NCBI GenBank assembly: GCA_031370645.1
Contig: JANMQV010000152.1
Span: 16,144 to 80,143 of the forward strand
Source: Candidatus Eiseniibacteriota bacterium
GTDB taxonomy: Bacteria; Eisenbacteria; RBG-16-71-46; SZUA-252
DNA: 64,000 bases
Direction: 5' to 3'
Part shown: in pieces, positions 1 to 64,000 of the stretch
How positions within the stretch are numbered: the stretch's first letter is position 1
Layout: the number at the start of each line of letters is the position of its first letter
Notes under the pieces: model-generated
Database searches by the model: none
What the model was told of the DNA's origin: nothing
The model's input: only the letters and a program-made list of their open reading frames with translations
Position numbers and translations under genes: made by a program

Positions 1-1
1 C

Positions 2-685
2 CTCTTCGGCTGCCCGACCGTCGTGAACAACGTCGAGACGCTCGCTTGCGTGCCTCACATCGTGAAGCACGGGTGGGAGTGGTTCGCCGGTATCGGGACG
101 GAGCGAAACACGGGGCCGAAGCTTTATGGGCTCTCGGGCCACGTGGTGAAGCCGGGCGTCTACGAGGCGCCGATGGGCATTCCGCTTCGGAAACTGATCG
201 ACGAATTCGGCGGCGGCGTTCCCGGCGGACGCCCCATCAAGGCGGTCATCCCCGGCGGCGCGTCGTGCCCGGTGCTTCGCGGCGACGAGATCGACGTGCC
301 GATGGACTTCGACAGCATGACCCGGGCGGGGTCGCTCTTCGGCACCGGCACGCCGGTGGTGATGGACGACACCTGCTGCATGGTGAAGGCCGCGTGGATC
401 ACGGCGCGCTTCTTCGCGCACGAATCGTGCGGTCAATGCACGCCCTGCCGCGAAGGGGCCGGGTGGCTCCAGCGGCTCCTCTGGAAGATCGAGACGGGGC
501 AGGGCGAGGAGAAGGACATCGACACGCTCCTCTCCGTGACCGACCAGATCGAGGGGAACACGATCTGCGCATTGGGCGACGCGGCGGCCTGGCCGGCGCG
601 CGGCTTCGCGAAGAAATTCCGAGACGAGTTCATCCAGCACATCCGCGAGAAGCGCTGCCCCCTGGGCGGCGGCTCGCTGAATTGA
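2..685 (+). CDS. nuoF: NADH-quinone oxidoreductase subunit F (C-terminal part; 5' end lies outside the window)
   Basis: Translation carries the NuoF 51-kDa subunit C-terminus, including the 4Fe-4S cluster motif ESCGQCTPCREG and the soluble-ligand-binding region. The reading frame is open to the window edge. nuoG follows directly. Confidence 0.9.
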   Translation, partial: LFGCPTVVNNVETLACVPHIVKHGWEWFAGIGTERNTGPKLYGLSGHVVKPGVYEAPMGIPLRKLIDEFGGGVPGGRPIKAVIPGGASCPVLRGDEIDVPMDFDSMTRAGSLFGTGTPVVMDDTCCMVKAAWITARFFAHESCGQCTPCREGAGWLQRLLWKIETGQGEEKDIDTLLSVTDQIEGNTICALGDAAAWPARGFAKKFRDEFIQHIREKRCPLGGGSLN

Positions 686-695
686 GGGAGCGCCC

Positions 696-2324
696 ATGGC
701 GAACGTGACGCTGAAGATCGACGGCCGGAGCGTGTCGGTCCCGAAGGGGACGAACCTCGTGGAAGCGGGGAAGACGGCCGGTGTCTTCACGCCGCACTTC
801 TGCTACCACCCGGGCCTCCCGGTGGTCGGCGTCTGCCGCATCTGCCTGGTCGAGATCGAGGGGCGCCCGAAGCTCGTGGCCGGCTGCGCCACGCCGGCCG
901 AGGAGGGGATGACCGTCATCACCCGCTCGGCGAAGGTGAAGGAAGCGCGCCGCGCCGTGATGGAGTTCCTTCTCATCCACCATCCGCTCGACTGCCCCAT
1001 GTGCGACAAGGGAGGCGAGTGCACCCTCCAAGATTACACCGTCGCCATGAGCGGCCCCGCCACGCGCTTCAAGTTCGAGAAGAACACGTGGCCCGAGGAG
1101 GACGTGGGCGGAAAGCTCATCCTCAACAAGAACCGCTGCATCCTCTGCCTCCGCTGCGTGAATCTCTGCAAGGACGTGGCGGGTATCGAAGAGATCGCGG
1201 TCTTGGCGCGCGGCGAGGAGACCTACATCGGCACGATCGGCGGCCAGAAGATCGAGAACGAACTGGCCGGAAACATCGCCGACATCTGCCCGGTGGGCGC
1301 CCTGACGAGCAAGGATTTCCGCTTCAAGAGCCGCCCGTGGGAATTGAAGAATTCGCCGTCGGTCTGCACGCTCTGCTCCAAGGGGTGTAACACGATCGTC
1401 GGCTACCATCCGCGGCGCGACGAAGTGCTTCGCTTCACGGCGCGCGAGAACATGGACGTGAACCAATGGTGGATCTGCGACCGCGGCCGCGGGCAGTTCC
1501 ATTCGATTCACGCGCCGAACCGCCTGTCGGGGCCGGTTCGTCGCGATAACGGGAGCGTGAAGCCGGTGCTCTGGCACGAGGCGATCCCCGCGATCGCGGC
1601 GGCGCTAAAGAGCGTCATCGCGAAGAGCGGCGCCGGTGCCGTGGGCGTCGTCGCCTCCGCCGAACTGACGAACGAAGAGCTCTTCCTCGCGCGGACGATC
1701 TTCCGCGACAAGCTTGGGGTCGCGAACTTCGATTTCCCGGCCCGGCCGCAACCGCCGGTCGTCTATCCCAAGTTCACGATCGAAGGCGACAAGAATCCGA
1801 ACACGCGCGGCGCTCGCGCCCTCGGGATTGCGCCGGGGCAGGGCGGACGCTCCGTTCGGGACATCATCCAGGCGGCGGCGGAGGGGGAAATTCGCGCCCT
1901 CGTCTTCCTGCGTGGCGGCGACCTCGACACGTTCGGCGATGCCGCCCTCGTGGCGCGCGCGCTCGAGCGGGTGGAACTCCTCGTCGTTCTCGACACGCAC
2001 GCCTCGCCCGTGAGCGAGAAGGCGCACTGGGTCCTGGCGGGAGCAACGCACGTCGAGAAGGACGGCACCTACACGAACTCGCAGGGGCGCGTGCAGCGTG
2101 TCCAGCGTGTTTTCACGACCTCGCGCGACATCCGCGAGGATTGGCGCGTGCTCCAAGAGTTGGGACTCGCGCTCGGAGCGTTCTCGGAGCGCGTGGCCGG
2201 CGCCGAGGAACTCTTCGCGCGGCTCGCCGCCGCGAATCCGGCGTTCCGCGGGCTCACGTACACATCGGTGGGGGAACTTGGTGCGCCGCTCGCCTCCGCG
2301 ACGGCGGACGTCGCCGTGGGTTGA
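696..2324 (+). CDS. nuoG: NADH-quinone oxidoreductase subunit G (short form)
   Basis: The N-terminal 2Fe-2S ferredoxin domain (CYHPGLPVVGVCRICLVEIEG) and the HPLDCPMCDKGGEC 4Fe-4S motif are typical of NuoG/75-kDa subunits. It follows nuoF after 10 nt. Confidence 0.9.
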   Translation: MANVTLKIDGRSVSVPKGTNLVEAGKTAGVFTPHFCYHPGLPVVGVCRICLVEIEGRPKLVAGCATPAEEGMTVITRSAKVKEARRAVMEFLLIHHPLDCPMCDKGGECTLQDYTVAMSGPATRFKFEKNTWPEEDVGGKLILNKNRCILCLRCVNLCKDVAGIEEIAVLARGEETYIGTIGGQKIENELAGNIADICPVGALTSKDFRFKSRPWELKNSPSVCTLCSKGCNTIVGYHPRRDEVLRFTARENMDVNQWWICDRGRGQFHSIHAPNRLSGPVRRDNGSVKPVLWHEAIPAIAAALKSVIAKSGAGAVGVVASAELTNEELFLARTIFRDKLGVANFDFPARPQPPVVYPKFTIEGDKNPNTRGARALGIAPGQGGRSVRDIIQAAAEGEIRALVFLRGGDLDTFGDAALVARALERVELLVVLDTHASPVSEKAHWVLAGATHVEKDGTYTNSQGRVQRVQRVFTTSRDIREDWRVLQELGLALGAFSERVAGAEELFARLAAANPAFRGLTYTSVGELGAPLASATADVAVG

Positions 2325-3402
2325 TCCCGACCGACGCCGCCGGCTCCTCCTCGCGCTCCCCAAAACCGACCTCCACGTTCACCTCGACGGATCGCTCCGC
2401 CCGGAATCGCTCCTCGAGATGGCGCGAGAGCAGCGGCTACGGCTCCCGATCACGGACGCCGACGCGCTCGATGCGTTCCTCGATTCACTCACCTCGGGTG
2501 TCAGTCTCCCGGAATATCTGAAAGCTTTCGACCTCACGCTCCGCGTGCTCCAGACGCGCGAGGCGCTCGTCCGCGCGGCGTTTGAACTGGCGGAAGACTC
2601 GCATCTGGAAAATGTCCGCTACCTGGAAGTCCGCTACTGCCCGGCGCTCCACACGCGCCGCGGGCTTTCGATGGGGGAGACGGTGGAGGCGGTCGAGCAC
2701 GGCCTGAAGCGCGCGCGGCGCCGCTACGGCATCCAGAGCGGAATCATCATCTGCGGCATCCGGCACATGAGCCCCCGGCTCACGAATCGCCTCGCCGAGG
2801 TAGCGGTGGCGTACGCGGGGAAGGGTGTGGTCGCCTTCGATCTGGCCGGGGCCGAGCGTGATTTTCCCGCGAAGGCGCATAGCCGGGCCTTCCGCCTCGT
2901 TGCGAAGAACAACATGAACGTGACGGTGCACGCCGGAGAGGCGTACGGGCCGGAGAGCATCGCCCAGGCGCTCCACTACTGCAGCGCGCACCGGATCGGG
3001 CACGGCACACGACTCGGCGAAAACCGCGAGATCCTCGACTACGTGAACGACCACCGGATCCCGCTCGAAATGTGCCTCACGTCGAACGTCCAGACCGGTG
3101 CGGTCCGCCGTGCGAGCGCCCACCCGTTCCTCCGGTACCTGAGGCTGGGTCTTCGCGTCACGCTCAACACCGACAATCGGCTCGTCTCCCGGACCACGAT
3201 GACGCAGGAGCTCGACCGGGCGGTCACGACGTTCAAACTGACGCCGAACGATATCCGGCACGTCTTGGTGAACGGCTTCAAGTCGGCGTTCCTTCCCGTC
3301 GCTCGGAAGGCGGCCCTCCTGAGGGCATCCCTCCGCGAGATGGACGGCCTCTTCCGGCACGCCGGTATCCTCCCGCCGGAACGGGGACCGGAGGTTCTTT
3401 GA
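2281..3402 (+). CDS. add: adenosine deaminase
   Basis: LPKTDLHVHLDGS metal-binding signature, plus the HAGE and SNV/TDN motifs of the adenosine/AMP deaminase superfamily. The start is uncertain: the frame is open from 2098 and the only in-frame canonical start near the conserved N-terminus is GTG 2281, 44 nt inside nuoG. Confidence 0.75.
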   Translation: MRRSPPRRRTSPWVDPDRRRRLLLALPKTDLHVHLDGSLRPESLLEMAREQRLRLPITDADALDAFLDSLTSGVSLPEYLKAFDLTLRVLQTREALVRAAFELAEDSHLENVRYLEVRYCPALHTRRGLSMGETVEAVEHGLKRARRRYGIQSGIIICGIRHMSPRLTNRLAEVAVAYAGKGVVAFDLAGAERDFPAKAHSRAFRLVAKNNMNVTVHAGEAYGPESIAQALHYCSAHRIGHGTRLGENREILDYVNDHRIPLEMCLTSNVQTGAVRRASAHPFLRYLRLGLRVTLNTDNRLVSRTTMTQELDRAVTTFKLTPNDIRHVLVNGFKSAFLPVARKAALLRASLREMDGLFRHAGILPPERGPEVL

Positions 3403-3529
3403 GCCGGAACCGCCAAGGGCGCATCCAAACGTCCGGCGGCGGGTTTGCGGCGCATTCCTTGCGCCGTTCGGCCAGGAAGCCTAGACTCCTACCCCAAGCA
3501 TCTACCGCCGTGCACCCGAGGATCACGTC

Positions 3530-4570
3530 ATGAGCCAGATGGGCCGCTCCGCCGGTCCCCGATCATCGCTCTCCGGACGTCTGAGCCCCGTGCCAATCTT
3601 GCAGGTCGCCACCGGGTTCTGGGCGAGCCAAGCGCTATTGACCGCCGTCGAGCTGCGCGTCTTCACGATCCTCTTCCAGGGGCCGAAGAGCGCGGCTGAC
3701 GTCGCCGAGGCAGCCGGCGCCGATGCCGCGGCCATGGAAGCGCTCCTCGACGCGAATTGCGCCATCGGATTTCTGCAGCGGCAGGGAGACCGGTACAAGA
3801 ACGACGAAGTGGCGAACGCCTTCCTCGTGGAGAGCGTCCCGGGGAACTACGTGGAAATGGTCCGCTTCATGCGGGATCCGCTTTACCCGCTTTGGAGCTC
3901 GCTCCGAGAGCGCGTCCGCGGCGGAAGCCCGCCGACCGTGCCACAGGGGAACGACGAGCTCGAAATTGGCCTGGCGCGGGCCTTCCACACCGGCAGCTAT
4001 GCGACCATGTCGCGCGTGGCCGAAATCCTCGATCTCGAATTCAGCGACGTTTCCACTCTTCTCGAAATCGGGAGCCACACGGGCCCCGGCACCCTCTGTC
4101 TGGCGCGCCGTTATCCGCAGCTGCACGCGACCATCGTCGACCGGCCGGTTTTCCAGGCGGTCGCCGAGGAATTCATCAAGAGCATGAAGCTCGAGGATCG
4201 CGTGCGATTCGTCGCGGGCGACCCCGACGCCGCGCAGCCGGGCGCCAACGCCGACCTTTTGCTCATCCCGCACCACCTCTCGCGGCGGAGCCGAAACGTC
4301 ATCCCGCTCATCCTGGCGGCGGCGCGCGCGTCGCTCCGGGACGGCGGCCACATCATCGTCACCGAGTTCCTCCTCGAGGACTCCCACGCCGAGCCCAAGG
4401 AAGCGGCCCTCTATCGTCTGAACGTGCTCGCCGCGTACGGCGCCGGGAACGCCGGGGCGTTGACGCGCGGAGAGCTGACGAAGTACCTCCAGGAGGCCGG
4501 ATTCGCCGGCGTCGACATGGTGGGACTTCCGATATTCGGCATCACGGCCATCACGGCCACCAAGGGCTAG
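3530..4570 (+). CDS. class I SAM-dependent O-methyltransferase (plant-type OMT family with N-terminal dimerisation domain)
   Basis: The N-terminal region resembles an OMT dimerisation domain. The LLEIGSHTGPG SAM-binding motif I is present. Length (346 aa) is typical of COMT/HIOMT-like bacterial O-methyltransferases. Confidence 0.7.
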   Translation: MSQMGRSAGPRSSLSGRLSPVPILQVATGFWASQALLTAVELRVFTILFQGPKSAADVAEAAGADAAAMEALLDANCAIGFLQRQGDRYKNDEVANAFLVESVPGNYVEMVRFMRDPLYPLWSSLRERVRGGSPPTVPQGNDELEIGLARAFHTGSYATMSRVAEILDLEFSDVSTLLEIGSHTGPGTLCLARRYPQLHATIVDRPVFQAVAEEFIKSMKLEDRVRFVAGDPDAAQPGANADLLLIPHHLSRRSRNVIPLILAAARASLRDGGHIIVTEFLLEDSHAEPKEAALYRLNVLAAYGAGNAGALTRGELTKYLQEAGFAGVDMVGLPIFGITAITATKG

Positions 4571-4573
4571 GCC

Positions 4574-5224
4574 GTGCGGGTCGAACGCCGTCCCGTGGGG
4601 CCGTTCGACAATAATCTCTACATTCTCTCCACGCCCGGATCGCCGGACGCGATCGTCGTCGATCCCTGCGGCGACGACGGGACCGCGCTTCGCGAGATCG
4701 AGCGGCGCGGCCTCAAACTCCGCCGCATTCTCCTCACGCACGGGCACATCGACCACATCCTCGCCGTGAAGGCGTATCGCGACGCGACCGGGGCCCCGGT
4801 CTGGATGCATCCCGGCGATCGCTGGTGGCTCGAGCGCGCGCCGGCGCAGGCCGCGACATTCGAACTGCCGTGGAACGGCGCGTTCGAAGTCGATCACTGG
4901 ATCACGGGTGGGGAGGAAGTCGGACTGCCGGGCATCGAGGTGCGCGCGCTGGAGACGCCAGGGCACTCGCCCGGAAGCGTGACGTTTGTGACTCCCGACG
5001 GTCTGATCTCGGGCGATGTCCTCTTCGCCGGCTCGGTCGGCCGCACCGACCTTCCGCTCTGCGACCCCGAGGCGCTCGTCCGTTCCGTGCGGGAGTGTCT
5101 CTTCGCCTACCCTGACGCGACCCCCGTCTATCCGGGGCACGGCCCCGCGACGACCATCGGAGCGGAGCGCCGGTCGAACCCGTTCGTCGGGGACGTCGCG
5201 CTCGGACACCGCCAGAGCGTCTGA
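4574..5224 (+). CDS. MBL-fold metallo-hydrolase (glyoxalase II-like)
   Basis: THGHIDH (HxHxDH) zinc-binding motif with downstream His/Asp ligands (TPGHSPGS, GDVLF), as in the hydroxyacylglutathione hydrolase / beta-lactamase fold. GTG start 4 nt after the OMT stop. Confidence 0.8.
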   Translation: MRVERRPVGPFDNNLYILSTPGSPDAIVVDPCGDDGTALREIERRGLKLRRILLTHGHIDHILAVKAYRDATGAPVWMHPGDRWWLERAPAQAATFELPWNGAFEVDHWITGGEEVGLPGIEVRALETPGHSPGSVTFVTPDGLISGDVLFAGSVGRTDLPLCDPEALVRSVRECLFAYPDATPVYPGHGPATTIGAERRSNPFVGDVALGHRQSV

Positions 5225-5254
5225 CCGCCGCAGCGCCGCGCGGAGGGGAATCTC

Positions 5255-6895
5255 GTGACGAACGAATTCGAAAAACTCCTGCACCCGAGCGCGCTCTACC
5301 GCGACTTCCTCCTGTCGCCCGAGCGGGTGCGCGAGTTCTACCCGGCCGACTTCCGCGATCCCGCAGCACTCGGAACTCGTGCCGCGGCGCGGGCGTTCCC
5401 GCCCGATCGGCGCGCGGCGGTCGTCTCGATCCTGCGACGTCAAGCCGCGTCGTGGGATCTGGGCGAACACTCCCGGGAGGCGCTGGCGCGCTTCGAGCGC
5501 CCCGACGCGCTCTGCGTCGTGGCGGGGCAGCAGCCGGGGCTCTTCGGCGGGCCGCTCTACACGATCTACAAGGCGCTCACGGCCATCGCGCTCGCGAAGT
5601 CGATCGAAGCGGCGCGCGGCGTTCCGGTGGTGCCGATATTCTGGCTCGCCTCCGACGATCACGACTTCGAGGAAGTGCGCCGCACTTGGGTGAGCGACGG
5701 CGGGCCCGAGCCTTCGGTGTTAGAGGTGGCCGCCTCCGACGCTCCCGCCGGCGTTTCGGTGGCGCGCGTGAAGCTCGGCGCCGGCGTCGAGGCGCTCCAC
5801 CAGCGTCTCGCTTCGCTTCTCCCTCCGTCGGAATTCCGGGATCCGCTCCTCGCGCGACTGCGCGATGCCTACGCGCCGGGACGCGGATGGAGCGACGCCT
5901 TCGCGCGCTTCGTCGGTTCGCTCCTCGCGCCGATGGGAATGCTCCTCTTCGATCCTTCCGACGCGGAGACGAAACGGCTCGCGCTCCCGATCTTCGAGCG
6001 CGAGGCGGCGCTCGCCGGCGAGAGTTCACGAAAGGCGCACGATCGCGGCGCCGAACTCGTGGCGCGCGGCTACCACGCGCAGATCACGCGGTCGGGGAAC
6101 GAACTGAATCTCTTCTGGCACGAGGAGAAGCGCGAGTCGCTCCGACTGGTGGACGGGAAGGTGCGTGCTTCGGAAGGCGGTCCCACCTGGAGCCCCGCCG
6201 AATTCGCGAAGGCGCTGCACGATGCTCCCGAGAAGGCGAGCCCCGGGGTTCTTCTTCGTCCGCTCATGCAGGACTACCTCCTCCCGACCGCGGCGTACGT
6301 CGGCGGTCCCGCGGAGGTCGCCTATTGGGCGCAGATCCATCCCCTCTATCCGCTCTTCGACCTGGCAACCCCGGCCGTCACGCCGCGCGCGGGCGCCACG
6401 CTCCTCGAACCGAAGATCGCGAAGACGCTCGACCGCTTTGGACTCGAGTGGTCGGCGTTGGCGGGCGACGTGGAGCCGATCCTGACCGAGACGCTCCGGA
6501 AACTCCTCCCCGACGATTTCCCCGACCGCTTCGATCGCGAGCGGAAGGAGTGGGACGCCTCCTTCCAGCGCCTCGACGCCGTTGTTACCGCATTCGATCC
6601 GTCGCTCCGATCGGCGCTCACCACCGCGGCGGGAAAGGTGCAGCACGAGGGGCGCGAATTGGAGAGGAAACTGATGCAGGTCTGGAAGCGCCGCCAGGAG
6701 GAGTCGGTTTCGCAGATTCGCCGCGCGGCGGGGCACCTCTTCCCTCACGGGGGATTGCAAGAAAGAACGCTCTCCGTCCTCGGATATCTCGCGCGCTACG
6801 GCCCCGAATTGCCGGGGCGCATGCGCGAGGCGATCGGCGCGCCCGGCTCGCACGTGGTGATTCCGGTCGGCGGACCGGTGGTGGCGCCGCGATGA
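5255..6895 (+). CDS. bshC: bacillithiol biosynthesis cysteine-adding enzyme BshC
   Basis: Strong match to the BshC/YllA family. VVAGQQPGLFGGPLYTIYKAL and VPVVPIFWLASDDHDFEEV match the conserved core of B. subtilis BshC. Length 546 aa. Confidence 0.85.
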   Translation: MTNEFEKLLHPSALYRDFLLSPERVREFYPADFRDPAALGTRAAARAFPPDRRAAVVSILRRQAASWDLGEHSREALARFERPDALCVVAGQQPGLFGGPLYTIYKALTAIALAKSIEAARGVPVVPIFWLASDDHDFEEVRRTWVSDGGPEPSVLEVAASDAPAGVSVARVKLGAGVEALHQRLASLLPPSEFRDPLLARLRDAYAPGRGWSDAFARFVGSLLAPMGMLLFDPSDAETKRLALPIFEREAALAGESSRKAHDRGAELVARGYHAQITRSGNELNLFWHEEKRESLRLVDGKVRASEGGPTWSPAEFAKALHDAPEKASPGVLLRPLMQDYLLPTAAYVGGPAEVAYWAQIHPLYPLFDLATPAVTPRAGATLLEPKIAKTLDRFGLEWSALAGDVEPILTETLRKLLPDDFPDRFDRERKEWDASFQRLDAVVTAFDPSLRSALTTAAGKVQHEGRELERKLMQVWKRRQEESVSQIRRAAGHLFPHGGLQERTLSVLGYLARYGPELPGRMREAIGAPGSHVVIPVGGPVVAPR

Positions 6896-8064
6896 AGATC
6901 GGAATCTCCTGCTATCCGTCCCACGGAGGCTCCGGCGTCGTCGCGACCGAACTCGGCATGGAACTCGCCAAGCGCGGTCATGAGATTCACTTCATCTCGT
7001 ACGCGATTCCGTTTCGCCTGAAGCCGCATGCGGAGGGAATCTATTTCCACGAAGTGTCGAACACCTCGTACCCGCTCTTCCAATTCCCGCTCTACACGAT
7101 GACGTTGGCGGCGAAAATGGCGGAGGTCGCCGACGAGGTCGGGCTCGACGTGTTGCACGCGCACTACGCCATCCCGCACGCAGTTTGCGCCCATTTGGCG
7201 CGCGAGGTGGCGCGTACGAAAGACCGCCTCCGCGTCGTCACCACGCTCCACGGCACCGACATCACGCTCGTCGGCTCGGATCAGTCGTTCCGGTCGATCA
7301 CGCGCTACGGGATTGAGATGAGCGACGGGGTTACCGCCGTCTCCGAATTCCTCCGGAAACGGACCGTCGACGTCTTCGCGCCGAAGCGCGACGTGGAGGT
7401 GATCCCGAACTTCGTCGACACGGCCCGCTACGCGCCGCGCGAGGGTTCGGCCTGCCATCGCGAGCGCTACGCGCGGAGCGGGGAGAAGATCCTCACGCAC
7501 ATCTCGAACTTCCGCGCGAGCAAGCGGGCGCCGGATGCCGTGCGCGTGCTGGCGGCCGTGCGGCGGGAAGTGCCGGCGGTGCTCTTGATGGTGGGAGATG
7601 GTCCGGAGCGGACGCGAAGCCGTGAAGTGGCGGTGGAACTCGGCGTCGAACGCCACGTTCGTTACTTGGGGCAGATGGACGCGGTGGAAGAAGTCCTCGC
7701 CGCGAGCGACCTTTTCATCCTCCCGAGCGAGAACGAATCGTTCGGCCTCGCGGCGCTCGAAGCGATGTCGAGCGGCGTGCCGGTGATTGGCACCACCGCC
7801 GAAGGGCTCCCCGAGTTGATTCGCTTCGGGGAAACCGGGTATCTCGTGCCCGTGGGGGACGTCGAAGGGATGGCCCGGCGGGCGGTCGAGGTGTTGAGCG
7901 ACGCGAAGCTTCACACCACCATGGCCGCCGCCGCCCGGCGGCTCTCTGTGGAGAAATACGAGGCGAGCCGCGTCGTGCCGCTGTACGAGAAATTCTACGA
8001 GAAGGTGCGGGAGCGCCCCGTCTTCATCCCGCCGCCGCTCGCCCCGCCCGAGGGGCTGGCGTAG
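6892..8064 (+). CDS. bshA: N-acetyl-alpha-D-glucosaminyl L-malate synthase BshA (GT4)
   Basis: The N-terminus [36 protein letters not shown] is nearly colinear with B. subtilis BshA. GT4 C-terminal EX7E region present. ATG overlaps the bshC stop (ATGA). Confidence 0.9.
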
Positions 8065-8080
8065 GGGCGAACGTTCAGGC

Positions 8081-9274
8081 TCATGGATGGTGCGGAAGTG
8101 CGAGCGTCACACTCGGCGCTCCCGCCGGCACCAACAACGTCAGGATCGAGTCGGCGTCCGCGATACCGGCCCGAGTCACGGCCACCGTCCCAGATCCCGG
8201 TCGGCTCCGCACATAGAGATCGTATTCAAGCCCCCGCTCCAAGAGCAGATGGAACGCACCGGCGTTGTCTGTTGGACAAAAGGCCGAGCGGCGGGGATCG
8301 AGCCAGGGCACCGCGACGACGTATCGACCCGCTTGCGGCTCGCCTGTTCCCGACGTGAGGACCGCTCCCGACCAGAGGGTTCCGTCTAGCTCAAAGTCCT
8401 TCGTCGTCGGGCCCGATACCGGTGAATTCGGTGCATATCGAGGGAGGATGTACGAGCTCGAACCCTGAGGGGTGATCGTCCAACGATAACTCGCGGCGGA
8501 GAGATACATCGCGTAGTAGCCCTCGGCATCGGTGATCGCAGTCACGCTCGAGCCCGTGCTGTTCGCATAGACAAATGCTCCCAGAATGGGCACGCCGGCT
8601 CGACCGGTAACGTGTCCTTGAATCCGGCTGCCTTCCATTTGGAACACCATGGTCGTGTCGTTCGTGATCGCGACGTCCTCAATCTTTCTCGTGGGGTAGG
8701 GGTGAGGGTACGCACCGCCCGACGCGCGGATCTGATACACCCCTGGCGGGACGAGCAGGCGAAACGTGGAGCCCGTATAAGCGAAGTCGATGTAGTCGTA
8801 ATCTCCATTTGTGTGGAGACCGTCCATGTAGATATACCCCGCATTCAAGATCGCACCGTCGGGGTCGCGAATCTCGCCCGAAACGTAGGCTCCCGAGAGT
8901 CGGAACACGTGACGCCCGGCATCCCCCGAAACGACGAACTCCGGGATGTCGGGACGATGGGTGTAGGGGGAATTCTCAGGGAGGAGCGCGGTTCCGGTGT
9001 ATCTACCCTCCGGCACGTGAAAATGCGCGTGGCCGGCGGCGTCTGTCTCGGCGCCGAACACTCCAGACTGCCGCGTCGGTCCAATCCGGTTCAGGAGGAT
9101 GATCGCTTCGGAAATGGGGCTGCCGTCGCGCTCCTGGTAGATGAAATCGAGATCGACCTGGCGCGAGGGGGCCGTGGGAATTCGGGCGCACGCGAGCCCG
9201 ACCAACAGAAGCATTCCCCCGGCGCAAAAAACGCCGGTGCGTGCCCGTCGGCCCCTCGATCCCTTCGTGGTCAC
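8081..9274 (-). CDS. secreted protein with repeated carboxypeptidase-regulatory-like (transthyretin-like) beta-sandwich domains
   Basis: N-terminal hydrophobic signal/anchor segment, followed by several repeats rich in G/Y/T that look like CarboxypepD_reg-type beta sandwiches. No catalytic motif recognised. Confidence 0.45.
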   Translation of the reverse strand: MTTKGSRGRRARTGVFCAGGMLLLVGLACARIPTAPSRQVDLDFIYQERDGSPISEAIILLNRIGPTRQSGVFGAETDAAGHAHFHVPEGRYTGTALLPENSPYTHRPDIPEFVVSGDAGRHVFRLSGAYVSGEIRDPDGAILNAGYIYMDGLHTNGDYDYIDFAYTGSTFRLLVPPGVYQIRASGGAYPHPYPTRKIEDVAITNDTTMVFQMEGSRIQGHVTGRAGVPILGAFVYANSTGSSVTAITDAEGYYAMYLSAASYRWTITPQGSSSYILPRYAPNSPVSGPTTKDFELDGTLWSGAVLTSGTGEPQAGRYVVAVPWLDPRRSAFCPTDNAGAFHLLLERGLEYDLYVRSRPGSGTVAVTRAGIADADSILTLLVPAGAPSVTLALPHHP

Positions 9275-9280
9275 GCGAAA

Positions 9281-9895
9281 TTAGAACTCATATTGCACGC
9301 CAAACGTGAAGACACCGGTGACGAGCGTCTGGCGCGGAGATTCGTAATCGAGATAGCGTGAGGAATTGAAGATCGTGAAACTCGCCCGGTAGGCGTCCGC
9401 CGAAGCCTCGGCAAACGCAGACCACCGCGCCGCTGGCGCATACTCCACGCCCAGCCCCCCGGCGAATACCAATCCCGCCGTTCCGGGGGTGTCATAGAAA
9501 TTGAAGAACTGTCCGCCTAGCCCGCCGACCACATATGGCCGCAACGGACTTCGCAGCAGCGCAACAGTCGAGAGAAGCCGGATATCCCCGAAGCTCATGT
9601 CTTGTCCCGACGTCTTCCTTACGGGCGAGGAGTGCCCTGCGTCCATGACGATACTCACGCGTTCGCTGACTCCCATTGAAATCCGCACGCCAAATGCGAA
9701 CTCGGAGCGGAGCTTGAGGGGATCGGCGAAGACGCGGGCACCCATCACGGGCGCCACGCGGATCGGACGCTTGCCCACGCTTTCGGCGACGGCTGGACTC
9801 GCCGCCAGGAGAAACACGACGGCTAGCACCGCGAGAACCCTGGAGAGCGTCCAAGGGGAAGCGACATGGCGTCGGTATGAAGGACGGCGCTTCAT
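9281..9895 (-). CDS. outer-membrane beta-barrel protein (OmpA-like/OmpW-like small porin family)
   Basis: Signal peptide (LAVLAVVFLLAASPAVA), alternating amphipathic beta-strand pattern, and a C-terminal aromatic terminus (...GVQYEF) typical of BAM-dependent outer-membrane proteins. Confidence 0.6.
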   Translation of the reverse strand: MKRRPSYRRHVASPWTLSRVLAVLAVVFLLAASPAVAESVGKRPIRVAPVMGARVFADPLKLRSEFAFGVRISMGVSERVSIVMDAGHSSPVRKTSGQDMSFGDIRLLSTVALLRSPLRPYVVGGLGGQFFNFYDTPGTAGLVFAGGLGVEYAPAARWSAFAEASADAYRASFTIFNSSRYLDYESPRQTLVTGVFTFGVQYEF

Positions 9896-10035
9896 TCAAA
9901 CCTCTGTGGAACGGTTCGGACCGGCTGGACCGGCACTTGTGGGAAGGGGCCTTTCTGTGTACGATTCCATAGCTTACGCCCCTTCGAGGCGGGCCGCAAC
10001 GTGCCCAGCGAGGACCCTTTTCAGCCCCTGACGCC

Positions 10036-11031
10036 ATGACCCGACGCGAACGAATCCGAAAGACCCTGGCGGGCGAACCGACCGACCGACCCCCGATCTC
10101 CTTCTGGCGGCATTTCTATCACCGCGAGGGGTCGGCGGCCGATCTGGCGGCTTCCATGCTGGAGTTCCAGAAGCGCTACGACTGGGACATCCTGAAGGTC
10201 AATCCGCGCGGGTCGTATCACGTGGAGGACTGGGGGGTTCGGACGGCGCGCCCGGGGACTGGGCCGCTTGACAAGCCGAAGGTCGTCGCGGGAATCATTC
10301 GAGAGCCGGCCGACTGGGACAAGATCCACCCCGTCGATCCGACGCGCGGCGCCTTGGGCGAGCACCTGGACGCGCTCGAGCGGATCGCCGCCGAGGCGCA
10401 GGGCGACGTCGACTGGGTCATGACCGTCTTCAATCCGATTTCGATCGCGGCGGACCTGGCGAACGACGACGCGATGTTCGTGAATCACCTGCGCGAGCAC
10501 GGCGATCGCGTGCATGGCGCGCTTCGCGCCATCACCGAGACCTATGCCGGCTTCGTTCGCGAATGCATGGCGCGAGGTGCGGCGGGCATTTTCTTCGCCA
10601 CGACCGACTACGCCAACGACACGCGCATCGACCGCGCGACGACGAACGAATTCGGACGTCCCTACGATCTTCGCGTGCTGGCCGAAGCGGCCGGCGCGCC
10701 GCTCAACGTGGTTCACGTCTGCGGTCCCGGCGCCTACGTCGAAGAACATCTCGACTATCCGGTCTCCGTCGTCTCCTGGGCCGACCGCGCGCCGCGGAAC
10801 CCTTCGATCGCGGAAGTTCGCGCGAAGACCTCGAAGACGCTCCTGGCGGGGCTCGCGCACGACGGCGTGCTCCTCACCGGACCGGTGGAAGCGGTCCAGG
10901 AGGAAGCGCGCGCCGCGATCGTCGCCTCGGGCGGAACGCGATTCATTCTCGGACCGGGATGCGCCGTTCCGGCCGCGGCGCCGCTCGAGCACTTCCAAGC
11001 CGTTCGGGAGGTCGCGGTCGAATGCGCCTAG
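10036..11031 (+). CDS. uroporphyrinogen decarboxylase (URO-D) family protein, MtaA/CmuA-like methyltransferase fold
   Basis: URO-D/methylcobamide:CoM methyltransferase family architecture, about 330 aa. No haem-pathway neighbours, so the precise function is unassigned. Confidence 0.65.
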   Translation: MTRRERIRKTLAGEPTDRPPISFWRHFYHREGSAADLAASMLEFQKRYDWDILKVNPRGSYHVEDWGVRTARPGTGPLDKPKVVAGIIREPADWDKIHPVDPTRGALGEHLDALERIAAEAQGDVDWVMTVFNPISIAADLANDDAMFVNHLREHGDRVHGALRAITETYAGFVRECMARGAAGIFFATTDYANDTRIDRATTNEFGRPYDLRVLAEAAGAPLNVVHVCGPGAYVEEHLDYPVSVVSWADRAPRNPSIAEVRAKTSKTLLAGLAHDGVLLTGPVEAVQEEARAAIVASGGTRFILGPGCAVPAAAPLEHFQAVREVAVECA

Positions 11032-12350
11032 CCGCCTTCAAGTCGACGATCCGTCGCGCCACGGTGCTCGCGCTCGTCGCGGCCGTCGCCCTCACCGTCG
11101 GCTCCGCACGGGCGAAAGATAATCCAGCCCCCCCAGGGCCGGTCATCGACGTCCTCACGCTTGACGGCGCCATTCAGCCGATCAGCGCCGAGGTCTTCGT
11201 GAAGGCGATCGACCGCGCCGAGCGCGACCATCGCGAAGCGCTGATTGTCCGCCTCGACACGCCCGGCGGGCTCGACTCCTCCATGCGCGACATCATCAAG
11301 CGAATCCTCGTCTCGGACGTTCCCGTGATCGTCTTTGTGGCGCCTCCGGGCGCGCGCGCGGCGAGCGCGGGCACGTTCATCGCTTATGCGGCCCATGTCT
11401 CGGCCATGTCGCCCGGTACTTCGATCGGTGCGGCGACGCCGGTTCAGATGGGCGGGAACGACGTGCAGAAAGACCTCGGCCGGAAGGTGAAGAACGACGC
11501 CGTCTCCTACATCCGTTCTCTCGCCACGCAGCACGGGCGAAACGCCGACTGGGCCGAGAAGGCCGTGCGCGAAGGAGGATCGCTTCCGGAACGAGAAGCG
11601 CTTCGGCTCCACGTGGTCGATCTCGTCGCGCGCGATGTCGACGAGCTCCTCGCGGCGCTCGACGGTCGCACGGTGATGGTGGCGGGGATGGCGCGGACGC
11701 TCCACACGAAAGGCGCGACGAAGCGTGAACTGAAGCCGAGCTGGCGGCAGGAGATCCTCTCGCGCATCGTCGACCCGAACGTGGCCTACATTCTCTTCAT
11801 CCTCGGCTTCTACGGACTCATCTTCGAACTCTCGAATCCCGGCGCGATCCTTCCCGGGATCGTCGGCGGCATTTGCATTCTCCTCGCCTTCCTCGCCTTC
11901 CAGGCGCTACCGGTGAACATGACGGGAGTCTTCCTCATCCTCTTCGCCATGATCCTCTTCCTGGTGGAGGTGAAGGTGCAGAGCCACGGACTCCTCGCTG
12001 CCGGGGGCGTCGTGGCGCTCATTCTGGGATCGCTCATCCTCATGGGCGGCGACACCAACGTCGGGCGGGTTTCGCTGGTGGTGGTCGGCACGGCCGTCGG
12101 AGCGACGATCCTCTTCTTCACGTTGGTCATCGGGGCGGCGTGGCGGGCGCAAAAAACGCGAGCCACGACGGGGTGGGAAGGATTGGTCGGCGAGCGGGGC
12201 GAGGCGGTGACTCCGCTTGCTCCGAAAGGAAAAGTGTTTGTGCACGGGGAGTATTGGAACGCGGAATCGGGCGAGGTGATCGACACCGGCGCCTCGGTCA
12301 TCGTGGAGCGTGTGGACGGCATGACGCTGCGCGTGCGCAAGGCGTCGTAA
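11022..12350 (+). CDS. NfeD-family membrane-bound serine protease (ClpP-like domain + C-terminal OB-fold)
   Basis: Signal peptide, ClpP-like S49 domain (DTPGGLDSSMRDI..., GARAASAGTFIAYAAHVSAMSPGTSIGAATPV), a multi-TM segment and a C-terminal NfeD beta-barrel (GKVFVHGEYWNAES). Sits immediately upstream of an SPFH gene, the classic nfeD-stomatin operon. Confidence 0.8.
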   Translation: MRLAAFKSTIRRATVLALVAAVALTVGSARAKDNPAPPGPVIDVLTLDGAIQPISAEVFVKAIDRAERDHREALIVRLDTPGGLDSSMRDIIKRILVSDVPVIVFVAPPGARAASAGTFIAYAAHVSAMSPGTSIGAATPVQMGGNDVQKDLGRKVKNDAVSYIRSLATQHGRNADWAEKAVREGGSLPEREALRLHVVDLVARDVDELLAALDGRTVMVAGMARTLHTKGATKRELKPSWRQEILSRIVDPNVAYILFILGFYGLIFELSNPGAILPGIVGGICILLAFLAFQALPVNMTGVFLILFAMILFLVEVKVQSHGLLAAGGVVALILGSLILMGGDTNVGRVSLVVVGTAVGATILFFTLVIGAAWRAQKTRATTGWEGLVGERGEAVTPLAPKGKVFVHGEYWNAESGEVIDTGASVIVERVDGMTLRVRKAS

Positions 12351-12362
12351 GCGGAGGCAGGG

Positions 12363-13160
12363 ATGATCTCCTATGCGTTTGTAACGATTCTCTTCCTGGG
12401 AATACTGGTCTTCACGAGCGCCGTGAAGGTGCTTCGGGAGTACGAGCGCGCCGTCATCTTCCGCCTCGGGCGTTCGATCGGCCAGAAGGGCCCCGGGCTC
12501 ATCCTCCTGATCCCCATCATCGACAAGATGGTGAAGATCCCGCTTCGGACGGTGACCATGGACGTGCCGCCGCAGGACGTCATCACGCGCGACAACGTCT
12601 CGGTGAAGGTGAACGCGGTCATCTATTTCCGCGTTCTCGAACCGACGAAGGCCGTGCTCCAGGTGGAGAACTACCTCTACGCGACGTCTCAGATCGCGCA
12701 GACCACGCTCCGGTCGACGCTCGGCGAGGCCGACCTCGACGATCTCCTCTCCAAGCGCGAGAAGATCAACCAGGAGCTCCAGATGGTGATCGACCGCCAC
12801 ACGGAGCCGTGGGGAATCAAGGTGAGCACGGTCGAGGTGAAGAACGTCGACCTGCCGCAAGAAATGCAGCGCGCCATCGCCCGGCAGGCCGAAGCGGAGC
12901 GCGAACGCCGCGCGAAGGTCATCAACGCCGAAGGCGAACTCCAAGCGTCGCAGAAGCTCCAAGAGGCCGCGACCGTCATCGCGCGGGAGCCGCTGGCCAT
13001 GCAGCTTCGTTATCTGCAGACGCTCGCAGAGATCGCGACGGAAAACAGCTCGACCATCGTCTTCCCGGTGCCGATCGATCTCTTCGCGCCGCTGTTCCAG
13101 GCGCGTGAAAAGGCCGCGGCGGCCGCGCGCGTCAGTCCGGGGGCGGAGGGCCCGAAGTGA
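12363..13160 (+). CDS. SPFH/band-7 (stomatin/prohibitin-like) protein
   Basis: N-terminal TM helix followed by the SPFH domain ([17 protein letters not shown]...) and a C-terminal coiled coil ([18 protein letters not shown]). Confidence 0.9.
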
Positions 13161-14554
13161 CCCCAGTCCGGTACGATGTCGCGATCCTCGGCGGCGGACC
13201 CGGCGGCTACGTGGCCGCCATCCGCGCCGGTCAACTCGGCCTGAAGACGGTTCTCGTGGAGAAGGAGAGGGTCGGAGGCACCTGCCTTCACTGGGGCTGC
13301 GTTCCGACCAAGGCGCTCCTCGAAACGGCCGAAATCTTGCGGATGACGCGCCGCGCCGGGGAATTCGGCGTCCGCGTCACCGAGGCGACGCTCGACCTCC
13401 GCGCCGCGCAGGAGCGGAAGGAACGCATCGTGAAGAAGAGCACGATGGGGACCGAGTCGCTCTTGAAGAAGAACAAGGTGGTCACCGTGAAGGGGACCGG
13501 CCGGCTCCTCGCGCGCGATCGAATCGAAGTGCGGGAGCCGTCGGGCGGCCTGGCCACGGTCGAAGCCAATGCGATCATCCTCGCGACCGGCTCCAAGGTC
13601 GGCGGGCTTCCGATGGCGCCGGTCGACGGGCGCGTCGTCATCTCGAGCGACGACATTCTCGGACTCGACCGCGTGCCGGAGTCGTTGCTCGTCATCGGCG
13701 CGGGGGCGGTCGGCGTGGAGTTCGCATCGATCTACCATACGTTCGGGTCGAAGGTCGTCCTCATCGAATATCAGCCTCGGCTCCTCCCGATCGAGGACGC
13801 CGACCTCGGTGAGGCGCTTCAACGCTCCTTCACGCGCCAGGGAATCGAAGTCCACACGGGCGCCAATCTGAAGAACGTTCGCGTCGAAGCCGACGCGGCC
13901 TGGAGCGAGTTCGAAGTCGGCGGCGAGATCAAGCGGATCCGAACCGAGAGGGTCCTCATGGCCGCCGGAAGAAAGCCGGTCACCGAAGGGATCGGCCTGG
14001 AGACGCTCGGCGTCACGATGGACCGGGGCTTCGTGAAGGTGAACGGCTATCAGGAGACGAGCGTGCCGGGCCTCTACGCCATCGGCGACATCACGACGAG
14101 CCCCGCCCTGGCGCATGTCGCCTCTCACGAGGGGATCGTGGCGGCGGAGCGGATCGCCAAGCATGCGACGCATCCGGTCAATTACGACGCCATCCCGTCG
14201 TGCACCTATTGCCACCCCGAAGTGGCGAGCGTCGGCATGTCGGAAGCGCAGGCTCGAGCCGCGGGGCGCCAGGTGCGAATCGGAAAGTTTCCCTTCACGG
14301 CGAACTCCAAGGCCGGAATTCTCGGTGAAGGAGACGGTTTCGTGAAGGCGGTGGCCGACGCGGCCACCGGAGAGATTCTGGGAGTCCACATCATCGGCGT
14401 CCGCGCCACCGAGCAGATCGCGGAGTCCGTCGTCGCCCGCCACTTCGAGGCGTCGGCGCTGGAGTTGGCGGAAGTCGTGCACGCGCATCCGACGCTCGCG
14501 GAAGCCACCATGGAGGCCATGTTTGGAGCCGAAGGCCGAAGCATCCACATCTGA
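13157..14554 (+). CDS. lpd: dihydrolipoyl dehydrogenase
   Basis: FAD-binding GGGPGGY motif, redox-active disulfide [16 protein letters not shown]-binding GAGAVGVE, and the C-terminal HAHPTL(A/S)E dimerisation motif. Confidence 0.92.
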
Positions 14555-15563
14555 GAGCGCTGCCGCATCGCTCCCGGGGACAAGTCCCGCGAGCGATTCG
14601 CAGCCGATCGGTCTCACGTTTCCCTCCGACCGGCGTCTGAAGGCGGGGGAGAAGCGGAAGCCGCTCCGCGCCTACGAGCGACTGAGCGACGCGCCGCCGC
14701 CGCTTCGGCGGCCCGACTGGCTCCGCGCGCGCATTCCGACCGGGAAGGCATATCTCGAGACGAAGGAAATCCTCCGCACGCTCGATCTCCACACGGTCTG
14801 CGAGAGCGCCAACTGCCCGAACATCGGCGACTGCTTCTCGCGCCACACGGCCACGTTCCTCATTCTCGGAAACGTCTGCACGCGCGCCTGCCCCTTCTGC
14901 GACATCCGAAACGGGAAGCCGCTCCCGGTCGATCCGCAGGAGCCGGAGCGCGTGGCCGACGCGGCGCGGCGGCTCGGCCTCCGCTACGTCGTCGTGACCT
15001 CCGTGAATCGCGACGAGTTACCCGACGGCGGGGCGTCGCACTTCGCCGCCACCATTCGCGCCCTTCATCGGGAGAACTCGGGCGTGCGCGTGGAAGTGCT
15101 GATCCCCGATTTCCTGGGCGACGAGGATGCGCTACGGACCGTGCTCGACGCGCGACCGGACGTCTTGAATCACAACATGGAAACCGTGAAGCGGCTCTAC
15201 AAGCGCGTCCGCCCCGCGGGGCGTTACGAGCGGTCGCTCGCACTGCTTCAGAACGTGACGAAGTTTGCCCATGGCATTCCCGCCAAGTCGGGCCTCATGG
15301 TCGGCGTCGGCGAAGCGAAGGAGGAGGTCGAGGAGCTGATTCGCGACCTCCACGCGCACGGCGTTTCGACGATCACCATCGGGCAGTACCTGGCGCCCTC
15401 CACGTCGCATCTTCCGGTGGAGCGCTACGTGACGCCGGAGGAGTTCGCGCACTATCACCGCTACGGCATGGCGCTCGGCGTGCGGCAGGTGGCGTCGTCG
15501 CCGCTCGTCCGCTCGTCGTTCCACGCGGAGGAGCAGGCGGGAAAGACTGTCTGGGTAGGGTAG
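14523..15563 (+). CDS. lipA: lipoyl synthase (with roughly 60-aa low-complexity N-terminal extension)
   Basis: CESANCPNIGDC auxiliary-cluster motif and the radical-SAM CTRACPFC motif. The only in-frame ATG is 14523, overlapping the lpd 3' end, so the true start may be a downstream non-ATG codon. Confidence 0.88.
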   Translation: MEPKAEASTSESAAASLPGTSPASDSQPIGLTFPSDRRLKAGEKRKPLRAYERLSDAPPPLRRPDWLRARIPTGKAYLETKEILRTLDLHTVCESANCPNIGDCFSRHTATFLILGNVCTRACPFCDIRNGKPLPVDPQEPERVADAARRLGLRYVVVTSVNRDELPDGGASHFAATIRALHRENSGVRVEVLIPDFLGDEDALRTVLDARPDVLNHNMETVKRLYKRVRPAGRYERSLALLQNVTKFAHGIPAKSGLMVGVGEAKEEVEELIRDLHAHGVSTITIGQYLAPSTSHLPVERYVTPEEFAHYHRYGMALGVRQVASSPLVRSSFHAEEQAGKTVWVG

Positions 15564-15629
15564 CGCGAAGCGAGGAGCTGGAAGCGTGCAGTCGGCCGCG
15601 GCGCCCTGGGTGTCGCGGCCTTCGCCGTT

Positions 15630-16964
15630 TTAGAGGAGGTTTCCCGCCAGGATGACCCGTGCCGTGCTGAAGTAAATGATGAGCCCCGTCACGTCGACGA
15701 GCGTGGCGACGAAGGGCGCCGACGCCGTGGCGGGGTCGAGCCCGAGGCGGCGAAGCAGGAACGGCAGCATCGATCCCACCATCGTGCCCCAGAGCACGAT
15801 GCCGAGGAGGCTGACCGACACGGCGGCCGCTACGCTGAGGTAGTGCGGGCCGTAGGTGTGGAAGAGTTTTTCCCAGACGATGATCCGCACGAGGCCGATC
15901 GTGGCGAGAATCGATCCGAGGCCCAACCCCGCGAAGAACTCCCGCTGCACCACGCGCCACCAGTCGCGAAGCTTCACTTCGCCGAGCGCCATGGCGCGGA
16001 TGACGAGGGTCGTCGCCTGACCGCCCGAATTTCCGCCGCTCGAGATCACGAGCGGAACGAAGAGCGCGAGCACCACCGCGCGGGCGATCTCCGCCTCGAA
16101 GTGCCCCATGGCGACAGCGGTGAGGCTCTCGCCGAGGAATAGGACCGAGAGCCATCCGGCGCGCTTCTTGATCATCTCGAACAGACCCACCTGGAGATAG
16201 GGAGCCTCGAGAGCTACCGTACCGCCCATCTTCTGGATGTCTTCGGTGGCTTCTTCGCGAACGACGTCGACGACGTCGTCGAGGGTGACGATCCCCTTCA
16301 TTTTTCCTTCGGCGTCGACGACCGGGATGGCGAGGAGACGGTAGGTGGAGAAGAGCCGGCTCACGTCCTCCTGATCCATCGCTTCCGGGACGGTGACGAC
16401 ATCCGACGCCATGACCTCCTGCACCAATTGCCCCGGCTTCGCCGTGAAGAGCTCTCGGTACGAGACGACGCCGAGAAGTTTCTGCTCCTGATCGAGCACG
16501 TAGGCGTAGGGGAGCGATTGCGTCCCTTCCGCGGCCTGGCGGCGGAGGTAGGTGATCGCTTCATCGACGGTGATGTCGGGGCGAACGCGCGCGTAGCGCG
16601 GATTCATCAATCCGCCGGCGTCATCCTCGGCGTAGGCGAGAAGAGCTCCGACGTCGCGGCGGGTCGGCTCGTCCAACTGGGCGAGGAGTCCTTCGCGCTC
16701 GTGGTGCGACACCTCCTGCACCAAGTCGGCGGCGTCGTCGGGGGCGAGGAGACGGAACCAGGAACGGCGCTCCGCGGGCGGGAGTCCAAGGATGAGATCG
16801 GCCTGGTCCCGCGCCGAGAGTCCGAGGAAGAAGTCCTCCGCGTCCGTGCGTTCGAGCGCGCGAAACGCCTCCAGGCGATCGTCGGAGACGAGAAGCGACC
16901 ACGCGTCCTGGAGGTCTTCGAGCGAGAGCTGCTCGGGTGCTTCCGGGTCCACCGAAGGCGGCAT
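15630..16964 (-). CDS. mgtE: magnesium transporter MgtE
   Basis: N-terminal MgtE domain, tandem CBS domains and a C-terminal five-TM MgtE channel domain (GNSGGQATTL motif). The ORF extends to 17168, but the extra 68 aa are low-complexity, so ATG 16964 (MPPSVDPE...) is preferred. Confidence 0.88.
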   Translation of the reverse strand: MPPSVDPEAPEQLSLEDLQDAWSLLVSDDRLEAFRALERTDAEDFFLGLSARDQADLILGLPPAERRSWFRLLAPDDAADLVQEVSHHEREGLLAQLDEPTRRDVGALLAYAEDDAGGLMNPRYARVRPDITVDEAITYLRRQAAEGTQSLPYAYVLDQEQKLLGVVSYRELFTAKPGQLVQEVMASDVVTVPEAMDQEDVSRLFSTYRLLAIPVVDAEGKMKGIVTLDDVVDVVREEATEDIQKMGGTVALEAPYLQVGLFEMIKKRAGWLSVLFLGESLTAVAMGHFEAEIARAVVLALFVPLVISSGGNSGGQATTLVIRAMALGEVKLRDWWRVVQREFFAGLGLGSILATIGLVRIIVWEKLFHTYGPHYLSVAAAVSVSLLGIVLWGTMVGSMLPFLLRRLGLDPATASAPFVATLVDVTGLIIYFSTARVILAGNLL

Positions 16965-17073
16965 GCGATCGAGTCTCCAACGGGGAGTGGGACGCGAGGC
17001 GGCACGATCGGCGCCGCGTGTCGGCCATGCTACGCCGCGCGGGGGCGGAACGGCAAGCGCGGCGGCTCCGGGG

Positions 17074-17389
17074 GGCGTTCTCTGCGACGTGCTCCCTCCC
17101 GACATCGACGGGGCGGACGCGCTTTGCCGGTTTCGCGCGCTCGATCCGGAATTGCCGATCATCACCATGACAACATTCGGGACGGTCGAGATGGCGATTC
17201 GCGCGCTGGACGAGGGCGCGTTCGATTGCGTCCGGAAGCCCTTCGCGATCGAGGCGGTGCGAAATTACGTCGCGCGCGGCGACGTTCTTGGTGTTGCCGC
17301 GGGGGTCGCTCTACCGCATGTTGGAGCGGTTCAAGGCGGAGGCAGCGGATCGGGCCAATCTAGCGCATTGGCCCATTTCACTAACTTAG
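17074..17389 (+). pseudogene. remnant of an NtrC/Fis-type response regulator (partial receiver domain + frameshifted Fis-type HTH; N-terminus and AAA+ domain missing)
   Basis: Frame A reads ...CDVLPPDIDGADALCRFRALDPELPIITMTTFGTVEMAIRALDEGAFDCVRKPFAIEAVRNYVARGDVLGVAAG, the receiver domain from the phospho-Asp onward with the KPF motif. After a G5 run at 17300-17305 the frame changes and frame B reads RGSLYRMLERFKAEAADRAN, a Fis-type HTH C-terminus. No intact N-terminus exists in any frame. Confidence 0.4.
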
Positions 17390-17621
17390 GTAACCCATTC
17401 GGATTACGCCGCTTAGACGGATTGATCCCGTTGAGAGACCAAGGAGAGCGTGCCGAAATGCTCAACCCGACCGACAACTCGATCCGTAGTTCGCTCCCTT
17501 GGCTCTCGAGGTCGCGGTCGTCAGCGAGGATTGCCCCCCACATCTCGCGCCGGCCCCTCCCGAGAGCCTTTTCTTATCTCCGTGGACAACCGCGCCGGCA
17601 CGTCCCTAAACTCACTTCCCC

Positions 17622-20600
17622 GTGATCTCGCTCGACACTCGCTCCTGGAGCGCCGCCATCGCCCCCATTCGTCGTGCCGTTTCGTCCGTCGCGCTTCTAT
17701 TCCTCACGCTGCAATTCAATCCCGCACCGCAACTCTTCGCGCAGGGTGCGGCCGCCACCCAGGCAGCGGCGCCTCCGGCGGCAGGCACGCCCGTACCGGG
17801 CCTCGAGGTGCTCGGCATCGTCGACGGAATTCCGATTCATCAGTTCGAGTGGGATCGGCTGGCGACGCCCTATTACCGTGAAGTCGAAGGGGAAGCGGGA
17901 AGAAAACTCACGGCGGACGAGCAGCGCCTTCTTCGCGAAAACGTCCTGCATGAATTGATTCGCGAGCGACTCTGGCTCGCCGACGGGCGGCGGCGGGGCA
18001 TGACCGTGCCGGACGCTGAAGTCGACGCCCGCATGAAACAGAGCCAGTTCTTCAAGACGAACGGCCGCCTGGACGAAGGGAAATTTCTCGCCTTCAAGCG
18101 ATCGCCCGCCTCGAACTACCCGGAACTCCGCGCCCAGCTCGCCATGGGTCTCCTCTTGGAACAGTACACACGATGGATGGAGCGGCGATTCGGTCCGCGC
18201 GACACCGAATTGAAGCAGGCGTATCGGGAGCGGACGTCGCTCGCGACGATCCGCTTCCTCCACCTCGGGCCCGATGCCGTCTCCCTCGACCCCGAGGCGA
18301 CGGAAGCGGAAATTCGTGCTTACTACGACGAGCATCCGGCGGAATTCCAGGCGCCCGCCGAAGCGCGCATCCAGTACGTGAAGATCCAGCAGCCCGTCCC
18401 CGAGCCGGCCGCGGCCGACACTTCGCGGGACGCGGCGGCGCAGGCATCGCTTCGCGCGGGAAAGGAATTGCTCGCGGCCATCCAAGCGGGGGCGCCACCG
18501 GAGACGGCCGCGCGCATCCACGGAGGGTTCCACGACAGCGGGAATTTCCGCGTGGGGGATCCGATTCGCGGGCTCGGCCGGAGCGACCTCTTGACCGACG
18601 CCGTGAGCGGCACTGAGGCCGGCGCGTGGATCAAGGAGCCTATTCGGATCGGCGGTTTCCATGTCGTTGCCCGCGTCGTCGAGAAGAAGAGTTCACGCGC
18701 GGTTCCATTCAGGGAGTCGGTCGCCCTCGCGAAGCGCCGCGCCGACGCGGCGAAGCGCGACGAATTCATCGATTCGCTGGCGCGCGCGGAGGTGACGCGG
18801 CGTTCCGACGAGTACAAGCATCCACGACTGGTCGCGACGGTCCTCGCCCGCCCGCTCGCGGCGTTCGAGGATCCGAAACCGATCGCCGCGAAGGAGATCA
18901 AGACGGCGCTCGACCGAGCGCGGAAGGCCGCGCGCGTGAGCGACACGGCGCGCGTCTGGCTCGATTCCGTTCGAACCACGCTTCCCGCACTTCTCGCGGC
19001 CGATCGCCGCGCGGCCTCGGCCGCGAAGGCGATGCGCGACGTGGCGGCGGACCTCCGCCGCGGCGACCGGGGTGACGATGTCGCGGCGCGGCGGCTGGCG
19101 ACCCTCTCCCGCCTCGGGCTCTGGAAAGGGGAACCGCCGGCGCGCGCCGGTCTTGCCGAGGGCGCGTTCCTCGATTCGCTCTACGCGCTTCGGGCCGGCG
19201 GCGTCGTCGGGCCGCGCGTCGCGCGCGATTCGATCTTCGTCGCCCGCGTCGATTCGATCGACCTCACGTTCGTGCCGCCCTACGAGGCGCTTCGCCAAGA
19301 GGCTCGCGCCGCCGCGATCCAGTCGAGCCACCTGAAAGCGGAGCGGGACGCGGAGGCGTGGTTCGCGGATCGCCGCGAGAAATACCTCACGCCTCCGAAG
19401 TACGTGATCGATCTCGTCACCTTCCCGTCGAAATCGAAGAGTGATACGACGCTCGTGCTGGAGGATTCGGTCGCCGCGTACCACGTGGCCCATCCGCTCG
19501 AATTCACGGAGCCGGCGAGGATCCGCGTTCGTCACATTCTCGTCTCGGCGCGCTCTGCCGACTCGCCGCGCGTGAAGGAGGAAGCGAAGGCGAAGGCCGT
19601 GGCGCTCCGCGCGCGGCTCCGGAAGGGCGAGGACTTCGCCGCCGTGGCGCGCGAGGCATCGGACGACAAGGGATCGGCGTCGCGCGGCGGCGACCTCGGC
19701 GAACTCCTTCGGAGCCAGTTGGTCCCCGAATTCGCGAACGCCGCCTTCGCGCTTCCCCCAGGAGAAGTGAGCGAGCCGGTGCTGACCCCCTTCGGCTATC
19801 ACCTAATCCGCGTCGACGAGCGAACTCCCGAACGGCTTCGCCCGCTCGAGGAGTGCCGGTCGGAGATCCGAAAATTTCTTTCGGAACAGTGGGCCGACAC
19901 GCTCGCTCGGCGGGGCGCCGAGGCGCTCATCGAGGCGGCGCGCGACAGCGCCTCGTTCGCCGCGCTCTCCGCACCGGCGGGAGGCGTGCATCGTTTTGGC
20001 CCCGTCGGGAACAACGACCGCCTGGGCGAGATTGGGCCGGTCCTGGGGGTGAGCGAGTGGCTCGCCCCGGTCGCGGAGGGGACGATCACGCCGGAGCCGC
20101 TTTTCACGCAGGAGGGATATCTCGTCGCGCGAAAGTTGCGTGAGATCGCGGCGACGCGGGCCCCGTTCGCCGACGTGCGCGACAAGGTCGTCGCGGACTA
20201 CCAGATCAGCCGAAGACGCGCCATCGCCGACTCGCTCGCGAACCACGTTCGCGAAGCGCTCGCGGCCGGCGCCGACCTCGACTCGCTCGCCGTTCCGTTC
20301 GGCGGACTCCGGATGAGCCGCCCCTTCGGCCGCTCGGGGCCGATTCCCGAATTCGCGCGCGACGCCTCGCTCGGACGCGACTCGCTCTACCTCGAGCGCG
20401 TCTTCGCCTCGAAGCCGGGCGCGGCGCTGCCGCCGCTCTCGGGCTCGAGCGGCACGCTCTTCGCGCTTCTCGAGTCGATCGTGGACCCTCCCGCCGCCGA
20501 GTTCTCGAAGCGGCGGGACGAGCTCCGTCGCGAATTGCTCGAGCAGCGGACCGCCGCGTGGACCGAGCGGCTCCGTTCGCGCGCGGTCGTCACGATCCGC

Positions 20601-20630
20601 CGCGCCGATTTGAAAGTTCTCCTCCACTGA
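17622..20630 (+). CDS. large periplasmic chaperone / peptidyl-prolyl cis-trans isomerase (SurA/PpiD family, parvulin PpiC domain)
   Basis: Signal peptide. SurA-N-like chaperone modules appear twice. A clear parvulin domain is present (IRVRHILVS...[46 protein letters not shown]). Total length 1002 aa. Confidence 0.7.
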   Translation: [1002 protein letters not shown]

Positions 20631-20715
20631 GTTTTCCGCTTGCGGCGCTTTCCACCCGCGCCTAGCATCCGGTTGCCCCGCTTCACCCCCGCGGCCCGGC
20701 TCGGAAGGAGAACCG

Positions 20716-21405
20716 ATGACCGGGACCCACGCACCGACGATTCAAAGCCGAGACGAACAGGAGCGACCGCGAGAGCGGCTTCTCGAGTGGGGCGCCGCGG
20801 CGCTCACGGATGTCGACCTCCTGGCGGCCATCCTCGGCACCGGGACGTCTGGCGCCGACGTGCTCGAGACCGCCGGACGTCTGGCGCGCTCCGTCAACAT
20901 CCGGCGGCTCCACTTGGTGCCGGCCGAAGACCTGCTCGCCGTGCGCGGCCTCGGTCCGGCCCGCGCCGCCCAGCTCCTCGCGGCCGCCGAATTGGGGCGG
21001 CGTCTCTGGCCCGACGGGGAAGCGGCGCCGCTCGTCCGCGGACCCGAACAGATCTACGAATTGACCCGCGACATTCGTACGGCGAATCGAGAGCATTTCG
21101 TCGGCTTCTATCTGAACTCGCGCCATCAGGTACTCCGCCGCGATATCATCTCGATTGGAAGTCTGAACGCGAGCATCGTTCATCCGCGCGAGGTCTACCT
21201 GCCGGCGATCGCGCTTTCGGCGGCGAGTCTCGTTCTCGCGCACAACCACCCTTCGGGGGATCCGACCCCCAGCGAGGAAGACTTGGCCATCACGCGGCGC
21301 CTGCACGAAGCGGGGCGGCTCCTCGGCATCGAACTCGTCGATCACGTCGTCGTCGCGCGCGACGCCTATGCGTCGTTTCGAGAGCGGAAGCTGCTCCGCG
21401 GATGA
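20716..21405 (+). CDS. radC: RadC-family JAMM/MPN+ protein (UPF0758)
   Basis: N-terminal HhH region (LLAAILGTG) and the JAMM motif HNHPSGDPTPSEEDLAITRRL. Good SD (GGAAGGAG) upstream. Confidence 0.85.
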   Translation: MTGTHAPTIQSRDEQERPRERLLEWGAAALTDVDLLAAILGTGTSGADVLETAGRLARSVNIRRLHLVPAEDLLAVRGLGPARAAQLLAAAELGRRLWPDGEAAPLVRGPEQIYELTRDIRTANREHFVGFYLNSRHQVLRRDIISIGSLNASIVHPREVYLPAIALSAASLVLAHNHPSGDPTPSEEDLAITRRLHEAGRLLGIELVDHVVVARDAYASFRERKLLRG

Positions 21406-22430
21406 AACGTTCGGCGCCATTCGTGCTCCACGCGCTTCTCGTGACGCACCTCGCGGTGCTTCTCGGCGCGTTGACCGGCTGCGGAGGGAGCGCGACTTCC
21501 TCCGGAACGCGGGCGGAGATCGACGACGGCGCGCCTCCCTCGTTCCTGGTCGCGAGCGCCGACACGGCACTCGCATCGGGCGACCCCGAAGGGGCACGCC
21601 GTCTCCTCCTCCGGGCCGAGAAGGCCGCGCCCGAGAGCGCCTTCGTCCATCTCGGTTTCGGACGCCTGCTGACGGCGCTCCGCCGCTACAAGGACGCCAA
21701 GGAATCGTTCGAGCGGGCGGCAGCGCTCGACCGGACGAGCCCCGAGCCGGCCTATTGGCTCGGCAGGGCCTACCAACAATCGGGCGACCTCGCGGCGGCG
21801 GCCGAGGCGTACGGGGTCGCGCTTCGGCTCGATCCGAATCACCGCGCGGCGGCCGCGGCGCTCGCGCCGATCTTGGGTGCCCGCTTCGAGGCGGCCGGCA
21901 TTCCGGGCGAGTACGCCCTCCTCCGCGACCGGTCGACGCTCACGCGTGGCGAGATGGCGGTCGTGCTCGCCGTGGAATTGGGGGCCGACCCCGATCGCGC
22001 CGCGTGGCGGTCGGATGCTTCACATCCCGAGGCAAATGAAGAACTCGCCACGGCGTGGGGCGCGAAATGGGCCAAAGCAGCGGCGTCGCGCGAATGGATC
22101 ACGCCCTTCGCCGACGGAAGCTTCCATCTCGACGATCCGGTGACGCGCGCGGCTCTCGCGTTAGCGCTCCTTTCCGTCGAACGCCGGTGGGGGATCGCCA
22201 CCGGCGCGGCGCCGCCCGAGACGACGACGGTCGCCTTTCCCGATGTCGGTCCGCGCCACTATCTCTACCGCGCGGCCACGAGAGCGACCCTCGCCGGGCT
22301 ACCACGGAGGGGCGAAACGGGCCGGTTCGAGCCATGGGCCTCGGCCACAGGAGTCGAAATGATGGAGGCGATTCGTGGTCTGGCGCGCCGTCTGGGGGCA
22401 AGTCCGGTCGTTTCGTCGGAACAGCGTTAG
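21402..22430 (+). CDS. TPR-repeat lipoprotein with C-terminal SLH-like segment
   Basis: Lipobox LTGC after the signal peptide. TPR-like helical repeats (AYWLGRAYQQSGDLAAAAEAYGVALRLDPNH). The C-terminal FPDVGPRHYLYRAATRATLAGL resembles an S-layer-homology motif. ATG overlaps the radC stop (ATGA). Confidence 0.45.
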   Translation: MKRSAPFVLHALLVTHLAVLLGALTGCGGSATSSGTRAEIDDGAPPSFLVASADTALASGDPEGARRLLLRAEKAAPESAFVHLGFGRLLTALRRYKDAKESFERAAALDRTSPEPAYWLGRAYQQSGDLAAAAEAYGVALRLDPNHRAAAAALAPILGARFEAAGIPGEYALLRDRSTLTRGEMAVVLAVELGADPDRAAWRSDASHPEANEELATAWGAKWAKAAASREWITPFADGSFHLDDPVTRAALALALLSVERRWGIATGAAPPETTTVAFPDVGPRHYLYRAATRATLAGLPRRGETGRFEPWASATGVEMMEAIRGLARRLGASPVVSSEQR

Positions 22431-22452
22431 TTCCCGGTGGTAAAATAGAAGG

Positions 22453-25227
22453 ATGACCCATTCCACGGGCCGGCTTTTCGCGGTCCTGATCTGCTTCCTT
22501 GCCGCCATCGCGACGGTTCCCACGTTTGCCGCCGCCGCTCCGCGTGCGCTCGACGCCCGCTCGGAGGGGGACGTGACGCCGCTTCGAGTCCTTCGGGCCC
22601 CCCACGGCGCGCCCCGCGTCTATGCTTCCGGCGATACGATCACGATCTACAGCGCCAGTTTGGAGACCCTCTCCAGTCCGGGGAACGAGGGAGGGTGGAC
22701 CCACATCGACATGTCGGGCCAGCCGACCGCGTGGCATATCGCGCCCGATCTCTCCTGCGAAGGGAATTCGTTCTGGTGCGGCGTCACCAACCCCGCTTGG
22801 ACCGGAGATCTCGACCAGAAGGGGTACGACAACGGCTGGACGCAGGAGGCATCGAACTACGTCGATCTCACCGGAGCGTTCTCCCCCGTGAAGATCGGCT
22901 TCAAGCACCGTCTGAACGTGGAATCGGGATACGATTTCGGCCGCTTCGAGGTGCTCGACCCGGACGAGGGGTGGGTGACCCTCGGTTCCTTCACCGGCGT
23001 CGTCGATCCGCCCGGCGCCGCGGCGTGCGACACCTTCTCGGTCCAAATTCCCGACTCCATCATCGCCAAGGGTGCGATCGTTCCATTCCGCTTCTCGTTC
23101 CTCTCCGATGTCTCGGGCTCCTCCGCCGACGGCCTCTATCCGAACGGAGCAGGTTGGTCGCTCGACAACGTGACGGTGGTGGCGGGCATTTCGGACGTCC
23201 GCTTCTTCGACGACTTCGAGGCGGGCATCGGCACCTGGAGCGTCAGCACCTTCCCGCCGGTCGGCGACACGTGGCGTCTCGTGACGAACGGCGCCACCGA
23301 ACAACTCTGCTCCACGAACATGACGAAGGTCTGGACCGCGGCGAGTCCCACGTCGGGAGCCCTTCTGCCGCGCGCCTTCGATATTCTCCAGAGTCCGGCG
23401 ATCGCCATGAGCGCGCCCGATCAGGTGTTCCTCTCGTTCGACGTCTTTCGCAATCTCCCGCTTCCCGCCTGCTTCTATTACAACATCACCTTCCGCGAGC
23501 GGAAGACGACCGATCTCGATTGGTCGCCCTGGATCGACCCGAGCGGGGTCCTCTATTTCGGAAACGAGAAGGAGTGGCTTCGTCAGACGATCCCCCTGGT
23601 GGGCGCCGGGGGGGCCGACTCGGTTCAATTCCGGCTCTCCATTCGCGATTTCGGGAATCTCTACTGCGATGGGAGTTCGACCGCGACGGGCACGCTTCTA
23701 CTTTTCGACAACCTCGAAATTCGCGTTGTCGGGCTGGCCGGTCCCTCCATCTCGACGACGGAGGCGGATCTCTTCCAAGACACGTTCAAAACGACGCCAT
23801 TCTTCGTGAACGACAACATCAACACACCGAAGGGGGACAGCCTCGTCGTCCGTGTCGCTGCCTCACGCGGCCTCAAGTCGACGTTTCTCCACTACAGCCT
23901 GAACGGCGCCGCCTTCACGGCGATACCGCTCGCGCCGACGGGCGCCTCCGCCTTGCATGCCTTCCAGGCGGACGTCCCCGCGGGCACCTACCCGCGCGGG
24001 AGCGTCGTCCGCTACTACATCGGTGCTACCGATTCGCTCGACGAGGTCGTGACGCTCCCGGCGGACGCGGTCGCCGCCTCGCACTATTTCTCGGTGTCGA
24101 TTCTTCCCGCCATTCAGGCGGCGTCTGGAATCTGTACCGGCGATTCGGCGCGAATCCTTTACGTGAATTCGGAGGCGCCGCTCGACGGCACGCCGGGAAT
24201 CGCGCAGGGGCTCGGCGCGCTCGGCACGCGCTTCGACCGCTACGACGTGAACGCCGCGGTATCGGGGCTCCGAAACGGGCTCGGGGGCGGCGACCCGCTC
24301 GACCCGAATCGGATCTGGCCCGCCACGCCGCTCTCCGCGATCGCCGGGTATTCGACCATCATCTGGGACGTGGGAGATCGATCGAACTCCACGCTGACGG
24401 CACAGGATCAGGCGCTCCTTCAATCGTGGGCGGCGCTTGCGGGGCGGAATCGGAATCTCCTCCTGGCGGGGGACAACCTCGCGCTCGATCTCGTCGTGAA
24501 CGGCACGGGCATACCGAACTTCCTCTCGTGCACCGCCGGCGCCACCTACATCCGCGACGGCTGGGAAGGCGCGCCGCAAGACACGCTTCAGCCGATTGTT
24601 GTCGGCGCGCCGGGAACGAAACTCGCGCCCGATCCGTTCCCCCTCGACGGCGGTTGTCCCGGGCTCAACCAGTTCGACGTGCTGACCCCCTCCGTCTGCG
24701 CGGGCGGAACGGGGCGGAATTGGCTCCTCTATCCAAATCAACTCGGCGCTGCAGTCGAGCGTCGCGCGGCACTCGGCGCGCCCGGCGCGGACAGCGTGCG
24801 CGCCGTGACCGCGGGCTTCACGTTCGCGGCGATGCTCAGCCCCGCGCAGCGGAATCTTTTTCTCTGGCGGACGGTTCACGAGGAGTTCGAAGAACCTTAT
24901 TGCTCGATTCCGACCGCCGTTCTTCCGACGCCTCCTTCGGCTTCGGCCGCGGCGGCGCGCCTCCTCGGAGCGGCGCCGAATCCGTTCAATCCGCAGACGA
25001 AGATTCGCTTCGAGCTCTCGCGAGGGGCGCGCGTGCGGCTCGCCATCTTCGACGTGAACGGATCTCGTGTGCGGACGCTGCTCGACGCGCCGCGTCCCGC
25101 GGGGCACTACGAAATCGGCTGGGACGGACGCGACGAGCAGGGACGGAGTGTCGCCACCGGCATGTATTTCTGCCGTTTGGAGGCTGGCGGGGCCTCTCAG
25201 GCGAGGAAGTTGACCCTCTTGCGCTAG
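22453..25227 (+). CDS. large secreted protein with T9SS-type C-terminal sorting domain (Por secretion CTD)
   Basis: Signal peptide. The last roughly 90 aa (NPFNPQTKIRFELSRGARVRLAIFDVNGSRVRTLLD...GHYEIGWDGRDEQGRSVATGMYFCRLEAGG) fit the TIGR04183-type T9SS CTD. The body is beta-rich with no recognised catalytic motif. Confidence 0.6.
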   Translation: MTHSTGRLFAVLICFLAAIATVPTFAAAAPRALDARSEGDVTPLRVLRAPHGAPRVYASGDTITIYSASLETLSSPGNEGGWTHIDMSGQPTAWHIAPDLSCEGNSFWCGVTNPAWTGDLDQKGYDNGWTQEASNYVDLTGAFSPVKIGFKHRLNVESGYDFGRFEVLDPDEGWVTLGSFTGVVDPPGAAACDTFSVQIPDSIIAKGAIVPFRFSFLSDVSGSSADGLYPNGAGWSLDNVTVVAGISDVRFFDDFEAGIGTWSVSTFPPVGDTWRLVTNGATEQLCSTNMTKVWTAASPTSGALLPRAFDILQSPAIAMSAPDQVFLSFDVFRNLPLPACFYYNITFRERKTTDLDWSPWIDPSGVLYFGNEKEWLRQTIPLVGAGGADSVQFRLSIRDFGNLYCDGSSTATGTLLLFDNLEIRVVGLAGPSISTTEADLFQDTFKTTPFFVNDNINTPKGDSLVVRVAASRGLKSTFLHYSLNGAAFTAIPLAPTGASALHAFQADVPAGTYPRGSVVRYYIGATDSLDEVVTLPADAVAASHYFSVSILPAIQAASGICTGDSARILYVNSEAPLDGTPGIAQGLGALGTRFDRYDVNAAVSGLRNGLGGGDPLDPNRIWPATPLSAIAGYSTIIWDVGDRSNSTLTAQDQALLQSWAALAGRNRNLLLAGDNLALDLVVNGTGIPNFLSCTAGATYIRDGWEGAPQDTLQPIVVGAPGTKLAPDPFPLDGGCPGLNQFDVLTPSVCAGGTGRNWLLYPNQLGAAVERRAALGAPGADSVRAVTAGFTFAAMLSPAQRNLFLWRTVHEEFEEPYCSIPTAVLPTPPSASAAAARLLGAAPNPFNPQTKIRFELSRGARVRLAIFDVNGSRVRTLLDAPRPAGHYEIGWDGRDEQGRSVATGMYFCRLEAGGASQARKLTLLR

Positions 25228-25249
25228 GTCCGTTTCGGCCCTATTCTTG

Positions 25250-25392
25250 TAGGTCACAACTGCAGACATCCTTCGGGGCGGGGCGCAAGTCCCCACCGGC
25301 GGTACAGCCCGCGAGCCTGGGACCTTGGTCCTCGGCAGATCCGGTGCAACTCCGGAGCCGACCGTTACAGTCGGGATGGAAGAAGGATGCAA
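25250..25392 (+). ncRNA. FMN riboswitch (RFN element)
   Basis: Conserved FMN-aptamer blocks in order: CUUCGGGGCGGGG-GCAAGUCCCCACCGGCGGUA-AGCCCGCGAGC-GGCAGAUCCGGUGCAACUCCGGAGCCGAC-GU-AGUCGGGAUGGAAGAAGGAU. Lies immediately upstream of ribD. Confidence 0.85.
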
Positions 25393-25430
25393 CGTTCGTC
25401 GGCGTTCGCGGCGTTAGACCGCGTGTGCCC

Positions 25431-25457
25431 CGCGGGTGTCTGCCTGCGGGGTTTTTC
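25431..25457 (+). terminator. riboswitch expression-platform terminator hairpin (CCCCGC...GCGGGG + UUUUU)
   Basis: GC stem CCCCGCGG/CCTGCGGGG followed by TTTTT, about 40 nt after the aptamer. Typical FMN-dependent intrinsic terminator. Confidence 0.6.
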
Positions 25458-25542
25458 TATGCGGCTCGAGTCCGGGGCGGCGCGCGACGCGGCCCTCATC
25501 CACGAATCATCCGGCGGCGTTTCGGCGGCCGAGCGAACCGCG

Positions 25543-26634
25543 ATGCGGGAGGCGATCCGCCTCGCGCGGCGCGGCGTCGGCGGCACGCATCCGAATCCGC
25601 GTGTCGGTGCGGTCGTGCTCACGGAGGGGCGTCCCGCGTCCCGCGGTTGGCACGCGCGAGCGGGCGAGGCGCACGCCGAGATCCGCGCGCTCGCGGATGC
25701 CGGCCCCCGCGCCCGCGGCGCCACGCTCGTCGTCACCCTCGAGCCGTGCGCCCACCAAGGCCGCACTCCTCCCTGTGCCGAAGCCATCCTCGCCTCCGGA
25801 ATCCGCCGTGTCGTCGTGGGGATGGTCGATCCGAACCCCATCGTGAATGGCCGCGGACTCGAGGCCCTTCGCGCGGCCGGCGTGGATGTCGTGGTCGGCG
25901 TGCTTGAAGAGGAGTGCCGCGCGCTGAACGGCCCGTACCTGAAAGCACTCGCGACGGGGCTCCCGTGGGTCACGTTGAAGGCGATGCTCTCCCTCGACGG
26001 CCGCATCGCGACCGACGCGGGCGATTCACGCGGCCTCGGCGGTGTCGAAGAGCAGCGGCTCTGCCACCGGCTTCGCGCCGAACACGACGCCGTGCTGATC
26101 GGAAGCGGCACGCTTCTCGCCGACGACCCGCTCCTCACCGTGCGGCTCGCTCGCGGGAGAACGCCCTGGCGCGTCGTGCTCGATTCCACGCTTCGGATGC
26201 CCGAGCGGGCCGCGATTCTCGGCACGACGGGTGATGCGCCTCTCATCGTGGCGACGGTATCGCGAGACGAGGCTCGAATCGCCGCGCTGGAAGCGCGCGG
26301 GGCCACGGTGTGGCGATTCGAACCGACCGACGCGGGAAAGGTGCCGCTTCGCCCTCTGCTCGAACGGCTGGCGAGCGAAGGGCGTTGCGCCCTCCTCGTG
26401 GAGGGAGGCACCGCGGTTCATACGTCGTTCCTCCGTGAGGGATGGGCCGACAGTGTCGCGGTCGGCATCGCGCCCGTTCTCCTGGGGGGCTCGGCGCCGC
26501 GCGCCTGGACCGGAGATCTCGGACGGGCGCGCCTCGGCGACGCGATCGAAATCGAATCGGTTCGCTCGCGCCGCGTCGGCCGCGATCTCTGGATCGAAGG
26601 GACGATTCGCCGCGCGGAGGAAACGGGTGTTTAG
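25543..26634 (+). CDS. ribD: bifunctional diaminohydroxyphosphoribosylaminopyrimidine deaminase / 5-amino-6-(5-phosphoribosylamino)uracil reductase
   Basis: Deaminase zinc motifs HAE...(P)CxxC (GEAHAEIRAL, LEPCAHQGRTPPC), then the RibD C-terminal reductase domain. Start ambiguity: ATG 25459 abuts the terminator T-tract with no SD; ATG 25543 (MREAIRLARRG) matches the E. coli RibD N-terminus and is preferred. Confidence 0.85.
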   Translation: MREAIRLARRGVGGTHPNPRVGAVVLTEGRPASRGWHARAGEAHAEIRALADAGPRARGATLVVTLEPCAHQGRTPPCAEAILASGIRRVVVGMVDPNPIVNGRGLEALRAAGVDVVVGVLEEECRALNGPYLKALATGLPWVTLKAMLSLDGRIATDAGDSRGLGGVEEQRLCHRLRAEHDAVLIGSGTLLADDPLLTVRLARGRTPWRVVLDSTLRMPERAAILGTTGDAPLIVATVSRDEARIAALEARGATVWRFEPTDAGKVPLRPLLERLASEGRCALLVEGGTAVHTSFLREGWADSVAVGIAPVLLGGSAPRAWTGDLGRARLGDAIEIESVRSRRVGRDLWIEGTIRRAEETGV

Positions 26635-27259
26635 CGGGATCGTGGAGCGCGTCGGGACCATCGAGCGTCGCGCCGAATCGAACGCGGGCGTGAGTTTTCA
26701 CGTGCGCGCCGGGTTCGACCCCGCGCCGGCGCCCGGAGCGAGCATCGCGGTGCACGGCGTCTGCCTCACCGTCGAGCGCGCCTCCGAGGGAGCCTTCGAC
26801 GTCACGGCGGTCGCGGAGACGCTCCGCCGGACGAATCTCGGCGCGCTCACGGAGGGCGCCCGCGTGAATCTCGAACGCGCGCTTCGCGTGGGGGACGAAA
26901 TCGGCGGGCACTGGGTACAAGGGCACGTCGACGGACTCGGCACGGTGGCGGCGGTGGAGACGCGAGGCGGTGACGTGCGCGTCGCGATTGAAACGCCGGC
27001 GCCGCTCCGGCGTTATGTGGCCGAGAAAGGATCGATCACCGTGGACGGCATTAGCCTCACGGTCGCCGCTTGGGAGGATCCGCGCCTCGTCGTGGCGCTG
27101 ATTCCGTACACGCTCGAACAGACCACCGCGTCGGCCTGGCGCCCGGGAACGCGAGTGAACCTTGAAGTAGACGTCGTGGCGCGTTACCTGGATCGCCTCC
27201 TCGCGGCACGCGCGGGCGAGGCGGAGGGCGCTGCCGCGCCGCAGACGGAGGCATCGTGA
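26627..27259 (+). CDS. ribE: riboflavin synthase alpha chain
   Basis: [11 protein letters not shown]-terminus and the duplicated lumazine-binding halves (GxSLTV motifs). GTG start overlaps the ribD end. Confidence 0.9.
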
Positions 27260-28575
27260 ACCGGGAGTCGAAGCGCAAGAACGGAGCGGGACCGCGGGGC
27301 CGCAAAGCCTCGGCGGGGGACGGCGTCGGAAAGATCGACGACGCGCTCCGCGCGCTCAAACGGGGCGAGATGGTCGTCGTCGTGGACGACGAAGACCGGG
27401 AGAACGAAGGCGACTTCGTGATGGCCGCCGAGAAGACGACGGCCGACGACGTGAATTTCATGACGCGAGAGGCGCGCGGACTCCTCTGTGTCTCGTTGCC
27501 GGGTGAGCGGCTGGAGCAATTGGGCCTCGGGCTCATGGCGCCGGCGAATACCGCTCGGTTCGCGACACCCTTCACCGTTTCGGTCGATCTCCTGCAAGGC
27601 ACGACATCGGGTTCCTCCACGCGGGATCGCGCGCTCACGATTCGCGCCCTCGCTTCGGCCAAGACGAAGCCGGAAGCGCTCGCGCGACCGGGGCATGTCT
27701 TCCCGCTCAAGGCGGACGACCACGGCGTGCTCCGCCGTCCGGGGCACACGGAGGCGGCGCTCGACCTCGCGCGGTTGGCGGGGCTTCGACCGGCCGGCGT
27801 GCTCTGCGAAATTCTCGCGGCCGACGGCACCATGGCGCGGGGCCCCGAATTGATCCGGATCGCGAAGAAGCACGGCATGGTTCTCATCACCATCCGCGAC
27901 CTCGTTCGCTACCGCTATCAGCGGGAGCGGCTCGTGAAGCGCATCGCTTCCTCGCGCCTTCCGACGAAGCACGGCATCTTCCGGGTCGTCGTCTATGAAA
28001 GCCCGCTCGACGGCGCGCACCATGTGGCGCTCGTCAAGGGAACGCCCTCCGCCTCGCGAGCCGATGTGGTTCGTCTTCATTCGCAATGCCTCACCGGCGA
28101 CGTCTTCGGCTCGATGCGCTGCGATTGCGGCGAGCAGATGGTGGCGGCGCTCGAACGGATCGAAGAAGAAGGGGCTGGCGCCTTCCTCTACCTTCGCCAA
28201 GAAGGGCGGGGGATCGGGCTCGCCAACAAGCTCCGCGCGTACGAGCTTCAAGACATGGGGCTCGACACGGTGGAAGCGAACGTCCGGCTCGGCTTCGCGC
28301 CCGATCTCCGCGACTACGGCATCGCGGCGCAGATCCTGCGCGACCTCGGCTATGAGAAAGTGCGGCTCCTCACGAACAATCCTCAGAAGGTCGACGCGCT
28401 CCGCGACTACGGCATCGCCGTGGAGGAGCGAGAGCCGATCGAGATCCTCCCGAATTCGGTGAACGAGCGATATCTCCGGACGAAGCGGGAGCGGATGGGG
28501 CACCTCTTGAAGAATCCGCTCCTTCGCGAAGCGGCCGCCGCGCACGGGAACGGCCGACGGGGACGGGGCGCGTGA
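27256..28575 (+). CDS. ribBA: bifunctional 3,4-dihydroxy-2-butanone-4-phosphate synthase / GTP cyclohydrolase II
   Basis: DHBP synthase motif ([15 protein letters not shown]) and the GTP cyclohydrolase II zinc motif ([15 protein letters not shown]). Confidence 0.9.
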
Positions 28576-29114
28576 GCCCGGTTCGTCCGCTCGGCCGACG
28601 GGGAGGGGAAGTCTTTTCCGTCCCTCGCGGTGCGCGGCTATTCGTCGGGAATCCCGCCGCTGGGCGGGGACTTCGCGTCGCGATCGTCGCGTCCCGCTTC
28701 AACGACCGGATCACGGCTCGGCTTCTCGAAGGCGCGTTCGGCGCGCTCGAGGCGGCCGGTGTTCGCGCGAAAGACCTGGCCGTGACGTTCGTGCCCGGGG
28801 CATTCGAACTTCCGTTCACGGCCCGAACCCTGGCGGCCTCGCGGCGCTACGACGCGATCGTCTGCTTAGGAGCCGTCGTTCGGGGCGGCACGCCCCACTT
28901 CGACTACGTGGCGGGCGAGGCGTCGCGCGGGATCGCGCGCGCTTCCGAGGGGACCGGCGTTCCGGTTCTCTTCGGCGTGCTGACGACCGACAACGAGCGG
29001 CAGGCGCTCGACCGCTCCGGCGGCCGGCTCGGAAATCGCGGAGCCGACGCGGCCCGCGCCGCGATCGAGATGGCGCAGGTCGCCCGGCAGCTCCGGGGAA
29101 GGAGACGAGCATGA
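28572..29114 (+). CDS. ribH: 6,7-dimethyl-8-ribityllumazine synthase
   Basis: Lumazine synthase fold ([27 protein letters not shown]). Confidence 0.9.
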
Positions 29115-29527
29115 CCTCCCGCCGGCAGGGACGAGAACTCGCCTTTCGCGCCGTCTATCAGGCGGACGTGACGGGGGAGACCCCGAACCATTGCCTCGAG
29201 GAGATTCTCGAAGAGACGCCCTCCTCGGACGAAATTCGCCTCTTCGCCGCCACGCTCGTGTCGGAATTGGAGGAACATCGCGACAACGTCGACGCCATCG
29301 TCTCACGGACGGCTCATAATTGGCCGCTTCGCCGCATGGCCGCGACCGACCGCTCCGTGATCCGCGTGGCCGTCGTGGAACTGCTCCATCACGCGGAGAC
29401 GCCGACGCGGGTCGCCCTCGACGAAGCGATCGAAATCGCGAAGAAATACGGCTCGGAAACGTCGGGATCGTTCGTGAACGGAATCCTTGACCGAATCGCC
29501 CACGACGAGCGACCCTCCGCGGGATGA
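29111..29527 (+). CDS. nusB: transcription antitermination factor NusB
   Basis: NusB family (RELAFRAVYQ...). Canonical position after ribH. Confidence 0.85.
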   Translation: MTSRRQGRELAFRAVYQADVTGETPNHCLEEILEETPSSDEIRLFAATLVSELEEHRDNVDAIVSRTAHNWPLRRMAATDRSVIRVAVVELLHHAETPTRVALDEAIEIAKKYGSETSGSFVNGILDRIAHDERPSAG

Positions 29528-30249
29528 TCACCGTTTTCCTGTCCGACATTCACGGCAATCTCGAGGCGCTCCAGGCGGTCCTCGCGGCCGTCGACACCTA
29601 CGCACCCGACCGGATCGTCTGCCTCGGCGACGTCGTCGGCTACGGCGCGAGCCCGAACGAGTGCCTCGACCTGGTTCGCTCCCGCTGCAAGACCGTTCTC
29701 CTGGGCAATCACGACGCGGCGGCGAGCGGTGGGCCGGAGATCGCCCGGTTCAATATCCACGCGCGGGTCGCCGCCGAGTGGACGAGCCGTGTGCTGACTC
29801 GGGAGAACCGCGAATTCCTCCAGCGCCTCCCCCTCACGTTCGACGGGAACGGCTTTCTCTGCGTCCACGCCTCGCCGGCCACGCCGCGCGATTGGGAGTA
29901 CCTGCTCGATCGCTTCGACGCCGAGCCGCAGTTCGCCTACTTCAACGTGCCGGTCTGCTTCATCGGGCATACGCACCAGCCGGCGATTTTCATGGCCGAT
30001 CCGGCGGGGTGCCGCTCGCTCCCGGTCGGATCGCTCTCGCTCGACCCACAACGCCGCTACATCGTGAACGTGGGGAGCGTCGGCCAGCCGCGCGACCGCG
30101 ATCCTCGCGCCTGCTTCGTGGTCTATCACGAACTGGCGAGTCGCATCGAATACGTCCGCGTCGCCTATCCGGTCGAGTTGGCCCAGGAACGGATCCGAGC
30201 CGCGCGTCTTCCCGAGGTCCTGGCCACCCGCCTCGCCACGGGGGAATAA
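29524..30249 (+). CDS. metallophosphoesterase (calcineurin-like, YfcE/MJ0936 family)
   Basis: DIHGN, GDVVGYG and GNHD motifs of the calcineurin-like phosphoesterase fold. Confidence 0.75.
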   Translation: MITVFLSDIHGNLEALQAVLAAVDTYAPDRIVCLGDVVGYGASPNECLDLVRSRCKTVLLGNHDAAASGGPEIARFNIHARVAAEWTSRVLTRENREFLQRLPLTFDGNGFLCVHASPATPRDWEYLLDRFDAEPQFAYFNVPVCFIGHTHQPAIFMADPAGCRSLPVGSLSLDPQRRYIVNVGSVGQPRDRDPRACFVVYHELASRIEYVRVAYPVELAQERIRAARLPEVLATRLATGE

Positions 30250-30250
30250 C

Positions 30251-31054
30251 GTGGCGCCCCGCGCTTCCACCGAAGAACACTGGAATCGATTCTGGACCGA
30301 ACGCGCCGATATCGACGCGGTCTATCCGACGGACGGCCGCGTGGTGGAACAGATCGTGGCCGAGGGCTCGGTGGCGGGGAAGCGGATCATGGAGGTCGGT
30401 GCGGGATCGGGGCGCGACAGCGTGCGGCTCGCCGCTGCGGGCGCCACGGCCGTGATCCTCGACTACTCCGTCCCCTCCCTCGAGACGGCGCGCCGCGTCG
30501 CCGAACGGGAGGGAGTCCGCGCGCACTTCGTCCGCGCCGACGCGCTCCGGCTCCCGTTCCGCGATGGGGCGTTCGACGTCGTCTTCCACCAGGGATTGCT
30601 GGAGCACTTCCGCGATCCGGCGCCGCTCCTTCGCGAGAATGTGCGCGTCCTGGCGCCCGGCGCGCTCCTCTTGGTCGACGTTCCGCAGCGATTCCATCTC
30701 TATACCGTGGCGAAGCACGTCCTCATCGCCATGGGGAAGTGGTTCGCCGGCTGGGAGACAGAATTCTCGATCGGAGAGCTGGAGCGCGCCATGCGAGGGG
30801 CCGGCGTGAGGATCACGAGCCGCTACGGCGCGTGGATGATTCCCGGCCTCTTCTACCGCGGACTCCGCCTCGTTCTCTTGAAGTTTGGTCTGGCGCGGCT
30901 TCCGCTCTACCCGCCGCCCGTGCCGATCGTCACGCCGGTCTCGCGGGCGCTCCGCCGCGCGTGGGAGCAAACCCCCTTCGCGATCCACACCTACTTCGTG
31001 ATCGGAGCGCTCGGCCGGAAGGATGGCGGCGGGGCGACGCCGCGCCGCGCTTGA
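30251..31054 (+). CDS. class I SAM-dependent methyltransferase (Methyltransf_11/25 type)
   Basis: EVGAGSGRD motif I, acidic end of strand 2 (ILDYS), motif post I/II (FDVVFHQGLLEHF). Confidence 0.7.
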   Translation: MAPRASTEEHWNRFWTERADIDAVYPTDGRVVEQIVAEGSVAGKRIMEVGAGSGRDSVRLAAAGATAVILDYSVPSLETARRVAEREGVRAHFVRADALRLPFRDGAFDVVFHQGLLEHFRDPAPLLRENVRVLAPGALLLVDVPQRFHLYTVAKHVLIAMGKWFAGWETEFSIGELERAMRGAGVRITSRYGAWMIPGLFYRGLRLVLLKFGLARLPLYPPPVPIVTPVSRALRRAWEQTPFAIHTYFVIGALGRKDGGGATPRRA

Positions 31055-32172
31055 GAATCGTCGCCCTGAACTGGCGCGATCCGCGGCACCCGGAAGCGGG
31101 CGGCGCCGAACTCCACCTTCTCGAGATCCTCAAGCGCTGCGTTCGCGACGGCGATCAGGTCACCTGGCTCGCCGAAGCATTCCCCGGCGCCGCCGCCGAG
31201 GACGTGGTGGAGGGCATCCGAATCGCTCGCGCGGGCACGTGGTACAATGCCCACCTTGCCCTCGGAGCGCTCTATCGCGCACGGTATCGGAGGGAGCGCG
31301 TCGATTTGGTGCTCGAGGACATCAACAAGGTGCCGTTCTTCACACCGCTCTTCGCGCGCGCCCCGGTGCTCGCGGTGGTGCCTCACCTCTTCGGCGCAAC
31401 CGTCTTTCGCGAGGCACCGATTCCGGTCGGCGCCGTCGTCTGGGCCCACGAATCACTCCTCCCCTTCGTCTACCGACACACTCCCTTTCTCGCCATCTCC
31501 GACAGCACTCGTGAGGATCTCGTCCGCCGGGGAATCGCGCGCGAACGGATCTCCGTCGTCCGCTGCGGGCTCGATCAGAGCGCCTATGCCGTCACGATGC
31601 CTCCCGAGGCGCGCGGCCCTGTTGTGGCGTTCCTGGGGCGACTCCGAAAGTACAAGGGAGCGCAGTTCGTCCTCCGCGCCTTTCCCGCGGTCCTCGCGGC
31701 GGTCCCCGAGGCTCGCCTCGACGTGATCGGCGACGGACCCTATCGCGCGGAGCTCGAGCGGCTCGCCAACCGACTCGGCATCGCGTCGCGCGTTCGGTTT
31801 CTCGGCGCGCTCTCGCACGCGGCCAAGGTGGCCGCCTTGAACGAGGCGCAGGTCGCGACCTGCCCCTCGCCCAAGGAAGGGTGGGGACTCACCGTCATCG
31901 AGGCGAACGCCTGCGGTGCCCCGGTCGTGGCGAGTCGAAGTCCCGGTCTCGTGGAATCGGTCCGCGACGGCGAGACGGGACTCCTCGTCCCGCATGGAGA
32001 CGTCCCGGCGCTGGCCGCCGGCATCACGCGGCTCCTTCGCGATCGCTCGGAGCGGCTCCGGATGGCGGAGGCGGGAAGTCGCTGGGCCGCGACGTTCGAT
32101 TGGGAGACCTGTTATCGCGAGAGCCGCGCCTGTTTCGCGCGCGCGGCGGCGTCGCGGGGAGCGGCCGCGTGA
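31051..32172 (+). CDS. glycosyltransferase family 4
   Basis: GT-B fold with the C-terminal GT4 signature (EGWGLTVIEANACGAPVVASRSPGLVESV). TTG start overlaps the preceding stop. Confidence 0.75.
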   Translation: MRIVALNWRDPRHPEAGGAELHLLEILKRCVRDGDQVTWLAEAFPGAAAEDVVEGIRIARAGTWYNAHLALGALYRARYRRERVDLVLEDINKVPFFTPLFARAPVLAVVPHLFGATVFREAPIPVGAVVWAHESLLPFVYRHTPFLAISDSTREDLVRRGIARERISVVRCGLDQSAYAVTMPPEARGPVVAFLGRLRKYKGAQFVLRAFPAVLAAVPEARLDVIGDGPYRAELERLANRLGIASRVRFLGALSHAAKVAALNEAQVATCPSPKEGWGLTVIEANACGAPVVASRSPGLVESVRDGETGLLVPHGDVPALAAGITRLLRDRSERLRMAEAGSRWAATFDWETCYRESRACFARAAASRGAAA

Positions 32173-33218
32173 CGCCGCGCTGGGGCGAGTTCTTCAAGCG
32201 CTACAAACTTCTCCTCGTGGGGGTGAAGATCGGGCTCTCCCTCGCGCTCTTCGCCTACGTCGTGGCGAAGGTTTCGCCCGGAAACGTCTGGGCGGTGGTC
32301 CGCCACGCCAATCCCACCTATCTCGGCGCCGCGGCGGCGCTCTTCGTCTTCTCGAATCTGGTCGGTTCGTGGCTCTGGGCGAGGCTCCTGCGCGCGCAGG
32401 GGGTGAACATCCCGTATCGAAACGCGGCCGCTTACTATTTCGTCGGCCTCTTCTTCAACAATTTCCTCCCGTCGAACATCGGCGGCGACATCGCGCGGAT
32501 CAGCGACGCCTCGAAGCACGCGACGAACGTCAGTTCGGTGTTCTCCGCCACGCTCATGGATCGGCTCCTCGGCGTCGTTTCGATCGCGCTCCTCGCCGTC
32601 ATCGCGTCGTTCGCCTCGCTCGATCGGTTCCACCTCTACGCCATCTACGGCGGAATCGTGCTCGTCTTCGTCACCTCGCTCGCGCTCTTTCTCAGCATTT
32701 TCCACCGCGGGGTGTTGAAGGCGTTCGAGTGGCCGTTCCGTGTGCTGGGGCTCCGAAAGGTAGAGGAGGGGATCGGACGCCTGCTCGACGACCTCCACGG
32801 GTTCCGGAACGAGAAGGCGGCGCTCCGGGCGGCGTTCCTGGCCAGCTCGCTCGTGCAGATCAGCCGGATCTATGTCCATTACCTGGTTGGCCTTTCCCTG
32901 GGAGTCCAGCTCGCGGCGGGGTACTATTTCCTCTTCGTGCCCGTTTTGGCCGCCCTGGTCTCTCTTCCGATTTCTATGAACGGACTCGGGATCCGGGAGG
33001 GGGCGTCGGTGGTTCTATTTCAGATGGCCGGGCTGACGCGGGAGCAAGCGTTCACGATCCCGTTCGTCACCTATCTCATGTCGGTGTTCATCAGCCTTCT
33101 CGGCGGTTTCATTTTCGTCACGCGGTCGCCTCGTCGCGCCTTGGCTCGGAAACTCGAAGCGAGACGGGAGAAGCGGGCGGAGAAAGCCGCCTCCATCGGT
33201 AGGGAGGACTCTCGGTGA
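32169..33218 (+). CDS. flippase-like membrane protein (lysylphosphatidylglycerol-synthase TM-region family, UPF0104)
   Basis: Eight or so TM helices with the conserved NFLPSNIGGDIAR-type motif of the LPG_synthase_TM / TIGR00374 family. These often sit next to Dpm1/GtrB-like GT2s in glycosylation loci. Confidence 0.55.
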   Translation: MTPRWGEFFKRYKLLLVGVKIGLSLALFAYVVAKVSPGNVWAVVRHANPTYLGAAAALFVFSNLVGSWLWARLLRAQGVNIPYRNAAAYYFVGLFFNNFLPSNIGGDIARISDASKHATNVSSVFSATLMDRLLGVVSIALLAVIASFASLDRFHLYAIYGGIVLVFVTSLALFLSIFHRGVLKAFEWPFRVLGLRKVEEGIGRLLDDLHGFRNEKAALRAAFLASSLVQISRIYVHYLVGLSLGVQLAAGYYFLFVPVLAALVSLPISMNGLGIREGASVVLFQMAGLTREQAFTIPFVTYLMSVFISLLGGFIFVTRSPRRALARKLEARREKRAEKAASIGREDSR

Positions 33219-35809
33219 ATTCATGGAAGCGCTGGCACGCGATCTTCGGCGCGCTCGCCTTGGGCGTACCGCTCTTCGTGTTCCTTCGCACGCTCACGGT
33301 CACGGTCCCGTTCTGGGATTCGGGCGAGTACATCGCCACATCCCGCATTCTCGGCCTTCCGCACCCGCCGGGGAACCCGGTCTACACGATGCTCGGGCGC
33401 ATGCTGACGCTCATCCCCATCGCGAGCATCGCCCAGCGCGTGAACTTCATGAGCGCCCTCGCGTCGGCGCTGACCTGCTTCTTCACCTATCTTGTCGTGG
33501 TCCGCGCGCTTCGCCGCACGTTCGAGGATCGCTTCGAGTCGGGCGCCGCCTGGGTCGCCTGCTTGGTTGGAGGATTGACGGCCGCGTTCTTCGTCGCGTT
33601 CTCCTCGTCGTTCTGGGACAGCGCCATCGAAGCCGAAGTCTATTCGCTCTCCTCGGCGCTCATCGCCTTTACGATGTGGCTCGCGTTCCGCTGGTGGGAC
33701 CGCCTCGATCAGCCGGGGAACGACAAACTGCTGATCCTCGTCACGTACATTCTCGGAGTCTCGACGGGCGTTCACCTCGGCACGATCCTCGTGGCGCCGG
33801 GGCTCCTGTTCCTTCTCGCGCTCATCCGTCCGACGATCTTCACGTCGGGCCGTTTCTGGGCTTCCGCGCTCCTCCTCCTCGGCACCCTCGCGTTTCTCGG
33901 GATCACGGAGGCTTCGGGCTGGAGTCCGCCGCTTCTGGTGCTCATCCTCCTCATCGGGGGTCTCGCCGCCTTTCTCATCTCGCGACGCGACCGGCTGGTG
34001 CGCGACAACCTGGCCACCTGGTGGGCGCTCGCGGTGCTGGTCGGATTTTCGGTGCAGCTCTTCCTTCTCATCCGTAGCCAGCAGATGCCGGCCATCAACG
34101 AGGGAAGCCCCTCCACGTTCGAGGCCTGGAAGGACTATCTCCTCCGGAAGCAGTACGGTCCGTCGAATCCGTTCGATCGCCGCGCCGACCTCTGGTTCCA
34201 GATCACGCACATGTACTTCCGCTACGTCGGGGAGCAGTGGAAGATCATCAACAAGATCGGCTCCCTGGACATCCAATCGTTCTGGGTTCGCCTCGTGAAC
34301 ATGCTTCCCTTCGCTCTCGCGTTCCTCGGGGCGTGGTGGAACGCCCAGCGCGACAAGAAGACCTTCTGGTTCTTCGTCGCGCAAAACGTCATCATGGCGC
34401 CCTTCCTGATTTTCTATCTCAATTTCACCGACCACGAGGTGCGGGAGCGCGACTACTTCTTCACCAACTCCTACCACTTCATCGCCATCTGGATCGGAAT
34501 GGGGGCCGCCGCGCTCCTCCATTCGGTCGTGGAGGCGATCGCGCCGGCGGGAGCGAGGGCCGCGCCGCCGCCGCGCCCGGCCGCCGCCCTGGCGGAAGGG
34601 GCGGGGAGTTCGGAGCCGGGGCCGCTTCCGGCCGCGCCGGCTGCCGCCTGGATCGTCGGCATCGCGCTCATCGGCTTCTCGGCGCTGCCGGCTCGCGCCG
34701 GATGGTTCGAGCACGACCGGTCGAATTTCTGGATCGCGCAGAACTACGCCTACAACATGCTCGCCCCGCTCGCGCCGAACTCGATCGTCATGACGAATGG
34801 CGACAACGACACCTTCCCGCTCTGGTACATCCAGGAGGTGGAAGGATTCCGGAAAGACATCCGAGTCGTGAACATGAGCCTCCTGAACACGCCCTGGTAC
34901 ATCCTCCAGTTGAAGAATCTCGAGCCGAAGGTCCCCTTCAGTTACACCGACGCGGAGATCGAGAAGCTCTACCCCTACCTCGACGAAAAATCGGGGCAGG
35001 TCGTCTGGGTGAAGGACCTCGCCGTGAAGAACATGATGGCGGCGAACGCCTGGAATAAGCCCGTCTACTTGGCCGTCACCGTTCCCGATCAGATGGGGAT
35101 GGACAAGCAACTGACGCTCGAGGGGCTGGTCTATCGGATCTCCCCCCAGCCCGTCACGAACGAGATCGATCTCAACCGGACCATGAAGAACCTCTACGAG
35201 GTCTTCAGATATCGCGGGCTCCTTGACGCGAATCGGAATTTCGACAAGGCGGTGTATAAGGACGATAACGCGATGCGCCTGGTGCAGAACTATTCGGCGG
35301 CGCACGTCCAGGTGGCCTATCAGCTCCAGTCGCAGCAGCGCCCGGCGGAGGCGATCAAGGTTCTCGAGGACGCGCGGAAGATCTCTCCCGACTTCCCGGG
35401 TCTGCTCGAATATCTGGGCCGTCTCTACGACCAGACCGGGAATCCAGCGAAGGCGGAGGCGTACTACCGCGAGGGCCTGGAGCGATTCCCGAGTTCGCCC
35501 GAGTTCTACTTCCATCTCGGCACGCTCGCCTACCGGCAAGGCAAAGTCGACGAGGCCGTGCAACTCCTCCGCCGCGCGACCGAGCTGAGCCAGCAATACT
35601 TCGATTGGTACAGCGCGCTCTTCACGGTCCTCTGGCAGACGGGGCAGAAGGCGGAAGCGATCGATGTCCTCCGCAACTGGCTCCGCGCCCATCCCGAGGA
35701 TCAGCAGACGTCGGAGGAGATCAAGCGCTTCGAGGATTCGCTCCGGACCGCTCCGCCGGGATTGCAGGACAAGTTGCGAACCTCCGGCTCGCGGGCCTTG
35801 GTTCGTTGA
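33215..35809 (+). CDS. DUF2723/TMEM260-like GT-C-fold membrane glycosyltransferase candidate with C-terminal TPR repeats
   Basis: Polytopic N-terminal half with the FWDSGEYIATS...LGLPHPPGNPVY signature recalled for DUF2723 (PMT/ArnT-related GT-C). A roughly 40-aa Ala/Pro linker. The C-terminal soluble region has TPR repeats (AEAYYREGLERFPSSPEFYFHLGTLAYRQGKVDEAVQLLRRA). Confidence 0.55.
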   Translation: MNSWKRWHAIFGALALGVPLFVFLRTLTVTVPFWDSGEYIATSRILGLPHPPGNPVYTMLGRMLTLIPIASIAQRVNFMSALASALTCFFTYLVVVRALRRTFEDRFESGAAWVACLVGGLTAAFFVAFSSSFWDSAIEAEVYSLSSALIAFTMWLAFRWWDRLDQPGNDKLLILVTYILGVSTGVHLGTILVAPGLLFLLALIRPTIFTSGRFWASALLLLGTLAFLGITEASGWSPPLLVLILLIGGLAAFLISRRDRLVRDNLATWWALAVLVGFSVQLFLLIRSQQMPAINEGSPSTFEAWKDYLLRKQYGPSNPFDRRADLWFQITHMYFRYVGEQWKIINKIGSLDIQSFWVRLVNMLPFALAFLGAWWNAQRDKKTFWFFVAQNVIMAPFLIFYLNFTDHEVRERDYFFTNSYHFIAIWIGMGAAALLHSVVEAIAPAGARAAPPPRPAAALAEGAGSSEPGPLPAAPAAAWIVGIALIGFSALPARAGWFEHDRSNFWIAQNYAYNMLAPLAPNSIVMTNGDNDTFPLWYIQEVEGFRKDIRVVNMSLLNTPWYILQLKNLEPKVPFSYTDAEIEKLYPYLDEKSGQVVWVKDLAVKNMMAANAWNKPVYLAVTVPDQMGMDKQLTLEGLVYRISPQPVTNEIDLNRTMKNLYEVFRYRGLLDANRNFDKAVYKDDNAMRLVQNYSAAHVQVAYQLQSQQRPAEAIKVLEDARKISPDFPGLLEYLGRLYDQTGNPAKAEAYYREGLERFPSSPEFYFHLGTLAYRQGKVDEAVQLLRRATELSQQYFDWYSALFTVLWQTGQKAEAIDVLRNWLRAHPEDQQTSEEIKRFEDSLRTAPPGLQDKLRTSGSRALVR

Positions 35810-35816
35810 GAGGCCG

Positions 35817-36770
35817 ATGCGCGCGCTCGTGACGGGGGCGGCTGGATTCATCGGTTCGAGCCTCGTCGACGCCCTGCTCGAATCGGGGGTGGAGGTGATC
35901 GGCTTCGATGCGTTCACCGGCAATTACGATGCGACGCGGAAACGGGCGAATCTGGAAGGCGCGCTCGGCCGGCGCGGATTCCGGCTCGTGGAGGGGGATC
36001 TCCGCCACGCCTCGCTGGCTCCGCTCCTCGAGGGGACGACGCACGTTGTCCATCTCGCGGCGCTTCCCGGCGTGCGCGCCAGCTGGGGCGAAGCGTTTCG
36101 CGACTACGCCGAACACAACGTGGTCGGCACGCAGCGGCTCTTGGAGGCGGTGCGGGCGTCGGGCCGCGTGGAGCGGCTCGTGGCCGCGTCGAGCAGCAGC
36201 GTCTATGGCATGCCGCGGCGCTTTCCCACACCGGAGGATGAACCGCCGCGTCCGCTCTCGCCCTACGGCGTGACCAAGGTGGCGACCGAGTCCCTTCTGC
36301 AATCGTATCGGGCCTCGTTCGGCGTGCCGGCGGTGGCCCTTCGTTATTTCACGGTGTACGGACCGCGCCAGCGCCCCGACATGGGGATCCATCGCTTCTT
36401 CGAGGCGGCTCGGGCGGGGAAGCCGGTCACCCTGTTCGGAGACGGAAAGCAGACCCGCGACTTCACGTTCGTGGAGGACGCCGTTCGCGCGACGGTGGCG
36501 GCCATGACGCGGCCCGCCCCCGAACCGGCGTACAATGTCGGCGGTGGGCATCGCGTCTCGCTCGGCGACCTCCTCGACTCGATCGCGGGCGTCGCCGGCA
36601 AGCCGGTCGCGCGCCGCCATGTGGAGGCGCAAGCGGGCGATCCGCGCGATACGTCGGCCGACACGACGCTCGCGAGGCGCGATCTCGGTTACGCGCCTGC
36701 GACGGCGCTCCTCGACGGACTCCGGAGGCAATGGGAATGGCAGCGGAACTTGGCGGCGGCGCCGGCGTGA
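35817..36770 (+). CDS. NAD-dependent epimerase/dehydratase (UDP-sugar 4-epimerase-like SDR)
   Basis: TGAAGFIGS Rossmann motif and the YxxxK catalytic dyad (SPYGVTK). Extended SDR family. Confidence 0.85.
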   Translation: MRALVTGAAGFIGSSLVDALLESGVEVIGFDAFTGNYDATRKRANLEGALGRRGFRLVEGDLRHASLAPLLEGTTHVVHLAALPGVRASWGEAFRDYAEHNVVGTQRLLEAVRASGRVERLVAASSSSVYGMPRRFPTPEDEPPRPLSPYGVTKVATESLLQSYRASFGVPAVALRYFTVYGPRQRPDMGIHRFFEAARAGKPVTLFGDGKQTRDFTFVEDAVRATVAAMTRPAPEPAYNVGGGHRVSLGDLLDSIAGVAGKPVARRHVEAQAGDPRDTSADTTLARRDLGYAPATALLDGLRRQWEWQRNLAAAPA

Positions 36771-37702
36771 GCGCTCCCCCGGTCGATCTCACGGTGCTCA
36801 TCCCCGCCTATAACGAGGCGGAGAACATCCGCCCGCTCCTCGAGAAGCTGGTGAAGGACGTCGCACCGCTCGGCCTGTCGACGGAGATCATCGTCCTCGA
36901 CGACGGCTCGACCGACGGCACGCTCGACGCGGTACGCGCGCTTCGCGGCATGATCCCGGGGCTCCACGTGATTTCGTTCCGCCGCAATTTCGGCAAGTCG
37001 GCCGCTCTCTCCATCGGCTTTCGAGAGGCACAGGGGCGCTTCGTCGTCACGATGGACGCCGATCTCCAGGACGATTCGGCGGAGATCGGGCCGCTTCTTC
37101 GAAAGATCGACGAGGGATTCGATCTCGTCTCCGGTTGGAAGCAGAAGCGGAAGGACCCGATCATGAAGACGGTGCCTTCGAAACTCTTCAACGGCGTCAC
37201 CGCGCGGATGACCGGCGTCTCGCTCCACGACATGAACTGCGGGCTCAAGGCCTATCGCGCCGACGTGGTGAAGACCGTGAAGCTCCGGGGCGAACTCCAC
37301 CGCTTCATTCCGGTCCTCGCGCACTGGAACGGATTTCGAGTCTCCGAGATTCGGACCGTCCACCATCCGCGCCTTCATGGCACGACGAAATTCGGCGCGT
37401 CGCGCTTCCTGAACGGATTCCTCGATCTCCTCGCCGTCATGTTCATGACGACCCAGAGCACGCGGCCGCTCCATCTCTTCGGACGGCTCGGCATCCTTGT
37501 CGCCTTCGTGGGAGGGTGCGCCACGCTCTGGGCCTCCTGGCCCTGGTTCCTGGGAGAGGGGCTTCGCCTCCGGCCGATGCTCGTCTTCGGGCTCGTCCTC
37601 ATCGTGCTCGGCATCCAATTCCTCTCCCTCGGCTTCCTCGGCGAATTGATCGCCGGGACGCGCGCCGCGGATCCCGACTACCCGGTTCGGGAGCGCTTCT
37701 AG
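36731..37702 (+). CDS. GT2 polyprenol-phosphate sugar synthase (GtrB/ArnC/DPM1-like, with C-terminal TM anchor)
   Basis: VLIPAYNEAENI, LDDGSTDGT and the DADLQDD DxD region, plus two C-terminal TM helices. This is the GtrB/CsbB architecture. Confidence 0.75.
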   Translation: MGMAAELGGGAGVSAPPVDLTVLIPAYNEAENIRPLLEKLVKDVAPLGLSTEIIVLDDGSTDGTLDAVRALRGMIPGLHVISFRRNFGKSAALSIGFREAQGRFVVTMDADLQDDSAEIGPLLRKIDEGFDLVSGWKQKRKDPIMKTVPSKLFNGVTARMTGVSLHDMNCGLKAYRADVVKTVKLRGELHRFIPVLAHWNGFRVSEIRTVHHPRLHGTTKFGASRFLNGFLDLLAVMFMTTQSTRPLHLFGRLGILVAFVGGCATLWASWPWFLGEGLRLRPMLVFGLVLIVLGIQFLSLGFLGELIAGTRAADPDYPVRERF

Positions 37703-37742
37703 CGCTTCGGCGCCCGCGCATGGCGTCGGCCCTCGCCCTCCG

Positions 37743-38900
37743 ATGGCGCCCATGAAGGTGGCGCTCCTCGGACCGACCTATCCGCACCGCGGCGGGATCG
37801 CGCACTACACGACACTCCTCTCCCGCGCGTTCGCCGAACGGATCGGCGCCGACTCGCTTTCGATGGTTTCCTTCAGCCGGCTCTATCCGGGGCTCCTCTT
37901 TCCGGGCACCACGCAGTTCGATGAGAGCGGCGAGGCGCTGAGGCCCCCGGTCGAGCCGGCGGCGATGCTCGACAGCATCGCGCCGCACACCTGGTTCGCG
38001 GCGGGAAAGCGGCTGCGCGAGGCGAAGGCCGATCTCCTGGTCGTTCCGTGGTGGCATCCCTTCTTCGGTCCTTCGCTCGGCGTGGCCGCTCGCGCCGCCC
38101 GGCCGCGCGGCGCGGCGGGACCGAAGCGCGTCTTCCTCTGCCACAACGTGGAGCCGCACGAAGCGACACCGCTCGATCGCGCCCTCTCCGCCTATGGACT
38201 CGGCGCGGCCGACGGCTTCCTCGTGCACGCGAGGGCTGAGGAGGCGCGGCTCAAGCGTCGCGCCGACGGGCGACCGATCCGCGTCCATCCTCATCCGACC
38301 TACGAAGTCTTCAGCCGCACCCCGCCCAGCCGCGACGCCGCTCGCGCGACGGTCGGCGCGCGCGGGAAGACGATCCTCTTCTTCGGTTACGTCCGGACCT
38401 ACAAGGGACTCGCCGATCTCCTCGAGGCGCTTCGCCTCGCGCGACCCGATGCCTGGGATACGCTGCTCGTCGTCGGGGAGTTTTATGAATCGCGCGACCG
38501 TTATGCGACCGCGCTGGACGATCCGGCGCTCCGGGGGAAGGTGACGGTCGTCGATCGCTACGTGGCGAACGAGGAAGTCGCGACCTACTTCGCCGCGGCG
38601 GATGTCGTGGCGCTTCCGTACCGCTCCGCCACCGGTTCGGGAATCGCGCAGGTCGCTTACGGTGCCGGCGTGCCGGTGATCGCGACGAGGACGGGTGGAT
38701 TGGAGGAGGTGGTGGAAGAGGGGAGGACGGGGCTCCTCGTGCCGGCGGAGGATCCCGCGTCGTTCGCCCGCGCCGTGGAGCGCTACTTCGACGGCAACCT
38801 CGCCGCGCCGCTCCGCGAAGGAGTGGCGCTCGCGAGGGAACGCTACAGCTGGGGCGCGCTCGTCGAGGCGTTGCTCGATCTGGCGCGGGAGTGTCGGTGA
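37743..38900 (+). CDS. glycosyltransferase family 4
   Basis: GT-B fold. C-terminal GT4 region (SATGSGIAQVAYGAGVPVIATRTGGLEEVV). Confidence 0.75.
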   Translation: MAPMKVALLGPTYPHRGGIAHYTTLLSRAFAERIGADSLSMVSFSRLYPGLLFPGTTQFDESGEALRPPVEPAAMLDSIAPHTWFAAGKRLREAKADLLVVPWWHPFFGPSLGVAARAARPRGAAGPKRVFLCHNVEPHEATPLDRALSAYGLGAADGFLVHARAEEARLKRRADGRPIRVHPHPTYEVFSRTPPSRDAARATVGARGKTILFFGYVRTYKGLADLLEALRLARPDAWDTLLVVGEFYESRDRYATALDDPALRGKVTVVDRYVANEEVATYFAAADVVALPYRSATGSGIAQVAYGAGVPVIATRTGGLEEVVEEGRTGLLVPAEDPASFARAVERYFDGNLAAPLREGVALARERYSWGALVEALLDLARECR

Positions 38901-39873
38901 ACGCTCCCGGTGCCATCCGACGCGCCACGCCGGCGACTCCCGTGTGGGCCGTCGTGCTCGCGTTCAATCAATTCGACTACACGCGCGAGTGCCTCCGAGC
39001 GCTTCGAGCGCTCGATCCCGCGCCCGATCACGTGCTCCTCGTGGACAGCGGATCGAGCGACGGCACGCCCGCGCGCGCGCGGGCCGAATTCCCCGAAGTG
39101 GAGGTGCTCGCGCTCGGGGAGAATCGCTGGTTTGCGGGAGGGGTGAACGCGGGGTTCGAGCGGGCCCTACCGGCGGGGCCGCATCGGTGCTTCTTCTCAA
39201 CAACGATCTCGTCCTCGAGCGAGGGGCGCTGGGAATTCTTCGTGCCGCGCTCGAAGCGGACGGATCGCGCGGTGCGGTGAGCCCGAAGCTCTTCACCTTC
39301 GACCCACCCGACCGGATCTGGTTCGCCGGCGGTGTCGTGACGCGCGGATTCGGCCTCGTTCGCCATCGCGGCGTGAATCGGAAGGACGACGCGTTCCGCG
39401 ACCGGGCGCTCGCCATCGATTACGTTTCGGGAGCGGCCGTGCTCCTGAGCCGCGAGGCGCTCGAGCGCGTGGGACTCCTCGACACCGATTACGTGATCTA
39501 CGTGGAGGACGTCGACTGGTCGGCGCGCGCGCGTCAAGCGGGATTCACGCTCTGGTACGAACCGGAAGCGAGGGGGTGGCACCACGTCTCGGTGACGAGC
39601 GGGGGGGGGCTCACGCCGCTGAAGGCCTATTTCCGACTCCGCAGCGGCGCGCTTTACCTCTCGCGCCACGAGCCCCGCGCCTCGCGGCCGCTCGCGTGGC
39701 TCGCCTACGGCGCCTGGACCGCGTGGCTCCTCATCGGGACGGCGTGGCGCCGCGATTTCGAATCGGCCGGCGCGCTTCTTCTCGGCTTCGTCGACTTCAC
39801 GCGCGTCCTTCTGGGCGGCCAAGCGCCCGTTCGTAAGCCCGAAGCGTTCGCTCGGCGAGCGCGTCGAGGCTAA
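38891..39873 (+). pseudogene. GT2 glycosyltransferase (rhamnosyltransferase-like) interrupted by a frameshift at a G4 run near 39176
   Basis: The N-terminus (VLAFNQFDYTRECLRALRAL...VDSGSSDGT...ENRWFAGGVNAGFERALPAG) runs in one frame to 39280. The continuation (AASVLLLNNDLVLE...YVEDVDWSARARQAGFTLWYEPEARGWHH) is in another frame. Inserting one G in the GCGGGG run near 39176 restores the LLLNNDLV motif. Confidence 0.65.
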
Positions 39874-40939
39874 AGCGGGCCGCGCGCTCCCGTCCGCGGG
39901 CCGCCATGGCGCGAAGCGGCTCGGGATCGGCCGCGGCGCGCCGTAGCGCTTCGGCGAGCGCCTTCGCGTCTCCGGCCGGAACCACGACGGCGTCCTCTCC
40001 CACCACTTCCGGCAGCGCGCCGCCGTCCGTCGTGACGCAGGGCGTCCCCGCCGCAAGCGCCAGAAGCGGCGGGATGCCGAACCCCTCGTACCGCGACGGA
40101 TAGACAAAGAGCGCCGCCCCCCCGAAGAGCGCGGCCAAGTCGGCGTCGGGAACATAACCGGGGAAGATCGCGTTCACTCGAAGCGCCGCCGCCATCGCTT
40201 CGCACGCTTGCCGATGTTCGTTTCGGCTTCCAGCCAGGACGAGCACGGGGCTCGTCCCGCCGGGGAACGCCGCGGCCATCGCCGCGAGAAGGGTGAAGAG
40301 TCCCTTTCGCGGATCGAATCCCCCCACGTAGAGCCAATAGGGATCTCCGAACGCGCGGCGGTTTTCGGTGAGGCGCGCCGGCGCGGCCGGCACGAACCAT
40401 CGAGGAACGGCGCACGGGACGACCTCCACGCGGGGTGCGGCGTCGGGAATCTTGGCGGCGATGTCGCGGCGGCTCGCTTCGCTCAGCGTGACGATGGCGG
40501 CCGCCCGACGCGCGGAGGAACGAATGGCGCTTCGGTAGAGGGCCCGGTGGAGCCAAGCGGGCTTCGGCCACGGCACTTCCCGAGGAAGCCGCCAGGGAAT
40601 GAGATCGTGGAGCGAAAGGACGCTCGGCATCGGGAGGCCCGCCGGCACGCCATGATTCCACGTCGCGTGAAAGAGATCGGGGCGAGGGTCGAGGGAGGAG
40701 AGGAGCCGCGGCAGGACTCCCCGCTCCCAGCGGATCCGCTGGCCGGGGGAACCGGCCGTGATGACCGGGATGGAGGCCGGGACGCGCCCGGCCGGGACCG
40801 GACGATCGGAAACCCCGACGTAGGAAACGCCGAGGCGGGGTACTTCTTCCAGTAGCTGAGCGACCAAGAGGCCGACGCCGCCCCCGGAATCGAGGGCCAG
40901 CGGCCTCAGGTCGATGGCGACGCGGAGGGAGACGCTCAC
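39797..40939 (-). CDS. glycosyltransferase family 4
   Basis: GT-B fold. C-terminal GT4 motif (SRYEGFGIPPLLALAAGTPCVTTDGGALPEVV). Convergent with the frameshifted GT2 and overlaps it by 77 nt. Confidence 0.75.
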   Translation of the reverse strand: MSVSLRVAIDLRPLALDSGGGVGLLVAQLLEEVPRLGVSYVGVSDRPVPAGRVPASIPVITAGSPGQRIRWERGVLPRLLSSLDPRPDLFHATWNHGVPAGLPMPSVLSLHDLIPWRLPREVPWPKPAWLHRALYRSAIRSSARRAAAIVTLSEASRRDIAAKIPDAAPRVEVVPCAVPRWFVPAAPARLTENRRAFGDPYWLYVGGFDPRKGLFTLLAAMAAAFPGGTSPVLVLAGSRNEHRQACEAMAAALRVNAIFPGYVPDADLAALFGGAALFVYPSRYEGFGIPPLLALAAGTPCVTTDGGALPEVVGEDAVVVPAGDAKALAEALRRAAADPEPLRAMAARGRERAARFSLDALAERTLRAYERALGRPEGRA

Positions 40940-41041
40940 AGCGCCACGCTACGGGAGGAGGGGTGCCAGGTCAACCGATGCCGTTCGGCGCATCCGCCGC
41001 CTTGACTTCACCTTGCGCCGACCGGTAGCCTGAGAGCGTGC

Positions 41042-42211
41042 GTGATTGCGGAGGCGGCCGTGCGTCCCACGTGGGATGTCGTATGGGTGAGTGACATCCC
41101 GTGGTCGGCCCTCTGGCAACGGCCGCAGCAGTTGGCGACCCGCTTCCCCGAGGACGTCCGGATCCTATTCGTCGAGCCATGGACGCTCGGCGCGCCCCCT
41201 GCATGGTCTCCCGAGGAAGTGGCGCCGCGGATCGCGCGGATTTCATTCCCGTTTCTGCCGCTCCATGCCCGGGATCTCCGGCTTCGCCGCTTGGCGTATC
41301 GCCTCGGCTCGTCGGCTCCCGCCACCTCGATGCTCTTCGCCGCGCAGCGACTCTGGGCGAGGCGTTGGCGCGGCTTCGGCCGGCAGGGCGCCCGTCGCCT
41401 CGTGCTGGCACAGAATTTCATGGCCACGCCGTTCCTCGAAGCGTGGCGTCCCGATCGGATCGTCTACGACATGATCGACGCGCCCCTTCACTTCGCTCCG
41501 GTGCCGCCGCGGCTCGTGCCGCAGTGGCAAGCGCTGCTCTCCCGCGCCGATCGGGTGATCGTCACGTCGGAGGCATTGGTGTCGCTCGCGAAGTCGGGAG
41601 GTGCGACGGCGCCGGCCTTGATCGGGAACGGCGTCGAGGCGGACCGATTCGATCCTAACCGCGTGACGCCGGCCGTGCTCCCTGGGAATCCCGAAGCGCC
41701 GGCGTTCGGATATGTTGGCTCGCTACATTCGTGGTTCGATCTCGAGTTGGTGGCGGCGCTCGCCGAAGCGATGCCCGAATCGCGCGTGGTGCTGGTCGGC
41801 CCCGCGCCCCCCGAGACGGCCGCGGCGTTGGAGCGGCTGATGACCTCTCGGCCGAATCTTCATTGGATGGGACCGCGGCCCTACGTGGAAGTGCCCGCGC
41901 TCGTTCGGGCCTTCCGCGTCGGCCTCATCCCGTTTCGCCGCACCCCGCTCACGGAGGCGGTGAATCCCGTGAAGCTCTACGAGTACGCCGCGGCAGGCGT
42001 TCCGACGGTGACAACTCGATTCAGTGACGAAGTCGAGGGTTGGAGCGACGCGGCGCGCGTGGCCGACGGCCCCGAAGCATTTCTCAGCGCGTGCCGGGAC
42101 GCGGCGGCCGCACCGCCCGATGTCGCGTCGCTTCGCGCGTTCGCGAGGCGGCACGATTGGGAGGCCATTGCCGCGCGGTTCGTCGCGGCCAGTCTGGAGG
42201 AGGCGGCGTGA
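41042..42211 (+). CDS. glycosyltransferase (GT-B, group 1-like)
   Basis: C-terminal half has group-1 GT features (GYVGSLHSWFDLELV, PVKLYEYAAAGVPTV). N-terminal half is divergent. Confidence 0.6.
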   Translation: MIAEAAVRPTWDVVWVSDIPWSALWQRPQQLATRFPEDVRILFVEPWTLGAPPAWSPEEVAPRIARISFPFLPLHARDLRLRRLAYRLGSSAPATSMLFAAQRLWARRWRGFGRQGARRLVLAQNFMATPFLEAWRPDRIVYDMIDAPLHFAPVPPRLVPQWQALLSRADRVIVTSEALVSLAKSGGATAPALIGNGVEADRFDPNRVTPAVLPGNPEAPAFGYVGSLHSWFDLELVAALAEAMPESRVVLVGPAPPETAAALERLMTSRPNLHWMGPRPYVEVPALVRAFRVGLIPFRRTPLTEAVNPVKLYEYAAAGVPTVTTRFSDEVEGWSDAARVADGPEAFLSACRDAAAAPPDVASLRAFARRHDWEAIAARFVAASLEEAA

Positions 42212-44628
42212 AGCAGTCGTTGGGCTGGCGGTGGGCGTACGGAGCGACGGCGCTGCTCGTGCTTGTCTTCTTCTACCCGATCGTCTTCGGCAAGGTCTTC
42301 CTCTCGCCGGACTCGGTCGCCCCCGCGGGCTTCTCGAAGATCGCCTTGGAAGCCCTCACGCAGCGCGGCGTCTACGCGCTTTGGAATCCATATCACTTCC
42401 TCGGAATGCCGTCGTTCGGGAGTCTCGCCCACGTCCCGTTCGTCTATCCGCCCGACGTCATCTTTGGATTTCTGAACCAGAATCTCGGATTCCCCGATCT
42501 CACGTGGCTCATCGCGCATTACCTCCTCCTCGCCGTGAGCATGGTGGCGCTCTTGCGGGCGCTCGGTGCGGGCCCGGAAGCGGCCGCCATCGGGGCCACG
42601 ACGCTCGCGCTGACTCCGAATCTCGTGGCGGTCGGGGCGTTCGGACACGGCAGCCAGATCATGACGGCCGCTTACCTGCCGCTCCTCTTTCTCCTCTACG
42701 ATCGCTACGCGCGGCGAGGCTCGCTCCTCGCGCTCTCCGCCTTCGCGCTCGCCGCCGCGTTCCAACTGCTGCGCGGACACGTGCAGATCGTCTTCTACAG
42801 CTGGTTCGCGCTCGGGCTCTACGCGCTATTCCTCTCCGTGGCGGCCTTCCGCGAGGGACGGCGGCCGGACGGGATTCGTGCCCTGGTGGGGCTCGCGACG
42901 GGCCTGGGGCTCGCCTTCGGGATGAGCGCCTTCCTCTACCTGCCCATTCGCGACTACGCCGAACACTCGGTGCGAAGCGCCGGCGCGGGCGGGGGCGCCG
43001 GATTCGAGTACGCCACCTCGTGGTCGTTCGCCCCGCGGGAGATGCTCACCTTCCTCATTCCTTCCATGTTCGGTTTCGGCGGGCAAACCTACTGGGGAGC
43101 CATGCCGTTCACCGACTATCCGAATTACATGGGGATCATTCCGTTCGCGCTCGCGCTCTACGCCGCCGTCACGCTCCGGGGGACGATGCGCGCGTTTCTC
43201 GTCACGCTCGCCGGCGTTTCGCTCCTCATCTCGTTCGGCAAGCACTTCGCGCCGCTCTACGCGCTCCTCTACGACCACCTGCCGTTCTTCAACAAGTTCC
43301 GCGTGCCGGTGATGATTCTCGTCCTCGTCCAATTCGCCACGGCGGCGCTCGCGGCGTTGGGGATCGACCGGGCGATGAGGATGCCCGAGGCGGGGAAGCG
43401 CACCGGGGCCGCCGCGGCCGCGGCGACGACCGCCGCGGCGGGGCCGTGGTGGCGCGCCTGCGCCATGGCCATCGGCGGAGCCATCGGCGGGATCGCGCTC
43501 TTCCAGGCGTTTCGCCCGTCGCTCGAAGCGGCAGCCGCGTCGAGTCGCGCGAACATGAATCAGGGGCTCGCGCGTCTCGCGCTCGACATGGCCTCGATCG
43601 ATCTCCTCAAGTCGGGGATCCTGCTCGCGTTCGGCTTCGCCGCGATCGCGCTCTACCGGTCCGGCCGGGTGGGGAAGAGCGTGGCGGCGGCAGCGCTCCT
43701 CTTGATCACCGCGGGCGACCTCTGGACCCTCGACCGGCGGATCATGGATCCGCAGGTCGGGACGAAGCGCGAGTACGCCGACTACTTCGCCGAGTCGCCG
43801 GAGGTGACCTTCCTTCGCGGCGATTCGACGCAGTTTCGCGTCCTCCCGACGGCGTGGAACGACGCGCGCCTCGCCTCCTTCGGTGTGGCGTCGGTGCTCG
43901 GCTACCATCCGGCGAAACCGCGGCTCTACCAAGCCTTCATCGATACGATCGGGATCAACAGCATGGAAACGCTCCAAATGCTGAACACAAAGTACGTCTT
44001 GTCCGATCGGTACTTTCCCGCCGACATGCAGGGGCTCCGGCTCCGGTTCGACGGAAAGGTGAAGACGTACGAGGTGGACGGGGCGTTGCCGCGGGCGTAC
44101 GTGGTCCATCATCTCTACCCGGTTCGCGACGAGTCGATGGCGCTCGCCGCCATTCGCGCGCACGGGGTCGATCCGCGGCTGGAGGCGGTCTGGACGAAGC
44201 CCGACCCCCTCCCGACCCTCGCCAACCCGTCGCTTCCCGATTCGGTGCGGCTCCTCCTCTTCGATTTCAACGAGGTGGAATACAGCGTCTCCACGAACGC
44301 GTCCGGTCTTCTCGTGACGATCGATCAGTGGGATCCCGACTGGAGCGTCACGGTGGACGGGAAGGCAGCCGACCTGGAGCGCGTGAATTACCTGATGCGC
44401 GGCGTGTTGATCCCCGAGGGGGTCCACATCGTTCGGTTCCACTACATGCCGCGAGCGCTCGAGGCGGGCATCCGAATCTCGGCGGCCTCCCTGGCGCTCA
44501 CGATCTTGCTGGCGGGATTGGGGCTCGTGACGGGGCGCCGGCGCCGCGCGATGCCGCCTGCCGCCACGGACGATTCGCCCGCGGCGGCGCACGCGTCCGC
44601 GGAGAAGCGAAAGGGGAAACGCGCGTGA
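42208..44628 (+). CDS. YfhO-like polytopic membrane protein (GT-C-fold glycosyltransferase candidate)
   Basis: About 807 aa: roughly 14 TM helices in the N-terminal 450 aa, then a large soluble C-terminal domain and a final TM helix. Overall architecture is that of the YfhO family. A Dpm1-like GT2 gene follows immediately (GTGA overlap). Confidence 0.5.
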   Translation: MKQSLGWRWAYGATALLVLVFFYPIVFGKVFLSPDSVAPAGFSKIALEALTQRGVYALWNPYHFLGMPSFGSLAHVPFVYPPDVIFGFLNQNLGFPDLTWLIAHYLLLAVSMVALLRALGAGPEAAAIGATTLALTPNLVAVGAFGHGSQIMTAAYLPLLFLLYDRYARRGSLLALSAFALAAAFQLLRGHVQIVFYSWFALGLYALFLSVAAFREGRRPDGIRALVGLATGLGLAFGMSAFLYLPIRDYAEHSVRSAGAGGGAGFEYATSWSFAPREMLTFLIPSMFGFGGQTYWGAMPFTDYPNYMGIIPFALALYAAVTLRGTMRAFLVTLAGVSLLISFGKHFAPLYALLYDHLPFFNKFRVPVMILVLVQFATAALAALGIDRAMRMPEAGKRTGAAAAAATTAAAGPWWRACAMAIGGAIGGIALFQAFRPSLEAAAASSRANMNQGLARLALDMASIDLLKSGILLAFGFAAIALYRSGRVGKSVAAAALLLITAGDLWTLDRRIMDPQVGTKREYADYFAESPEVTFLRGDSTQFRVLPTAWNDARLASFGVASVLGYHPAKPRLYQAFIDTIGINSMETLQMLNTKYVLSDRYFPADMQGLRLRFDGKVKTYEVDGALPRAYVVHHLYPVRDESMALAAIRAHGVDPRLEAVWTKPDPLPTLANPSLPDSVRLLLFDFNEVEYSVSTNASGLLVTIDQWDPDWSVTVDGKAADLERVNYLMRGVLIPEGVHIVRFHYMPRALEAGIRISAASLALTILLAGLGLVTGRRRRAMPPAATDDSPAAAHASAEKRKGKRA

Positions 44629-45338
44629 AAGCGCTCGTCATCATCCCGACCTACAACGAACGGGAGAACCTCACCGAGCTCCTTCGCCAGATCTTCGCGC
44701 TCGGCATCGGCCTCGAGGTTCTGATCGTGGACGACAACTCGCCGGACCGCACCGGGCAGTTGGCGGACGAGATGGCCGCCGCCGACCCGCACATCCACGT
44801 GCTCCATCGCGCGGGGAAGATGGGACTCGGTTCGGCCTACGTGGCGGGGTTTCGCTACGCCCTCGATCGCGACTACGAGGCGATCTTCGAGATGGACGCC
44901 GACTTCTCGCACAGTCCCGAGAGCCTGCCGGTGTTCCTGAAGGAACTCGAGTCGGCCGACCTCGTCCTCGGTTCTCGCTATCTGCACGGCGTGACGGTCG
45001 TGAACTGGCCGCTCAGCCGCCTCATTCTTTCCTACGCGGCGAATGTCTACAGCCGCGTCATCACGGGCATGAACATCAAGGACGCCACCGGCGGCTTCAA
45101 ATGCTTCCGGCGCCAAGTGCTCGAAGCGATCGATTGGAGTCGCGTGAAATCGGACGGCTACGGATTCCAGATCGAGATCAACTTCAAGGCGTTCCGGAAG
45201 GGATTCCGCATCAAGGAGATTCCGATCCTCTTCGTCGACCGGCGCGCCGGGGAGTCGAAGATGTCGCGGAAGATCGTATGGGAGGCCGCCTACATGGTTT
45301 GGCGCCTGCGGGTCCTCGACCTCATCGGGGCGCTGTAG
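44625..45338 (+). CDS. polyprenol-monophosphate mannose/sugar synthase (DPM1-like GT2)
   Basis: VIIPTYNEREN, VDDNSPDRTG and the FEMDADFSH DxD region are close to the Dpm1/Ppm1 family. A soluble form without a TM tail. Confidence 0.8.
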   Translation: MKALVIIPTYNERENLTELLRQIFALGIGLEVLIVDDNSPDRTGQLADEMAAADPHIHVLHRAGKMGLGSAYVAGFRYALDRDYEAIFEMDADFSHSPESLPVFLKELESADLVLGSRYLHGVTVVNWPLSRLILSYAANVYSRVITGMNIKDATGGFKCFRRQVLEAIDWSRVKSDGYGFQIEINFKAFRKGFRIKEIPILFVDRRAGESKMSRKIVWEAAYMVWRLRVLDLIGAL

Positions 45339-45349
45339 CCCGCGCGCCC

Positions 45350-47302
45350 ATGGGCGTCTCCCTCGTCGTCGTCCACTACCGCACCCGGGAGCCGCTCGCT
45401 CGCCTTCTGGCGTCGCTTCGCACCGCGCGCCCGGCTCCCGTGCGCGAGCTCATCATCGTGAACAACTCGGGCGAGCCGCTCGACGACCTGGTCGCGGGCT
45501 CCGGTCTTCCGACGCGTGTTCTCTCGCCGGGGAAGAATCTTGGATACGCGGGGGGCGTGAACCTCGGCATCCGCGCGGCGACCGAGGAGGATGTGCTGAT
45601 CCTGAACCCCGACATCCAGGTGACGCCGGGGTCGGTGGAGGCGCTCGTCCTCTGCGCCGAGCAGCGGCCGCGCGCCGGACTCGTGGCCCCGAAGCTCGTC
45701 TTCCCGGACGGAACGCTTCAGCTTTCCGTCCGGCGCTTCTACAATGCGAAAACACTCCTCCTCCGCCGGCTCCCACTGGGACCGATGGCGGAGCGGAGTC
45801 GAATCGTCCGCGACCACTTGATGGCCGATTGGGATCACGAGGAGTCGCGCCCCGTCGACTGGGCGCTCGGCGCCGCCCTCTTCGCGCGGCGGCGTGCCAT
45901 GCGGGACGTCGGGCTCATGGACGAGCGCTACTTCCTCTACTTCGAAGACGTCGATTGGTGCGAGCGGATGTGGCGCCACGGCTTCGAAGTGGTCTACTGC
46001 GCCGAGTCGCGCATGGTGCACGAGCACCAACGCGCCAGCGCCCGTCTCGAACCGCGGTCGTGGAAGGCCCATGCCGCGGGACTCCTCCGATTCGCGGAAA
46101 AGTGGAGTGCCGTCCTTTACGCCGTGAGCCAATACCGCCGCCGCATCGTGCAGGGCGTCGCTCTCGCGGGCGACCTGATCGCCGTCTCCGCCGCGTTCCT
46201 GGCGGCGTACGGCTTTCGCCTGCTCCTCGATCCGTGGTTCGAGAAGCCGGTCTTTCCGCTTCCGAACTACCGCGGTCTCTTCGTCTTCGCCCTCGCCATG
46301 ACCATTGCCTCCCTCGCCTGGAACGGACTCTATCGCCGTCTCTCGTTCACGGACGGAATCGATCGCGCGTTTTCGCTCGGGCGCGCCGTCGTGCAGGCGG
46401 GACTCCTCGTCATGGCGGCGACGTTCTTCTTCCAGACGCCCCGATTCTCGCGCGTCCTCGTCCTCCTCCTGGGGCCGCTCTGTTTCGGAATGCTTCTCGT
46501 CTCTCGCGCCGCGGTGGAGCGGCTCGGCGCCGGGGCGCGGCGACACGGTTTCGCCTTCCGCCGCGTGCTCCTCCTCGGGAGCGGCGAAGCGGCGGCGCGC
46601 GCGCGCGCGGCGCTCGAGGAAGCACGGGGCGAAGGGTTCGAGCCGCTTCGCGCCGAGTACTCGGGTCCCGAAGGGGAGACGCCGGAGGCAGCCGCGGCGA
46701 GGCTTCGGACTCTCGTCGCGACGGAACGAATCCAGATCGTCCTCCTCGTTCCCGACGAGCTGGAGCTTCCGCATCTCCTCGCCGTCGGCGCGGCCCTCCG
46801 CGAGTGCGGCGCGGCCATCTGGTGGGCCGGCCCGGCCGCGCTCTTGGCCCCGCTCGGCGCCGAGTCGCGGCTCGGCCCGCTTGACGCCGTGCTCCTCCAC
46901 ACTCCCTCGCGCGGACTCGGTCCGCGCACGCGGAAGCGAGTGAGCGATCTCTTCCTTTCGTTCTTGGTGGCGCCGTGGCGCTGGGGTGGGCTCCGCGCCT
47001 ATCTCGCCGCGCACGAGGAGCCGCTCCGTCCCGCCGAAGCGTGGCGCCAAGTGTGGAGCGGAGAACGCTCCTGGGTAGGCCGGAGCCGGTACGAAGTCGA
47101 TCGCTGGGCCGGCATACCGTCGTGGGCGCGGCTCGCGCTCCAAACGCTTCGCCCCGGGGTCGTCTCGCCCGCGCTCTCGAGCAAGAACGGCGCCGATCGC
47201 ACCGCGCGCTTGGAGTCCGAGCTCGCCTATCTCTCTCGATTCTCGATGGCGGAGGACCTGCGGCTCTTCCTTCGCGCGACGCGCGGGCAGGGAACCCGAT
47301 GA
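45350..47302 (+). CDS. fusion protein: N-terminal GT2 (rhamnosyltransferase-like) + polytopic region with degenerate polyprenyl-glycosylphosphotransferase (WbaP-like) features
   Basis: Residues 1-250 form a complete GT2 domain (VVVHYRT, NNSG, NLGYAGGVN, YFEDVDWCERM). Then come TM helices and a CoA-binding-like segment arranged as in the WbaP N-terminus. The C-terminus keeps only fragments of the Bac_transf catalytic domain. Confidence 0.6.
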   Translation: MGVSLVVVHYRTREPLARLLASLRTARPAPVRELIIVNNSGEPLDDLVAGSGLPTRVLSPGKNLGYAGGVNLGIRAATEEDVLILNPDIQVTPGSVEALVLCAEQRPRAGLVAPKLVFPDGTLQLSVRRFYNAKTLLLRRLPLGPMAERSRIVRDHLMADWDHEESRPVDWALGAALFARRRAMRDVGLMDERYFLYFEDVDWCERMWRHGFEVVYCAESRMVHEHQRASARLEPRSWKAHAAGLLRFAEKWSAVLYAVSQYRRRIVQGVALAGDLIAVSAAFLAAYGFRLLLDPWFEKPVFPLPNYRGLFVFALAMTIASLAWNGLYRRLSFTDGIDRAFSLGRAVVQAGLLVMAATFFFQTPRFSRVLVLLLGPLCFGMLLVSRAAVERLGAGARRHGFAFRRVLLLGSGEAAARARAALEEARGEGFEPLRAEYSGPEGETPEAAAARLRTLVATERIQIVLLVPDELELPHLLAVGAALRECGAAIWWAGPAALLAPLGAESRLGPLDAVLLHTPSRGLGPRTRKRVSDLFLSFLVAPWRWGGLRAYLAAHEEPLRPAEAWRQVWSGERSWVGRSRYEVDRWAGIPSWARLALQTLRPGVVSPALSSKNGADRTARLESELAYLSRFSMAEDLRLFLRATRGQGTR

Positions 47303-49500
47303 GGCGCTCCGTCGTGGCGGCATGGGCGCTCGTGCTCGTGGCGATCTCGATCGTTCCGTCCGCCGCCGAGAGCGCGACCCGGGTGTTTATCGTGAATCAC
47401 GTCGCGTCGAACGACATCCGCGGAGCGGCGCCGTGGGGCGCGTCCCTGGCGCTCGCCACAAACGGCGGGCTCGTCTTCGCCGACACGGCAACCGGGGGCA
47501 CCTCGAAAGTCCTTCGCCGAAGCGGCGGGCTCGCGTCGAACAACCTCATGGCGATCGCCGCCAGTCCCGCCGGCGCCCTCTGGATCGGCACCGCCGATCT
47601 CGGCCTCTCGCGGTACCGGCCCGACGGGACGTTCCCTCGAACGCTCACGTCGTTTGACGGACTCCCGAGCGATCGCGTGCAGGCGCTCCTCCGATCGGGG
47701 GACAGCGTCTGGGTCGCGACGAGCGGCGGCGTCGCCCTCTTCGCCGAGAACCCGGCCAACGGCCAGATCGCGCTCCGACGCTCCGATTCGAAGGCGAGCA
47801 CCGGGGGCGCGTTGGTGAGCGACGACGTGACGTCGTTCGCGGTCTGGAACGACACGCTCTGGTGCGGCACGAACGCGGGGCTCTCGATCTTCGCCTCCGG
47901 AGTCTGGAGCGCGCGAAGTTCCATCGTCTCCGAGCGAGTGCAGGCGCTCCTGGTCGAGCGCGACACGCTCTGGGTCGGAACGAAGACGGGACTTCGCGCC
48001 TACGCCGGTGGAGCCGTCGCGTCGCGCGGGCTGGCGATCGAGACGCTCGCGCTGGCGGCCATTCCCGGCGGCGTCGGGCGCGGAACCACCATCGGCCCTT
48101 ACCTCGAGTCGCCCGACGGCCTCGAGACATCGCTCGGGCTCGCCGGGCTTCCAATCGCGCGCGTCCAAGTGATGACCGCGACCGGCTCCTCGCGCGTGGT
48201 GGCGGGGACCGCGACGGGCCTCGCGCGGCGCGTCGAGGGCGCGACCCCCTGGGAGCCGATCCGGAGCGCCGGCCCCGAGTGGAACGGCGGCTCCCGCGTC
48301 TCGGCGGGAGGAGGAAACGTTTGGGTGACGCTCGGGAACGCGGTCCCGCCCGGATTGGGTATCGGGAGCGTCATGCGCTACGACGGGACGTCGTGGTCGA
48401 TCCTTACCAGCGCCTCGACGGGCGGCAATTTACAGGATGCGGGCGCCATCGGAGTCCTGGCGGCGAGGGACGGCCGGCTCTGGGTCGGGCACTGCTGTTC
48501 GGGCTCGCTCGGGCCCTCGCGCCCTCGCGCCGATCGCTGGGATCCGGGCGCCGACGTCTGGGATCGCCCCGCCGCCTATAACATCATCGCGCTCGCGCAG
48601 GCGCCCTCCGGCCGCGTCTTCGCCGCGGGCGTCGAATACGAGAACGGCCTCTATCTCCTCGACGGGACGACGGCCGCGCTGCTCGATTCCCTCACGCCCG
48701 GGAACACGAACTCCGGGCTGAGCCGAAACAATCTCCGCGACGTCGCGTTCGATCCGTCGGGTCGCGCCTGGATCGCGACGGTCGACAACGGCGTCGATCG
48801 CTGGAACGGAAACGGCACCGACGATCACGCCGACGACGGCTGGACGCACTTCGCGGGCATCGGCTTCCCGAGTCTCCAGACCACGGCGATCGCCGTCGTC
48901 GCCGGCAACGACGCGTGGGTCGGGACGCGAGGCGGAGCGGTTCGAATTGCGAACGACGCGGTCGACCTCTTGGCCACGTCGCGCGCCAACAGCGCCATCG
49001 GCGGCGCGGAGGTGAACGACCTCGCGGTGGACGACGACCATGCCGTTTGGATCGCCACCGCCGGCGGATTGACGCGGATCTCCCCCTCCGGGCAGATCGA
49101 GCGATTCGGCGCAGACGACGGGCTCGCGGACGAAGACGTGCTGGCGCTCTCGTGGGACGGCGCACGCGAGATCCTCTGGGCGGTCACCGCCGGAGGGGTT
49201 TCGGAGATTCACCCCGCCCTCTCCACGCGCGCGTCGTTCGACGACGGGAGCTACGTCTATCCCAATCCCGCGACCGCGGCGAGCGCGCCGATTCGGCTGG
49301 GCGGCATCTCGGGCGAGATTCGCGGCGAGATCCGAGATCTCTCGGGAACGCGCATTCGTTCCTTTCACGCGAACCCCGTCGCCACCGCCGTCTGGGATCT
49401 CCGCGACGAGCAGGGATCGATCGTGGCTCCGGGAATCTATCTCGTGGTGCTCCGTCAGGGCGACCTGACGCGCGTGCTCCGCGTGGCGGTCACGCGATGA
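47299..49500 (+). CDS. secreted beta-propeller protein (two-component-regulator-propeller / Reg_prop repeats) with T9SS-type C-terminal sorting domain
   Basis: Signal peptide. Repeated LW(I/V)GT..GL motifs (LWIGTADLGLSRY, VWVATSGGVALF, LWCGTNAGLSIF, LWVGTKTGLRAY, VWIATAGGLTRI). The last roughly 90 aa (YVYPNPATAAS...GIYLVVLRQGDLTRVLRVAVTR) resemble a T9SS CTD. Confidence 0.55.
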   Translation: MRRSVVAAWALVLVAISIVPSAAESATRVFIVNHVASNDIRGAAPWGASLALATNGGLVFADTATGGTSKVLRRSGGLASNNLMAIAASPAGALWIGTADLGLSRYRPDGTFPRTLTSFDGLPSDRVQALLRSGDSVWVATSGGVALFAENPANGQIALRRSDSKASTGGALVSDDVTSFAVWNDTLWCGTNAGLSIFASGVWSARSSIVSERVQALLVERDTLWVGTKTGLRAYAGGAVASRGLAIETLALAAIPGGVGRGTTIGPYLESPDGLETSLGLAGLPIARVQVMTATGSSRVVAGTATGLARRVEGATPWEPIRSAGPEWNGGSRVSAGGGNVWVTLGNAVPPGLGIGSVMRYDGTSWSILTSASTGGNLQDAGAIGVLAARDGRLWVGHCCSGSLGPSRPRADRWDPGADVWDRPAAYNIIALAQAPSGRVFAAGVEYENGLYLLDGTTAALLDSLTPGNTNSGLSRNNLRDVAFDPSGRAWIATVDNGVDRWNGNGTDDHADDGWTHFAGIGFPSLQTTAIAVVAGNDAWVGTRGGAVRIANDAVDLLATSRANSAIGGAEVNDLAVDDDHAVWIATAGGLTRISPSGQIERFGADDGLADEDVLALSWDGAREILWAVTAGGVSEIHPALSTRASFDDGSYVYPNPATAASAPIRLGGISGEIRGEIRDLSGTRIRSFHANPVATAVWDLRDEQGSIVAPGIYLVVLRQGDLTRVLRVAVTR

Positions 49501-49525
49501 CGCCGCGCGCGCTCTCCGACTCGCG

Positions 49526-50500
49526 ATGAAATTCGAGTCGCCGCTCGTCCTCGTTTCGCCTCCCGATCGCGAGCGCTGGGACGCGCTCGTCGCGGGCGCG
49601 CCGGGGGCGAGCTTCATCCACACACCGGCGTGGGCCAAACTCTGGACCGACGAATGGCCGGACTCCCGCTGGGAAGCGCTCGTGGTGGAGGAAGGGGGCG
49701 CCTACGCCGCGGGGCTCGGAGCGATCGTTCGGCGCCGCGGGCCGTTTCGCACGATCGACGCCATGCCCTTCGCCACCTACGGCGGGCCACTCGTCCGAAA
49801 GGGACACCCCGACCCCCGCGGCCTCTCGACGGCGCTCCTCGAAGGATTCGCCCGATGGATCGGAGGCCCCTTCGTGCTCCGCGCTTCGCTGGCGTGGGAG
49901 CGGGGCGATCGCGACGCGTTTCCCGACCGCCTGCCTCCGCTCGAGTCGTTCACGCACGTGCTGCCGCTGTCGGCGGATTACGAGGAGGTCGCGTCCCACT
50001 TCTCTCCCTCCACGCGACGGCTCGTTCGGCAGGCCGACGAGAGCGGCCTTTCGATCGAAACGGCCGACACGATCGAAAAGATCGGCGCCTTCTACGGCCT
50101 GGCCGTGGAAACCGTGCGGCGCCGCGGCGGCACGCCGAAGCCGCGATCGCTCTACGAACGGATCTTTCACGATCTCGTCTCGAAGGGATCGGGACGCTAT
50201 CACCTCGTCCGTCACGGCGAGAACGTGGTGGCGGGGAGCCTCCATTTTTTCCACGAGGGCGTGGCGACGAACTGGCTCCCGGTTTCGAGCGAGGCGGCGT
50301 GGCCGCTTCGGCCGAATAATTTCCTCATCGCCTCGATCCTCGAAACGCTGAGCGCCGCGGGCTACCTGGAATACAACTTCGGCGCCTCGCCCCCCGACGC
50401 CTCGGGTCTCATCCGCTACAAAGAGGGGTGGGGCGCGCGGAGCCGCCCCGTCCTTCTCGCGGGGCGCCGCTCGGGACTCCACCGGCGCTTCCGCCCGTAG
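49526..50500 (+). CDS. FemAB-like / GNAT-fold acyltransferase (peptidoglycan-bridge-formation fold; often seen next to EPS loci)
   Basis: Length and duplicated GNAT-like fold arrangement (NWLPVSSEAAWPLRPNNFLIASILE). No closer family motif confirmed. Confidence 0.45.
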   Translation: MKFESPLVLVSPPDRERWDALVAGAPGASFIHTPAWAKLWTDEWPDSRWEALVVEEGGAYAAGLGAIVRRRGPFRTIDAMPFATYGGPLVRKGHPDPRGLSTALLEGFARWIGGPFVLRASLAWERGDRDAFPDRLPPLESFTHVLPLSADYEEVASHFSPSTRRLVRQADESGLSIETADTIEKIGAFYGLAVETVRRRGGTPKPRSLYERIFHDLVSKGSGRYHLVRHGENVVAGSLHFFHEGVATNWLPVSSEAAWPLRPNNFLIASILETLSAAGYLEYNFGASPPDASGLIRYKEGWGARSRPVLLAGRRSGLHRRFRP

Positions 50501-50508
50501 GCCGACGC

Positions 50509-51651
50509 GTGCGGATCCTCCTCCTCGCGCACGCACCGTCGATCCACACGCAGCGCTGGGCGCGGTCGCTCGGGGCGCGGGGGCACGACGTGCGGCTTCT
50601 CTCGGTGACGCCGGCGCCGAGCGCGGCCGTCCCGGGCGAGCCGATCGGTTGGCGCGGCGCGCCGCTTCCGTTTCTCCGCTATGCCGCCGCGCGGGGAAAG
50701 GTGCGGCGCGTGCTCGAGTCGTGGAAGCCGGACGCGACGGTCGCGCACTTTCTTCCGAATTACGGGTTCCTCGCCATGCTCTCCGGCGCGCATCCCTTCG
50801 TGCTGACGGCGTGGGGCTCCGATCTCCTCGTGAACGCCCGCCGCTCGCCGTTTCACGAGGCGCGCGCTCGCGCGGTGCTGGGGCGCGCCTCGCTGATCCA
50901 CGTCGATTCCGAGAATCTCGCCGTCGCCGCGCGGGCGCTTGGCGCCGAGCCCCACCGCCTCTGGATGCGCCCGTGGGGCGTGGAGGTGGACGCCCTCGCG
51001 CCCGCGTCGCCCTGGAATGAGCGACGCGTGCGCGCCGGCGCGATCCGCGTCCTCTGGAATCGGATGCTCGAACCGCTCTACGATCCCGAGACCTTGCTTC
51101 GGGCGCTCGAGGCGCTCCGACGGAGCGGCCGCGATGTACGAGCCACGATCGCGGGGGACGGTCCGCTCCGTCCCGCGCTCGAGGTCGCTGCTGCGCGTCT
51201 CGGCCTCGCCGCGAACGTCCGCTTCACCGGGCGGGTGGACGAAGCGGCGATGCGCGCCCTCTACCGGGAACATGAGTTCTACGTCTCCATGTCCCGATCC
51301 GATTCCACTTCGCAGTCGCTCCTCGAGGCGATGGCGTCGGGGCTCTATCCGATTGTGAGCGACATCGCGGGGAACCTCCCCTGGGTGCGGGGCGCCGCGG
51401 CCGCGCGCGAAGCGGCGGGCGATGCGGGGCGCCTCGTGCCTTGCGGCGACGACCGTGCGTTGGCGGCGGCGATCATCGCGGCGGCCGACGATCCCGATGG
51501 CGCGGAACGAATCGCTCGAGGGATCGCGCGCGTTCGCGCGGAGGCGGACTGGAGAGAGACCGTGTCGCAATTCGAGGCGCGGCTCGCCCTGCTTTCGCGC
51601 GACGCCCGAAACGGCGCGGGAGCAGGACCCGGGGGAGCGAGCCGGGCATGA
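50509..51651 (+). CDS. glycosyltransferase family 4
   Basis: GT-B fold. C-terminal GT4 motif (SRSDSTSQSLLEAMASGLYPIVSDIAGN). Confidence 0.7.
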   Translation: MRILLLAHAPSIHTQRWARSLGARGHDVRLLSVTPAPSAAVPGEPIGWRGAPLPFLRYAAARGKVRRVLESWKPDATVAHFLPNYGFLAMLSGAHPFVLTAWGSDLLVNARRSPFHEARARAVLGRASLIHVDSENLAVAARALGAEPHRLWMRPWGVEVDALAPASPWNERRVRAGAIRVLWNRMLEPLYDPETLLRALEALRRSGRDVRATIAGDGPLRPALEVAAARLGLAANVRFTGRVDEAAMRALYREHEFYVSMSRSDSTSQSLLEAMASGLYPIVSDIAGNLPWVRGAAAAREAAGDAGRLVPCGDDRALAAAIIAAADDPDGAERIARGIARVRAEADWRETVSQFEARLALLSRDARNGAGAGPGGASRA

Positions 51652-52985
51652 AACGGCTTCTCGTCCTCGCCTACTTCTTTCCGCCCCTCGGCGGCGGCGG
51701 ATGCCAGCGGACGCTCAAACTCGTTCGCTACCTCGAACCGAACGGATGGGTCTCCACCGTGGTGACGGTGAAGGAACCCGACTACTGGATCCTCGACCCG
51801 ACGCTCCTCGAGGAGATTCCCGCTTCGTGCGAGGTGGCCCGCGTGAGCGCGCTGACTTCGCAGCGTCTCCTCCGCCTCCTTGGGGGTGCGGGCGTTCAAC
51901 TGGAGGAGCGACAGGGGACTCGGCGCGCGGGAGCCTTCCGCGCTCTGAGACGCCTGCAGCAATTCGTCGCGATCCCCGACGGCTATCGCCCCTGGGCGCG
52001 CGCCGCCGAGCGCGCCGCCGCTGCGCGCCTCGCGAAGGGAGGCATCGACGCGCTCTGGACCACGTCGTCGCCCGAGAGCGCGCATCTCGCCGGCCTCGCG
52101 CTGAAACGGAAATTCGCGCTCCCGTGGATCGCCGACTTTCGTGATCCGTGGGTCGGGCGCGTCACCTATGCGCCTCCCACCGCGTGGCACGATCGCCGGC
52201 ACCGCGCGCTCGAACGTGAAGTCGTCGCCACCGCCGATCGCGTCACTGTCGTGAGCGAAGCCATGGCGGCGCGGTTCCGGGAGCGCTATCCCGCGCTCGG
52301 CCCCGCGCACTTCGTCGTGCTTCCGAACGGATACGACCCCGACGACTGGGCGCGTGTCGCGCGACTCCCGTTGTCGCTCGAGCCGGACGCGGCTCGTGAG
52401 GCCGACGCGCGGCGTTTCGTCGTGCTTCATGCCGGCCAGCTGGCGCATCGCCCCACCGTCGGCGACCTGCTCGCCGCCGTGGCCCGCCTCGTGGAGGAAT
52501 CGCCCGCACGCCGGAAGACGCTTCGGCTCCGTTTCATGGGTGGAAACGAAGGGCTCGACGCGGCGACCGTGGCGCGGAAGGGGCTCTCGGAGGTCGTGGA
52601 TCTTCTGCCGTCGCGTCCCCACCTCGAGGCGATGGCGGCCATGAGGCGGGCGAATCTCCTTGTCCTCTTGGGCCATGGCGGAGAGGCCGATTCCCAACTC
52701 TACACGGGGAAAATCTACGAATACCTCACGAGTGGAACGCCGCTTGTCGGCGTCCTCGGCCCAGGCCCGGCCAGCGACCTCATCTCCCGAGCGGGAGGCG
52801 GCCGCGCGTGTCTTCCAGGGGACGTAGATGGCGTCTGTTCCGCGATTCGATCCCCCCTGGAGGCCTGGGAACGACATGAAAAGCGGCAGGACCTCCCACT
52901 TCCAGCGATCGCCGTCGAGTGGGAGCGCCGAACCATGGCCCGGCAGGCCGCCGAACTCCTCGATTCAGTCCATTCCAAGCGCTAG
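51648..52985 (+). CDS. glycosyltransferase family 4
   Basis: N-terminal FFPPLGGGGCQRT motif typical of GT4 enzymes acting on membrane-bound acceptors. C-terminal GT-B Rossmann domain. Confidence 0.7.
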   Translation: MKRLLVLAYFFPPLGGGGCQRTLKLVRYLEPNGWVSTVVTVKEPDYWILDPTLLEEIPASCEVARVSALTSQRLLRLLGGAGVQLEERQGTRRAGAFRALRRLQQFVAIPDGYRPWARAAERAAAARLAKGGIDALWTTSSPESAHLAGLALKRKFALPWIADFRDPWVGRVTYAPPTAWHDRRHRALEREVVATADRVTVVSEAMAARFRERYPALGPAHFVVLPNGYDPDDWARVARLPLSLEPDAAREADARRFVVLHAGQLAHRPTVGDLLAAVARLVEESPARRKTLRLRFMGGNEGLDAATVARKGLSEVVDLLPSRPHLEAMAAMRRANLLVLLGHGGEADSQLYTGKIYEYLTSGTPLVGVLGPGPASDLISRAGGGRACLPGDVDGVCSAIRSPLEAWERHEKRQDLPLPAIAVEWERRTMARQAAELLDSVHSKR

Positions 52986-53074
52986 CCTCCGCCTTCCTCC
53001 CCACGATTTCCCCCCCCTTCCGTAAGCCTTTGGACTCCATGGAAATAAAATTTCATTTTTTCTAGGATTCCGCG

Positions 53075-53103
53075 TTGACACCCCCTATCGGGATGCCTAG
53101 GAT
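53075..53103 (+). promoter_or_regulatory. sigma70-like promoter of the dcw cluster (TTGACA-17 nt-TAGGAT), preceded by an AT-rich UP-like element
   Basis: TTGACA at 53075-53080, a 17-nt spacer, TAGGAT at 53098-53103. An unusual AT-rich stretch sits just upstream (53041-53066, GGAAATAAAATTTCATTTTTTCTAGG) in a 70% GC genome. Confidence 0.5.
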
Positions 53104-53111
53104 GCGCGCTG

Positions 53112-53139
53112 GTGGAGGGAAGTGGGGAATTGTGGGGGG
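53112..53139 (+). promoter_or_regulatory. MraZ-binding-repeat-like direct repeats (GTGG[A/G]GG x3 at exact 10-bp spacing)
   Basis: GTGGAGGGAA / GTGGGGAATT / GTGGGGGGAT starting at 53112, 53122 and 53132, just downstream of the -10 element. E. coli MraZ binds GTGGG direct repeats separated by 5-nt spacers in the same relative position. Confidence 0.5.
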
Positions 53140-53203
53140 ATGAGCTGGTGGCCTTCCCACCTGCTCCCAAGGGCACTCAGAGGCGACACGGGCGAGTCAG
53201 GGG

Positions 53204-53644
53204 ATGGCGACGTTCCGCGGTAGCTACGAACACACCATTGATCACAAGGGGCGCGTCAGCATTCCGGCGCGCTTCCGCCGCCAGTTGTCCGGTGACGCGA
53301 ACGAGACGTTTGTCGTTCTCCGCGGCCTCGACACCTGTGTCGCGCTCTATCCCGCCGACGAGTTCCGCCGACTCGAAGAACGCCTTCGCGCCCGCTCGTT
53401 CACCGACGAGACGACGCGTCGTTTTCAGCGGCTCCTCTTCCACGATTCGCGCGACGAGACGCTCGATGCGCAGGGACGCGTGGCGCTTCCGCCCGCGCTC
53501 ATCACGCACGCCGAACTGAAGCACGGCGTGCTCGTGAAGGGCGTGCTCGACCACATCGAAATTTGGAATCCCGACACCTACGAGCGCTATGTCGGCGCCT
53601 CGAATCGAACATACGAAGAAATCGCGGGAGAACTCCTACTGTGA
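53204..53644 (+). CDS. mraZ: division/cell-wall cluster transcriptional regulator MraZ
   Basis: Tandem MraZ/SpoVT-AbrB-like domains with the DxxGR motifs (IDHKGRVSIPARFR, LDAQGRVALPPAL). Confidence 0.9.
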   Translation: MATFRGSYEHTIDHKGRVSIPARFRRQLSGDANETFVVLRGLDTCVALYPADEFRRLEERLRARSFTDETTRRFQRLLFHDSRDETLDAQGRVALPPALITHAELKHGVLVKGVLDHIEIWNPDTYERYVGASNRTYEEIAGELLL

Positions 53645-54093
53645 TCGCCGCCACGCTTCGCCGCGACCGGACTTCGGTCGGAGAACACCCGACCTACCAG
53701 TGGGACGCCGCGCTCGACGCCGGCGCGCGCACGATCCGGCTCTACGGCCGCCTCGGCGAGCGCGAACTTCGCCGCGTGCTCGACGCGATCGTGGAGCGAG
53801 CCCGTTCGCCGCGCGACACGGTGCACGTCGATTTCTCCGGCGTCTCGCACGTCGACTTCCGAGCCGTCGCGGAGTTCTTGGCGGCGCTCGGACGCCTTCG
53901 CGATCGAAGCGCGGCGATCTGGATCGTCGGGGCATCGCCCTACATTCGGCAGCTCATGGACGTCTCGGGTGAGGGGTCGCTGCGGCGAGCGCTCTCCCCA
54001 GACGTGGGACCCGCGGCAAGTGCGGCCCGGCCGGGAGGAGACGAACTCCGCGCGGCCGAGCGGCGCGCGCTTCGAGCGGGCACCTGGAACTAG
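53641..54093 (+). CDS. STAS-domain protein (anti-sigma-factor-antagonist-like) inserted between mraZ and rsmH
   Basis: VHVDFSGVSHVDFRAVAEFLAALGRLRDRSAAIWIVGASPYIRQLMDVSG fits the STAS/SpoIIAA-like fold. GTG start overlaps the mraZ stop. Confidence 0.55.
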   Translation: MIAATLRRDRTSVGEHPTYQWDAALDAGARTIRLYGRLGERELRRVLDAIVERARSPRDTVHVDFSGVSHVDFRAVAEFLAALGRLRDRSAAIWIVGASPYIRQLMDVSGEGSLRRALSPDVGPAASAARPGGDELRAAERRALRAGTWN

Positions 54094-54116
54094 ACGGACC
54101 GACGGGGAACGGAGCG

Positions 54117-55055
54117 ATGTCCGGGCACGTCCCGGTCCTCCTCCTCGAAGCGGTCCGGCTTCTCATCACCGATTCACGCGGCACCTACGTCGACGTCACG
54201 CTCGGCGGCGGCGGGCACTCGGTGGCTTTACTGCACGAGGTGGGAATGGATTCGAGGCTGGTAGGGATGGATTGCGACCCAGCGGCGGTGGAACGCGCGC
54301 GCCGGACGCCGCCTGCCCTGGCCCCACGTTTCACCGCCGTCCGTGCGCGCTTCTCCGAACTGGAACGCGCTCTCGAGTCGCTCGGCATCGCCGAGGTGGA
54401 CGGGATCCTCGCCGATCTCGGCATCTCCTCGACACAGCTCGACGATCCGGTCCGCGGTCTGTCGTTCGACCGTGAGGGGCCGCTCGATATGCGTCTCGAC
54501 CCATCCCGCCCCGATTCCGCCGACTCCCTGATCTCCAAGGTGGACGACGAAACGCTCGTGCGGTGGCTCTCCGAGTATGGCGAGCTTCCCCGCGCGCGCG
54601 CCGCGGCCCGCGCCATCCGCCGCCAGCGCCACGCCCAGGGACATCTCACGACGCGCGGGCTCCGCGACGCGCTGGAGCCGCTCTACCCCGGCCCGTCACG
54701 CCACCGCCGTTTGGCTCAGGCGTTCCAGGCGCTCCGCATGGCGGTCAATCACGAGCTCGAGGAGCTTCGCGCGCTGCTCGACGCGGCCGCGCGGATCGTC
54801 CGGCCCGGCGGGACGCTCGTCGTCATCGCCTACCACTCGATCGAGGACCGGATGGTAAAGCAGGCCTTCCGGCCGCCACGCCCGTTCGAGATATGGGAAG
54901 AGCCGGCGCCCGAGCCGTGGGAGCCGATCACGCCGAAACCGATCCGTCCCGATGACTCCGAAGTTCACGACAACCCTCGCGCGGGAAGCGCGCGCCTGCG
55001 GGCGGCTCGCCGCCGCCCCGGCGTGGCGGCGCCCGTGCGCCGCGAGGAGGCCTGA
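54117..55055 (+). CDS. rsmH: 16S rRNA (cytosine1402-N4)-methyltransferase
   Basis: HVPVLL N-terminus, SAM-binding DxTLGGGGHS, DLGISSTQLD motif. Confidence 0.92.
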   Translation: MSGHVPVLLLEAVRLLITDSRGTYVDVTLGGGGHSVALLHEVGMDSRLVGMDCDPAAVERARRTPPALAPRFTAVRARFSELERALESLGIAEVDGILADLGISSTQLDDPVRGLSFDREGPLDMRLDPSRPDSADSLISKVDDETLVRWLSEYGELPRARAAARAIRRQRHAQGHLTTRGLRDALEPLYPGPSRHRRLAQAFQALRMAVNHELEELRALLDAAARIVRPGGTLVVIAYHSIEDRMVKQAFRPPRPFEIWEEPAPEPWEPITPKPIRPDDSEVHDNPRAGSARLRAARRRPGVAAPVRREEA

Positions 55056-55056
55056 G

Positions 55057-55527
55057 GTGAGTGGCTACCTCCGTCGCTACCGCCTCGAACCGCGCCGTGG
55101 ACACGGCCGTCTCGTGGCCTGCGTTCTTCTCCTCATGGCCGTCCTCTTCGCGAAAGTCTGGCAGTCGACGGCCGCGAATTCGCTCTCGATGGAGCGCGAC
55201 CGCCTTCGCCGCGAGGTGCGCGTGCTGGAGAACCGGATTCGCCTCTCCTCCGAACTCCGCATCCAGGCCGCGCTCCGCGAGGGGCTCGATCATCGGGCGC
55301 TCACGGCGCTCGGCTTTCAGAATCCCGACCCGGCCGTCGTCGTGAACATCGAACTGAGCGACGCGGCGCCCCTCGGTCCCCGAGCAAGTGACGGCGTCGC
55401 CGCGCGATTCAGCGGATTCCTCCGCGGCTTCCAGGGCACGCGCGACCGACGAGCCGACGAGGCCCGCGCCATCGAGGTTTCCACGGAGATTCCCACCGAC
55501 GCAAACGCCGACGAGGGGTCCCGATGA
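55057..55527 (+). CDS. ftsL: cell division protein FtsL-like (single TM + coiled coil)
   Basis: Position between rsmH and ftsI. One TM helix (LVACVLLLMAVLF) followed by a coiled-coil segment. Confidence 0.55.
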   Translation: MSGYLRRYRLEPRRGHGRLVACVLLLMAVLFAKVWQSTAANSLSMERDRLRREVRVLENRIRLSSELRIQAALREGLDHRALTALGFQNPDPAVVVNIELSDAAPLGPRASDGVAARFSGFLRGFQGTRDRRADEARAIEVSTEIPTDANADEGSR

Positions 55528-57614
55528 TTCCGCGCGACCGAAATCGCCTTCGCGCGATCGCGCTCCTCGGGCTCGTGGCCTTCGCCGTGCTCTTCGCGCG
55601 TTTGGTTCAGATCCAGTTGGTCGGCCACGAGCGATACGCGCGCGACGCCCGCTCCCAGCAGACGCGTCGCGTCATCTTGGAGCCGGAGCGGGGAAGAATT
55701 TTCGACCGCCACCTCCGTCCGCTCGCGGAGAACGTCGACCTGAGCCAGATTTCGGTTCGTCCCGGCGAGATTCGGAACGCCGGCGCCGTGGGCGATTTCC
55801 TCCGGCAAACGACCGGCGCCCCGGGGCTCCGGAAGCTCAAACTGGGGCGCGCGAATCACCGCGTCTACGTCCGCATCGCCGCCCAGCTGAAGCCGGAGCA
55901 GGAACTCGCGCTGAAGACGACGAAACTCCCCGAGGGGATTCACGTCGAGCAGGTGCCGGGCCGCGTCTACCCGCTCGAGGACGTCGCCCGTTCGGTCCTG
56001 GGCGTCGTGGGGAATGAAGGGCACGGCCTCGAAGGGCTGGAGCAGGTCTTCGACCGCGAACTGCAAGGGAAGCCGGGCTGGGCCACGCTCTTCTCGGACG
56101 GTCGCGGAACGAACTACGAGTTGCCCCGAAGCATGGTGAAGCTGCCCGACTCGGGCGGAAGCCTCGTGACGACGATCGACCTCGATGCCCAGTCGGTGGC
56201 CGTCATGAAGCTCCGCGAAGCCGTGGCGCGGACCGGATCGAAGAGCGGCACGGCGGTCTTCGTCGATCCGAAGACGGGCGACATCCTGGCAATGGCAACG
56301 GTCGATGGCCCCGCGGCCGGGGGCGCTCCGAACCGAAACCGCGTCGTGGCCGACCAGTACGAGCCGGGTTCCACGTTCAAGATCCTCGCCGGCTGTGCCG
56401 CCATCGAGGAGAAGCTCTTCTCCGACCAGGAATCGATTTGGGTCTACCAGGGGAAGATCGACTTCGGCGGCTTCTCGATCCACGACTCCCATCCGGAGAC
56501 CGGGTGGTACACGCTTCGCCGCGCGACCTCGCACTCGAGCAACGTCGTCTACTCCCAGGTCGGAACGCGCGTGGGCGCGGAGCGGCTCTACCGCTACGCG
56601 CGGCTTTTCGGATTCGGACAACCGACGCGCGTACAGCTCCCGGGCGAAGCGCCGGGCGTGGTGCGCGAACCGTCGCGCTGGTCGAAGCGCTCCCTTGCGA
56701 CGATCTCGATCGGCCACGAGGTGCTCGTGACGCCACTCCAGGTGGTGATGGCCTACGCCGCCGTCGCGAATGGAGGGATGCTCCTTCGCCCCCGCATCGC
56801 GAGCGCGATCGTGGACGACGAAGGCGAGCTGATCCGCGAGGTGCCGGTGGAGCCGGTCCGGCGCGTGATCTCCGAAGCGACGGCGAGGAAGTTCCGCTCC
56901 TTCCTCCGCGAGGCGGTAACCGATGGGACGGCCGCCGAGGCGGCGCTCCCCTGGTGCGAGGTGGCGGGAAAGACGGGAACGGCGCAGAAGACGGTGGAAG
57001 GGACGAAGGGGTACGGCGCGGGGCGTTACATGGCCTCATTCGTCGGGATGGTGCCGGCCGACGATCCGAAGGTGGTCGGGCTCGTCGTCCTCGACGAACC
57101 GCGCGGCGCCTATTACGGCGGCGAAATCGCCGCACCGGTGTTCCGAGAAATCATCGCGGCTTGGGCGGTGCAGGGGCGCGGGCCGTTGACGATGCCGACT
57201 TCGGAGTTGGTGCGCGCGGACGAACCGCCCTCCTCCTCCGAGCGCGTTCCCGACGTCCGCCTTCTGGCGCCGGGCCGCGCGCGCGAGCTCTTGGGGCGCG
57301 GTGGATTCGATGTACGCGTGACCGGCGACGGCGCGCGAGTCCTGGCGCAGGATCCGGCGCCGGGCGAAGCCGCAAGGAGGGGCGCGACGGTTTCGCTCAC
57401 GCTCGCCTCGGCGACGGAGACGGGTGAGGTCGTGATGCCCGACCTCCGCGGGCTCTCGGTGCGGGAGGCCATCACGCAATTGCGCGCGCTGGCCATTCCC
57501 GTCGGGCGCGTGCGGGGATCGTCGGGACGGGTGGTGGAGCAGTCTCCCGAGCCGGGGCGGGTCGTGCGCCGCGAGACGCGAGCCGTCTTGACGCTCGAGC
57601 CGCGGGGCGCGTGA
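55524..57614 (+). CDS. ftsI: peptidoglycan D,D-transpeptidase FtsI (class B PBP) with C-terminal PASTA domains
   Basis: PBP dimerisation domain, transpeptidase motifs STFK, SHSSN and KTGTA, then two PASTA-like repeats (LAPGRARELLGRGGFDVRVTGDG..., MPDLRGLSVREAITQLRALAIPVGRVRG...). Confidence 0.9.
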   Translation: MIPRDRNRLRAIALLGLVAFAVLFARLVQIQLVGHERYARDARSQQTRRVILEPERGRIFDRHLRPLAENVDLSQISVRPGEIRNAGAVGDFLRQTTGAPGLRKLKLGRANHRVYVRIAAQLKPEQELALKTTKLPEGIHVEQVPGRVYPLEDVARSVLGVVGNEGHGLEGLEQVFDRELQGKPGWATLFSDGRGTNYELPRSMVKLPDSGGSLVTTIDLDAQSVAVMKLREAVARTGSKSGTAVFVDPKTGDILAMATVDGPAAGGAPNRNRVVADQYEPGSTFKILAGCAAIEEKLFSDQESIWVYQGKIDFGGFSIHDSHPETGWYTLRRATSHSSNVVYSQVGTRVGAERLYRYARLFGFGQPTRVQLPGEAPGVVREPSRWSKRSLATISIGHEVLVTPLQVVMAYAAVANGGMLLRPRIASAIVDDEGELIREVPVEPVRRVISEATARKFRSFLREAVTDGTAAEAALPWCEVAGKTGTAQKTVEGTKGYGAGRYMASFVGMVPADDPKVVGLVVLDEPRGAYYGGEIAAPVFREIIAAWAVQGRGPLTMPTSELVRADEPPSSSERVPDVRLLAPGRARELLGRGGFDVRVTGDGARVLAQDPAPGEAARRGATVSLTLASATETGEVVMPDLRGLSVREAITQLRALAIPVGRVRGSSGRVVEQSPEPGRVVRRETRAVLTLEPRGA

Positions 57615-59110
57615 TCGGCGCCATCGCACGTGAAGCGGCCGCCGTGCCGCGGATCCTGAACGCGCTCGAGACGCGCGGGGCCGCCACGGGAACGTGGGCC
57701 CGCGTGCAGTACGATTCCCGCGCGGTGGGCGCGGGGGATCTCTTCGTCGCCATTCCCGGAGCGAAAGCCGACGGACACGGCTATCTCGGCGCGGCGCACG
57801 CGAAGGGTGCGCTCCTCGCCGTCGTGGAGCGAATCGTTCCCGGCGAGCCGATTCCGCAAGTAAGGGTCGCGAGCGCGCGGCGGGCGCTGGCGCTCCTGGC
57901 TGGAGAAGAGACGGAACACGCCTCGCGCGAACTGACCATGATCGGCGTGACGGGGACGAACGGAAAGACGACCACGACGCACCTGGTGCGCGCGGTGCTC
58001 GAGCGGCACGGCGAGCGGGTCGGTGTCATCGGCACGGTCGGGTACGAATTCGCAGGCGAGCGCCACGACGCCGCCCACACGACGCCCGAGGCGCCCGAGC
58101 TGGCGCGTCTTCTTCGCACGTGGCGCGACCACGGCGCCGACGCGGTGGCGATGGAGGTTTCGTCGCACGCGCTGGCGCTCGATCGCTCCTATGGGATCGC
58201 ATTCGACGCGGGGGTCTTCACCAACTTGACGCAGGACCATCTCGACTTCCACGGGACGCTGGAGGTGTATCGCGACGCGAAAGCGCGGCTCTTCCGCCCC
58301 GATACGCGCGGCGATCGCACGAAGCCGTTCGTCGGCGTGGTGAACGGCGACGACCCGGCCGGACTCTGGATCAAGGAGCACGGCAAAGGAAAATTTCTCA
58401 CATTTGGGCGCGGCGCAGCGGCGGAGGTTGCGGCCACGGACGTGCAGCTTGATCCGTCAGGCACGAGACTACGGATTCGGCACCCGCGCGGTACCGAAAC
58501 GGTCGCCCTCCGCCTGCGCGGCGCCTTCAATGTGATGAACGCCCTCGCGGCGTTCGGTGCCTGCTACGTGCTCGGCGTTCCGCCCGCCGAAATCGCCGAG
58601 GGTCTCGGCGAATTGGCGCGCGTGCCGGGGCGACTCGATCCGGTCGATGCGGGGCAGCCGTTTCAGGTCTTCGTCGACTACGCCCACACGCCCGACGCGC
58701 TCGAACGCGCGCTGGAAGCCGTTCGCGCCCTGGGGCCGAAGCGACTTCGTTGTGTCTTCGGCTGCGGCGGCGATCGCGATCGCGGGAAGCGCCCTCTCAT
58801 GGGCGAGGCGGCGGCGCGTCTGGCGGACGACGTGATCGTGACCTCCGACAATCCGCGGAGCGAGGCGCCGGAGGCGATCGTCGCGGAGATACTCGCCGGC
58901 GCCGGCGCGGCGGGAGGTTCGAAGGTCCGCGCGATGATCGATCGATCCGAGGCGATCCACGCCGCGGTGGCGGCGTGCGAGCCGGGCGACGCCCTCCTGA
59001 TCGCGGGGAAGGGGCACGAGACGTATCAGATTCTCGCCGACCGGACGATCGACTTCGACGATCGTGCGGTCGCGCGCGACGCACTTCGCCTTCGAGGATT
59101 CAAGGCGTGA
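57611..59110 (+). CDS. murE: UDP-N-acetylmuramoyl-L-alanyl-D-glutamate--2,6-diaminopimelate ligase
   Basis: GVTGTNGKTTTT P-loop, Mur ligase middle and C-terminal domains, and the DNPR motif (TSDNPRSE) characteristic of meso-DAP-adding MurE. Confidence 0.9.
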   Translation: MIGAIAREAAAVPRILNALETRGAATGTWARVQYDSRAVGAGDLFVAIPGAKADGHGYLGAAHAKGALLAVVERIVPGEPIPQVRVASARRALALLAGEETEHASRELTMIGVTGTNGKTTTTHLVRAVLERHGERVGVIGTVGYEFAGERHDAAHTTPEAPELARLLRTWRDHGADAVAMEVSSHALALDRSYGIAFDAGVFTNLTQDHLDFHGTLEVYRDAKARLFRPDTRGDRTKPFVGVVNGDDPAGLWIKEHGKGKFLTFGRGAAAEVAATDVQLDPSGTRLRIRHPRGTETVALRLRGAFNVMNALAAFGACYVLGVPPAEIAEGLGELARVPGRLDPVDAGQPFQVFVDYAHTPDALERALEAVRALGPKRLRCVFGCGGDRDRGKRPLMGEAAARLADDVIVTSDNPRSEAPEAIVAEILAGAGAAGGSKVRAMIDRSEAIHAAVAACEPGDALLIAGKGHETYQILADRTIDFDDRAVARDALRLRGFKA

Positions 59111-60579
59111 CGCCGGCTCCGAGGGCCGGTGCGACCACGCGGACGCCGAGCCCCTGGCTCTCGCTCGCGGATGTCGCTCGCGTCACGGGAGGAACGCTGG
59201 TCGTTCCCGCGAGCGCCAAGGCGGCTGCAGCCTTCGCGGAGGCGGCGATCGATAGCCGTACCCTCCTCGGTGGGGAGCTCTTCGTGCCGCTTCCGGGCGC
59301 CAACAGCGACGGCCACGCGTTCGTCGCCGCGGCGCTCGATGCGGGCGCGGCGGGGAGCCTGGTGCGGAGCGACTGGACCGTCCCCGCCGAGATCGCGCGG
59401 CGCGGAAAGCCAGTGATCGCGGTCCCCGATCCGCTCGTCGCGCTCCAGACGCTCGCGCGTCACTGCCGCGACCGTGCCGGGATTCCCGTCGTGGCGGTGA
59501 CCGGATCGAACGGCAAGACGACGACGAAGGAGATGATCGCGGCCGTGCTCGGCTCGCGGCTTCGCGTGCACAAGAACGTGGGGAACTGGAACAACCAGAT
59601 CGGATTGCCGCTGACGATGACACGGCTTCGCCCCGAGCACCAGGTGATGACGCTGGAACTGGCCATGCGCGCCCGGGGGGAGATTGCCGAACTCGCGCGA
59701 ATCTGCCGTCCCGATGTCGGCGTGCTCACGGTGGCGGCGGAGGCGCACTTGGAGCGGCTTGGATCGCTCGATGCGATCGCCCAGGCGAAAAGCGAACTTG
59801 CCGCGGCCATTCCGGCCGACGGTCTTCTCGTCTTGAACGCCGACGACGCGAGGCTCTGGGCGATGAACCGGAAGCGCTCCGTGCCGATCCGCTCGTACGC
59901 GACGGAGAATCCCGAAGCCGATCTCAAGCCGACGAGCGTCAGCGTGACGACCGAAGGGGGAACGCGTTTCGCGCTCCCCGACGGCACGGAGTTCTCGCTC
60001 TCGCTCCTCGGCCGCCACAACGTGCGAAACGCGCTCGCCGCCATTCTGGTGGGAGAGCGCTTCGGCGTCACGCACGCGGCCGCGGCCTTAGCACTCCGCG
60101 CCATGCCGGCACCGGCGCACCGCCTCGAGTTGCTTCAGTCGGGCGGCGTGTCGGTGCTGGACGATTGTTACAACGCGAACCCCGCGTCGATGGGCGAAGC
60201 ACTCTGGCTCCTCGGCGCCATCGAGACGCGGGGCGCGCGGCGCGCGGTGCTCGGCGACATGCTCGAACTCGGGCGCGAGGCGGAATCGTTTCACGAAGCG
60301 ATCGGACGGCGCGTTCCCGCCGCCGCGTGGCTTTACGTGGCGGGCGCGTTCTCCGAGGCGGTGGCGCGCGGCGCCGCGGCCGCGGGTGTCGAGGCCACGC
60401 GTCTCCGCCGCTTCGACGACGTGGATGCCATGGCCGCCGCCGTGCGCGCGGACGTGAAGCCGGGAGACCTGGTGTTGGTGAAGGGATCACGCGGGATGCG
60501 GCTCGAGCGGGTCGTCGACGCGCTCGTGCCGGGGCGCGCGGGGAACGCGGCCGCTTTGGCGGCGGCGGGGAAGGAGTAG
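59107..60579 (+). CDS. murF: UDP-N-acetylmuramoyl-tripeptide--D-alanyl-D-alanine ligase
   Basis: AVTGSNGKTTTKEM P-loop and the MurF family C-terminal domain. GTG start overlaps the murE stop. Confidence 0.9.
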   Translation: MTPAPRAGATTRTPSPWLSLADVARVTGGTLVVPASAKAAAAFAEAAIDSRTLLGGELFVPLPGANSDGHAFVAAALDAGAAGSLVRSDWTVPAEIARRGKPVIAVPDPLVALQTLARHCRDRAGIPVVAVTGSNGKTTTKEMIAAVLGSRLRVHKNVGNWNNQIGLPLTMTRLRPEHQVMTLELAMRARGEIAELARICRPDVGVLTVAAEAHLERLGSLDAIAQAKSELAAAIPADGLLVLNADDARLWAMNRKRSVPIRSYATENPEADLKPTSVSVTTEGGTRFALPDGTEFSLSLLGRHNVRNALAAILVGERFGVTHAAAALALRAMPAPAHRLELLQSGGVSVLDDCYNANPASMGEALWLLGAIETRGARRAVLGDMLELGREAESFHEAIGRRVPAAAWLYVAGAFSEAVARGAAAAGVEATRLRRFDDVDAMAAAVRADVKPGDLVLVKGSRGMRLERVVDALVPGRAGNAAALAAAGKE

Positions 60580-60582
60580 CCG

Positions 60583-61671
60583 GTGCTCTATCACCTCCTC
60601 TATCCGCTCCACGAACAGTTCCCGGCGCTGAATGTCTTCCGATACATCACGTTTCGCTCCGCCTACGCCATGGCCACCGCGCTCCTCCTGGCGCTCGTTT
60701 TCGGCCCGGTCGTGATCCGGAAGCTGAAGGCGCTGAAGATCGGGCAGATGATTCGCGAGGAAGGCCCCCAGTCGCACTACGACAAGGCGGGCACCCCCAC
60801 GATGGGCGGGATCTTGATCGTCATCGCCATCGCGGTGAGCACGCTTCTCTGGGGAAATCTCGAGAATCGTCTCGTCTGGGTCGCCCTCATCGCGACGCTC
60901 TTCATGGGCGCCGTCGGCTTCCTGGACGACTGGCTTCGCGTGGTGAAGCACCTTCGGAAGGGACTACTCGGCCGCTACAAATTGGCGGGCCAAATCGCGC
61001 TCGGAATCGGTGTGTTCCTGGCGGTCTTCCTCTATCCGTCCGGCGGGCTCCTCGACCCGAGCGAGACGAACGTTCCCTTCCTCAAGCGGACCTTCCTCGA
61101 CTTCGGCTGGCTCTACCTGCCGTTCGTGGTGCTCGTCATCACCGGCTCCTCGAACGCCGTGAATCTCGCCGACGGGCTCGACGGCCTCGCCGCCGGCATG
61201 ACCGCGTTCGCCGCCGTGGCTCTCGGCGGCATGTGCTACATCACGGGGCACGTGAAGTTCTCGCAGTACCTCCAGGTGGCCTACATCCCCGGCGCCGGTG
61301 AGCTGACCGTCTTCTGCGCGGCGGTGCTCGGTGCGACGCTCGGCTTCCTGTGGTGGAATTGCCACCCGGCCGACGTCTTCATGGGCGACACCGGTTCGCT
61401 CTCGCTCGGCGCCGCGCTCGGCACGGTGGCGGTCCTGATCAAGCGCGAGTTCCTCCTCGCCATCGTCGGCGCCGTTTTCGTCCTCGAGGCCCTTTCGGTA
61501 ATGGCGCAGGTCTTGTCGTTCAAGCTCTGGGGAAAGCGGATCCTCCGCATGTCGCCCCTTCATCACCATTTCGAACTCTCCGGCTGGAAGGAGACGCGCG
61601 TCGTGGTCCGCTTCTGGATCGCCGCCGCGCTCTTCGCGCTCGTCGGATTGAGCACGTTGAAACTTCAATGA
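60583..61671 (+). CDS. mraY: phospho-N-acetylmuramoyl-pentapeptide-transferase
   Basis: Ten-TM MraY with DD and DNxxNxxDGxDGL (NAVNLADGLDGLAAG) and FMGDTGSL motifs. Confidence 0.95.
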   Translation: MLYHLLYPLHEQFPALNVFRYITFRSAYAMATALLLALVFGPVVIRKLKALKIGQMIREEGPQSHYDKAGTPTMGGILIVIAIAVSTLLWGNLENRLVWVALIATLFMGAVGFLDDWLRVVKHLRKGLLGRYKLAGQIALGIGVFLAVFLYPSGGLLDPSETNVPFLKRTFLDFGWLYLPFVVLVITGSSNAVNLADGLDGLAAGMTAFAAVALGGMCYITGHVKFSQYLQVAYIPGAGELTVFCAAVLGATLGFLWWNCHPADVFMGDTGSLSLGAALGTVAVLIKREFLLAIVGAVFVLEALSVMAQVLSFKLWGKRILRMSPLHHHFELSGWKETRVVVRFWIAAALFALVGLSTLKLQ

Positions 61672-63050
61672 CCGAGCGTCCCTTCTTCGCCGGGGCGAAG
61701 GCCCTGATCGTCGGCGCCGCGCGAAGCGGTGTGGCGGCGGCGAAGCTGATCGTTCGCCACGGCGGCCAGGTACGTCTGGTCGACCGCCGAGCGGCCGGAG
61801 AGCTGGCCGCCACCGTCCGCGATTTGGAGGCGCTCGGCGTGGAACTCCGCTTCGGCGCCACGGACACGAGCGCGCTCGAAGGGCGCGACCTGGTCGTCGT
61901 GAGCCCCGGCGTGCCGCTCGATCTGCCGCTCTTCCGCGAGGCCGAACGCCGCGGCATCCCGGTCGTCGCGGAGCTCGAGCTGGGGCACGCGGTCGCGAAG
62001 GCGCCGATCGTCGCGGTAACCGGGACGAACGGAAAGAGCACCACGGTGGAACTCCTCGGCGCCATGGGTCGCGCCGCCGGCAGGGCGACCGAAGTGCTCG
62101 GAAACATCGGCACCGCGCTCTCCGAGCGGGCGGAAGAAGTCCCCGCCGAGGGACTCCTCGTCGTCGAGGTCTCGTCATTCCAACTCGAGACCTGCACGCG
62201 ATTCCGTCCCCGCGTCGGCGTGATCCTGAACGTGACGCCCGACCATCTCGACCGCCATGGGTCGATCGAGCGCTATGCGGCGTTGAAGGCGCGCCTCTTC
62301 GAGCGGCAGGATGAGAGCGATTTCCGCGTCCAGCCGCTCGGCGAGGCCCGCATCACGGCCCTTCTTCGCCCCATGCGCTCGCGCCCGCTCTGGTTCGGCG
62401 TCGCCGATCCGACGGGCGATGGAGTCTGGTTGGAAGGCGACTCGCTCCAGTGGCGTTTCGGAAGGAACCACGGCACGTTCCTCCGCCGTGAAGAGGTACC
62501 GCTTCCCGGGCCGCACAACACCGAGAACATGACCGCGGCCGCGGCCGCGGCACTCGCCGTCGGGATCGCGCCGGCCGCGATCGCGAAGGCGCTCCGCGAG
62601 TTCAAGGGACTGCCGCACCGGCTCACGCTCGTCGCCACAATCGACGGGGTGCGTTACGTCAACGATTCCAAGGCCACAAACGTCGATGCGATGCGCCGCG
62701 CGCTCGAGTCGTACGACGCGCCGATCGTGCTGATCGCGGGGGGACGGGACAAGGACGGGGACTTCGCGGCGGTCGCGCCGCTGGTTCTCGAGCGAGTTCG
62801 CCATCTCGTCACGTTGGGTGAAGCGGCCGAGAAACTCGAAGGCGCCTGGCCACAGGTGCCGACGACACGGGCCGCGACGCTCGAAGGGGCGGTGGCGTCC
62901 GCGCGGTCCCACGCGACCCCAGGAGGGGTCGTCCTCCTCTCTCCCGGCTGTGCATCGTACGACATGTTCCGGAATTTCGAGGACCGCGGGGCGCGGTTCG
63001 AGGCGGCCGTGCACACCCTGGAGCGCGAGCGCGCGGGAGCGGGACGATGA
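61668..63050 (+). CDS. murD: UDP-N-acetylmuramoylalanine--D-glutamate ligase
   Basis: N-terminal Rossmann domain (LIVGAARSGVAAAKL), AVTGTNGKSTT P-loop, MurD C-terminal domain. Confidence 0.92.
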   Translation: MTERPFFAGAKALIVGAARSGVAAAKLIVRHGGQVRLVDRRAAGELAATVRDLEALGVELRFGATDTSALEGRDLVVVSPGVPLDLPLFREAERRGIPVVAELELGHAVAKAPIVAVTGTNGKSTTVELLGAMGRAAGRATEVLGNIGTALSERAEEVPAEGLLVVEVSSFQLETCTRFRPRVGVILNVTPDHLDRHGSIERYAALKARLFERQDESDFRVQPLGEARITALLRPMRSRPLWFGVADPTGDGVWLEGDSLQWRFGRNHGTFLRREEVPLPGPHNTENMTAAAAAALAVGIAPAAIAKALREFKGLPHRLTLVATIDGVRYVNDSKATNVDAMRRALESYDAPIVLIAGGRDKDGDFAAVAPLVLERVRHLVTLGEAAEKLEGAWPQVPTTRAATLEGAVASARSHATPGGVVLLSPGCASYDMFRNFEDRGARFEAAVHTLERERAGAGR

Positions 63051-64000
63051 ACGTCGCTGTCGGCTCCACGCGCCGATTCGACTGGGCGCTCGTCGCCCCC
63101 GTCGCGTGTCTCGTGGCGCTCGGCGTCGTCATGGTCTACTCCTCGAGCGCGTTTCTCGGGGCGACCCGCTACGATTCGGCTACTTACTTCCTGCAGCGCC
63201 ACGCCGTCCGCGTGATTCTCGGCGTGGGGCTCCTGGCCGTTCTCATGCGGATCGACTACCACCGCCTCCAGCGGCTCGCTCCCTGGGCGCTCGGCGGGAG
63301 CGTCGTCCTGCTCGGCGTCCTCATCGCGCTCGGCGGCGAAGGGGTGCGCGGCGCGAACCGCTGGCTCTCGGTCGCCACCTTTACCATGCAGCCCACCGAG
63401 TTGGCGCGCGTGGCCTGCGTGATCTATCTGGCGCACCTTCTCGACAAGAAGGGGAACCGCATCGCGTCATTCCGCGACGGCATCCTCCCCGCCTGCATGG
63501 TGCTCGGGCTCCTCGCGCTCCTCATCTTGAAACAGCCGAACCTCGGGAGCACGATCGCGCTCCTCTCGACCGGCTTCGCGCTCCTCTATCTCGCGGGCGC
63601 GAAGCGCCGACACTTGGCGCTCCTCGTGCTGGCGGGCGTCCTCGTCGCCTCGCTCGCCGTGCTCCGGAACCCCTACATGATGGATCGCGTCGTCGCCTGG
63701 CAGGCGCAGTGGGGCTCAGGACATGCCGATGCCCTCGGCAAGAACTGGCAGGTATCGCAGTCGATCCTGGCGCTCGGATCGGGCGGCGTCTTCGGCGCGG
63801 GAGCGGGGCACGGGCTTCAAAAAGTATTCTTCCTCCCCGATCCGCACACCGACTTCATCTACGCGGTGGTCGGCGAGGAACTCGGGCTTCTTGGAACGGC
63901 GGGCGTGCTCTTGGCCTACGTGGCGCTCTTCCTCCGCGGGCTCAAGGTGGCGGCGAACGCGCCGGATCGCTTCGGGCGCTATCTCGCGGCCGGTCTCACC
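63047..64000 (+). CDS. ftsW: peptidoglycan glycosyltransferase FtsW (SEDS family; 3' end outside the window)
   Basis: SEDS-family multi-TM protein in the canonical position after murD. ATG overlaps the murD stop. The ORF runs to the window edge. Confidence 0.85.
   Translation, partial: MNVAVGSTRRFDWALVAPVACLVALGVVMVYSSSAFLGATRYDSATYFLQRHAVRVILGVGLLAVLMRIDYHRLQRLAPWALGGSVVLLGVLIALGGEGVRGANRWLSVATFTMQPTELARVACVIYLAHLLDKKGNRIASFRDGILPACMVLGLLALLILKQPNLGSTIALLSTGFALLYLAGAKRRHLALLVLAGVLVASLAVLRNPYMMDRVVAWQAQWGSGHADALGKNWQVSQSILALGSGGVFGAGAGHGLQKVFFLPDPHTDFIYAVVGEELGLLGTAGVLLAYVALFLRGLKVAANAPDRFGRYLAAGLT

Follow-up and report, generated by a model that had tools for sequence, protein, structure and literature searches.

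Results

The locus

Within the 64-kb Ca. Eisenbacteria window (the whole stretch of DNA analysed) lies an open reading frame of 733 codons plus stop, referred to here as the PorZ-like gene, flanked by glycosyltransferase genes (Table 1). A GC3 of 0.87 marks the frame as real and coding. Its start codon (ATG, 47299) shares nucleotides with the stop codon (TGA) of the upstream GT2 fusion gene (ATGA, ...CCCGATGAGGCGC). Next come a FemAB-like gene and a pair of GT4 genes; the overlap and these neighbours had both been noted in an earlier, sequence-only reading of this DNA. Start/stop overlaps of 4 nt occur at four junctions of the operon, and no convincing terminator was seen in it. The only sigma-70-like promoter match between 40800 and 53400 is situated 5' of mraZ and probably marks where the glycosylation operon ends and the dcw cluster begins. 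The PorZ-like gene is embedded in this glycosyltransferase operon and probably translationally coupled to it.

Within the locus, conservation is strongest in the gene for the GT2 polyprenyl-phosphate hexose synthase (78-91% identity in tier 1, the close relatives described below). The GT2 fusion protein aligns to positions 2-269 of the 445 in TIGR03025; the catalytic C-terminal half of the EPS sugar transferase was not detected in it.

Table 1. Features of the locus and of the PorZ-like gene, with positions in the window.
Feature	Position	Strand	Remarks
Second CTD-bearing secreted protein	22453..25227	+	924 aa
Upstream part of glycosylation locus	32100..40939		Seven genes, the next seven lines
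LPG_synthase_TM-like	32100-33218
TMEM260-like GT-C with TPR	33215-35809
NAD epimerase/dehydratase	35817-36770
GT2	36737-37702
GT4	37743-38900
GT2	38891-39843		Apparent frameshift
GT4	39797-40939	-
GT4-like (TuaH-like) glycosyltransferase	41042..42211	+	Opens co-directional overlapping run
YfhO-like GT-C membrane glycosyltransferase	42208..44628	+	GTGA overlap at each end
GT2 polyprenyl-phosphate hexose synthase, DPM1/AglJ/GtrB-like	44625..45338	+	
GT2 fusion gene	45350..47302	+	GT2 plus membrane/CoA_binding_3 N-terminal half of EPS polyprenyl glycosylphosphotransferase; PF00535, PF13727
PorZ-like gene	47299..49500	+	Signal peptide, two seven-bladed Reg_prop beta-propellers, T9SS-type CTD
Signal peptide	47299..47370	+	aa 1-24; predicted by inspection
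N-terminal strand and beta-propeller 1	47371..48273	+	Strand aa 27-34; propeller aa ~40-321, seven four-stranded blades (DSSP strand list)
beta-propeller 2	48274..49233	+	aa ~333-641, seven blades
C-terminal domain (CTD)	49246..49497	+	aa 650-733; seven-stranded beta-sandwich of T9SS type-A CTD type, nearest PorZ CTD
FemAB / Acetyltransf_6 family transferase	49526..50500	+	PF13480 1e-18, PF02388 3e-6; candidate VimA analogue
GT4 glycosyltransferase	50428..51651	+	True start probably slightly 3' of 50428
GT4-like glycosyltransferase	51648..52985	+	Final gene ahead of mraZ; start overlaps preceding stop (ATGA)
Sigma-70-like promoter match	53075..53103	+	TTGACA-17-TAGGAT

A secreted double propeller

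The N-terminus of the protein, MRRSVVAAWALVLVAISIVPSAAE, resembles a Sec signal peptide by inspection. No other segment is so poorly conserved (0.39 column identity), and residues 1-24 alone are disordered or helical, with low pLDDT, in an AF2 model that otherwise consists of seven plus seven four-stranded blades followed by a seven-stranded C-terminal sandwich (pLDDT 92.4, pTM 0.89). Pfam Reg_prop matches with an E-value of 5.3e-14 (51 bits, cutoff 20.4), and the regular expression [LVIMFAW]W[VIFACLM][GAS]T finds seven motifs, at residues 94, 137, 187 and 224 in propeller 1 and at residues 490, 539 and 583. Signal peptide, Pfam match, model and neighbouring genes together bear out the proposal of a secreted Reg_prop propeller protein within a glycosyltransferase locus, for which at least five repeats had been claimed.

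Conservation is highest at aa 85-175, in propeller 1. The N-terminal strand may, by analogy with PorZ, close propeller 2. Propeller 2 holds an invariant H398-C399-C400 motif; the GHCC is replaced by W-G-x-G in PorZ relatives, and HCC is missing from tier-2 and other-phylum orthologues despite the same gene context. The protein lacks a transmembrane helix as well as Y_Y_Y, kinase and receiver domains, and the chain stops after the CTD. Orthologues are single-copy and length-invariant (~730-745 aa), with fixed synteny across Eisenbacteria.

Relationship to PorZ

The closest known system is PorZ of P. gingivalis (PG1604/PGN_0509, PDB 5m11; NCBIfam NF052228, 'T9SS anionic LPS delivery protein PorZ'), a component of the T9SS machinery to which the anchor glycan binds and which passes this glycan on to the PorU sortase (PMC8545088). 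PorZ is reported to have the same domain plan, two seven-bladed propellers and a CTD, and to retain that CTD (PMC5121618). The two proteins are alike in size (733 aa, compared to 776 aa for PorZ), in carrying a Sec signal peptide (predicted here) and two consecutive seven-bladed propellers of Reg_prop-like repeats, and in a seven-stranded C-terminal T9SS CTD that ends ...G-x-Y-x-V-x-(I/V/L)...R.

A Foldseek search of the PDB returned 5m11 as the top match (E 6e-30), with a TM-score of 0.65/0.64 across the whole chain; identity is only 19%. Between the family profile and 5m11 (E 3.2e-26) there is a single collinear alignment, 293-738 to 273-758, that reaches the last residue. PorZ is the top NCBIfam family in all 59 members of the family. 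For the window protein the NCBIfam matches are just two, both sub-threshold: PorZ (70 bits, cutoff 260; residues 476-731 aligned to positions 479-755 of 757) and TIGR04183 (16.3 bits, E 0.007, cutoff 23). Among loci recovered with the family profile, PorZ equivalog scores grade down from 346 in Chitinophagaceae through 296 in Ignavibacteriaceae, 203 in locus L045, 162 in locus L057 and 154 in Zixibacteria to 90 in tier-2 Eisenbacteria and 70 for the window protein, a gradual fall that, on profile scores, suggests a bridge of orthology to PorZ.

The hybrid two-component (HTCS) sensors of Bacteroides (BT4663, 4a2l/4a2m; BT3049, 3v9f; BT4673, 3ott/3va6) also consist of two seven-bladed Reg_prop propellers followed by an Ig-like domain. 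Their sensor domains bind glycans, and repeat-level similarity to the PorZ-like family is strong (146 bits). However, this similarity is scattered over 4-6 separate repeat stretches rather than collinear as with PorZ, and Foldseek E-values of ~1e-25 are accompanied by TM-scores of only 0.31-0.35, showing that the repeats are held in common but the interdomain assembly is not. Unlike these sensors, the PorZ-like protein ends without membrane segment or signalling domains.

The PorZ-like protein also departs from PorZ, in its low identity and score, in the invariant GHCC, and in being encoded within a glycosylation operon of at least nine genes adjoining the dcw cluster; its host phylum is one without a described T9SS, and its ligand and partners are predictions. 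We nevertheless conclude that it is a remote, full-length structural homologue of PorZ and not a generic cargo protein.

The C-terminal domain

Motifs of the CTD are YVYPNP, GIYLVVL and, at its end, ...RVAVTR. Its AF2 model, built from the CTD only, has a pLDDT of 86, and its top four PDB matches are PorZ, NucA and, twice, PorU (entries 5m11, 8glk_D and 6za2); the NucA match is a substrate CTD in a translocon complex. Against PorZ the model gives a TM-score of 0.70 and an rmsd of 2.8 A at 29% identity. The family profile is collinear with the CTD of P. gingivalis PorZ (5m11 residues 672-758), and an HMM built on the CTD alone gives 48 bits for the PorZ CTD, against 22 bits for generic CTDs. 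Conservation of the CTD (0.66) equals that of the propellers (0.64-0.66), which fits a retained domain.

The sequence-only reading had named TIGR04183 and PF18962 as the profiles by which its T9SS-like CTD should be confirmed. The former falls under its cutoff, and the latter does not match the protein and matches 6 of the 59 family members at E<=1. Formally, the earlier claim fails on this point, yet the model, the PorZ alignment and the CTD HMM outweigh the missed thresholds: the domain is a T9SS-type CTD, though one only partly confirmed by the named profiles.

A second secreted protein in the window is matched by the same CTD HMM. It scores 38.3 bits with FlgD_ig (cutoff 27), 21.6 bits with TIGR04183 and 28.5 bits with the CTD region of the PorU model, implying that T9SS-type CTDs are used on other proteins of the genome.

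Gene order in relatives

All 33 tier-1 (close) loci whose flanks are long enough have the order GT4-YfhO-GT2-(GT2 fusion)-PorZ-like-FemAB-GT4-GT4-mraZ-rsmH-ftsI (43-80% identity), the FemAB-like gene lying directly 3' of the PorZ-like gene in each. The same order is present in tier-2 Eisenbacteria, at 25% identity, and chromosome OY969801.1 carries the locus. The position of the first of these GT4 genes (50428..51651), 3' of FemAB, is conserved in Eisenbacteria, in Zixibacteria (L049) and in L057. In Zixibacteria locus L049, and likewise in loci L057 and L059, a gene for a C25 peptidase with a T9SS CTD comes after the run PorZ-like-(FemAB)-GT4-GT4-GT2; PorU is the NCBIfam family that this peptidase matches best, and with TIGR04183 it reaches 29-34 bits, above cutoff. 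FemAB or glycosyltransferase neighbours were not detected at the highest-scoring PorZ genes (Chitinophagaceae L048 and Ignavibacteriaceae L046), so the linkage of PorZ to glycosylation genes is not universal.

The FemAB-like enzyme and comparable glycan loci

The best NCBIfam match of the FemAB-like protein is TIGR03019 (6.3e-14), near full length (residues 17-309 to positions 2-281 of 330). VimA of P. gingivalis is reported to match the same model and to attach Ser or Gly to that pathway's linking sugar (PMC7468200); on the common match, the FemAB-like protein is a candidate VimA analogue. The Wbp/Vim pathway of P. gingivalis and T. forsythia (VimA, VimE, VimF; PMC7468200) resembles the locus in that a TIGR03019-matching FemAB/GNAT-type enzyme is linked genetically to a component of T9SS attachment, and the FemAB-like gene adjoins GT4 genes much as VimF is a predicted glycosyltransferase. 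Unlike that pathway, the locus has no recognisable Wbp-pathway genes (WbpA/B/D/E) and no VimE-like (CE4) deacetylase, and the vim genes of P. gingivalis are not described as linked to porZ. Since the FemAB-like gene adjoins the cell-wall (dcw) cluster, a role in peptidoglycan is conceivable.

Exosortase loci offer a second parallel. Models from PEP-CTERM/EPS systems (TIGR03019 FemAB, TIGR03025 EPS sugar transferase, stp1-3 GT4s, PrsT TPR protein) are the best or near-best NCBIfam matches for several products of the locus, namely the FemAB-like protein, the GT4s, the GT2 fusion in its N-terminal half and the TMEM260-like protein in its TPR region, and in both cases a C-terminal protein-sorting signal is coupled to a dedicated glycan locus. 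However, all scores are far under the equivalog cutoffs, no exosortase was seen in the locus, and neither CTD-bearing protein examined has a PEP-CTERM-type tail, the sorting domain being a T9SS-type beta-sandwich.

Discussion

We consider it fairly probable that this gene is the counterpart, in Eisenbacteria, of PorZ, the subunit that presents glycan in the T9SS 'attachment complex', and that the operon makes the anchor glycan. In its favour, PorU-like C25 proteins with a CTD exist in metagenome-assembled genomes labelled Eisenbacteria, although such labels are unreliable and none of these proteins could be tied to a genome with this exact locus. The earlier interpretation is partly supported: a scaffold or lectin-like component was one of its suggestions, which homology to PorZ essentially upholds and makes more precise.

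A glycan-binding scaffold for polysaccharide assembly or export, independent of T9SS, is unlikely. Its propellers would bind the operon's nascent polymer in the periplasm or at the surface, and its C-terminal Ig-like sandwich would be a mere protein-protein interaction module, with no sortase-type transfer. The gene is fixed, phylum-wide, in a glycan operon beside a cell-wall/division cluster; the related HTCS propellers are periplasmic glycan binders; CTD profiles are sub-threshold; and none of SprA/Sov, PorV, PorQ and PorK-N is encoded within the 64-kb window. A literature search found no link between Eisenbacteria and T9SS. Against such a scaffold stand a CTD that is specifically PorZ-like, with T9SS CTDs as its nearest solved structures, a whole-chain geometry that is that of PorZ and not of HTCS sensors, the PorU-like gene adjoining the orthologous module in Zixibacteria-type genomes, and the presence of other CTD proteins in the window.

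The first of the two options in the sequence-only reading was a cargo protein modified by its neighbours. On this view it would be a secreted surface propeller protein, such as an adhesin or lectin, that loses its CTD and is glycan-anchored or O-glycosylated. Signal peptide and T9SS-type CTD agree with this, as do the TMEM260-like and YfhO-like GT-C proteins, families tied to protein or surface-polymer glycosylation. We do not favour it and think it quite improbable: single-copy orthologues of constant length and fixed synteny typify machinery rather than variable cargo, conservation in the CTD matches that elsewhere in the protein, and fold, family profile and CTD all best match PorZ, a machinery component that keeps its CTD (PMC5121618).

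An orphan sensor domain (of the detached periplasmic hybrid two-component type, signalling through a separate partner) or a propeller hydrolase/lactonase acting on the polymer is very improbable, for while database names ('ligand-binding sensor domain-containing protein' from JGI, 'two-component regulator propeller domain-containing protein' from PGAP), the top raw profile scores of HTCS sensors, a Pfam SGL match over blades of propeller 2 (28.7 bits, cutoff 26.3) and the invariant His-Cys-Cys motif point that way, signalling domains are absent, the HTCS matches are confined to repeats, the SGL match reflects generic propeller resemblance, and the motif is not shared by the more distant orthologues.

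As a PorZ counterpart, the protein would be exported by Sec and would cross the outer membrane via T9SS using its CTD, which would be kept as a docking module as in PorZ. At the cell surface its two propellers would bind a glycolipid or polysaccharide and hand it to a PorU-like C25 sortase, which would remove the CTDs of cargo proteins and couple the C-termini thus exposed to an amine of the glycan. The polyprenyl-phosphate hexose synthase, the YfhO-like GT-C, the GT2 fusion and the GT4 enzymes would build this anchor, and the FemAB-like enzyme, in the role of VimA, may add an amino acid as the source of the nucleophilic amine.

In Porphyromonas, PorZ delivers the sugar chain that serves as anchor to the enzyme by which secreted proteins are attached to the cell. 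The occurrence of a PorZ-like gene in a sugar-building operon throughout the uncultured phylum Eisenbacteria suggests that this operon probably makes such an anchor.

The glycosylation operon and its propeller gene

With a G+C content of 63–71% in the window, many spurious ORFs overlap the PorZ-like region; the frame under study has a GC3 of 0.87, the composition of a real gene. Its product is a protein of 733 aa whose N-terminus looks like a Sec-type signal peptide (MRRSVVAAWALVLVAISIVPSAAE). The sequence-only reading had described at least five propeller (Reg_prop) repeats, a start overlapping the upstream GT2 fusion gene, and a FemAB-like gene and two GT4 genes downstream. These features are all present: the ATG shares ATGA with the upstream TGA, the neighbors are as described, and seven LWxGT-type motifs were found, four in the first half of the protein and three in the second. 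The Reg_prop family (PF07494) matches the protein at 51 bits, against a Pfam cutoff of 20.4, and matches all 59 members of the alignment of its close relatives.

The glycosylation cluster opens with LPG_synthase_TM-like, TMEM260-like GT-C (with TPR repeats) and NAD epimerase/dehydratase genes, continues with GT2, GT4, GT2, GT4 (on the minus strand), GT4/TuaH-like and YfhO-like GT-C genes, and ends with a DPM1/AglJ-like polyprenyl-phosphate hexose synthase gene, the GT2 fusion, the PorZ-like gene, the FemAB-like gene and two GT4 genes. On its 3' side stand mraZ, a STAS gene, rsmH, ftsL, ftsI, murE and the remaining dcw cluster. The genes from 41042 to 52985 are all co-directional, with 4-nt start/stop overlaps at four junctions and short gaps elsewhere; no convincing terminator was found in this run, and the sole promoter-like site precedes mraZ.

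No profile detects the catalytic half of the GT2 fusion, which carries the N-terminal half of a WbaP/WcaJ-type phosphoglycosyl transferase and may be a pseudo-PGT scaffold. Remnants of Bac_transf motifs are visible by eye in its C-terminal ~110 aa; Zixibacteria-type loci encode the GT2 part in a gene of its own (292 aa). Another GT2 gene of the cluster has an apparent frameshift near 39151–39178: set against the orthologue of locus L002, which is intact (317 aa), its N-terminal 86 aa lie in one frame and residues 74–308 in another, so that either the sequencing or assembly is at fault or the gene is a pseudogene. The STAS-domain (anti-sigma-antagonist-like) gene between mraZ and rsmH, unusual at the head of a dcw cluster, is kept in other Eisenbacteria loci.

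Coordinates of features in the window and in compared loci (numbering of each locus)
Feature	Locus	Coordinates	Strand	Remark
bshC-like and BshA-type GT4-like genes	window	5255-8064	+	two adjacent genes
Repeat-rich putative gene	window	8081-9205	-	374 aa
Second secreted CTD protein	window	22453-25227	+	924 aa
GT2 gene, split	window	38891-39843	+	apparent frameshift
GT2 + membrane/CoA_binding_3 N-terminal half of EPS polyprenyl glycosylphosphotransferase	window	45350-47302	+	TIGR03025 positions 2-269 of 445
PorZ-like gene	window	47299-49500	+	733 aa
His-Cys-Cys motif	window	48490-48498		aa 398-400
Acetyltransf_6/FemAB	window	49526-50500		downstream of PorZ-like gene
GT4	window	50428-51651		downstream of FemAB-like gene
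GT4	window	51648-52985		then mraZ
STAS-domain gene	window	53641-54093	+	between mraZ and rsmH
STAS-domain gene	L001	16171-16638		
STAS-domain gene	L002	16273-16725		
C25+CTD	L049	16676-19216	-	
C25+CTD	L057	16669-19158	-	
C25+CTD	L059	16938-19382	-	
Tandem C25+CTD paralogues	L081	2354-12194		Eisenbacteria-labeled
Tandem C25+CTD paralogues	L082	10001-23807		Eisenbacteria-labeled
C25+CTD	L083	2146-4302		604 aa

Fold and relationship to PorZ

Within NCBIfam the protein matches two families only, the PorZ equivalog (NF052228, 'T9SS anionic LPS delivery protein') and the T9SS CTD family TIGR04183. The PorZ match is confined to residues 476–731 and scores 70.2 bits (E = 1.3e-19), short of the curated cutoff of 260 bits. 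NF052228 also matches 59 of 59 family members (best E = 7.8e-27); it is likely that none of them attains 260 bits, the bit score having been seen for the window protein alone. Compared with PorZ itself, the family profile aligns in a single collinear stretch (293–738 to PorZ 273–758, E = 3.2e-26) that extends across the CTD up to the final residue. Raw scores against the sensors of hybrid two-component systems (HTCS) are above that for PorZ, but are accumulated in four to six separate repeat-level stretches.

The crystal structure of PorZ consists of two seven-bladed propellers and a CTD (PMC5121618). An AlphaFold (AF2) model of the whole PorZ-like protein, built from 59 sequences, is confident (pLDDT 92.4, pTM 0.89) and has a like domain plan: an N-terminal strand, seven four-stranded blades, seven further blades and a seven-stranded C-terminal sandwich. 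Propeller 2 of PorZ is closed by a 'velcro' strand from the N-terminus; in the model an N-terminal strand is present and its closure role is putative. Foldseek ranked the PorZ crystal structure from P. gingivalis (5m11) first in the PDB, over the whole chain (E = 6e-30, TM 0.65/0.64): the fold, including the relative arrangement of the domains, is closest to that of PorZ. The Bacteroides HTCS sensors 4a2l, 3v9f, 3ott and 3va6 came next (E about 1e-25, TM 0.31–0.35); judged from the model, they have the repeat in common with the PorZ-like protein and differ from it in assembly. We conclude that the window protein is very probably a distant homologue of PorZ that shares its architecture and its type of CTD.

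We rejected an HTCS sensor by domain content and interdomain geometry; no Y_Y_Y domain, transmembrane segment, histidine kinase or receiver was detected in the protein, and the ORF stops at the CTD. Matches to Pfam SGL and to the NCBIfam F510_1955 glycosylhydrolase family, which might indicate an enzyme, were discounted as generic propeller similarity.

A His-Cys-Cys motif (WVGHCCS) is invariant in 59 of 59 aligned close members; it may bind a metal, take part in redox chemistry or have a structural role. At this position W-G-x-G is found in the PorZ relatives of the divergent (tier-2) Eisenbacteria, Zixibacteria, Ignavibacteria and Bacteroidota.

The C-terminal domain

The T9SS-like CTD proposed from sequence alone stands by homology and structure, as a PorZ-like CTD, and falls by the curated profiles: TIGR04183 gives 16.3 bits, under its cutoff of 23, and PF18962 does not match the window protein. 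At E ≤ 1 the two profiles match 44 (best E = 2.2e-6) and 6 (best E = 0.028) of the 59 family members, respectively. An HMM of the Eisenbacteria CTD scores 48 bits against the CTD of P. gingivalis PorZ and 22 bits against generic CTDs (those of the window's other CTD protein and of PorU-like proteins). The CTD-only AlphaFold model (pLDDT 86) is a 3+4 beta-sandwich of seven strands, and the solved structures closest to it are T9SS CTDs: the PorZ CTD is the best match in the PDB (TM 0.70, rmsd 2.8 Å, 29% identity), and the rest of the top four are the CTD of NucA (8glk), a T9SS substrate whose CTD is bound there in the translocon complex, and that of PorU (6za2), twice. PorZ, RgpB and HBP35 carry the signature G-V-Y-(V/A)-V-x-(I/V) within their last ~25 residues (PMC5121618). 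The window protein ends ...APGIYLVVLRQGDLTRVLRVAVTR, where G-I-Y-L-V-V-L...R agrees with this signature; G712 does not vary among the 59 aligned members, and Y714 is close to invariant among the aligned CTDs. Homology identifies the domain as a T9SS CTD of the PorZ-like kind. Its mean column identity is 0.66, against 0.64–0.66 for the propellers; conservation equal to that of the propellers would be expected of a retained docking domain, as in PorZ, and not of a disposable signal.

Conservation within Eisenbacteria

The PorZ-like protein has 338 database relatives, nearly all of 730–745 aa and 44–99% identical to it; where the organism is named, the source is for the most part a Candidatus Eisenbacteria MAG, and there the protein is annotated as 'hypothetical', as 'two-component regulator propeller domain-containing' or as 'ligand-binding sensor domain-containing'. 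A scan in which each GTDB species was represented by a single genome recovered 77 loci. The locus is also carried by the Ca. Eisenbacteria chromosome OY969801.1 (3.12 Mb; positions 2,131,626–2,153,773), by the 2.14-Mb contig ERZ25039492:contig_14241 and by CAVUEC010000011.1. On a tblastn map the gene order of the window recurs in 33 of 33 close loci (43–80% identity) with enough flank, and also in the divergent Eisenbacteria group, where the PorZ-like protein is only about 25% identical; three loci reached through homologues at 48–49% identity are likewise fully syntenic. MAG labels are clearly imperfect, because syntenic close (tier-1) loci also occur in bins labeled Hyphomicrobiales, Omnitrophota, Binatia and others. 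Among them, the fully syntenic loci L012, L014, L018, L031, L032 and L033 (43–50% identity) bear the labels Hyphomicrobiales, Omnitrophota, Bacteroidota, Binatia, Dormiibacterota and Limnocylindrales, and these bins are probably mislabeled or contaminated.

A candidate sortase beside the module in sister phyla

Full-length relatives of 21–30% identity were also found by the scan in other FCB lineages. Scores on the PorZ model (cutoff 260 bits) form a gradient, from 346 bits in a Chitinophagaceae locus (L048) and 296 in an Ignavibacteriaceae locus (L046), through 203 (L045), 162 (L057), 154 (Zixibacteria, L049) and 128 (Marinimicrobia, L053), to 90 in tier-2 Eisenbacteria (L040) and 70 in the window. 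No FemAB or GT neighbors were detected at the two highest-scoring loci, L048 and L046; the FemAB/GT linkage is therefore a trait of the non-Bacteroidota lineages described here and is not universal.

The neighborhood in L049, L057 and L059 reads lnt, PorZ-like, FemAB-like, GT4, GT4, GT2, a gene on the opposite strand, and mraZ–rsmH–ftsI, except that no FemAB-like gene was detected in the otherwise like module of L059. The opposite-strand gene, standing between the glycosyltransferase module and mraZ, encodes a C25 peptidase of 814–846 aa with a T9SS CTD. Among NCBIfam families the PorU sortase fits this peptidase best (66–67 bits), and TIGR04183 matches above cutoff at 29–34 bits; homologues carry PF01364, PF08126, PF18962 and PF13860, and the short form has ~25 close database relatives. 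We regard this compact protein of Zixibacteria-type genomes as a PorU-like candidate sortase. Thus, in sister phyla the orthologous PorZ-like module lies directly beside a candidate sortase.

Possible type IX secretion in the lineage

None of the core T9SS genes (SprA/Sov, PorV, PorQ/PorP, PorK/L/M/N) was found within the 64-kb window. Literature searches returned nothing on Eisenbacteria and T9SS or type IX secretion, and nothing relevant on PorZ in other FCB phyla. The window does encode a second secreted protein with a CTD (FlgD_ig above cutoff, TIGR04183 21.6 bits, CTD region of the PorU model 28.5 bits). No domain was recognized in it besides this near-threshold CTD, and its gene lies downstream of genes for a SurA-like PPIase, radC and a TPR lipoprotein. 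We rejected it as PorU: the CTD alone matches PorU-like proteins and the C25 domain is absent.

When the profile of the PorU-like family was searched exhaustively, 6,551 representatives matched at E ≤ 1e-30, one of which is an NCBI protein labeled Candidatus Eisenbacteria sp., with several relatives likewise labeled; the entry P0234 was reached through this search. A word-indexed search with the PorU-like alignment gave 37 matches, none labeled Eisenbacteria. The Eisenbacteria-labeled C25+CTD proteins form tandem arrays, have PorU as best family (56–68 bits), and none is tied to a genome with the exact locus of the window. Two Eisenbacteria-labeled loci, L081 and L082, hold two to three tandem paralogues of ~1,200 aa followed by a TPR protein; in L083, a MAG contig of 72% G+C, a shorter C25+CTD gene is followed by recA with an intein (Hint/LAGLIDADG-like insert). 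Around the five PorU-like genes of L081–L085 there are no PorV, SprA or PorK–N neighbors, and none of the five is linked to a tier-1 genome.

Two further regions of the window were noted. A putative gene with a GC3 of 0.72, below that of its neighbors, encodes a repeat-rich protein, carboxypeptidase-regulatory-like by eye, with a very weak match to the CTD HMM (E = 0.17). Two adjacent genes resemble, by eye, bshC and a GT4 gene of the BshA type, which would point to bacillithiol synthesis in this genome.

Proposed function and alternatives

The best NCBIfam match of the FemAB-like protein is TIGR03019 (pepcterm_femAB), at 51.7 bits (E = 6.3e-14; residues 17–309 to profile 2–281 of 330), short of the family cutoff of 260 bits; TIGR03019 is also the best match of the Zixibacteria counterpart, again over nearly the whole length. 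VimA of P. gingivalis is reported to match this family too and to set serine versus glycine on the linking sugar, T9SS cargo being attached to this aminoacyl sugar (PMC7468200, Veith et al.). PorZ, for its part, keeps its CTD after secretion; A-LPS, the anchor glycan, is its ligand and the PorU sortase its partner (PMC8545088, PMC5121618). The window locus differs from the Wbp/Vim pathway in that it contains neither a VimE-like deacetylase gene nor Wbp genes.

It is from the parallel between a PorZ-like shuttle, a VimA-like transferase and GT4 enzymes that we propose a mechanism by analogy. The PorZ-like protein would be secreted through a T9SS with its CTD kept, would bind the glycan made by its own operon, and would present this glycan to a PorU-like sortase, the enzyme by which CTD cargo is anchored; the amine acceptor would be supplied by the FemAB-like enzyme. 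Taken as a whole, this account is on balance probable. The main alternative is a scaffold for glycan assembly that acts independently of the T9SS; the position among glycosyltransferase genes and the window's want of core T9SS genes are consistent with it, the PorZ-type CTD argues against it, and we think it unlikely. Ordinary cargo, itself glycosylated, would also possess a CTD and might be encoded in such an operon; given a CTD as conserved as the propellers, this is a distinctly poor prospect. An orphan sensor or enzyme, which the propeller repeats might suggest and the PorZ-like arrangement of domains speaks against, is very improbable.

What is understood of the attachment of T9SS cargo by way of PorZ and A-LPS or the linking sugar comes largely from a small number of oral Bacteroidota, and the shuttle, sortase and linking-sugar synthesis genes of the model species are not described as a single cluster in the papers cited here. 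A tentative extension of the proposed mechanism, which we consider possible rather than probable, is that the PorZ-like, VimA-like FemAB, two GT4 and GT2 genes, joined in some phyla by a PorU-like gene, are an ancient 'cargo-attachment module' inherited beside the dcw cluster by several FCB phyla (Eisenbacteria, Zixibacteria and related ones). The anchor glycan and the delivery and ligation proteins for T9SS cargo would once have been encoded together as one unit; Bacteroidota would have scattered it later, and Eisenbacteria would have enlarged it to an operon of 9–15 genes by adding YfhO-like/TMEM260-like GT-C genes and polyprenyl-phosphate hexose synthases.

Significance

Since PorZ has been described before, the system is of a known kind. 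Against the searchable literature, the new points are that PorZ orthologues are recognized in Eisenbacteria, Zixibacteria and relatives; that these are constantly linked in an operon with VimA-like and glycosyltransferase genes beside the dcw cluster; that a PorU-like gene adjoins the PorZ-like module in some phyla; that the operon has expanded specifically in Eisenbacteria; and that a GHCC motif is invariant in the close family members. A recognizable but unannotated PorZ homologue is fixed inside a glycan-synthesis operon throughout an uncultured phylum. If the proposed mechanism is true, a lower-threshold or subfamily PorZ model could let annotation pipelines recover these proteins, T9SS attachment machinery would reach Eisenbacteria and Zixibacteria, and the operon would provide a compact, testable set of genes for an anchor glycan and an amino-acid-bearing linking sugar, together with a hint at the ancestral organization of the attachment system. 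Were the module also ancient, the operon would name the genes for a surface-anchoring glycolipid of an uncultured phylum.

What the first reader, a model, noticed from the sequence alone, without database searches (positions are those of the whole stretch)
53641..54093. STAS-domain (anti-sigma-antagonist-like) gene inserted between mraZ and rsmH in the dcw cluster
The division/cell-wall cluster is among the most conserved gene orders in bacteria (mraZ-rsmH-ftsL-ftsI...). Here a 150-aa ORF with an STAS/SpoIIAA-like core occupies the position directly after mraZ, with its GTG overlapping the mraZ stop, so it is translationally coupled to the regulator. An anti-sigma-factor-antagonist-like protein co-expressed with MraZ would be an unusual regulatory addition to division control.
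Basis: partly seen in the sequence, partly recalled or inferred. Interest (0 to 1): 0.6.

Follow-up and report, generated by a model that had tools for sequence, protein, structure and literature searches.

The report
Conserved STAS gene between mraZ and rsmH
A real 150-residue STAS-fold protein gene sits between mraZ and rsmH at the head of the cell-division operon; it belongs to an undescribed family that holds this slot in Eisenbacteria, Myxococcus and other lineages, and it lacks the serine that classical anti-sigma antagonists need.

Summary
ORF 53641-54093 (+) encodes 150 aa. Its GTG overlaps the mraZ TGA (GTGA), and it matches Pfam STAS_2 above the curated cut-off (E 5e-11). The AlphaFold model is a confident STAS fold, closest to SpoIIAA and RsbV. 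The gene is under purifying selection (dN/dS about 0.2-0.3).

It is not a one-off insertion. All 15 close relatives, from Candidatus Eisenbacteria MAGs and related metagenome contigs, show mraZ-STAS-rsmH. So do 9 of 9 distant relatives (about 25-35% identity), including the complete Myxococcus stipitatus genome.

The family shares a V-x-H-x-D-[Y/F]-R signature plus S-P-Y. Phe or Tyr replaces the phospho-acceptor Ser of SpoIIAA. The 64-kb window holds no anti-sigma kinase, PP2C phosphatase or sigma factor. A classical phospho-switch anti-anti-sigma role is therefore unlikely.

The best inference, which is untested, is a stoichiometric binding partner of a neighbouring operon product. MraZ is the first candidate and RsmH the second, and the effect would be to tune MraZ autoregulation of the dcw operon.

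I found no paper that describes this family. I rate it a new variant of a known kind, of moderate interest, and testable in Myxococcus.

The parts
53075..53103 (+). Sigma-70-like promoter of the mra/dcw operon (TTGACA, 17 nt spacer, TAGGAT)
   Evidence: It is the only promoter-like site in 52800-55600 (10 of 12 matches; 0.1 expected in shuffles). There is no internal promoter or terminator between mraZ, the STAS gene and rsmH.
53112..53137 (+). Three GTGG(A/G)G direct repeats at 10-bp spacing, a MraZ-box-like operator
   Evidence: The repeats can be read. The same 3x GTGG spaced by 6 nt lies upstream of mraZ in 19 of the 26 related loci scanned, and three of the seven without it had under 130 nt of upstream sequence. 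[quoted passage not shown] MraZ binding here is inferred, not shown.
53204..53644 (+). mraZ (146 aa)
   Evidence: Pfam MraZ E 2.5e-33, with two repeats. Both DxxxR DNA-binding motifs are invariant in alignment A5 (D13/R17 and D88/R92). It is 67-95% identical in Eisenbacteria loci.
53626..53630 (+). GGGAG Shine-Dalgarno-like motif inside the end of mraZ, 10 nt before the STAS GTG
   Evidence: Read directly from the sequence. Its function is inferred.
53641..54093 (+). dcw-cluster STAS gene (150 aa), with a GTGA overlap onto the mraZ stop
   Evidence: Pfam STAS_2 E 5.4e-11. 34 close homologues. The same slot is occupied in 15 close and 9 distant loci. dN/dS is 0.17-0.32.
53695..54000 (+). STAS-fold core (residues 19-120)
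   Evidence: AlphaFold2 pLDDT is about 89-96 over residues 31-120, with alternating strands and helices. Foldseek against the PDB gives 4hyl at E 4e-6, RsbV (6m36) at 1e-4 and SpoIIAA (1tid, 1th8) at 2-4e-4.
53848..53862 (+). Family signature H70-V-D72-F73-R74 at the strand-3/helix-2 junction; F73 occupies the phospho-Ser position of SpoIIAA
   Evidence: The HMMER alignment to SpoIIAA puts F73 opposite the first Ser of DSSG, the position that reads Ala in 1tid. In 67 diverse family members, which were selected on H-x-D-[YF], R74 is present in 60 and position 73 is Tyr in 42 and Phe in 25. All 87 further hits also carry the motif.
53935..53943 (+). S99-P100-Y101 at the N-terminus of helix 3, the second family signature
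   Evidence: Y101 is present in 66 of 67 members and S99 in 49 of 67; neither was used for selection. That this segment lies on the same face as the H-x-D-Y-R loop is inferred from the known STAS fold.
54037..54090 (+). Clade-specific C-terminal tail (residues 133-150, AERRALRAGxWN)
   Evidence: It is nearly invariant in the close Eisenbacteria group and absent from the deeper Eisenbacteria loci L014 and L015 and from other lineages. The model predicts a helix at 133-145, but pLDDT is low when the protein is modelled alone.
54117..55055 (+). rsmH/mraW (312 aa), 23 nt after the STAS stop
   Evidence: Pfam Methyltransf_5 E 8e-82. The gap or overlap between STAS and rsmH is short in most lineages, and in L024 the two genes overlap by 4 nt.
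55058..55527 (+). ftsL-like ORF
   Evidence: It occupies the position between rsmH and ftsI. It has no FtsL or DivIC Pfam hit. The equivalent ORF in the Myxococcus locus L022 does hit FtsL and DivIC.
55524..57614 (+). ftsI (PBP3-type transpeptidase with PASTA domains)
   Evidence: ORF listed. Its orthologues in the related loci carry PBP_dimer, Transpeptidase and PASTA domains.

Best explanation
The ORF is a genuine, expressed member of the mra/dcw operon. It encodes a small single-domain STAS protein that cannot be phosphorylated at the canonical position. It belongs to a distinct, vertically inherited STAS subfamily whose only observed genomic home is the slot between mraZ and rsmH.

Shown here:
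- The fold and the domain assignment.
- Purifying selection.
- The fixed gene order across Eisenbacteria, Myxococcota and further deep lineages.
- The frequent 4-nt overlap with the mraZ stop.
- The absence of the phospho-acceptor Ser.
- A conserved H-x-D-[Y/F]-R plus S-P-Y patch.

Inferred mechanism: the protein is translated together with MraZ in roughly fixed proportion. Like other STAS modules, it would use the conserved strand-3/helix-2 and helix-3 face to bind a partner. The most likely partner is MraZ, where binding would change its ring assembly or operator binding and so tune autorepression of the operon, which includes ftsL and ftsI. RsmH is the alternative partner. Because the protein cannot be switched by Ser phosphorylation, any control would come from its abundance or from a ligand bound at the conserved patch.
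For: - Domain and fold.
- Real gene: 34 close homologues of constant length, and dN/dS of 0.17-0.32 against 0.04-0.11 for mraZ and 0.10-0.21 for rsmH.
- Fixed position: 15 of 15 close loci and 9 of 9 distant members. In the distant genomes MraZ, RsmH and FtsI are only 27-46% identical to the window's.
- Vertical inheritance: STAS identities group the loci the same way as MraZ and RsmH identities do.
- Coupling: a start codon at -3 relative to the mraZ end occurs in all 15 Eisenbacteria loci and in L020 and L023. L025 has the same 4-nt overlap by its gene calls. In L024 the STAS stop overlaps the rsmH start.
- One transcription unit: one promoter-like site, MraZ boxes upstream, and no internal promoter or terminator.
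- No phospho-switch: F73 lies at the Ser position, and no kinase, PP2C or sigma factor is in the window.
- Background on a MraZ/MraW functional link and on MraZ autorepression of mraZ-mraW-ftsL-pbpB: bioRxiv 10.1101/2022.02.09.479790.
Against: - No direct evidence for any partner.
- The coupling geometry is not universal. Myxococcus-type loci have a 22-46 nt gap after mraZ and L027 has about 245 nt.
- Net charge differs sharply between lineages (pI 9-11 in Eisenbacteria, 5-7 elsewhere). That is odd for a single conserved interface, unless the partner surface co-varies.
- Conserved gene order could reflect co-expression needs only.
- The rest of the genome is not visible, so a distant kinase or other partner cannot be excluded.
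Confidence: 0.55

Rival explanations
1. It is a classical anti-anti-sigma factor of the SpoIIAA/RsbV type. In this reading it works in a partner-switching module with an anti-sigma kinase and a PP2C phosphatase encoded elsewhere, linking a sigma factor to cell division.
For: The best structural and sequence matches are SpoIIAA, RsbV and other anti-sigma antagonists. Source annotations call relatives 'anti-anti-sigma factor'.
Against: The phospho-acceptor Ser is replaced by Phe or Tyr throughout the family. TIGR00377 scores 17.2 bits against a cut-off of 53.45, and TIGR02886 scores 18.8 against 114.75. No HATPase_c, SpoIIE/PP2C or sigma-factor gene is in the 64-kb window or in any of the flanks listed for related loci. 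The family signature differs from DSSG. Non-phosphorylatable antagonists do exist, so this reading is not excluded.
Confidence: 0.12
2. It is a small-molecule or metabolite sensor. The conserved His/Asp/Tyr(Phe)/Arg plus Ser-Pro-Tyr patch would bind a ligand such as a nucleotide, an anion or a cell-wall precursor, and the protein would report that state to the division operon. This overlaps with the best explanation as its input step.
For: Residues with ligand-binding chemistry are invariant or nearly so: H70, D72, R74 and Y101. They sit at the loop that in other STAS domains carries the phosphate or nucleotide (established knowledge of STAS domains; not tested here).
Against: Position 73 alternates between Tyr and Phe, so its hydroxyl is dispensable. 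No ligand prediction was possible with these tools. The same patch is the protein-binding face in SpoIIAA and RsbV.
Confidence: 0.15
3. It is an MlaB-like accessory subunit of an ABC transporter, as some automatic annotations say.
For: JGI labels several homologues 'ABC-type transporter Mla MlaB component'. MlaB is a non-phosphorylated STAS_2-type protein. E. coli MlaB chains appear among the weak structural matches (E about 1e-2).
Against: NCBIfam mlaB_1 scores 14 bits against a cut-off of 90. No MlaF, MlaE or MlaD genes are in the window or in any related locus. The invariant neighbours are mraZ and rsmH.
Confidence: 0.02
4. It is a spurious ORF, an overprediction in GC-rich DNA.
For: Many long non-coding ORFs exist in this 68% GC window. 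GC3 of this ORF (0.76) is lower than that of its neighbours (0.82-0.86).
Against: The Pfam hit is above the curated cut-off. The AlphaFold model of the fold is confident. Homologues down to about 25% identity keep the frame and the position. dN/dS is well below 1.
Confidence: 0.01

Closest known systems
SpoIIAA / RsbV anti-sigma-factor antagonists (TIGR00377, TIGR02886; PDB 1th8, 1tid, 6m36, 4hyl)
   Same: Both are single-domain STAS proteins of about 110-150 aa. These are the best structural matches (Foldseek E 4e-6 to 4e-4, TM to target 0.6-0.77) and the best PDB sequence matches. The conserved residues lie on the same strand-3/helix-2 and helix-3 face that these proteins use to bind their partner.
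   Different: The phospho-acceptor Ser is replaced by Phe or Tyr, and the DSSG motif by H-x-D-[Y/F]-R. The family models score far below their cut-offs. There is no kinase, phosphatase or sigma neighbour. The genomic home is the dcw operon rather than a sigma-factor operon.
MlaB (STAS subunit of the MlaFEDB lipid transporter)
   Same: Both are non-phosphorylated STAS_2-type proteins that act as constitutive binding subunits. This is the closest analogy for how a STAS protein works without a phospho-switch.
   Different: It is not an orthologue (14 bits against 90). There are no Mla genes nearby, and the signature residues differ.
Canonical mraZ-rsmH-ftsL-ftsI head of the dcw cluster (E. coli, B. 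subtilis, Mycoplasma)
   Same: The operon here has the same order, MraZ with both DxxxR motifs, three GTGG boxes at 10-bp spacing and a single upstream promoter.
   Different: An extra conserved gene sits between mraZ and rsmH. None of the MraZ and dcw papers I found describes such a gene.

Membership tests
STAS domain superfamily (Pfam PF13466 STAS_2 / PF01740 STAS) | Profile match above the curated gathering score | tested here: met
   STAS_2 scores 42.9 bits against 29.2 (E 5.4e-11, residues 32-110 covering profile positions 1-78 of 80). STAS scores 22.9 against 22.6.
STAS domain superfamily (Pfam PF13466 STAS_2 / PF01740 STAS) | Alpha/beta STAS fold (central sheet with flanking helices) resembling solved STAS structures | tested here: met
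   AlphaFold2 core pLDDT is about 90 or more, with elements E29-38, H40-53, E60-71, H73-89, E92-96 and H100-117. The top 30 Foldseek PDB hits are all STAS or SpoIIAA-fold proteins: SpoIIAA, RsbV, SLC26 STAS domains and MlaB.
Anti-sigma-factor antagonists (SpoIIAA/RsbV; TIGR00377, TIGR02886) | Phosphorylatable Ser/Thr at the N-terminus of helix 2 (the DSSG motif) | tested here: not met
   The aligned position is F73 in H-V-D-F-R. Across the family it is Tyr or Phe.
Anti-sigma-factor antagonists (SpoIIAA/RsbV; TIGR00377, TIGR02886) | Family HMM score above the curated cut-off | tested here: not met
   TIGR00377 scores 17.2 bits against 53.45, and TIGR02886 scores 18.8 against 114.75.
Anti-sigma-factor antagonists (SpoIIAA/RsbV; TIGR00377, TIGR02886) | Cognate anti-sigma kinase (HATPase_c), PP2C phosphatase and/or sigma factor encoded nearby | tested here: not met
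   None occurs among about 50 ORFs of the 64-kb window or in the flanks of related loci. The rest of the genome could not be examined.
Anti-sigma-factor antagonists (SpoIIAA/RsbV; TIGR00377, TIGR02886) | Binds and inhibits an anti-sigma factor | not testable with these tools
MlaB | Equivalog HMM above its cut-off, with MlaF/E/D neighbours | tested here: not met
   NF033618 scores 14 bits against 90. No Mla genes are in the window or in related loci.
Proposed dcw-cluster STAS subfamily (defined here) | Gene located between mraZ and rsmH | tested here: met
   The window, 15 of 15 close loci and 9 of 9 distant members.
Proposed dcw-cluster STAS subfamily (defined here) | Signature V-x-H-x-[D/N]-[Y/F]-[R/N] plus S-x-Y at the helix 3 N-terminus | tested here: met
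   The window protein has V68, H70, D72, F73, R74 and S99-P100-Y101. All context-verified members carry the H-x-[D/N/H]-[Y/F] core; the fifth position is R in most but N in L024 and S in L027's P0048, and the S-x-Y part is replaced by N-x-Y in L016 and L024.

The most novel reading that the evidence does not exclude
The dcw-STAS protein is a dedicated, co-translated modulator of MraZ, either an anti-repressor or a co-repressor. That would make it the missing input to the poorly understood MraZ switch that sets ftsL and ftsI levels. It would be an ancient third component of the mraZ-rsmH module in Myxococcota, Eisenbacteria and related lineages. It would also be an instance of a STAS domain controlling an AbrB/MazE-fold DNA-binding ring instead of a kinase or a transporter.
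Probability: 0.3. Interest if true: 0.75.

Novelty: new variant of a known kind. Interest (0 to 1): 0.55.

Why it matters
The start of the dcw cluster (mraZ-rsmH-ftsL-ftsI) is one of the most conserved gene orders in bacteria, yet what controls MraZ, and why rsmH always follows it, is still unclear. An extra gene has been kept in exactly this slot across lineages whose MraZ and RsmH are only about 30-45% identical, and it is often translationally coupled to mraZ. That is a strong hint of a third functional partner.

The family also occurs in cultured, genetically tractable Myxococcus species. The hypothesis can therefore be tested directly by deletion, two-hybrid assays, EMSA of MraZ with and without the STAS protein, and Pmra reporters.

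The result also corrects the automatic labels for this subfamily ('anti-anti-sigma factor', 'MlaB component').

Tried and rejected
- **Complex prediction.** I built a paired MraZ-(GGGGS)6-STAS alignment (A5) to use pLDDT and pTM as a read-out.
- **Foldseek against afdb50.** I wanted UniProt organisms for structural neighbours, but the library was not available.
- **Metagenome locus scans.** Scans with the broad alignments A3 and A4 failed because no stretch was conserved enough.
- **Taxonomy of the unnamed lineages.** The listing of cluster members added only 'Myxococcaceae bacterium'. L016-L021, L023 and L027 remain unassigned.
- **P0181 (279 aa).** It looked like a possible MraZ-STAS fusion, but its N-terminal half is an out-of-frame read-through of mraZ. 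I rejected it as a fusion.
- **Net charge as a clue to nucleic-acid binding.** It is not conserved across lineages, so I dropped it.
- **Literature.** Searches for mraZ plus STAS, STAS plus dcw, Myxococcus plus mraZ, and MXAN_5610 to MXAN_5614 gave nothing relevant. The Myxococcus hits were the author name 'Mrazek'.
- **Rfam.** The region gave no hit.
- **Metal site.** A transferrin-like site (His, Asp, Tyr, Tyr, Arg) crossed my mind. I set it aside because position 73 is Phe in the window protein and in 25 of 67 members.

Full report
**1. The observation**

The window is 68% GC and full of long chance ORFs on both strands, so an open frame of 150 codons means little by itself. The frame at 53641-54093 (+) is nevertheless a gene.
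- Its GTG (53641-53643) overlaps the TGA of mraZ (53642-53644) as GTGA. A GGGAG motif lies 10 nt upstream.
- The product matches Pfam STAS_2 at 42.9 bits against a gathering score of 29.2 (E 5.4e-11, residues 32-110 covering nearly the whole model). It matches Pfam STAS just above its cut-off.
- The flanking genes are mraZ (E 2.5e-33) and rsmH/mraW (E 8e-82). An ftsL-like ORF, ftsI, murE, murF, mraY, murD and ftsW follow.
- The only sigma-70-like promoter in 52800-55600 is TTGACA-17-TAGGAT at 53075-53103. There is no internal promoter or terminator and no Rfam match.
- Just downstream of the promoter lie three GTGG(A/G)G repeats at exact 10-bp spacing (53112-53137). [quoted passage not shown]

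**2. It is a real, selected gene in relatives**
- A search of 5.8 billion proteins found 34 homologues of 47-97% identity, almost all exactly 150 aa.
- Every contig examined shows mraZ-STAS-rsmH (L001-L007). So do eight species-representative genomes, seven labelled Candidatus Eisenbacteria and one 'Acidobacteriota bacterium' (L008-L015). The window therefore comes from an Eisenbacteria-like organism.
- Against these loci, dN/dS of the STAS gene is 0.17-0.32 where dS is not saturated. For comparison, mraZ gives 0.04-0.11 and rsmH 0.10-0.21. The gene is under purifying selection but is less constrained than its neighbours.
- A start codon overlapping the mraZ stop by 4 nt is present in all 15 of these loci.

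**3. Structure and the missing phospho-site**
- AlphaFold2 with the family alignment gives a confident core (pLDDT about 89-96 for residues 31-120) with the alternating strand/helix order of a STAS domain. Residues 1-14 and the C-terminal tail beyond residue 122 (123-136 and 147-150 fall below pLDDT 50) are poorly defined.
- Foldseek against the PDB returns only STAS proteins at the top: the Haliangium anti-sigma antagonist 4hyl, B. subtilis RsbV and Geobacillus SpoIIAA. SLC26 STAS domains and MlaB come further down.
- The profile alignment to SpoIIAA places F73 of 'H-V-D-F-R' opposite the first Ser of 'D-S-S-G'. That is the residue replaced by Ala in 1tid, that is, the phospho-acceptor.
- NCBIfam models for anti-sigma antagonists and for MlaB score 14-19 bits against cut-offs of 53-115.
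- Pfam scans of about 50 ORFs across the whole window found no HATPase_c kinase, PP2C/SpoIIE phosphatase or sigma factor. Upstream lies a glycosyltransferase/exopolysaccharide block, and further away are riboflavin, nuo, lipoate and other housekeeping genes.

**4. The family is much wider than the first search suggested**
- An exhaustive HMMER search of 1.84 billion cluster representatives with the close-family profile gave only 5 clusters below 1e-30 and 13 below 1e-10. About 95 weak hits followed.
- Most of those weak hits are not generic STAS proteins. About two thirds share an invariant His two residues before the Asp, a Tyr or Phe at the phospho-Ser position, an Arg next to it, and S-P-Y at the start of helix 3. 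His, Asp and Tyr/Phe were my selection criteria for alignment A3. R74 (60 of 67), Y101 (66 of 67) and G36 (62 of 67) were not.
- I looked up the genomic position of nine such distant members (about 25-35% identical to the window protein). All nine lie between mraZ and rsmH:

| Locus | Note |
|---|---|
| L016/17 | mraZ confirmed by Pfam |
| L018/19 | |
| L020/21 | |
| L022 | Complete genome of Myxococcus stipitatus, CP147913 |
| L023 | |
| L024 | |
| L025 | |
| L026 | |
| L027 | |

- A profile of the broad family retrieved 358 proteins at E <= 1e-6. Source names include Myxococcus (a MULTISPECIES entry), M. qinghaiensis, M. stipitatus, Archangium, Myxococcaceae and Myxococcales MAGs. All 87 newly listed sequences carry the signature.
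- In these genomes MraZ, RsmH and FtsI are only 27-46% identical to the window's.
- The STAS identities group the loci in the same way as MraZ and RsmH identities do. The groups are Eisenbacteria; L016+L018; L023; Myxococcus-type L022+L025; and 'Myxococcales MAG'-type L024+L026.
- This pattern points to long vertical co-inheritance within the operon rather than repeated insertion.
- Three GTGG boxes upstream of mraZ are found in most of these loci too, so MraZ control looks canonical.

**5. How it most likely works**

Shown:
- A STAS fold.
- No canonical phospho-acceptor.
- A conserved surface patch at the partner-binding end of the domain.
- An obligatory position between mraZ and rsmH.
- Frequent 4-nt overlaps with mraZ (Eisenbacteria, L020, L023, L025), and with rsmH in L024.
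- One transcription unit.

Inferred:
- The protein is made with MraZ in fixed proportion and acts by binding, as all characterised STAS modules do. This rests on established knowledge of SpoIIAA/SpoIIAB, RsbV/RsbW, MlaB/MlaF and SLC26.
- I consider MraZ the most likely partner. It is the coupled upstream gene, a ring-forming AbrB/MazE-fold repressor. Its over-activity blocks division by repressing ftsL, and its regulation is not understood (bioRxiv 10.1101/2022.02.09.479790).
- RsmH is second. The STAS protein would then tune autorepression of the operon that encodes it.
- A ligand bound at the His/Asp/Arg/Tyr patch could provide the input, since phosphorylation cannot.

I put about 0.9 on the 'what it is' part and about 0.35-0.4 on MraZ/RsmH binding specifically.

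Points against:
- Coupling to mraZ is not universal. Gaps of 22-46 nt occur in Myxococcota-type loci and about 245 nt in L027.
- Net charge differs strongly between lineages.
- I could not run a complex prediction.

**6. Comparison with what is known**
- The protein is a member of the STAS superfamily. Both defining features were tested and met.
- It fails the tests for the SpoIIAA/RsbV antagonist family: phospho-Ser, family HMM cut-offs and kinase/phosphatase neighbours. It also fails those for MlaB.
- In working principle it is closest to non-phosphorylated STAS subunits such as MlaB, which act as constitutive binders.
- I found no paper that mentions a STAS gene in the dcw cluster. There were no papers with both 'STAS domain' and 'dcw'. 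Hits for mraZ plus STAS, and for Myxococcus plus mraZ, were irrelevant.
- The large dcw survey in Nature Microbiology (2022), recalled from memory, is not in the searchable library, so a passing mention there cannot be excluded.
- Public annotations call these proteins 'STAS domain-containing protein', 'anti-anti-sigma factor' or 'MlaB component'.

**7. Verdict**
Its interpretation is half right: the STAS identity and the coupling to MraZ hold, but the one-off insertion and the anti-sigma antagonist role probably do not.
- What is really there is a previously undescribed, signature-bearing STAS subfamily that is a stable extra member of the mraZ-rsmH module in at least Eisenbacteria and Myxococcota.
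- Novelty: new variant of a known kind.
- Interest: moderate (0.55). It is not a new kind of molecule. It is an unexpected and experimentally accessible addition to a very conserved and still puzzling regulatory module.

Noticed in passing
P0042 (146 aa; no locus): This protein consists of the N-terminal half of MraZ joined in frame to the C-terminal half of the dcw-STAS protein. It is probably a deletion or an assembly chimera rather than a natural fusion.
   Followed up: no
window 45101-52985; also L001, L004/L005, L016, L023: A block sits directly upstream of mraZ: a GT2/CoA-binding (Bac_transf-like) gene, a Reg_prop beta-propeller protein, a FemAB-like acetyltransferase and two GT4 glycosyltransferases. 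The core of this block (Bac_transf-like/CoA-binding gene, Reg_prop protein and a GT4) also lies upstream of the dcw cluster in the very divergent L016 and L023 lineages. It looks like a conserved glycan-synthesis block attached to the dcw cluster.
   Followed up: partly
window 55058-55527: The ORF in the ftsL position has no FtsL or DivIC Pfam match (only a weak TY-Chap3 hit, E 0.005), although it has a hydrophobic segment followed by a coiled-coil-like stretch. It is poorly conserved even among Eisenbacteria loci (48-73% identity over partial alignments).
   Followed up: partly
window 54037-54090 (STAS residues 133-150): The C-terminal tail AERRALRAGxWN is nearly invariant in the close Eisenbacteria group but absent from deeper Eisenbacteria (L014, L015) and from all other lineages. 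These same proteins are very basic (pI 9-11), whereas Myxococcus-type members are acidic or neutral. This may be a clade-specific docking peptide.
   Followed up: partly
L023 5001-5840 (P0181): The public gene call of 279 aa is over-extended. It reads through mraZ in another frame. The true STAS ORF starts at the mraZ stop with a 4-nt overlap, and mraZ itself was not called.
   Followed up: yes
L016 4485-4952 (minus-strand call) versus 4521-4988 (+): The public gene call places a 155-aa ORF with no domain on the minus strand where the plus strand encodes MraZ (Pfam E 6.6e-25). This is another mis-call in GC-rich DNA.
   Followed up: yes
L022 3527-4237 and L025 2621-3319: In both Myxococcus-type loci a PilZ-domain gene lies divergently just upstream of mraZ.
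   Followed up: no
window 5255-6895: This is a bshC-like gene for bacillithiol biosynthesis (Rossmann-like_BshC E 1.6e-82), pointing to a low-molecular-weight thiol pathway in this Eisenbacteria-like genome.
   Followed up: no
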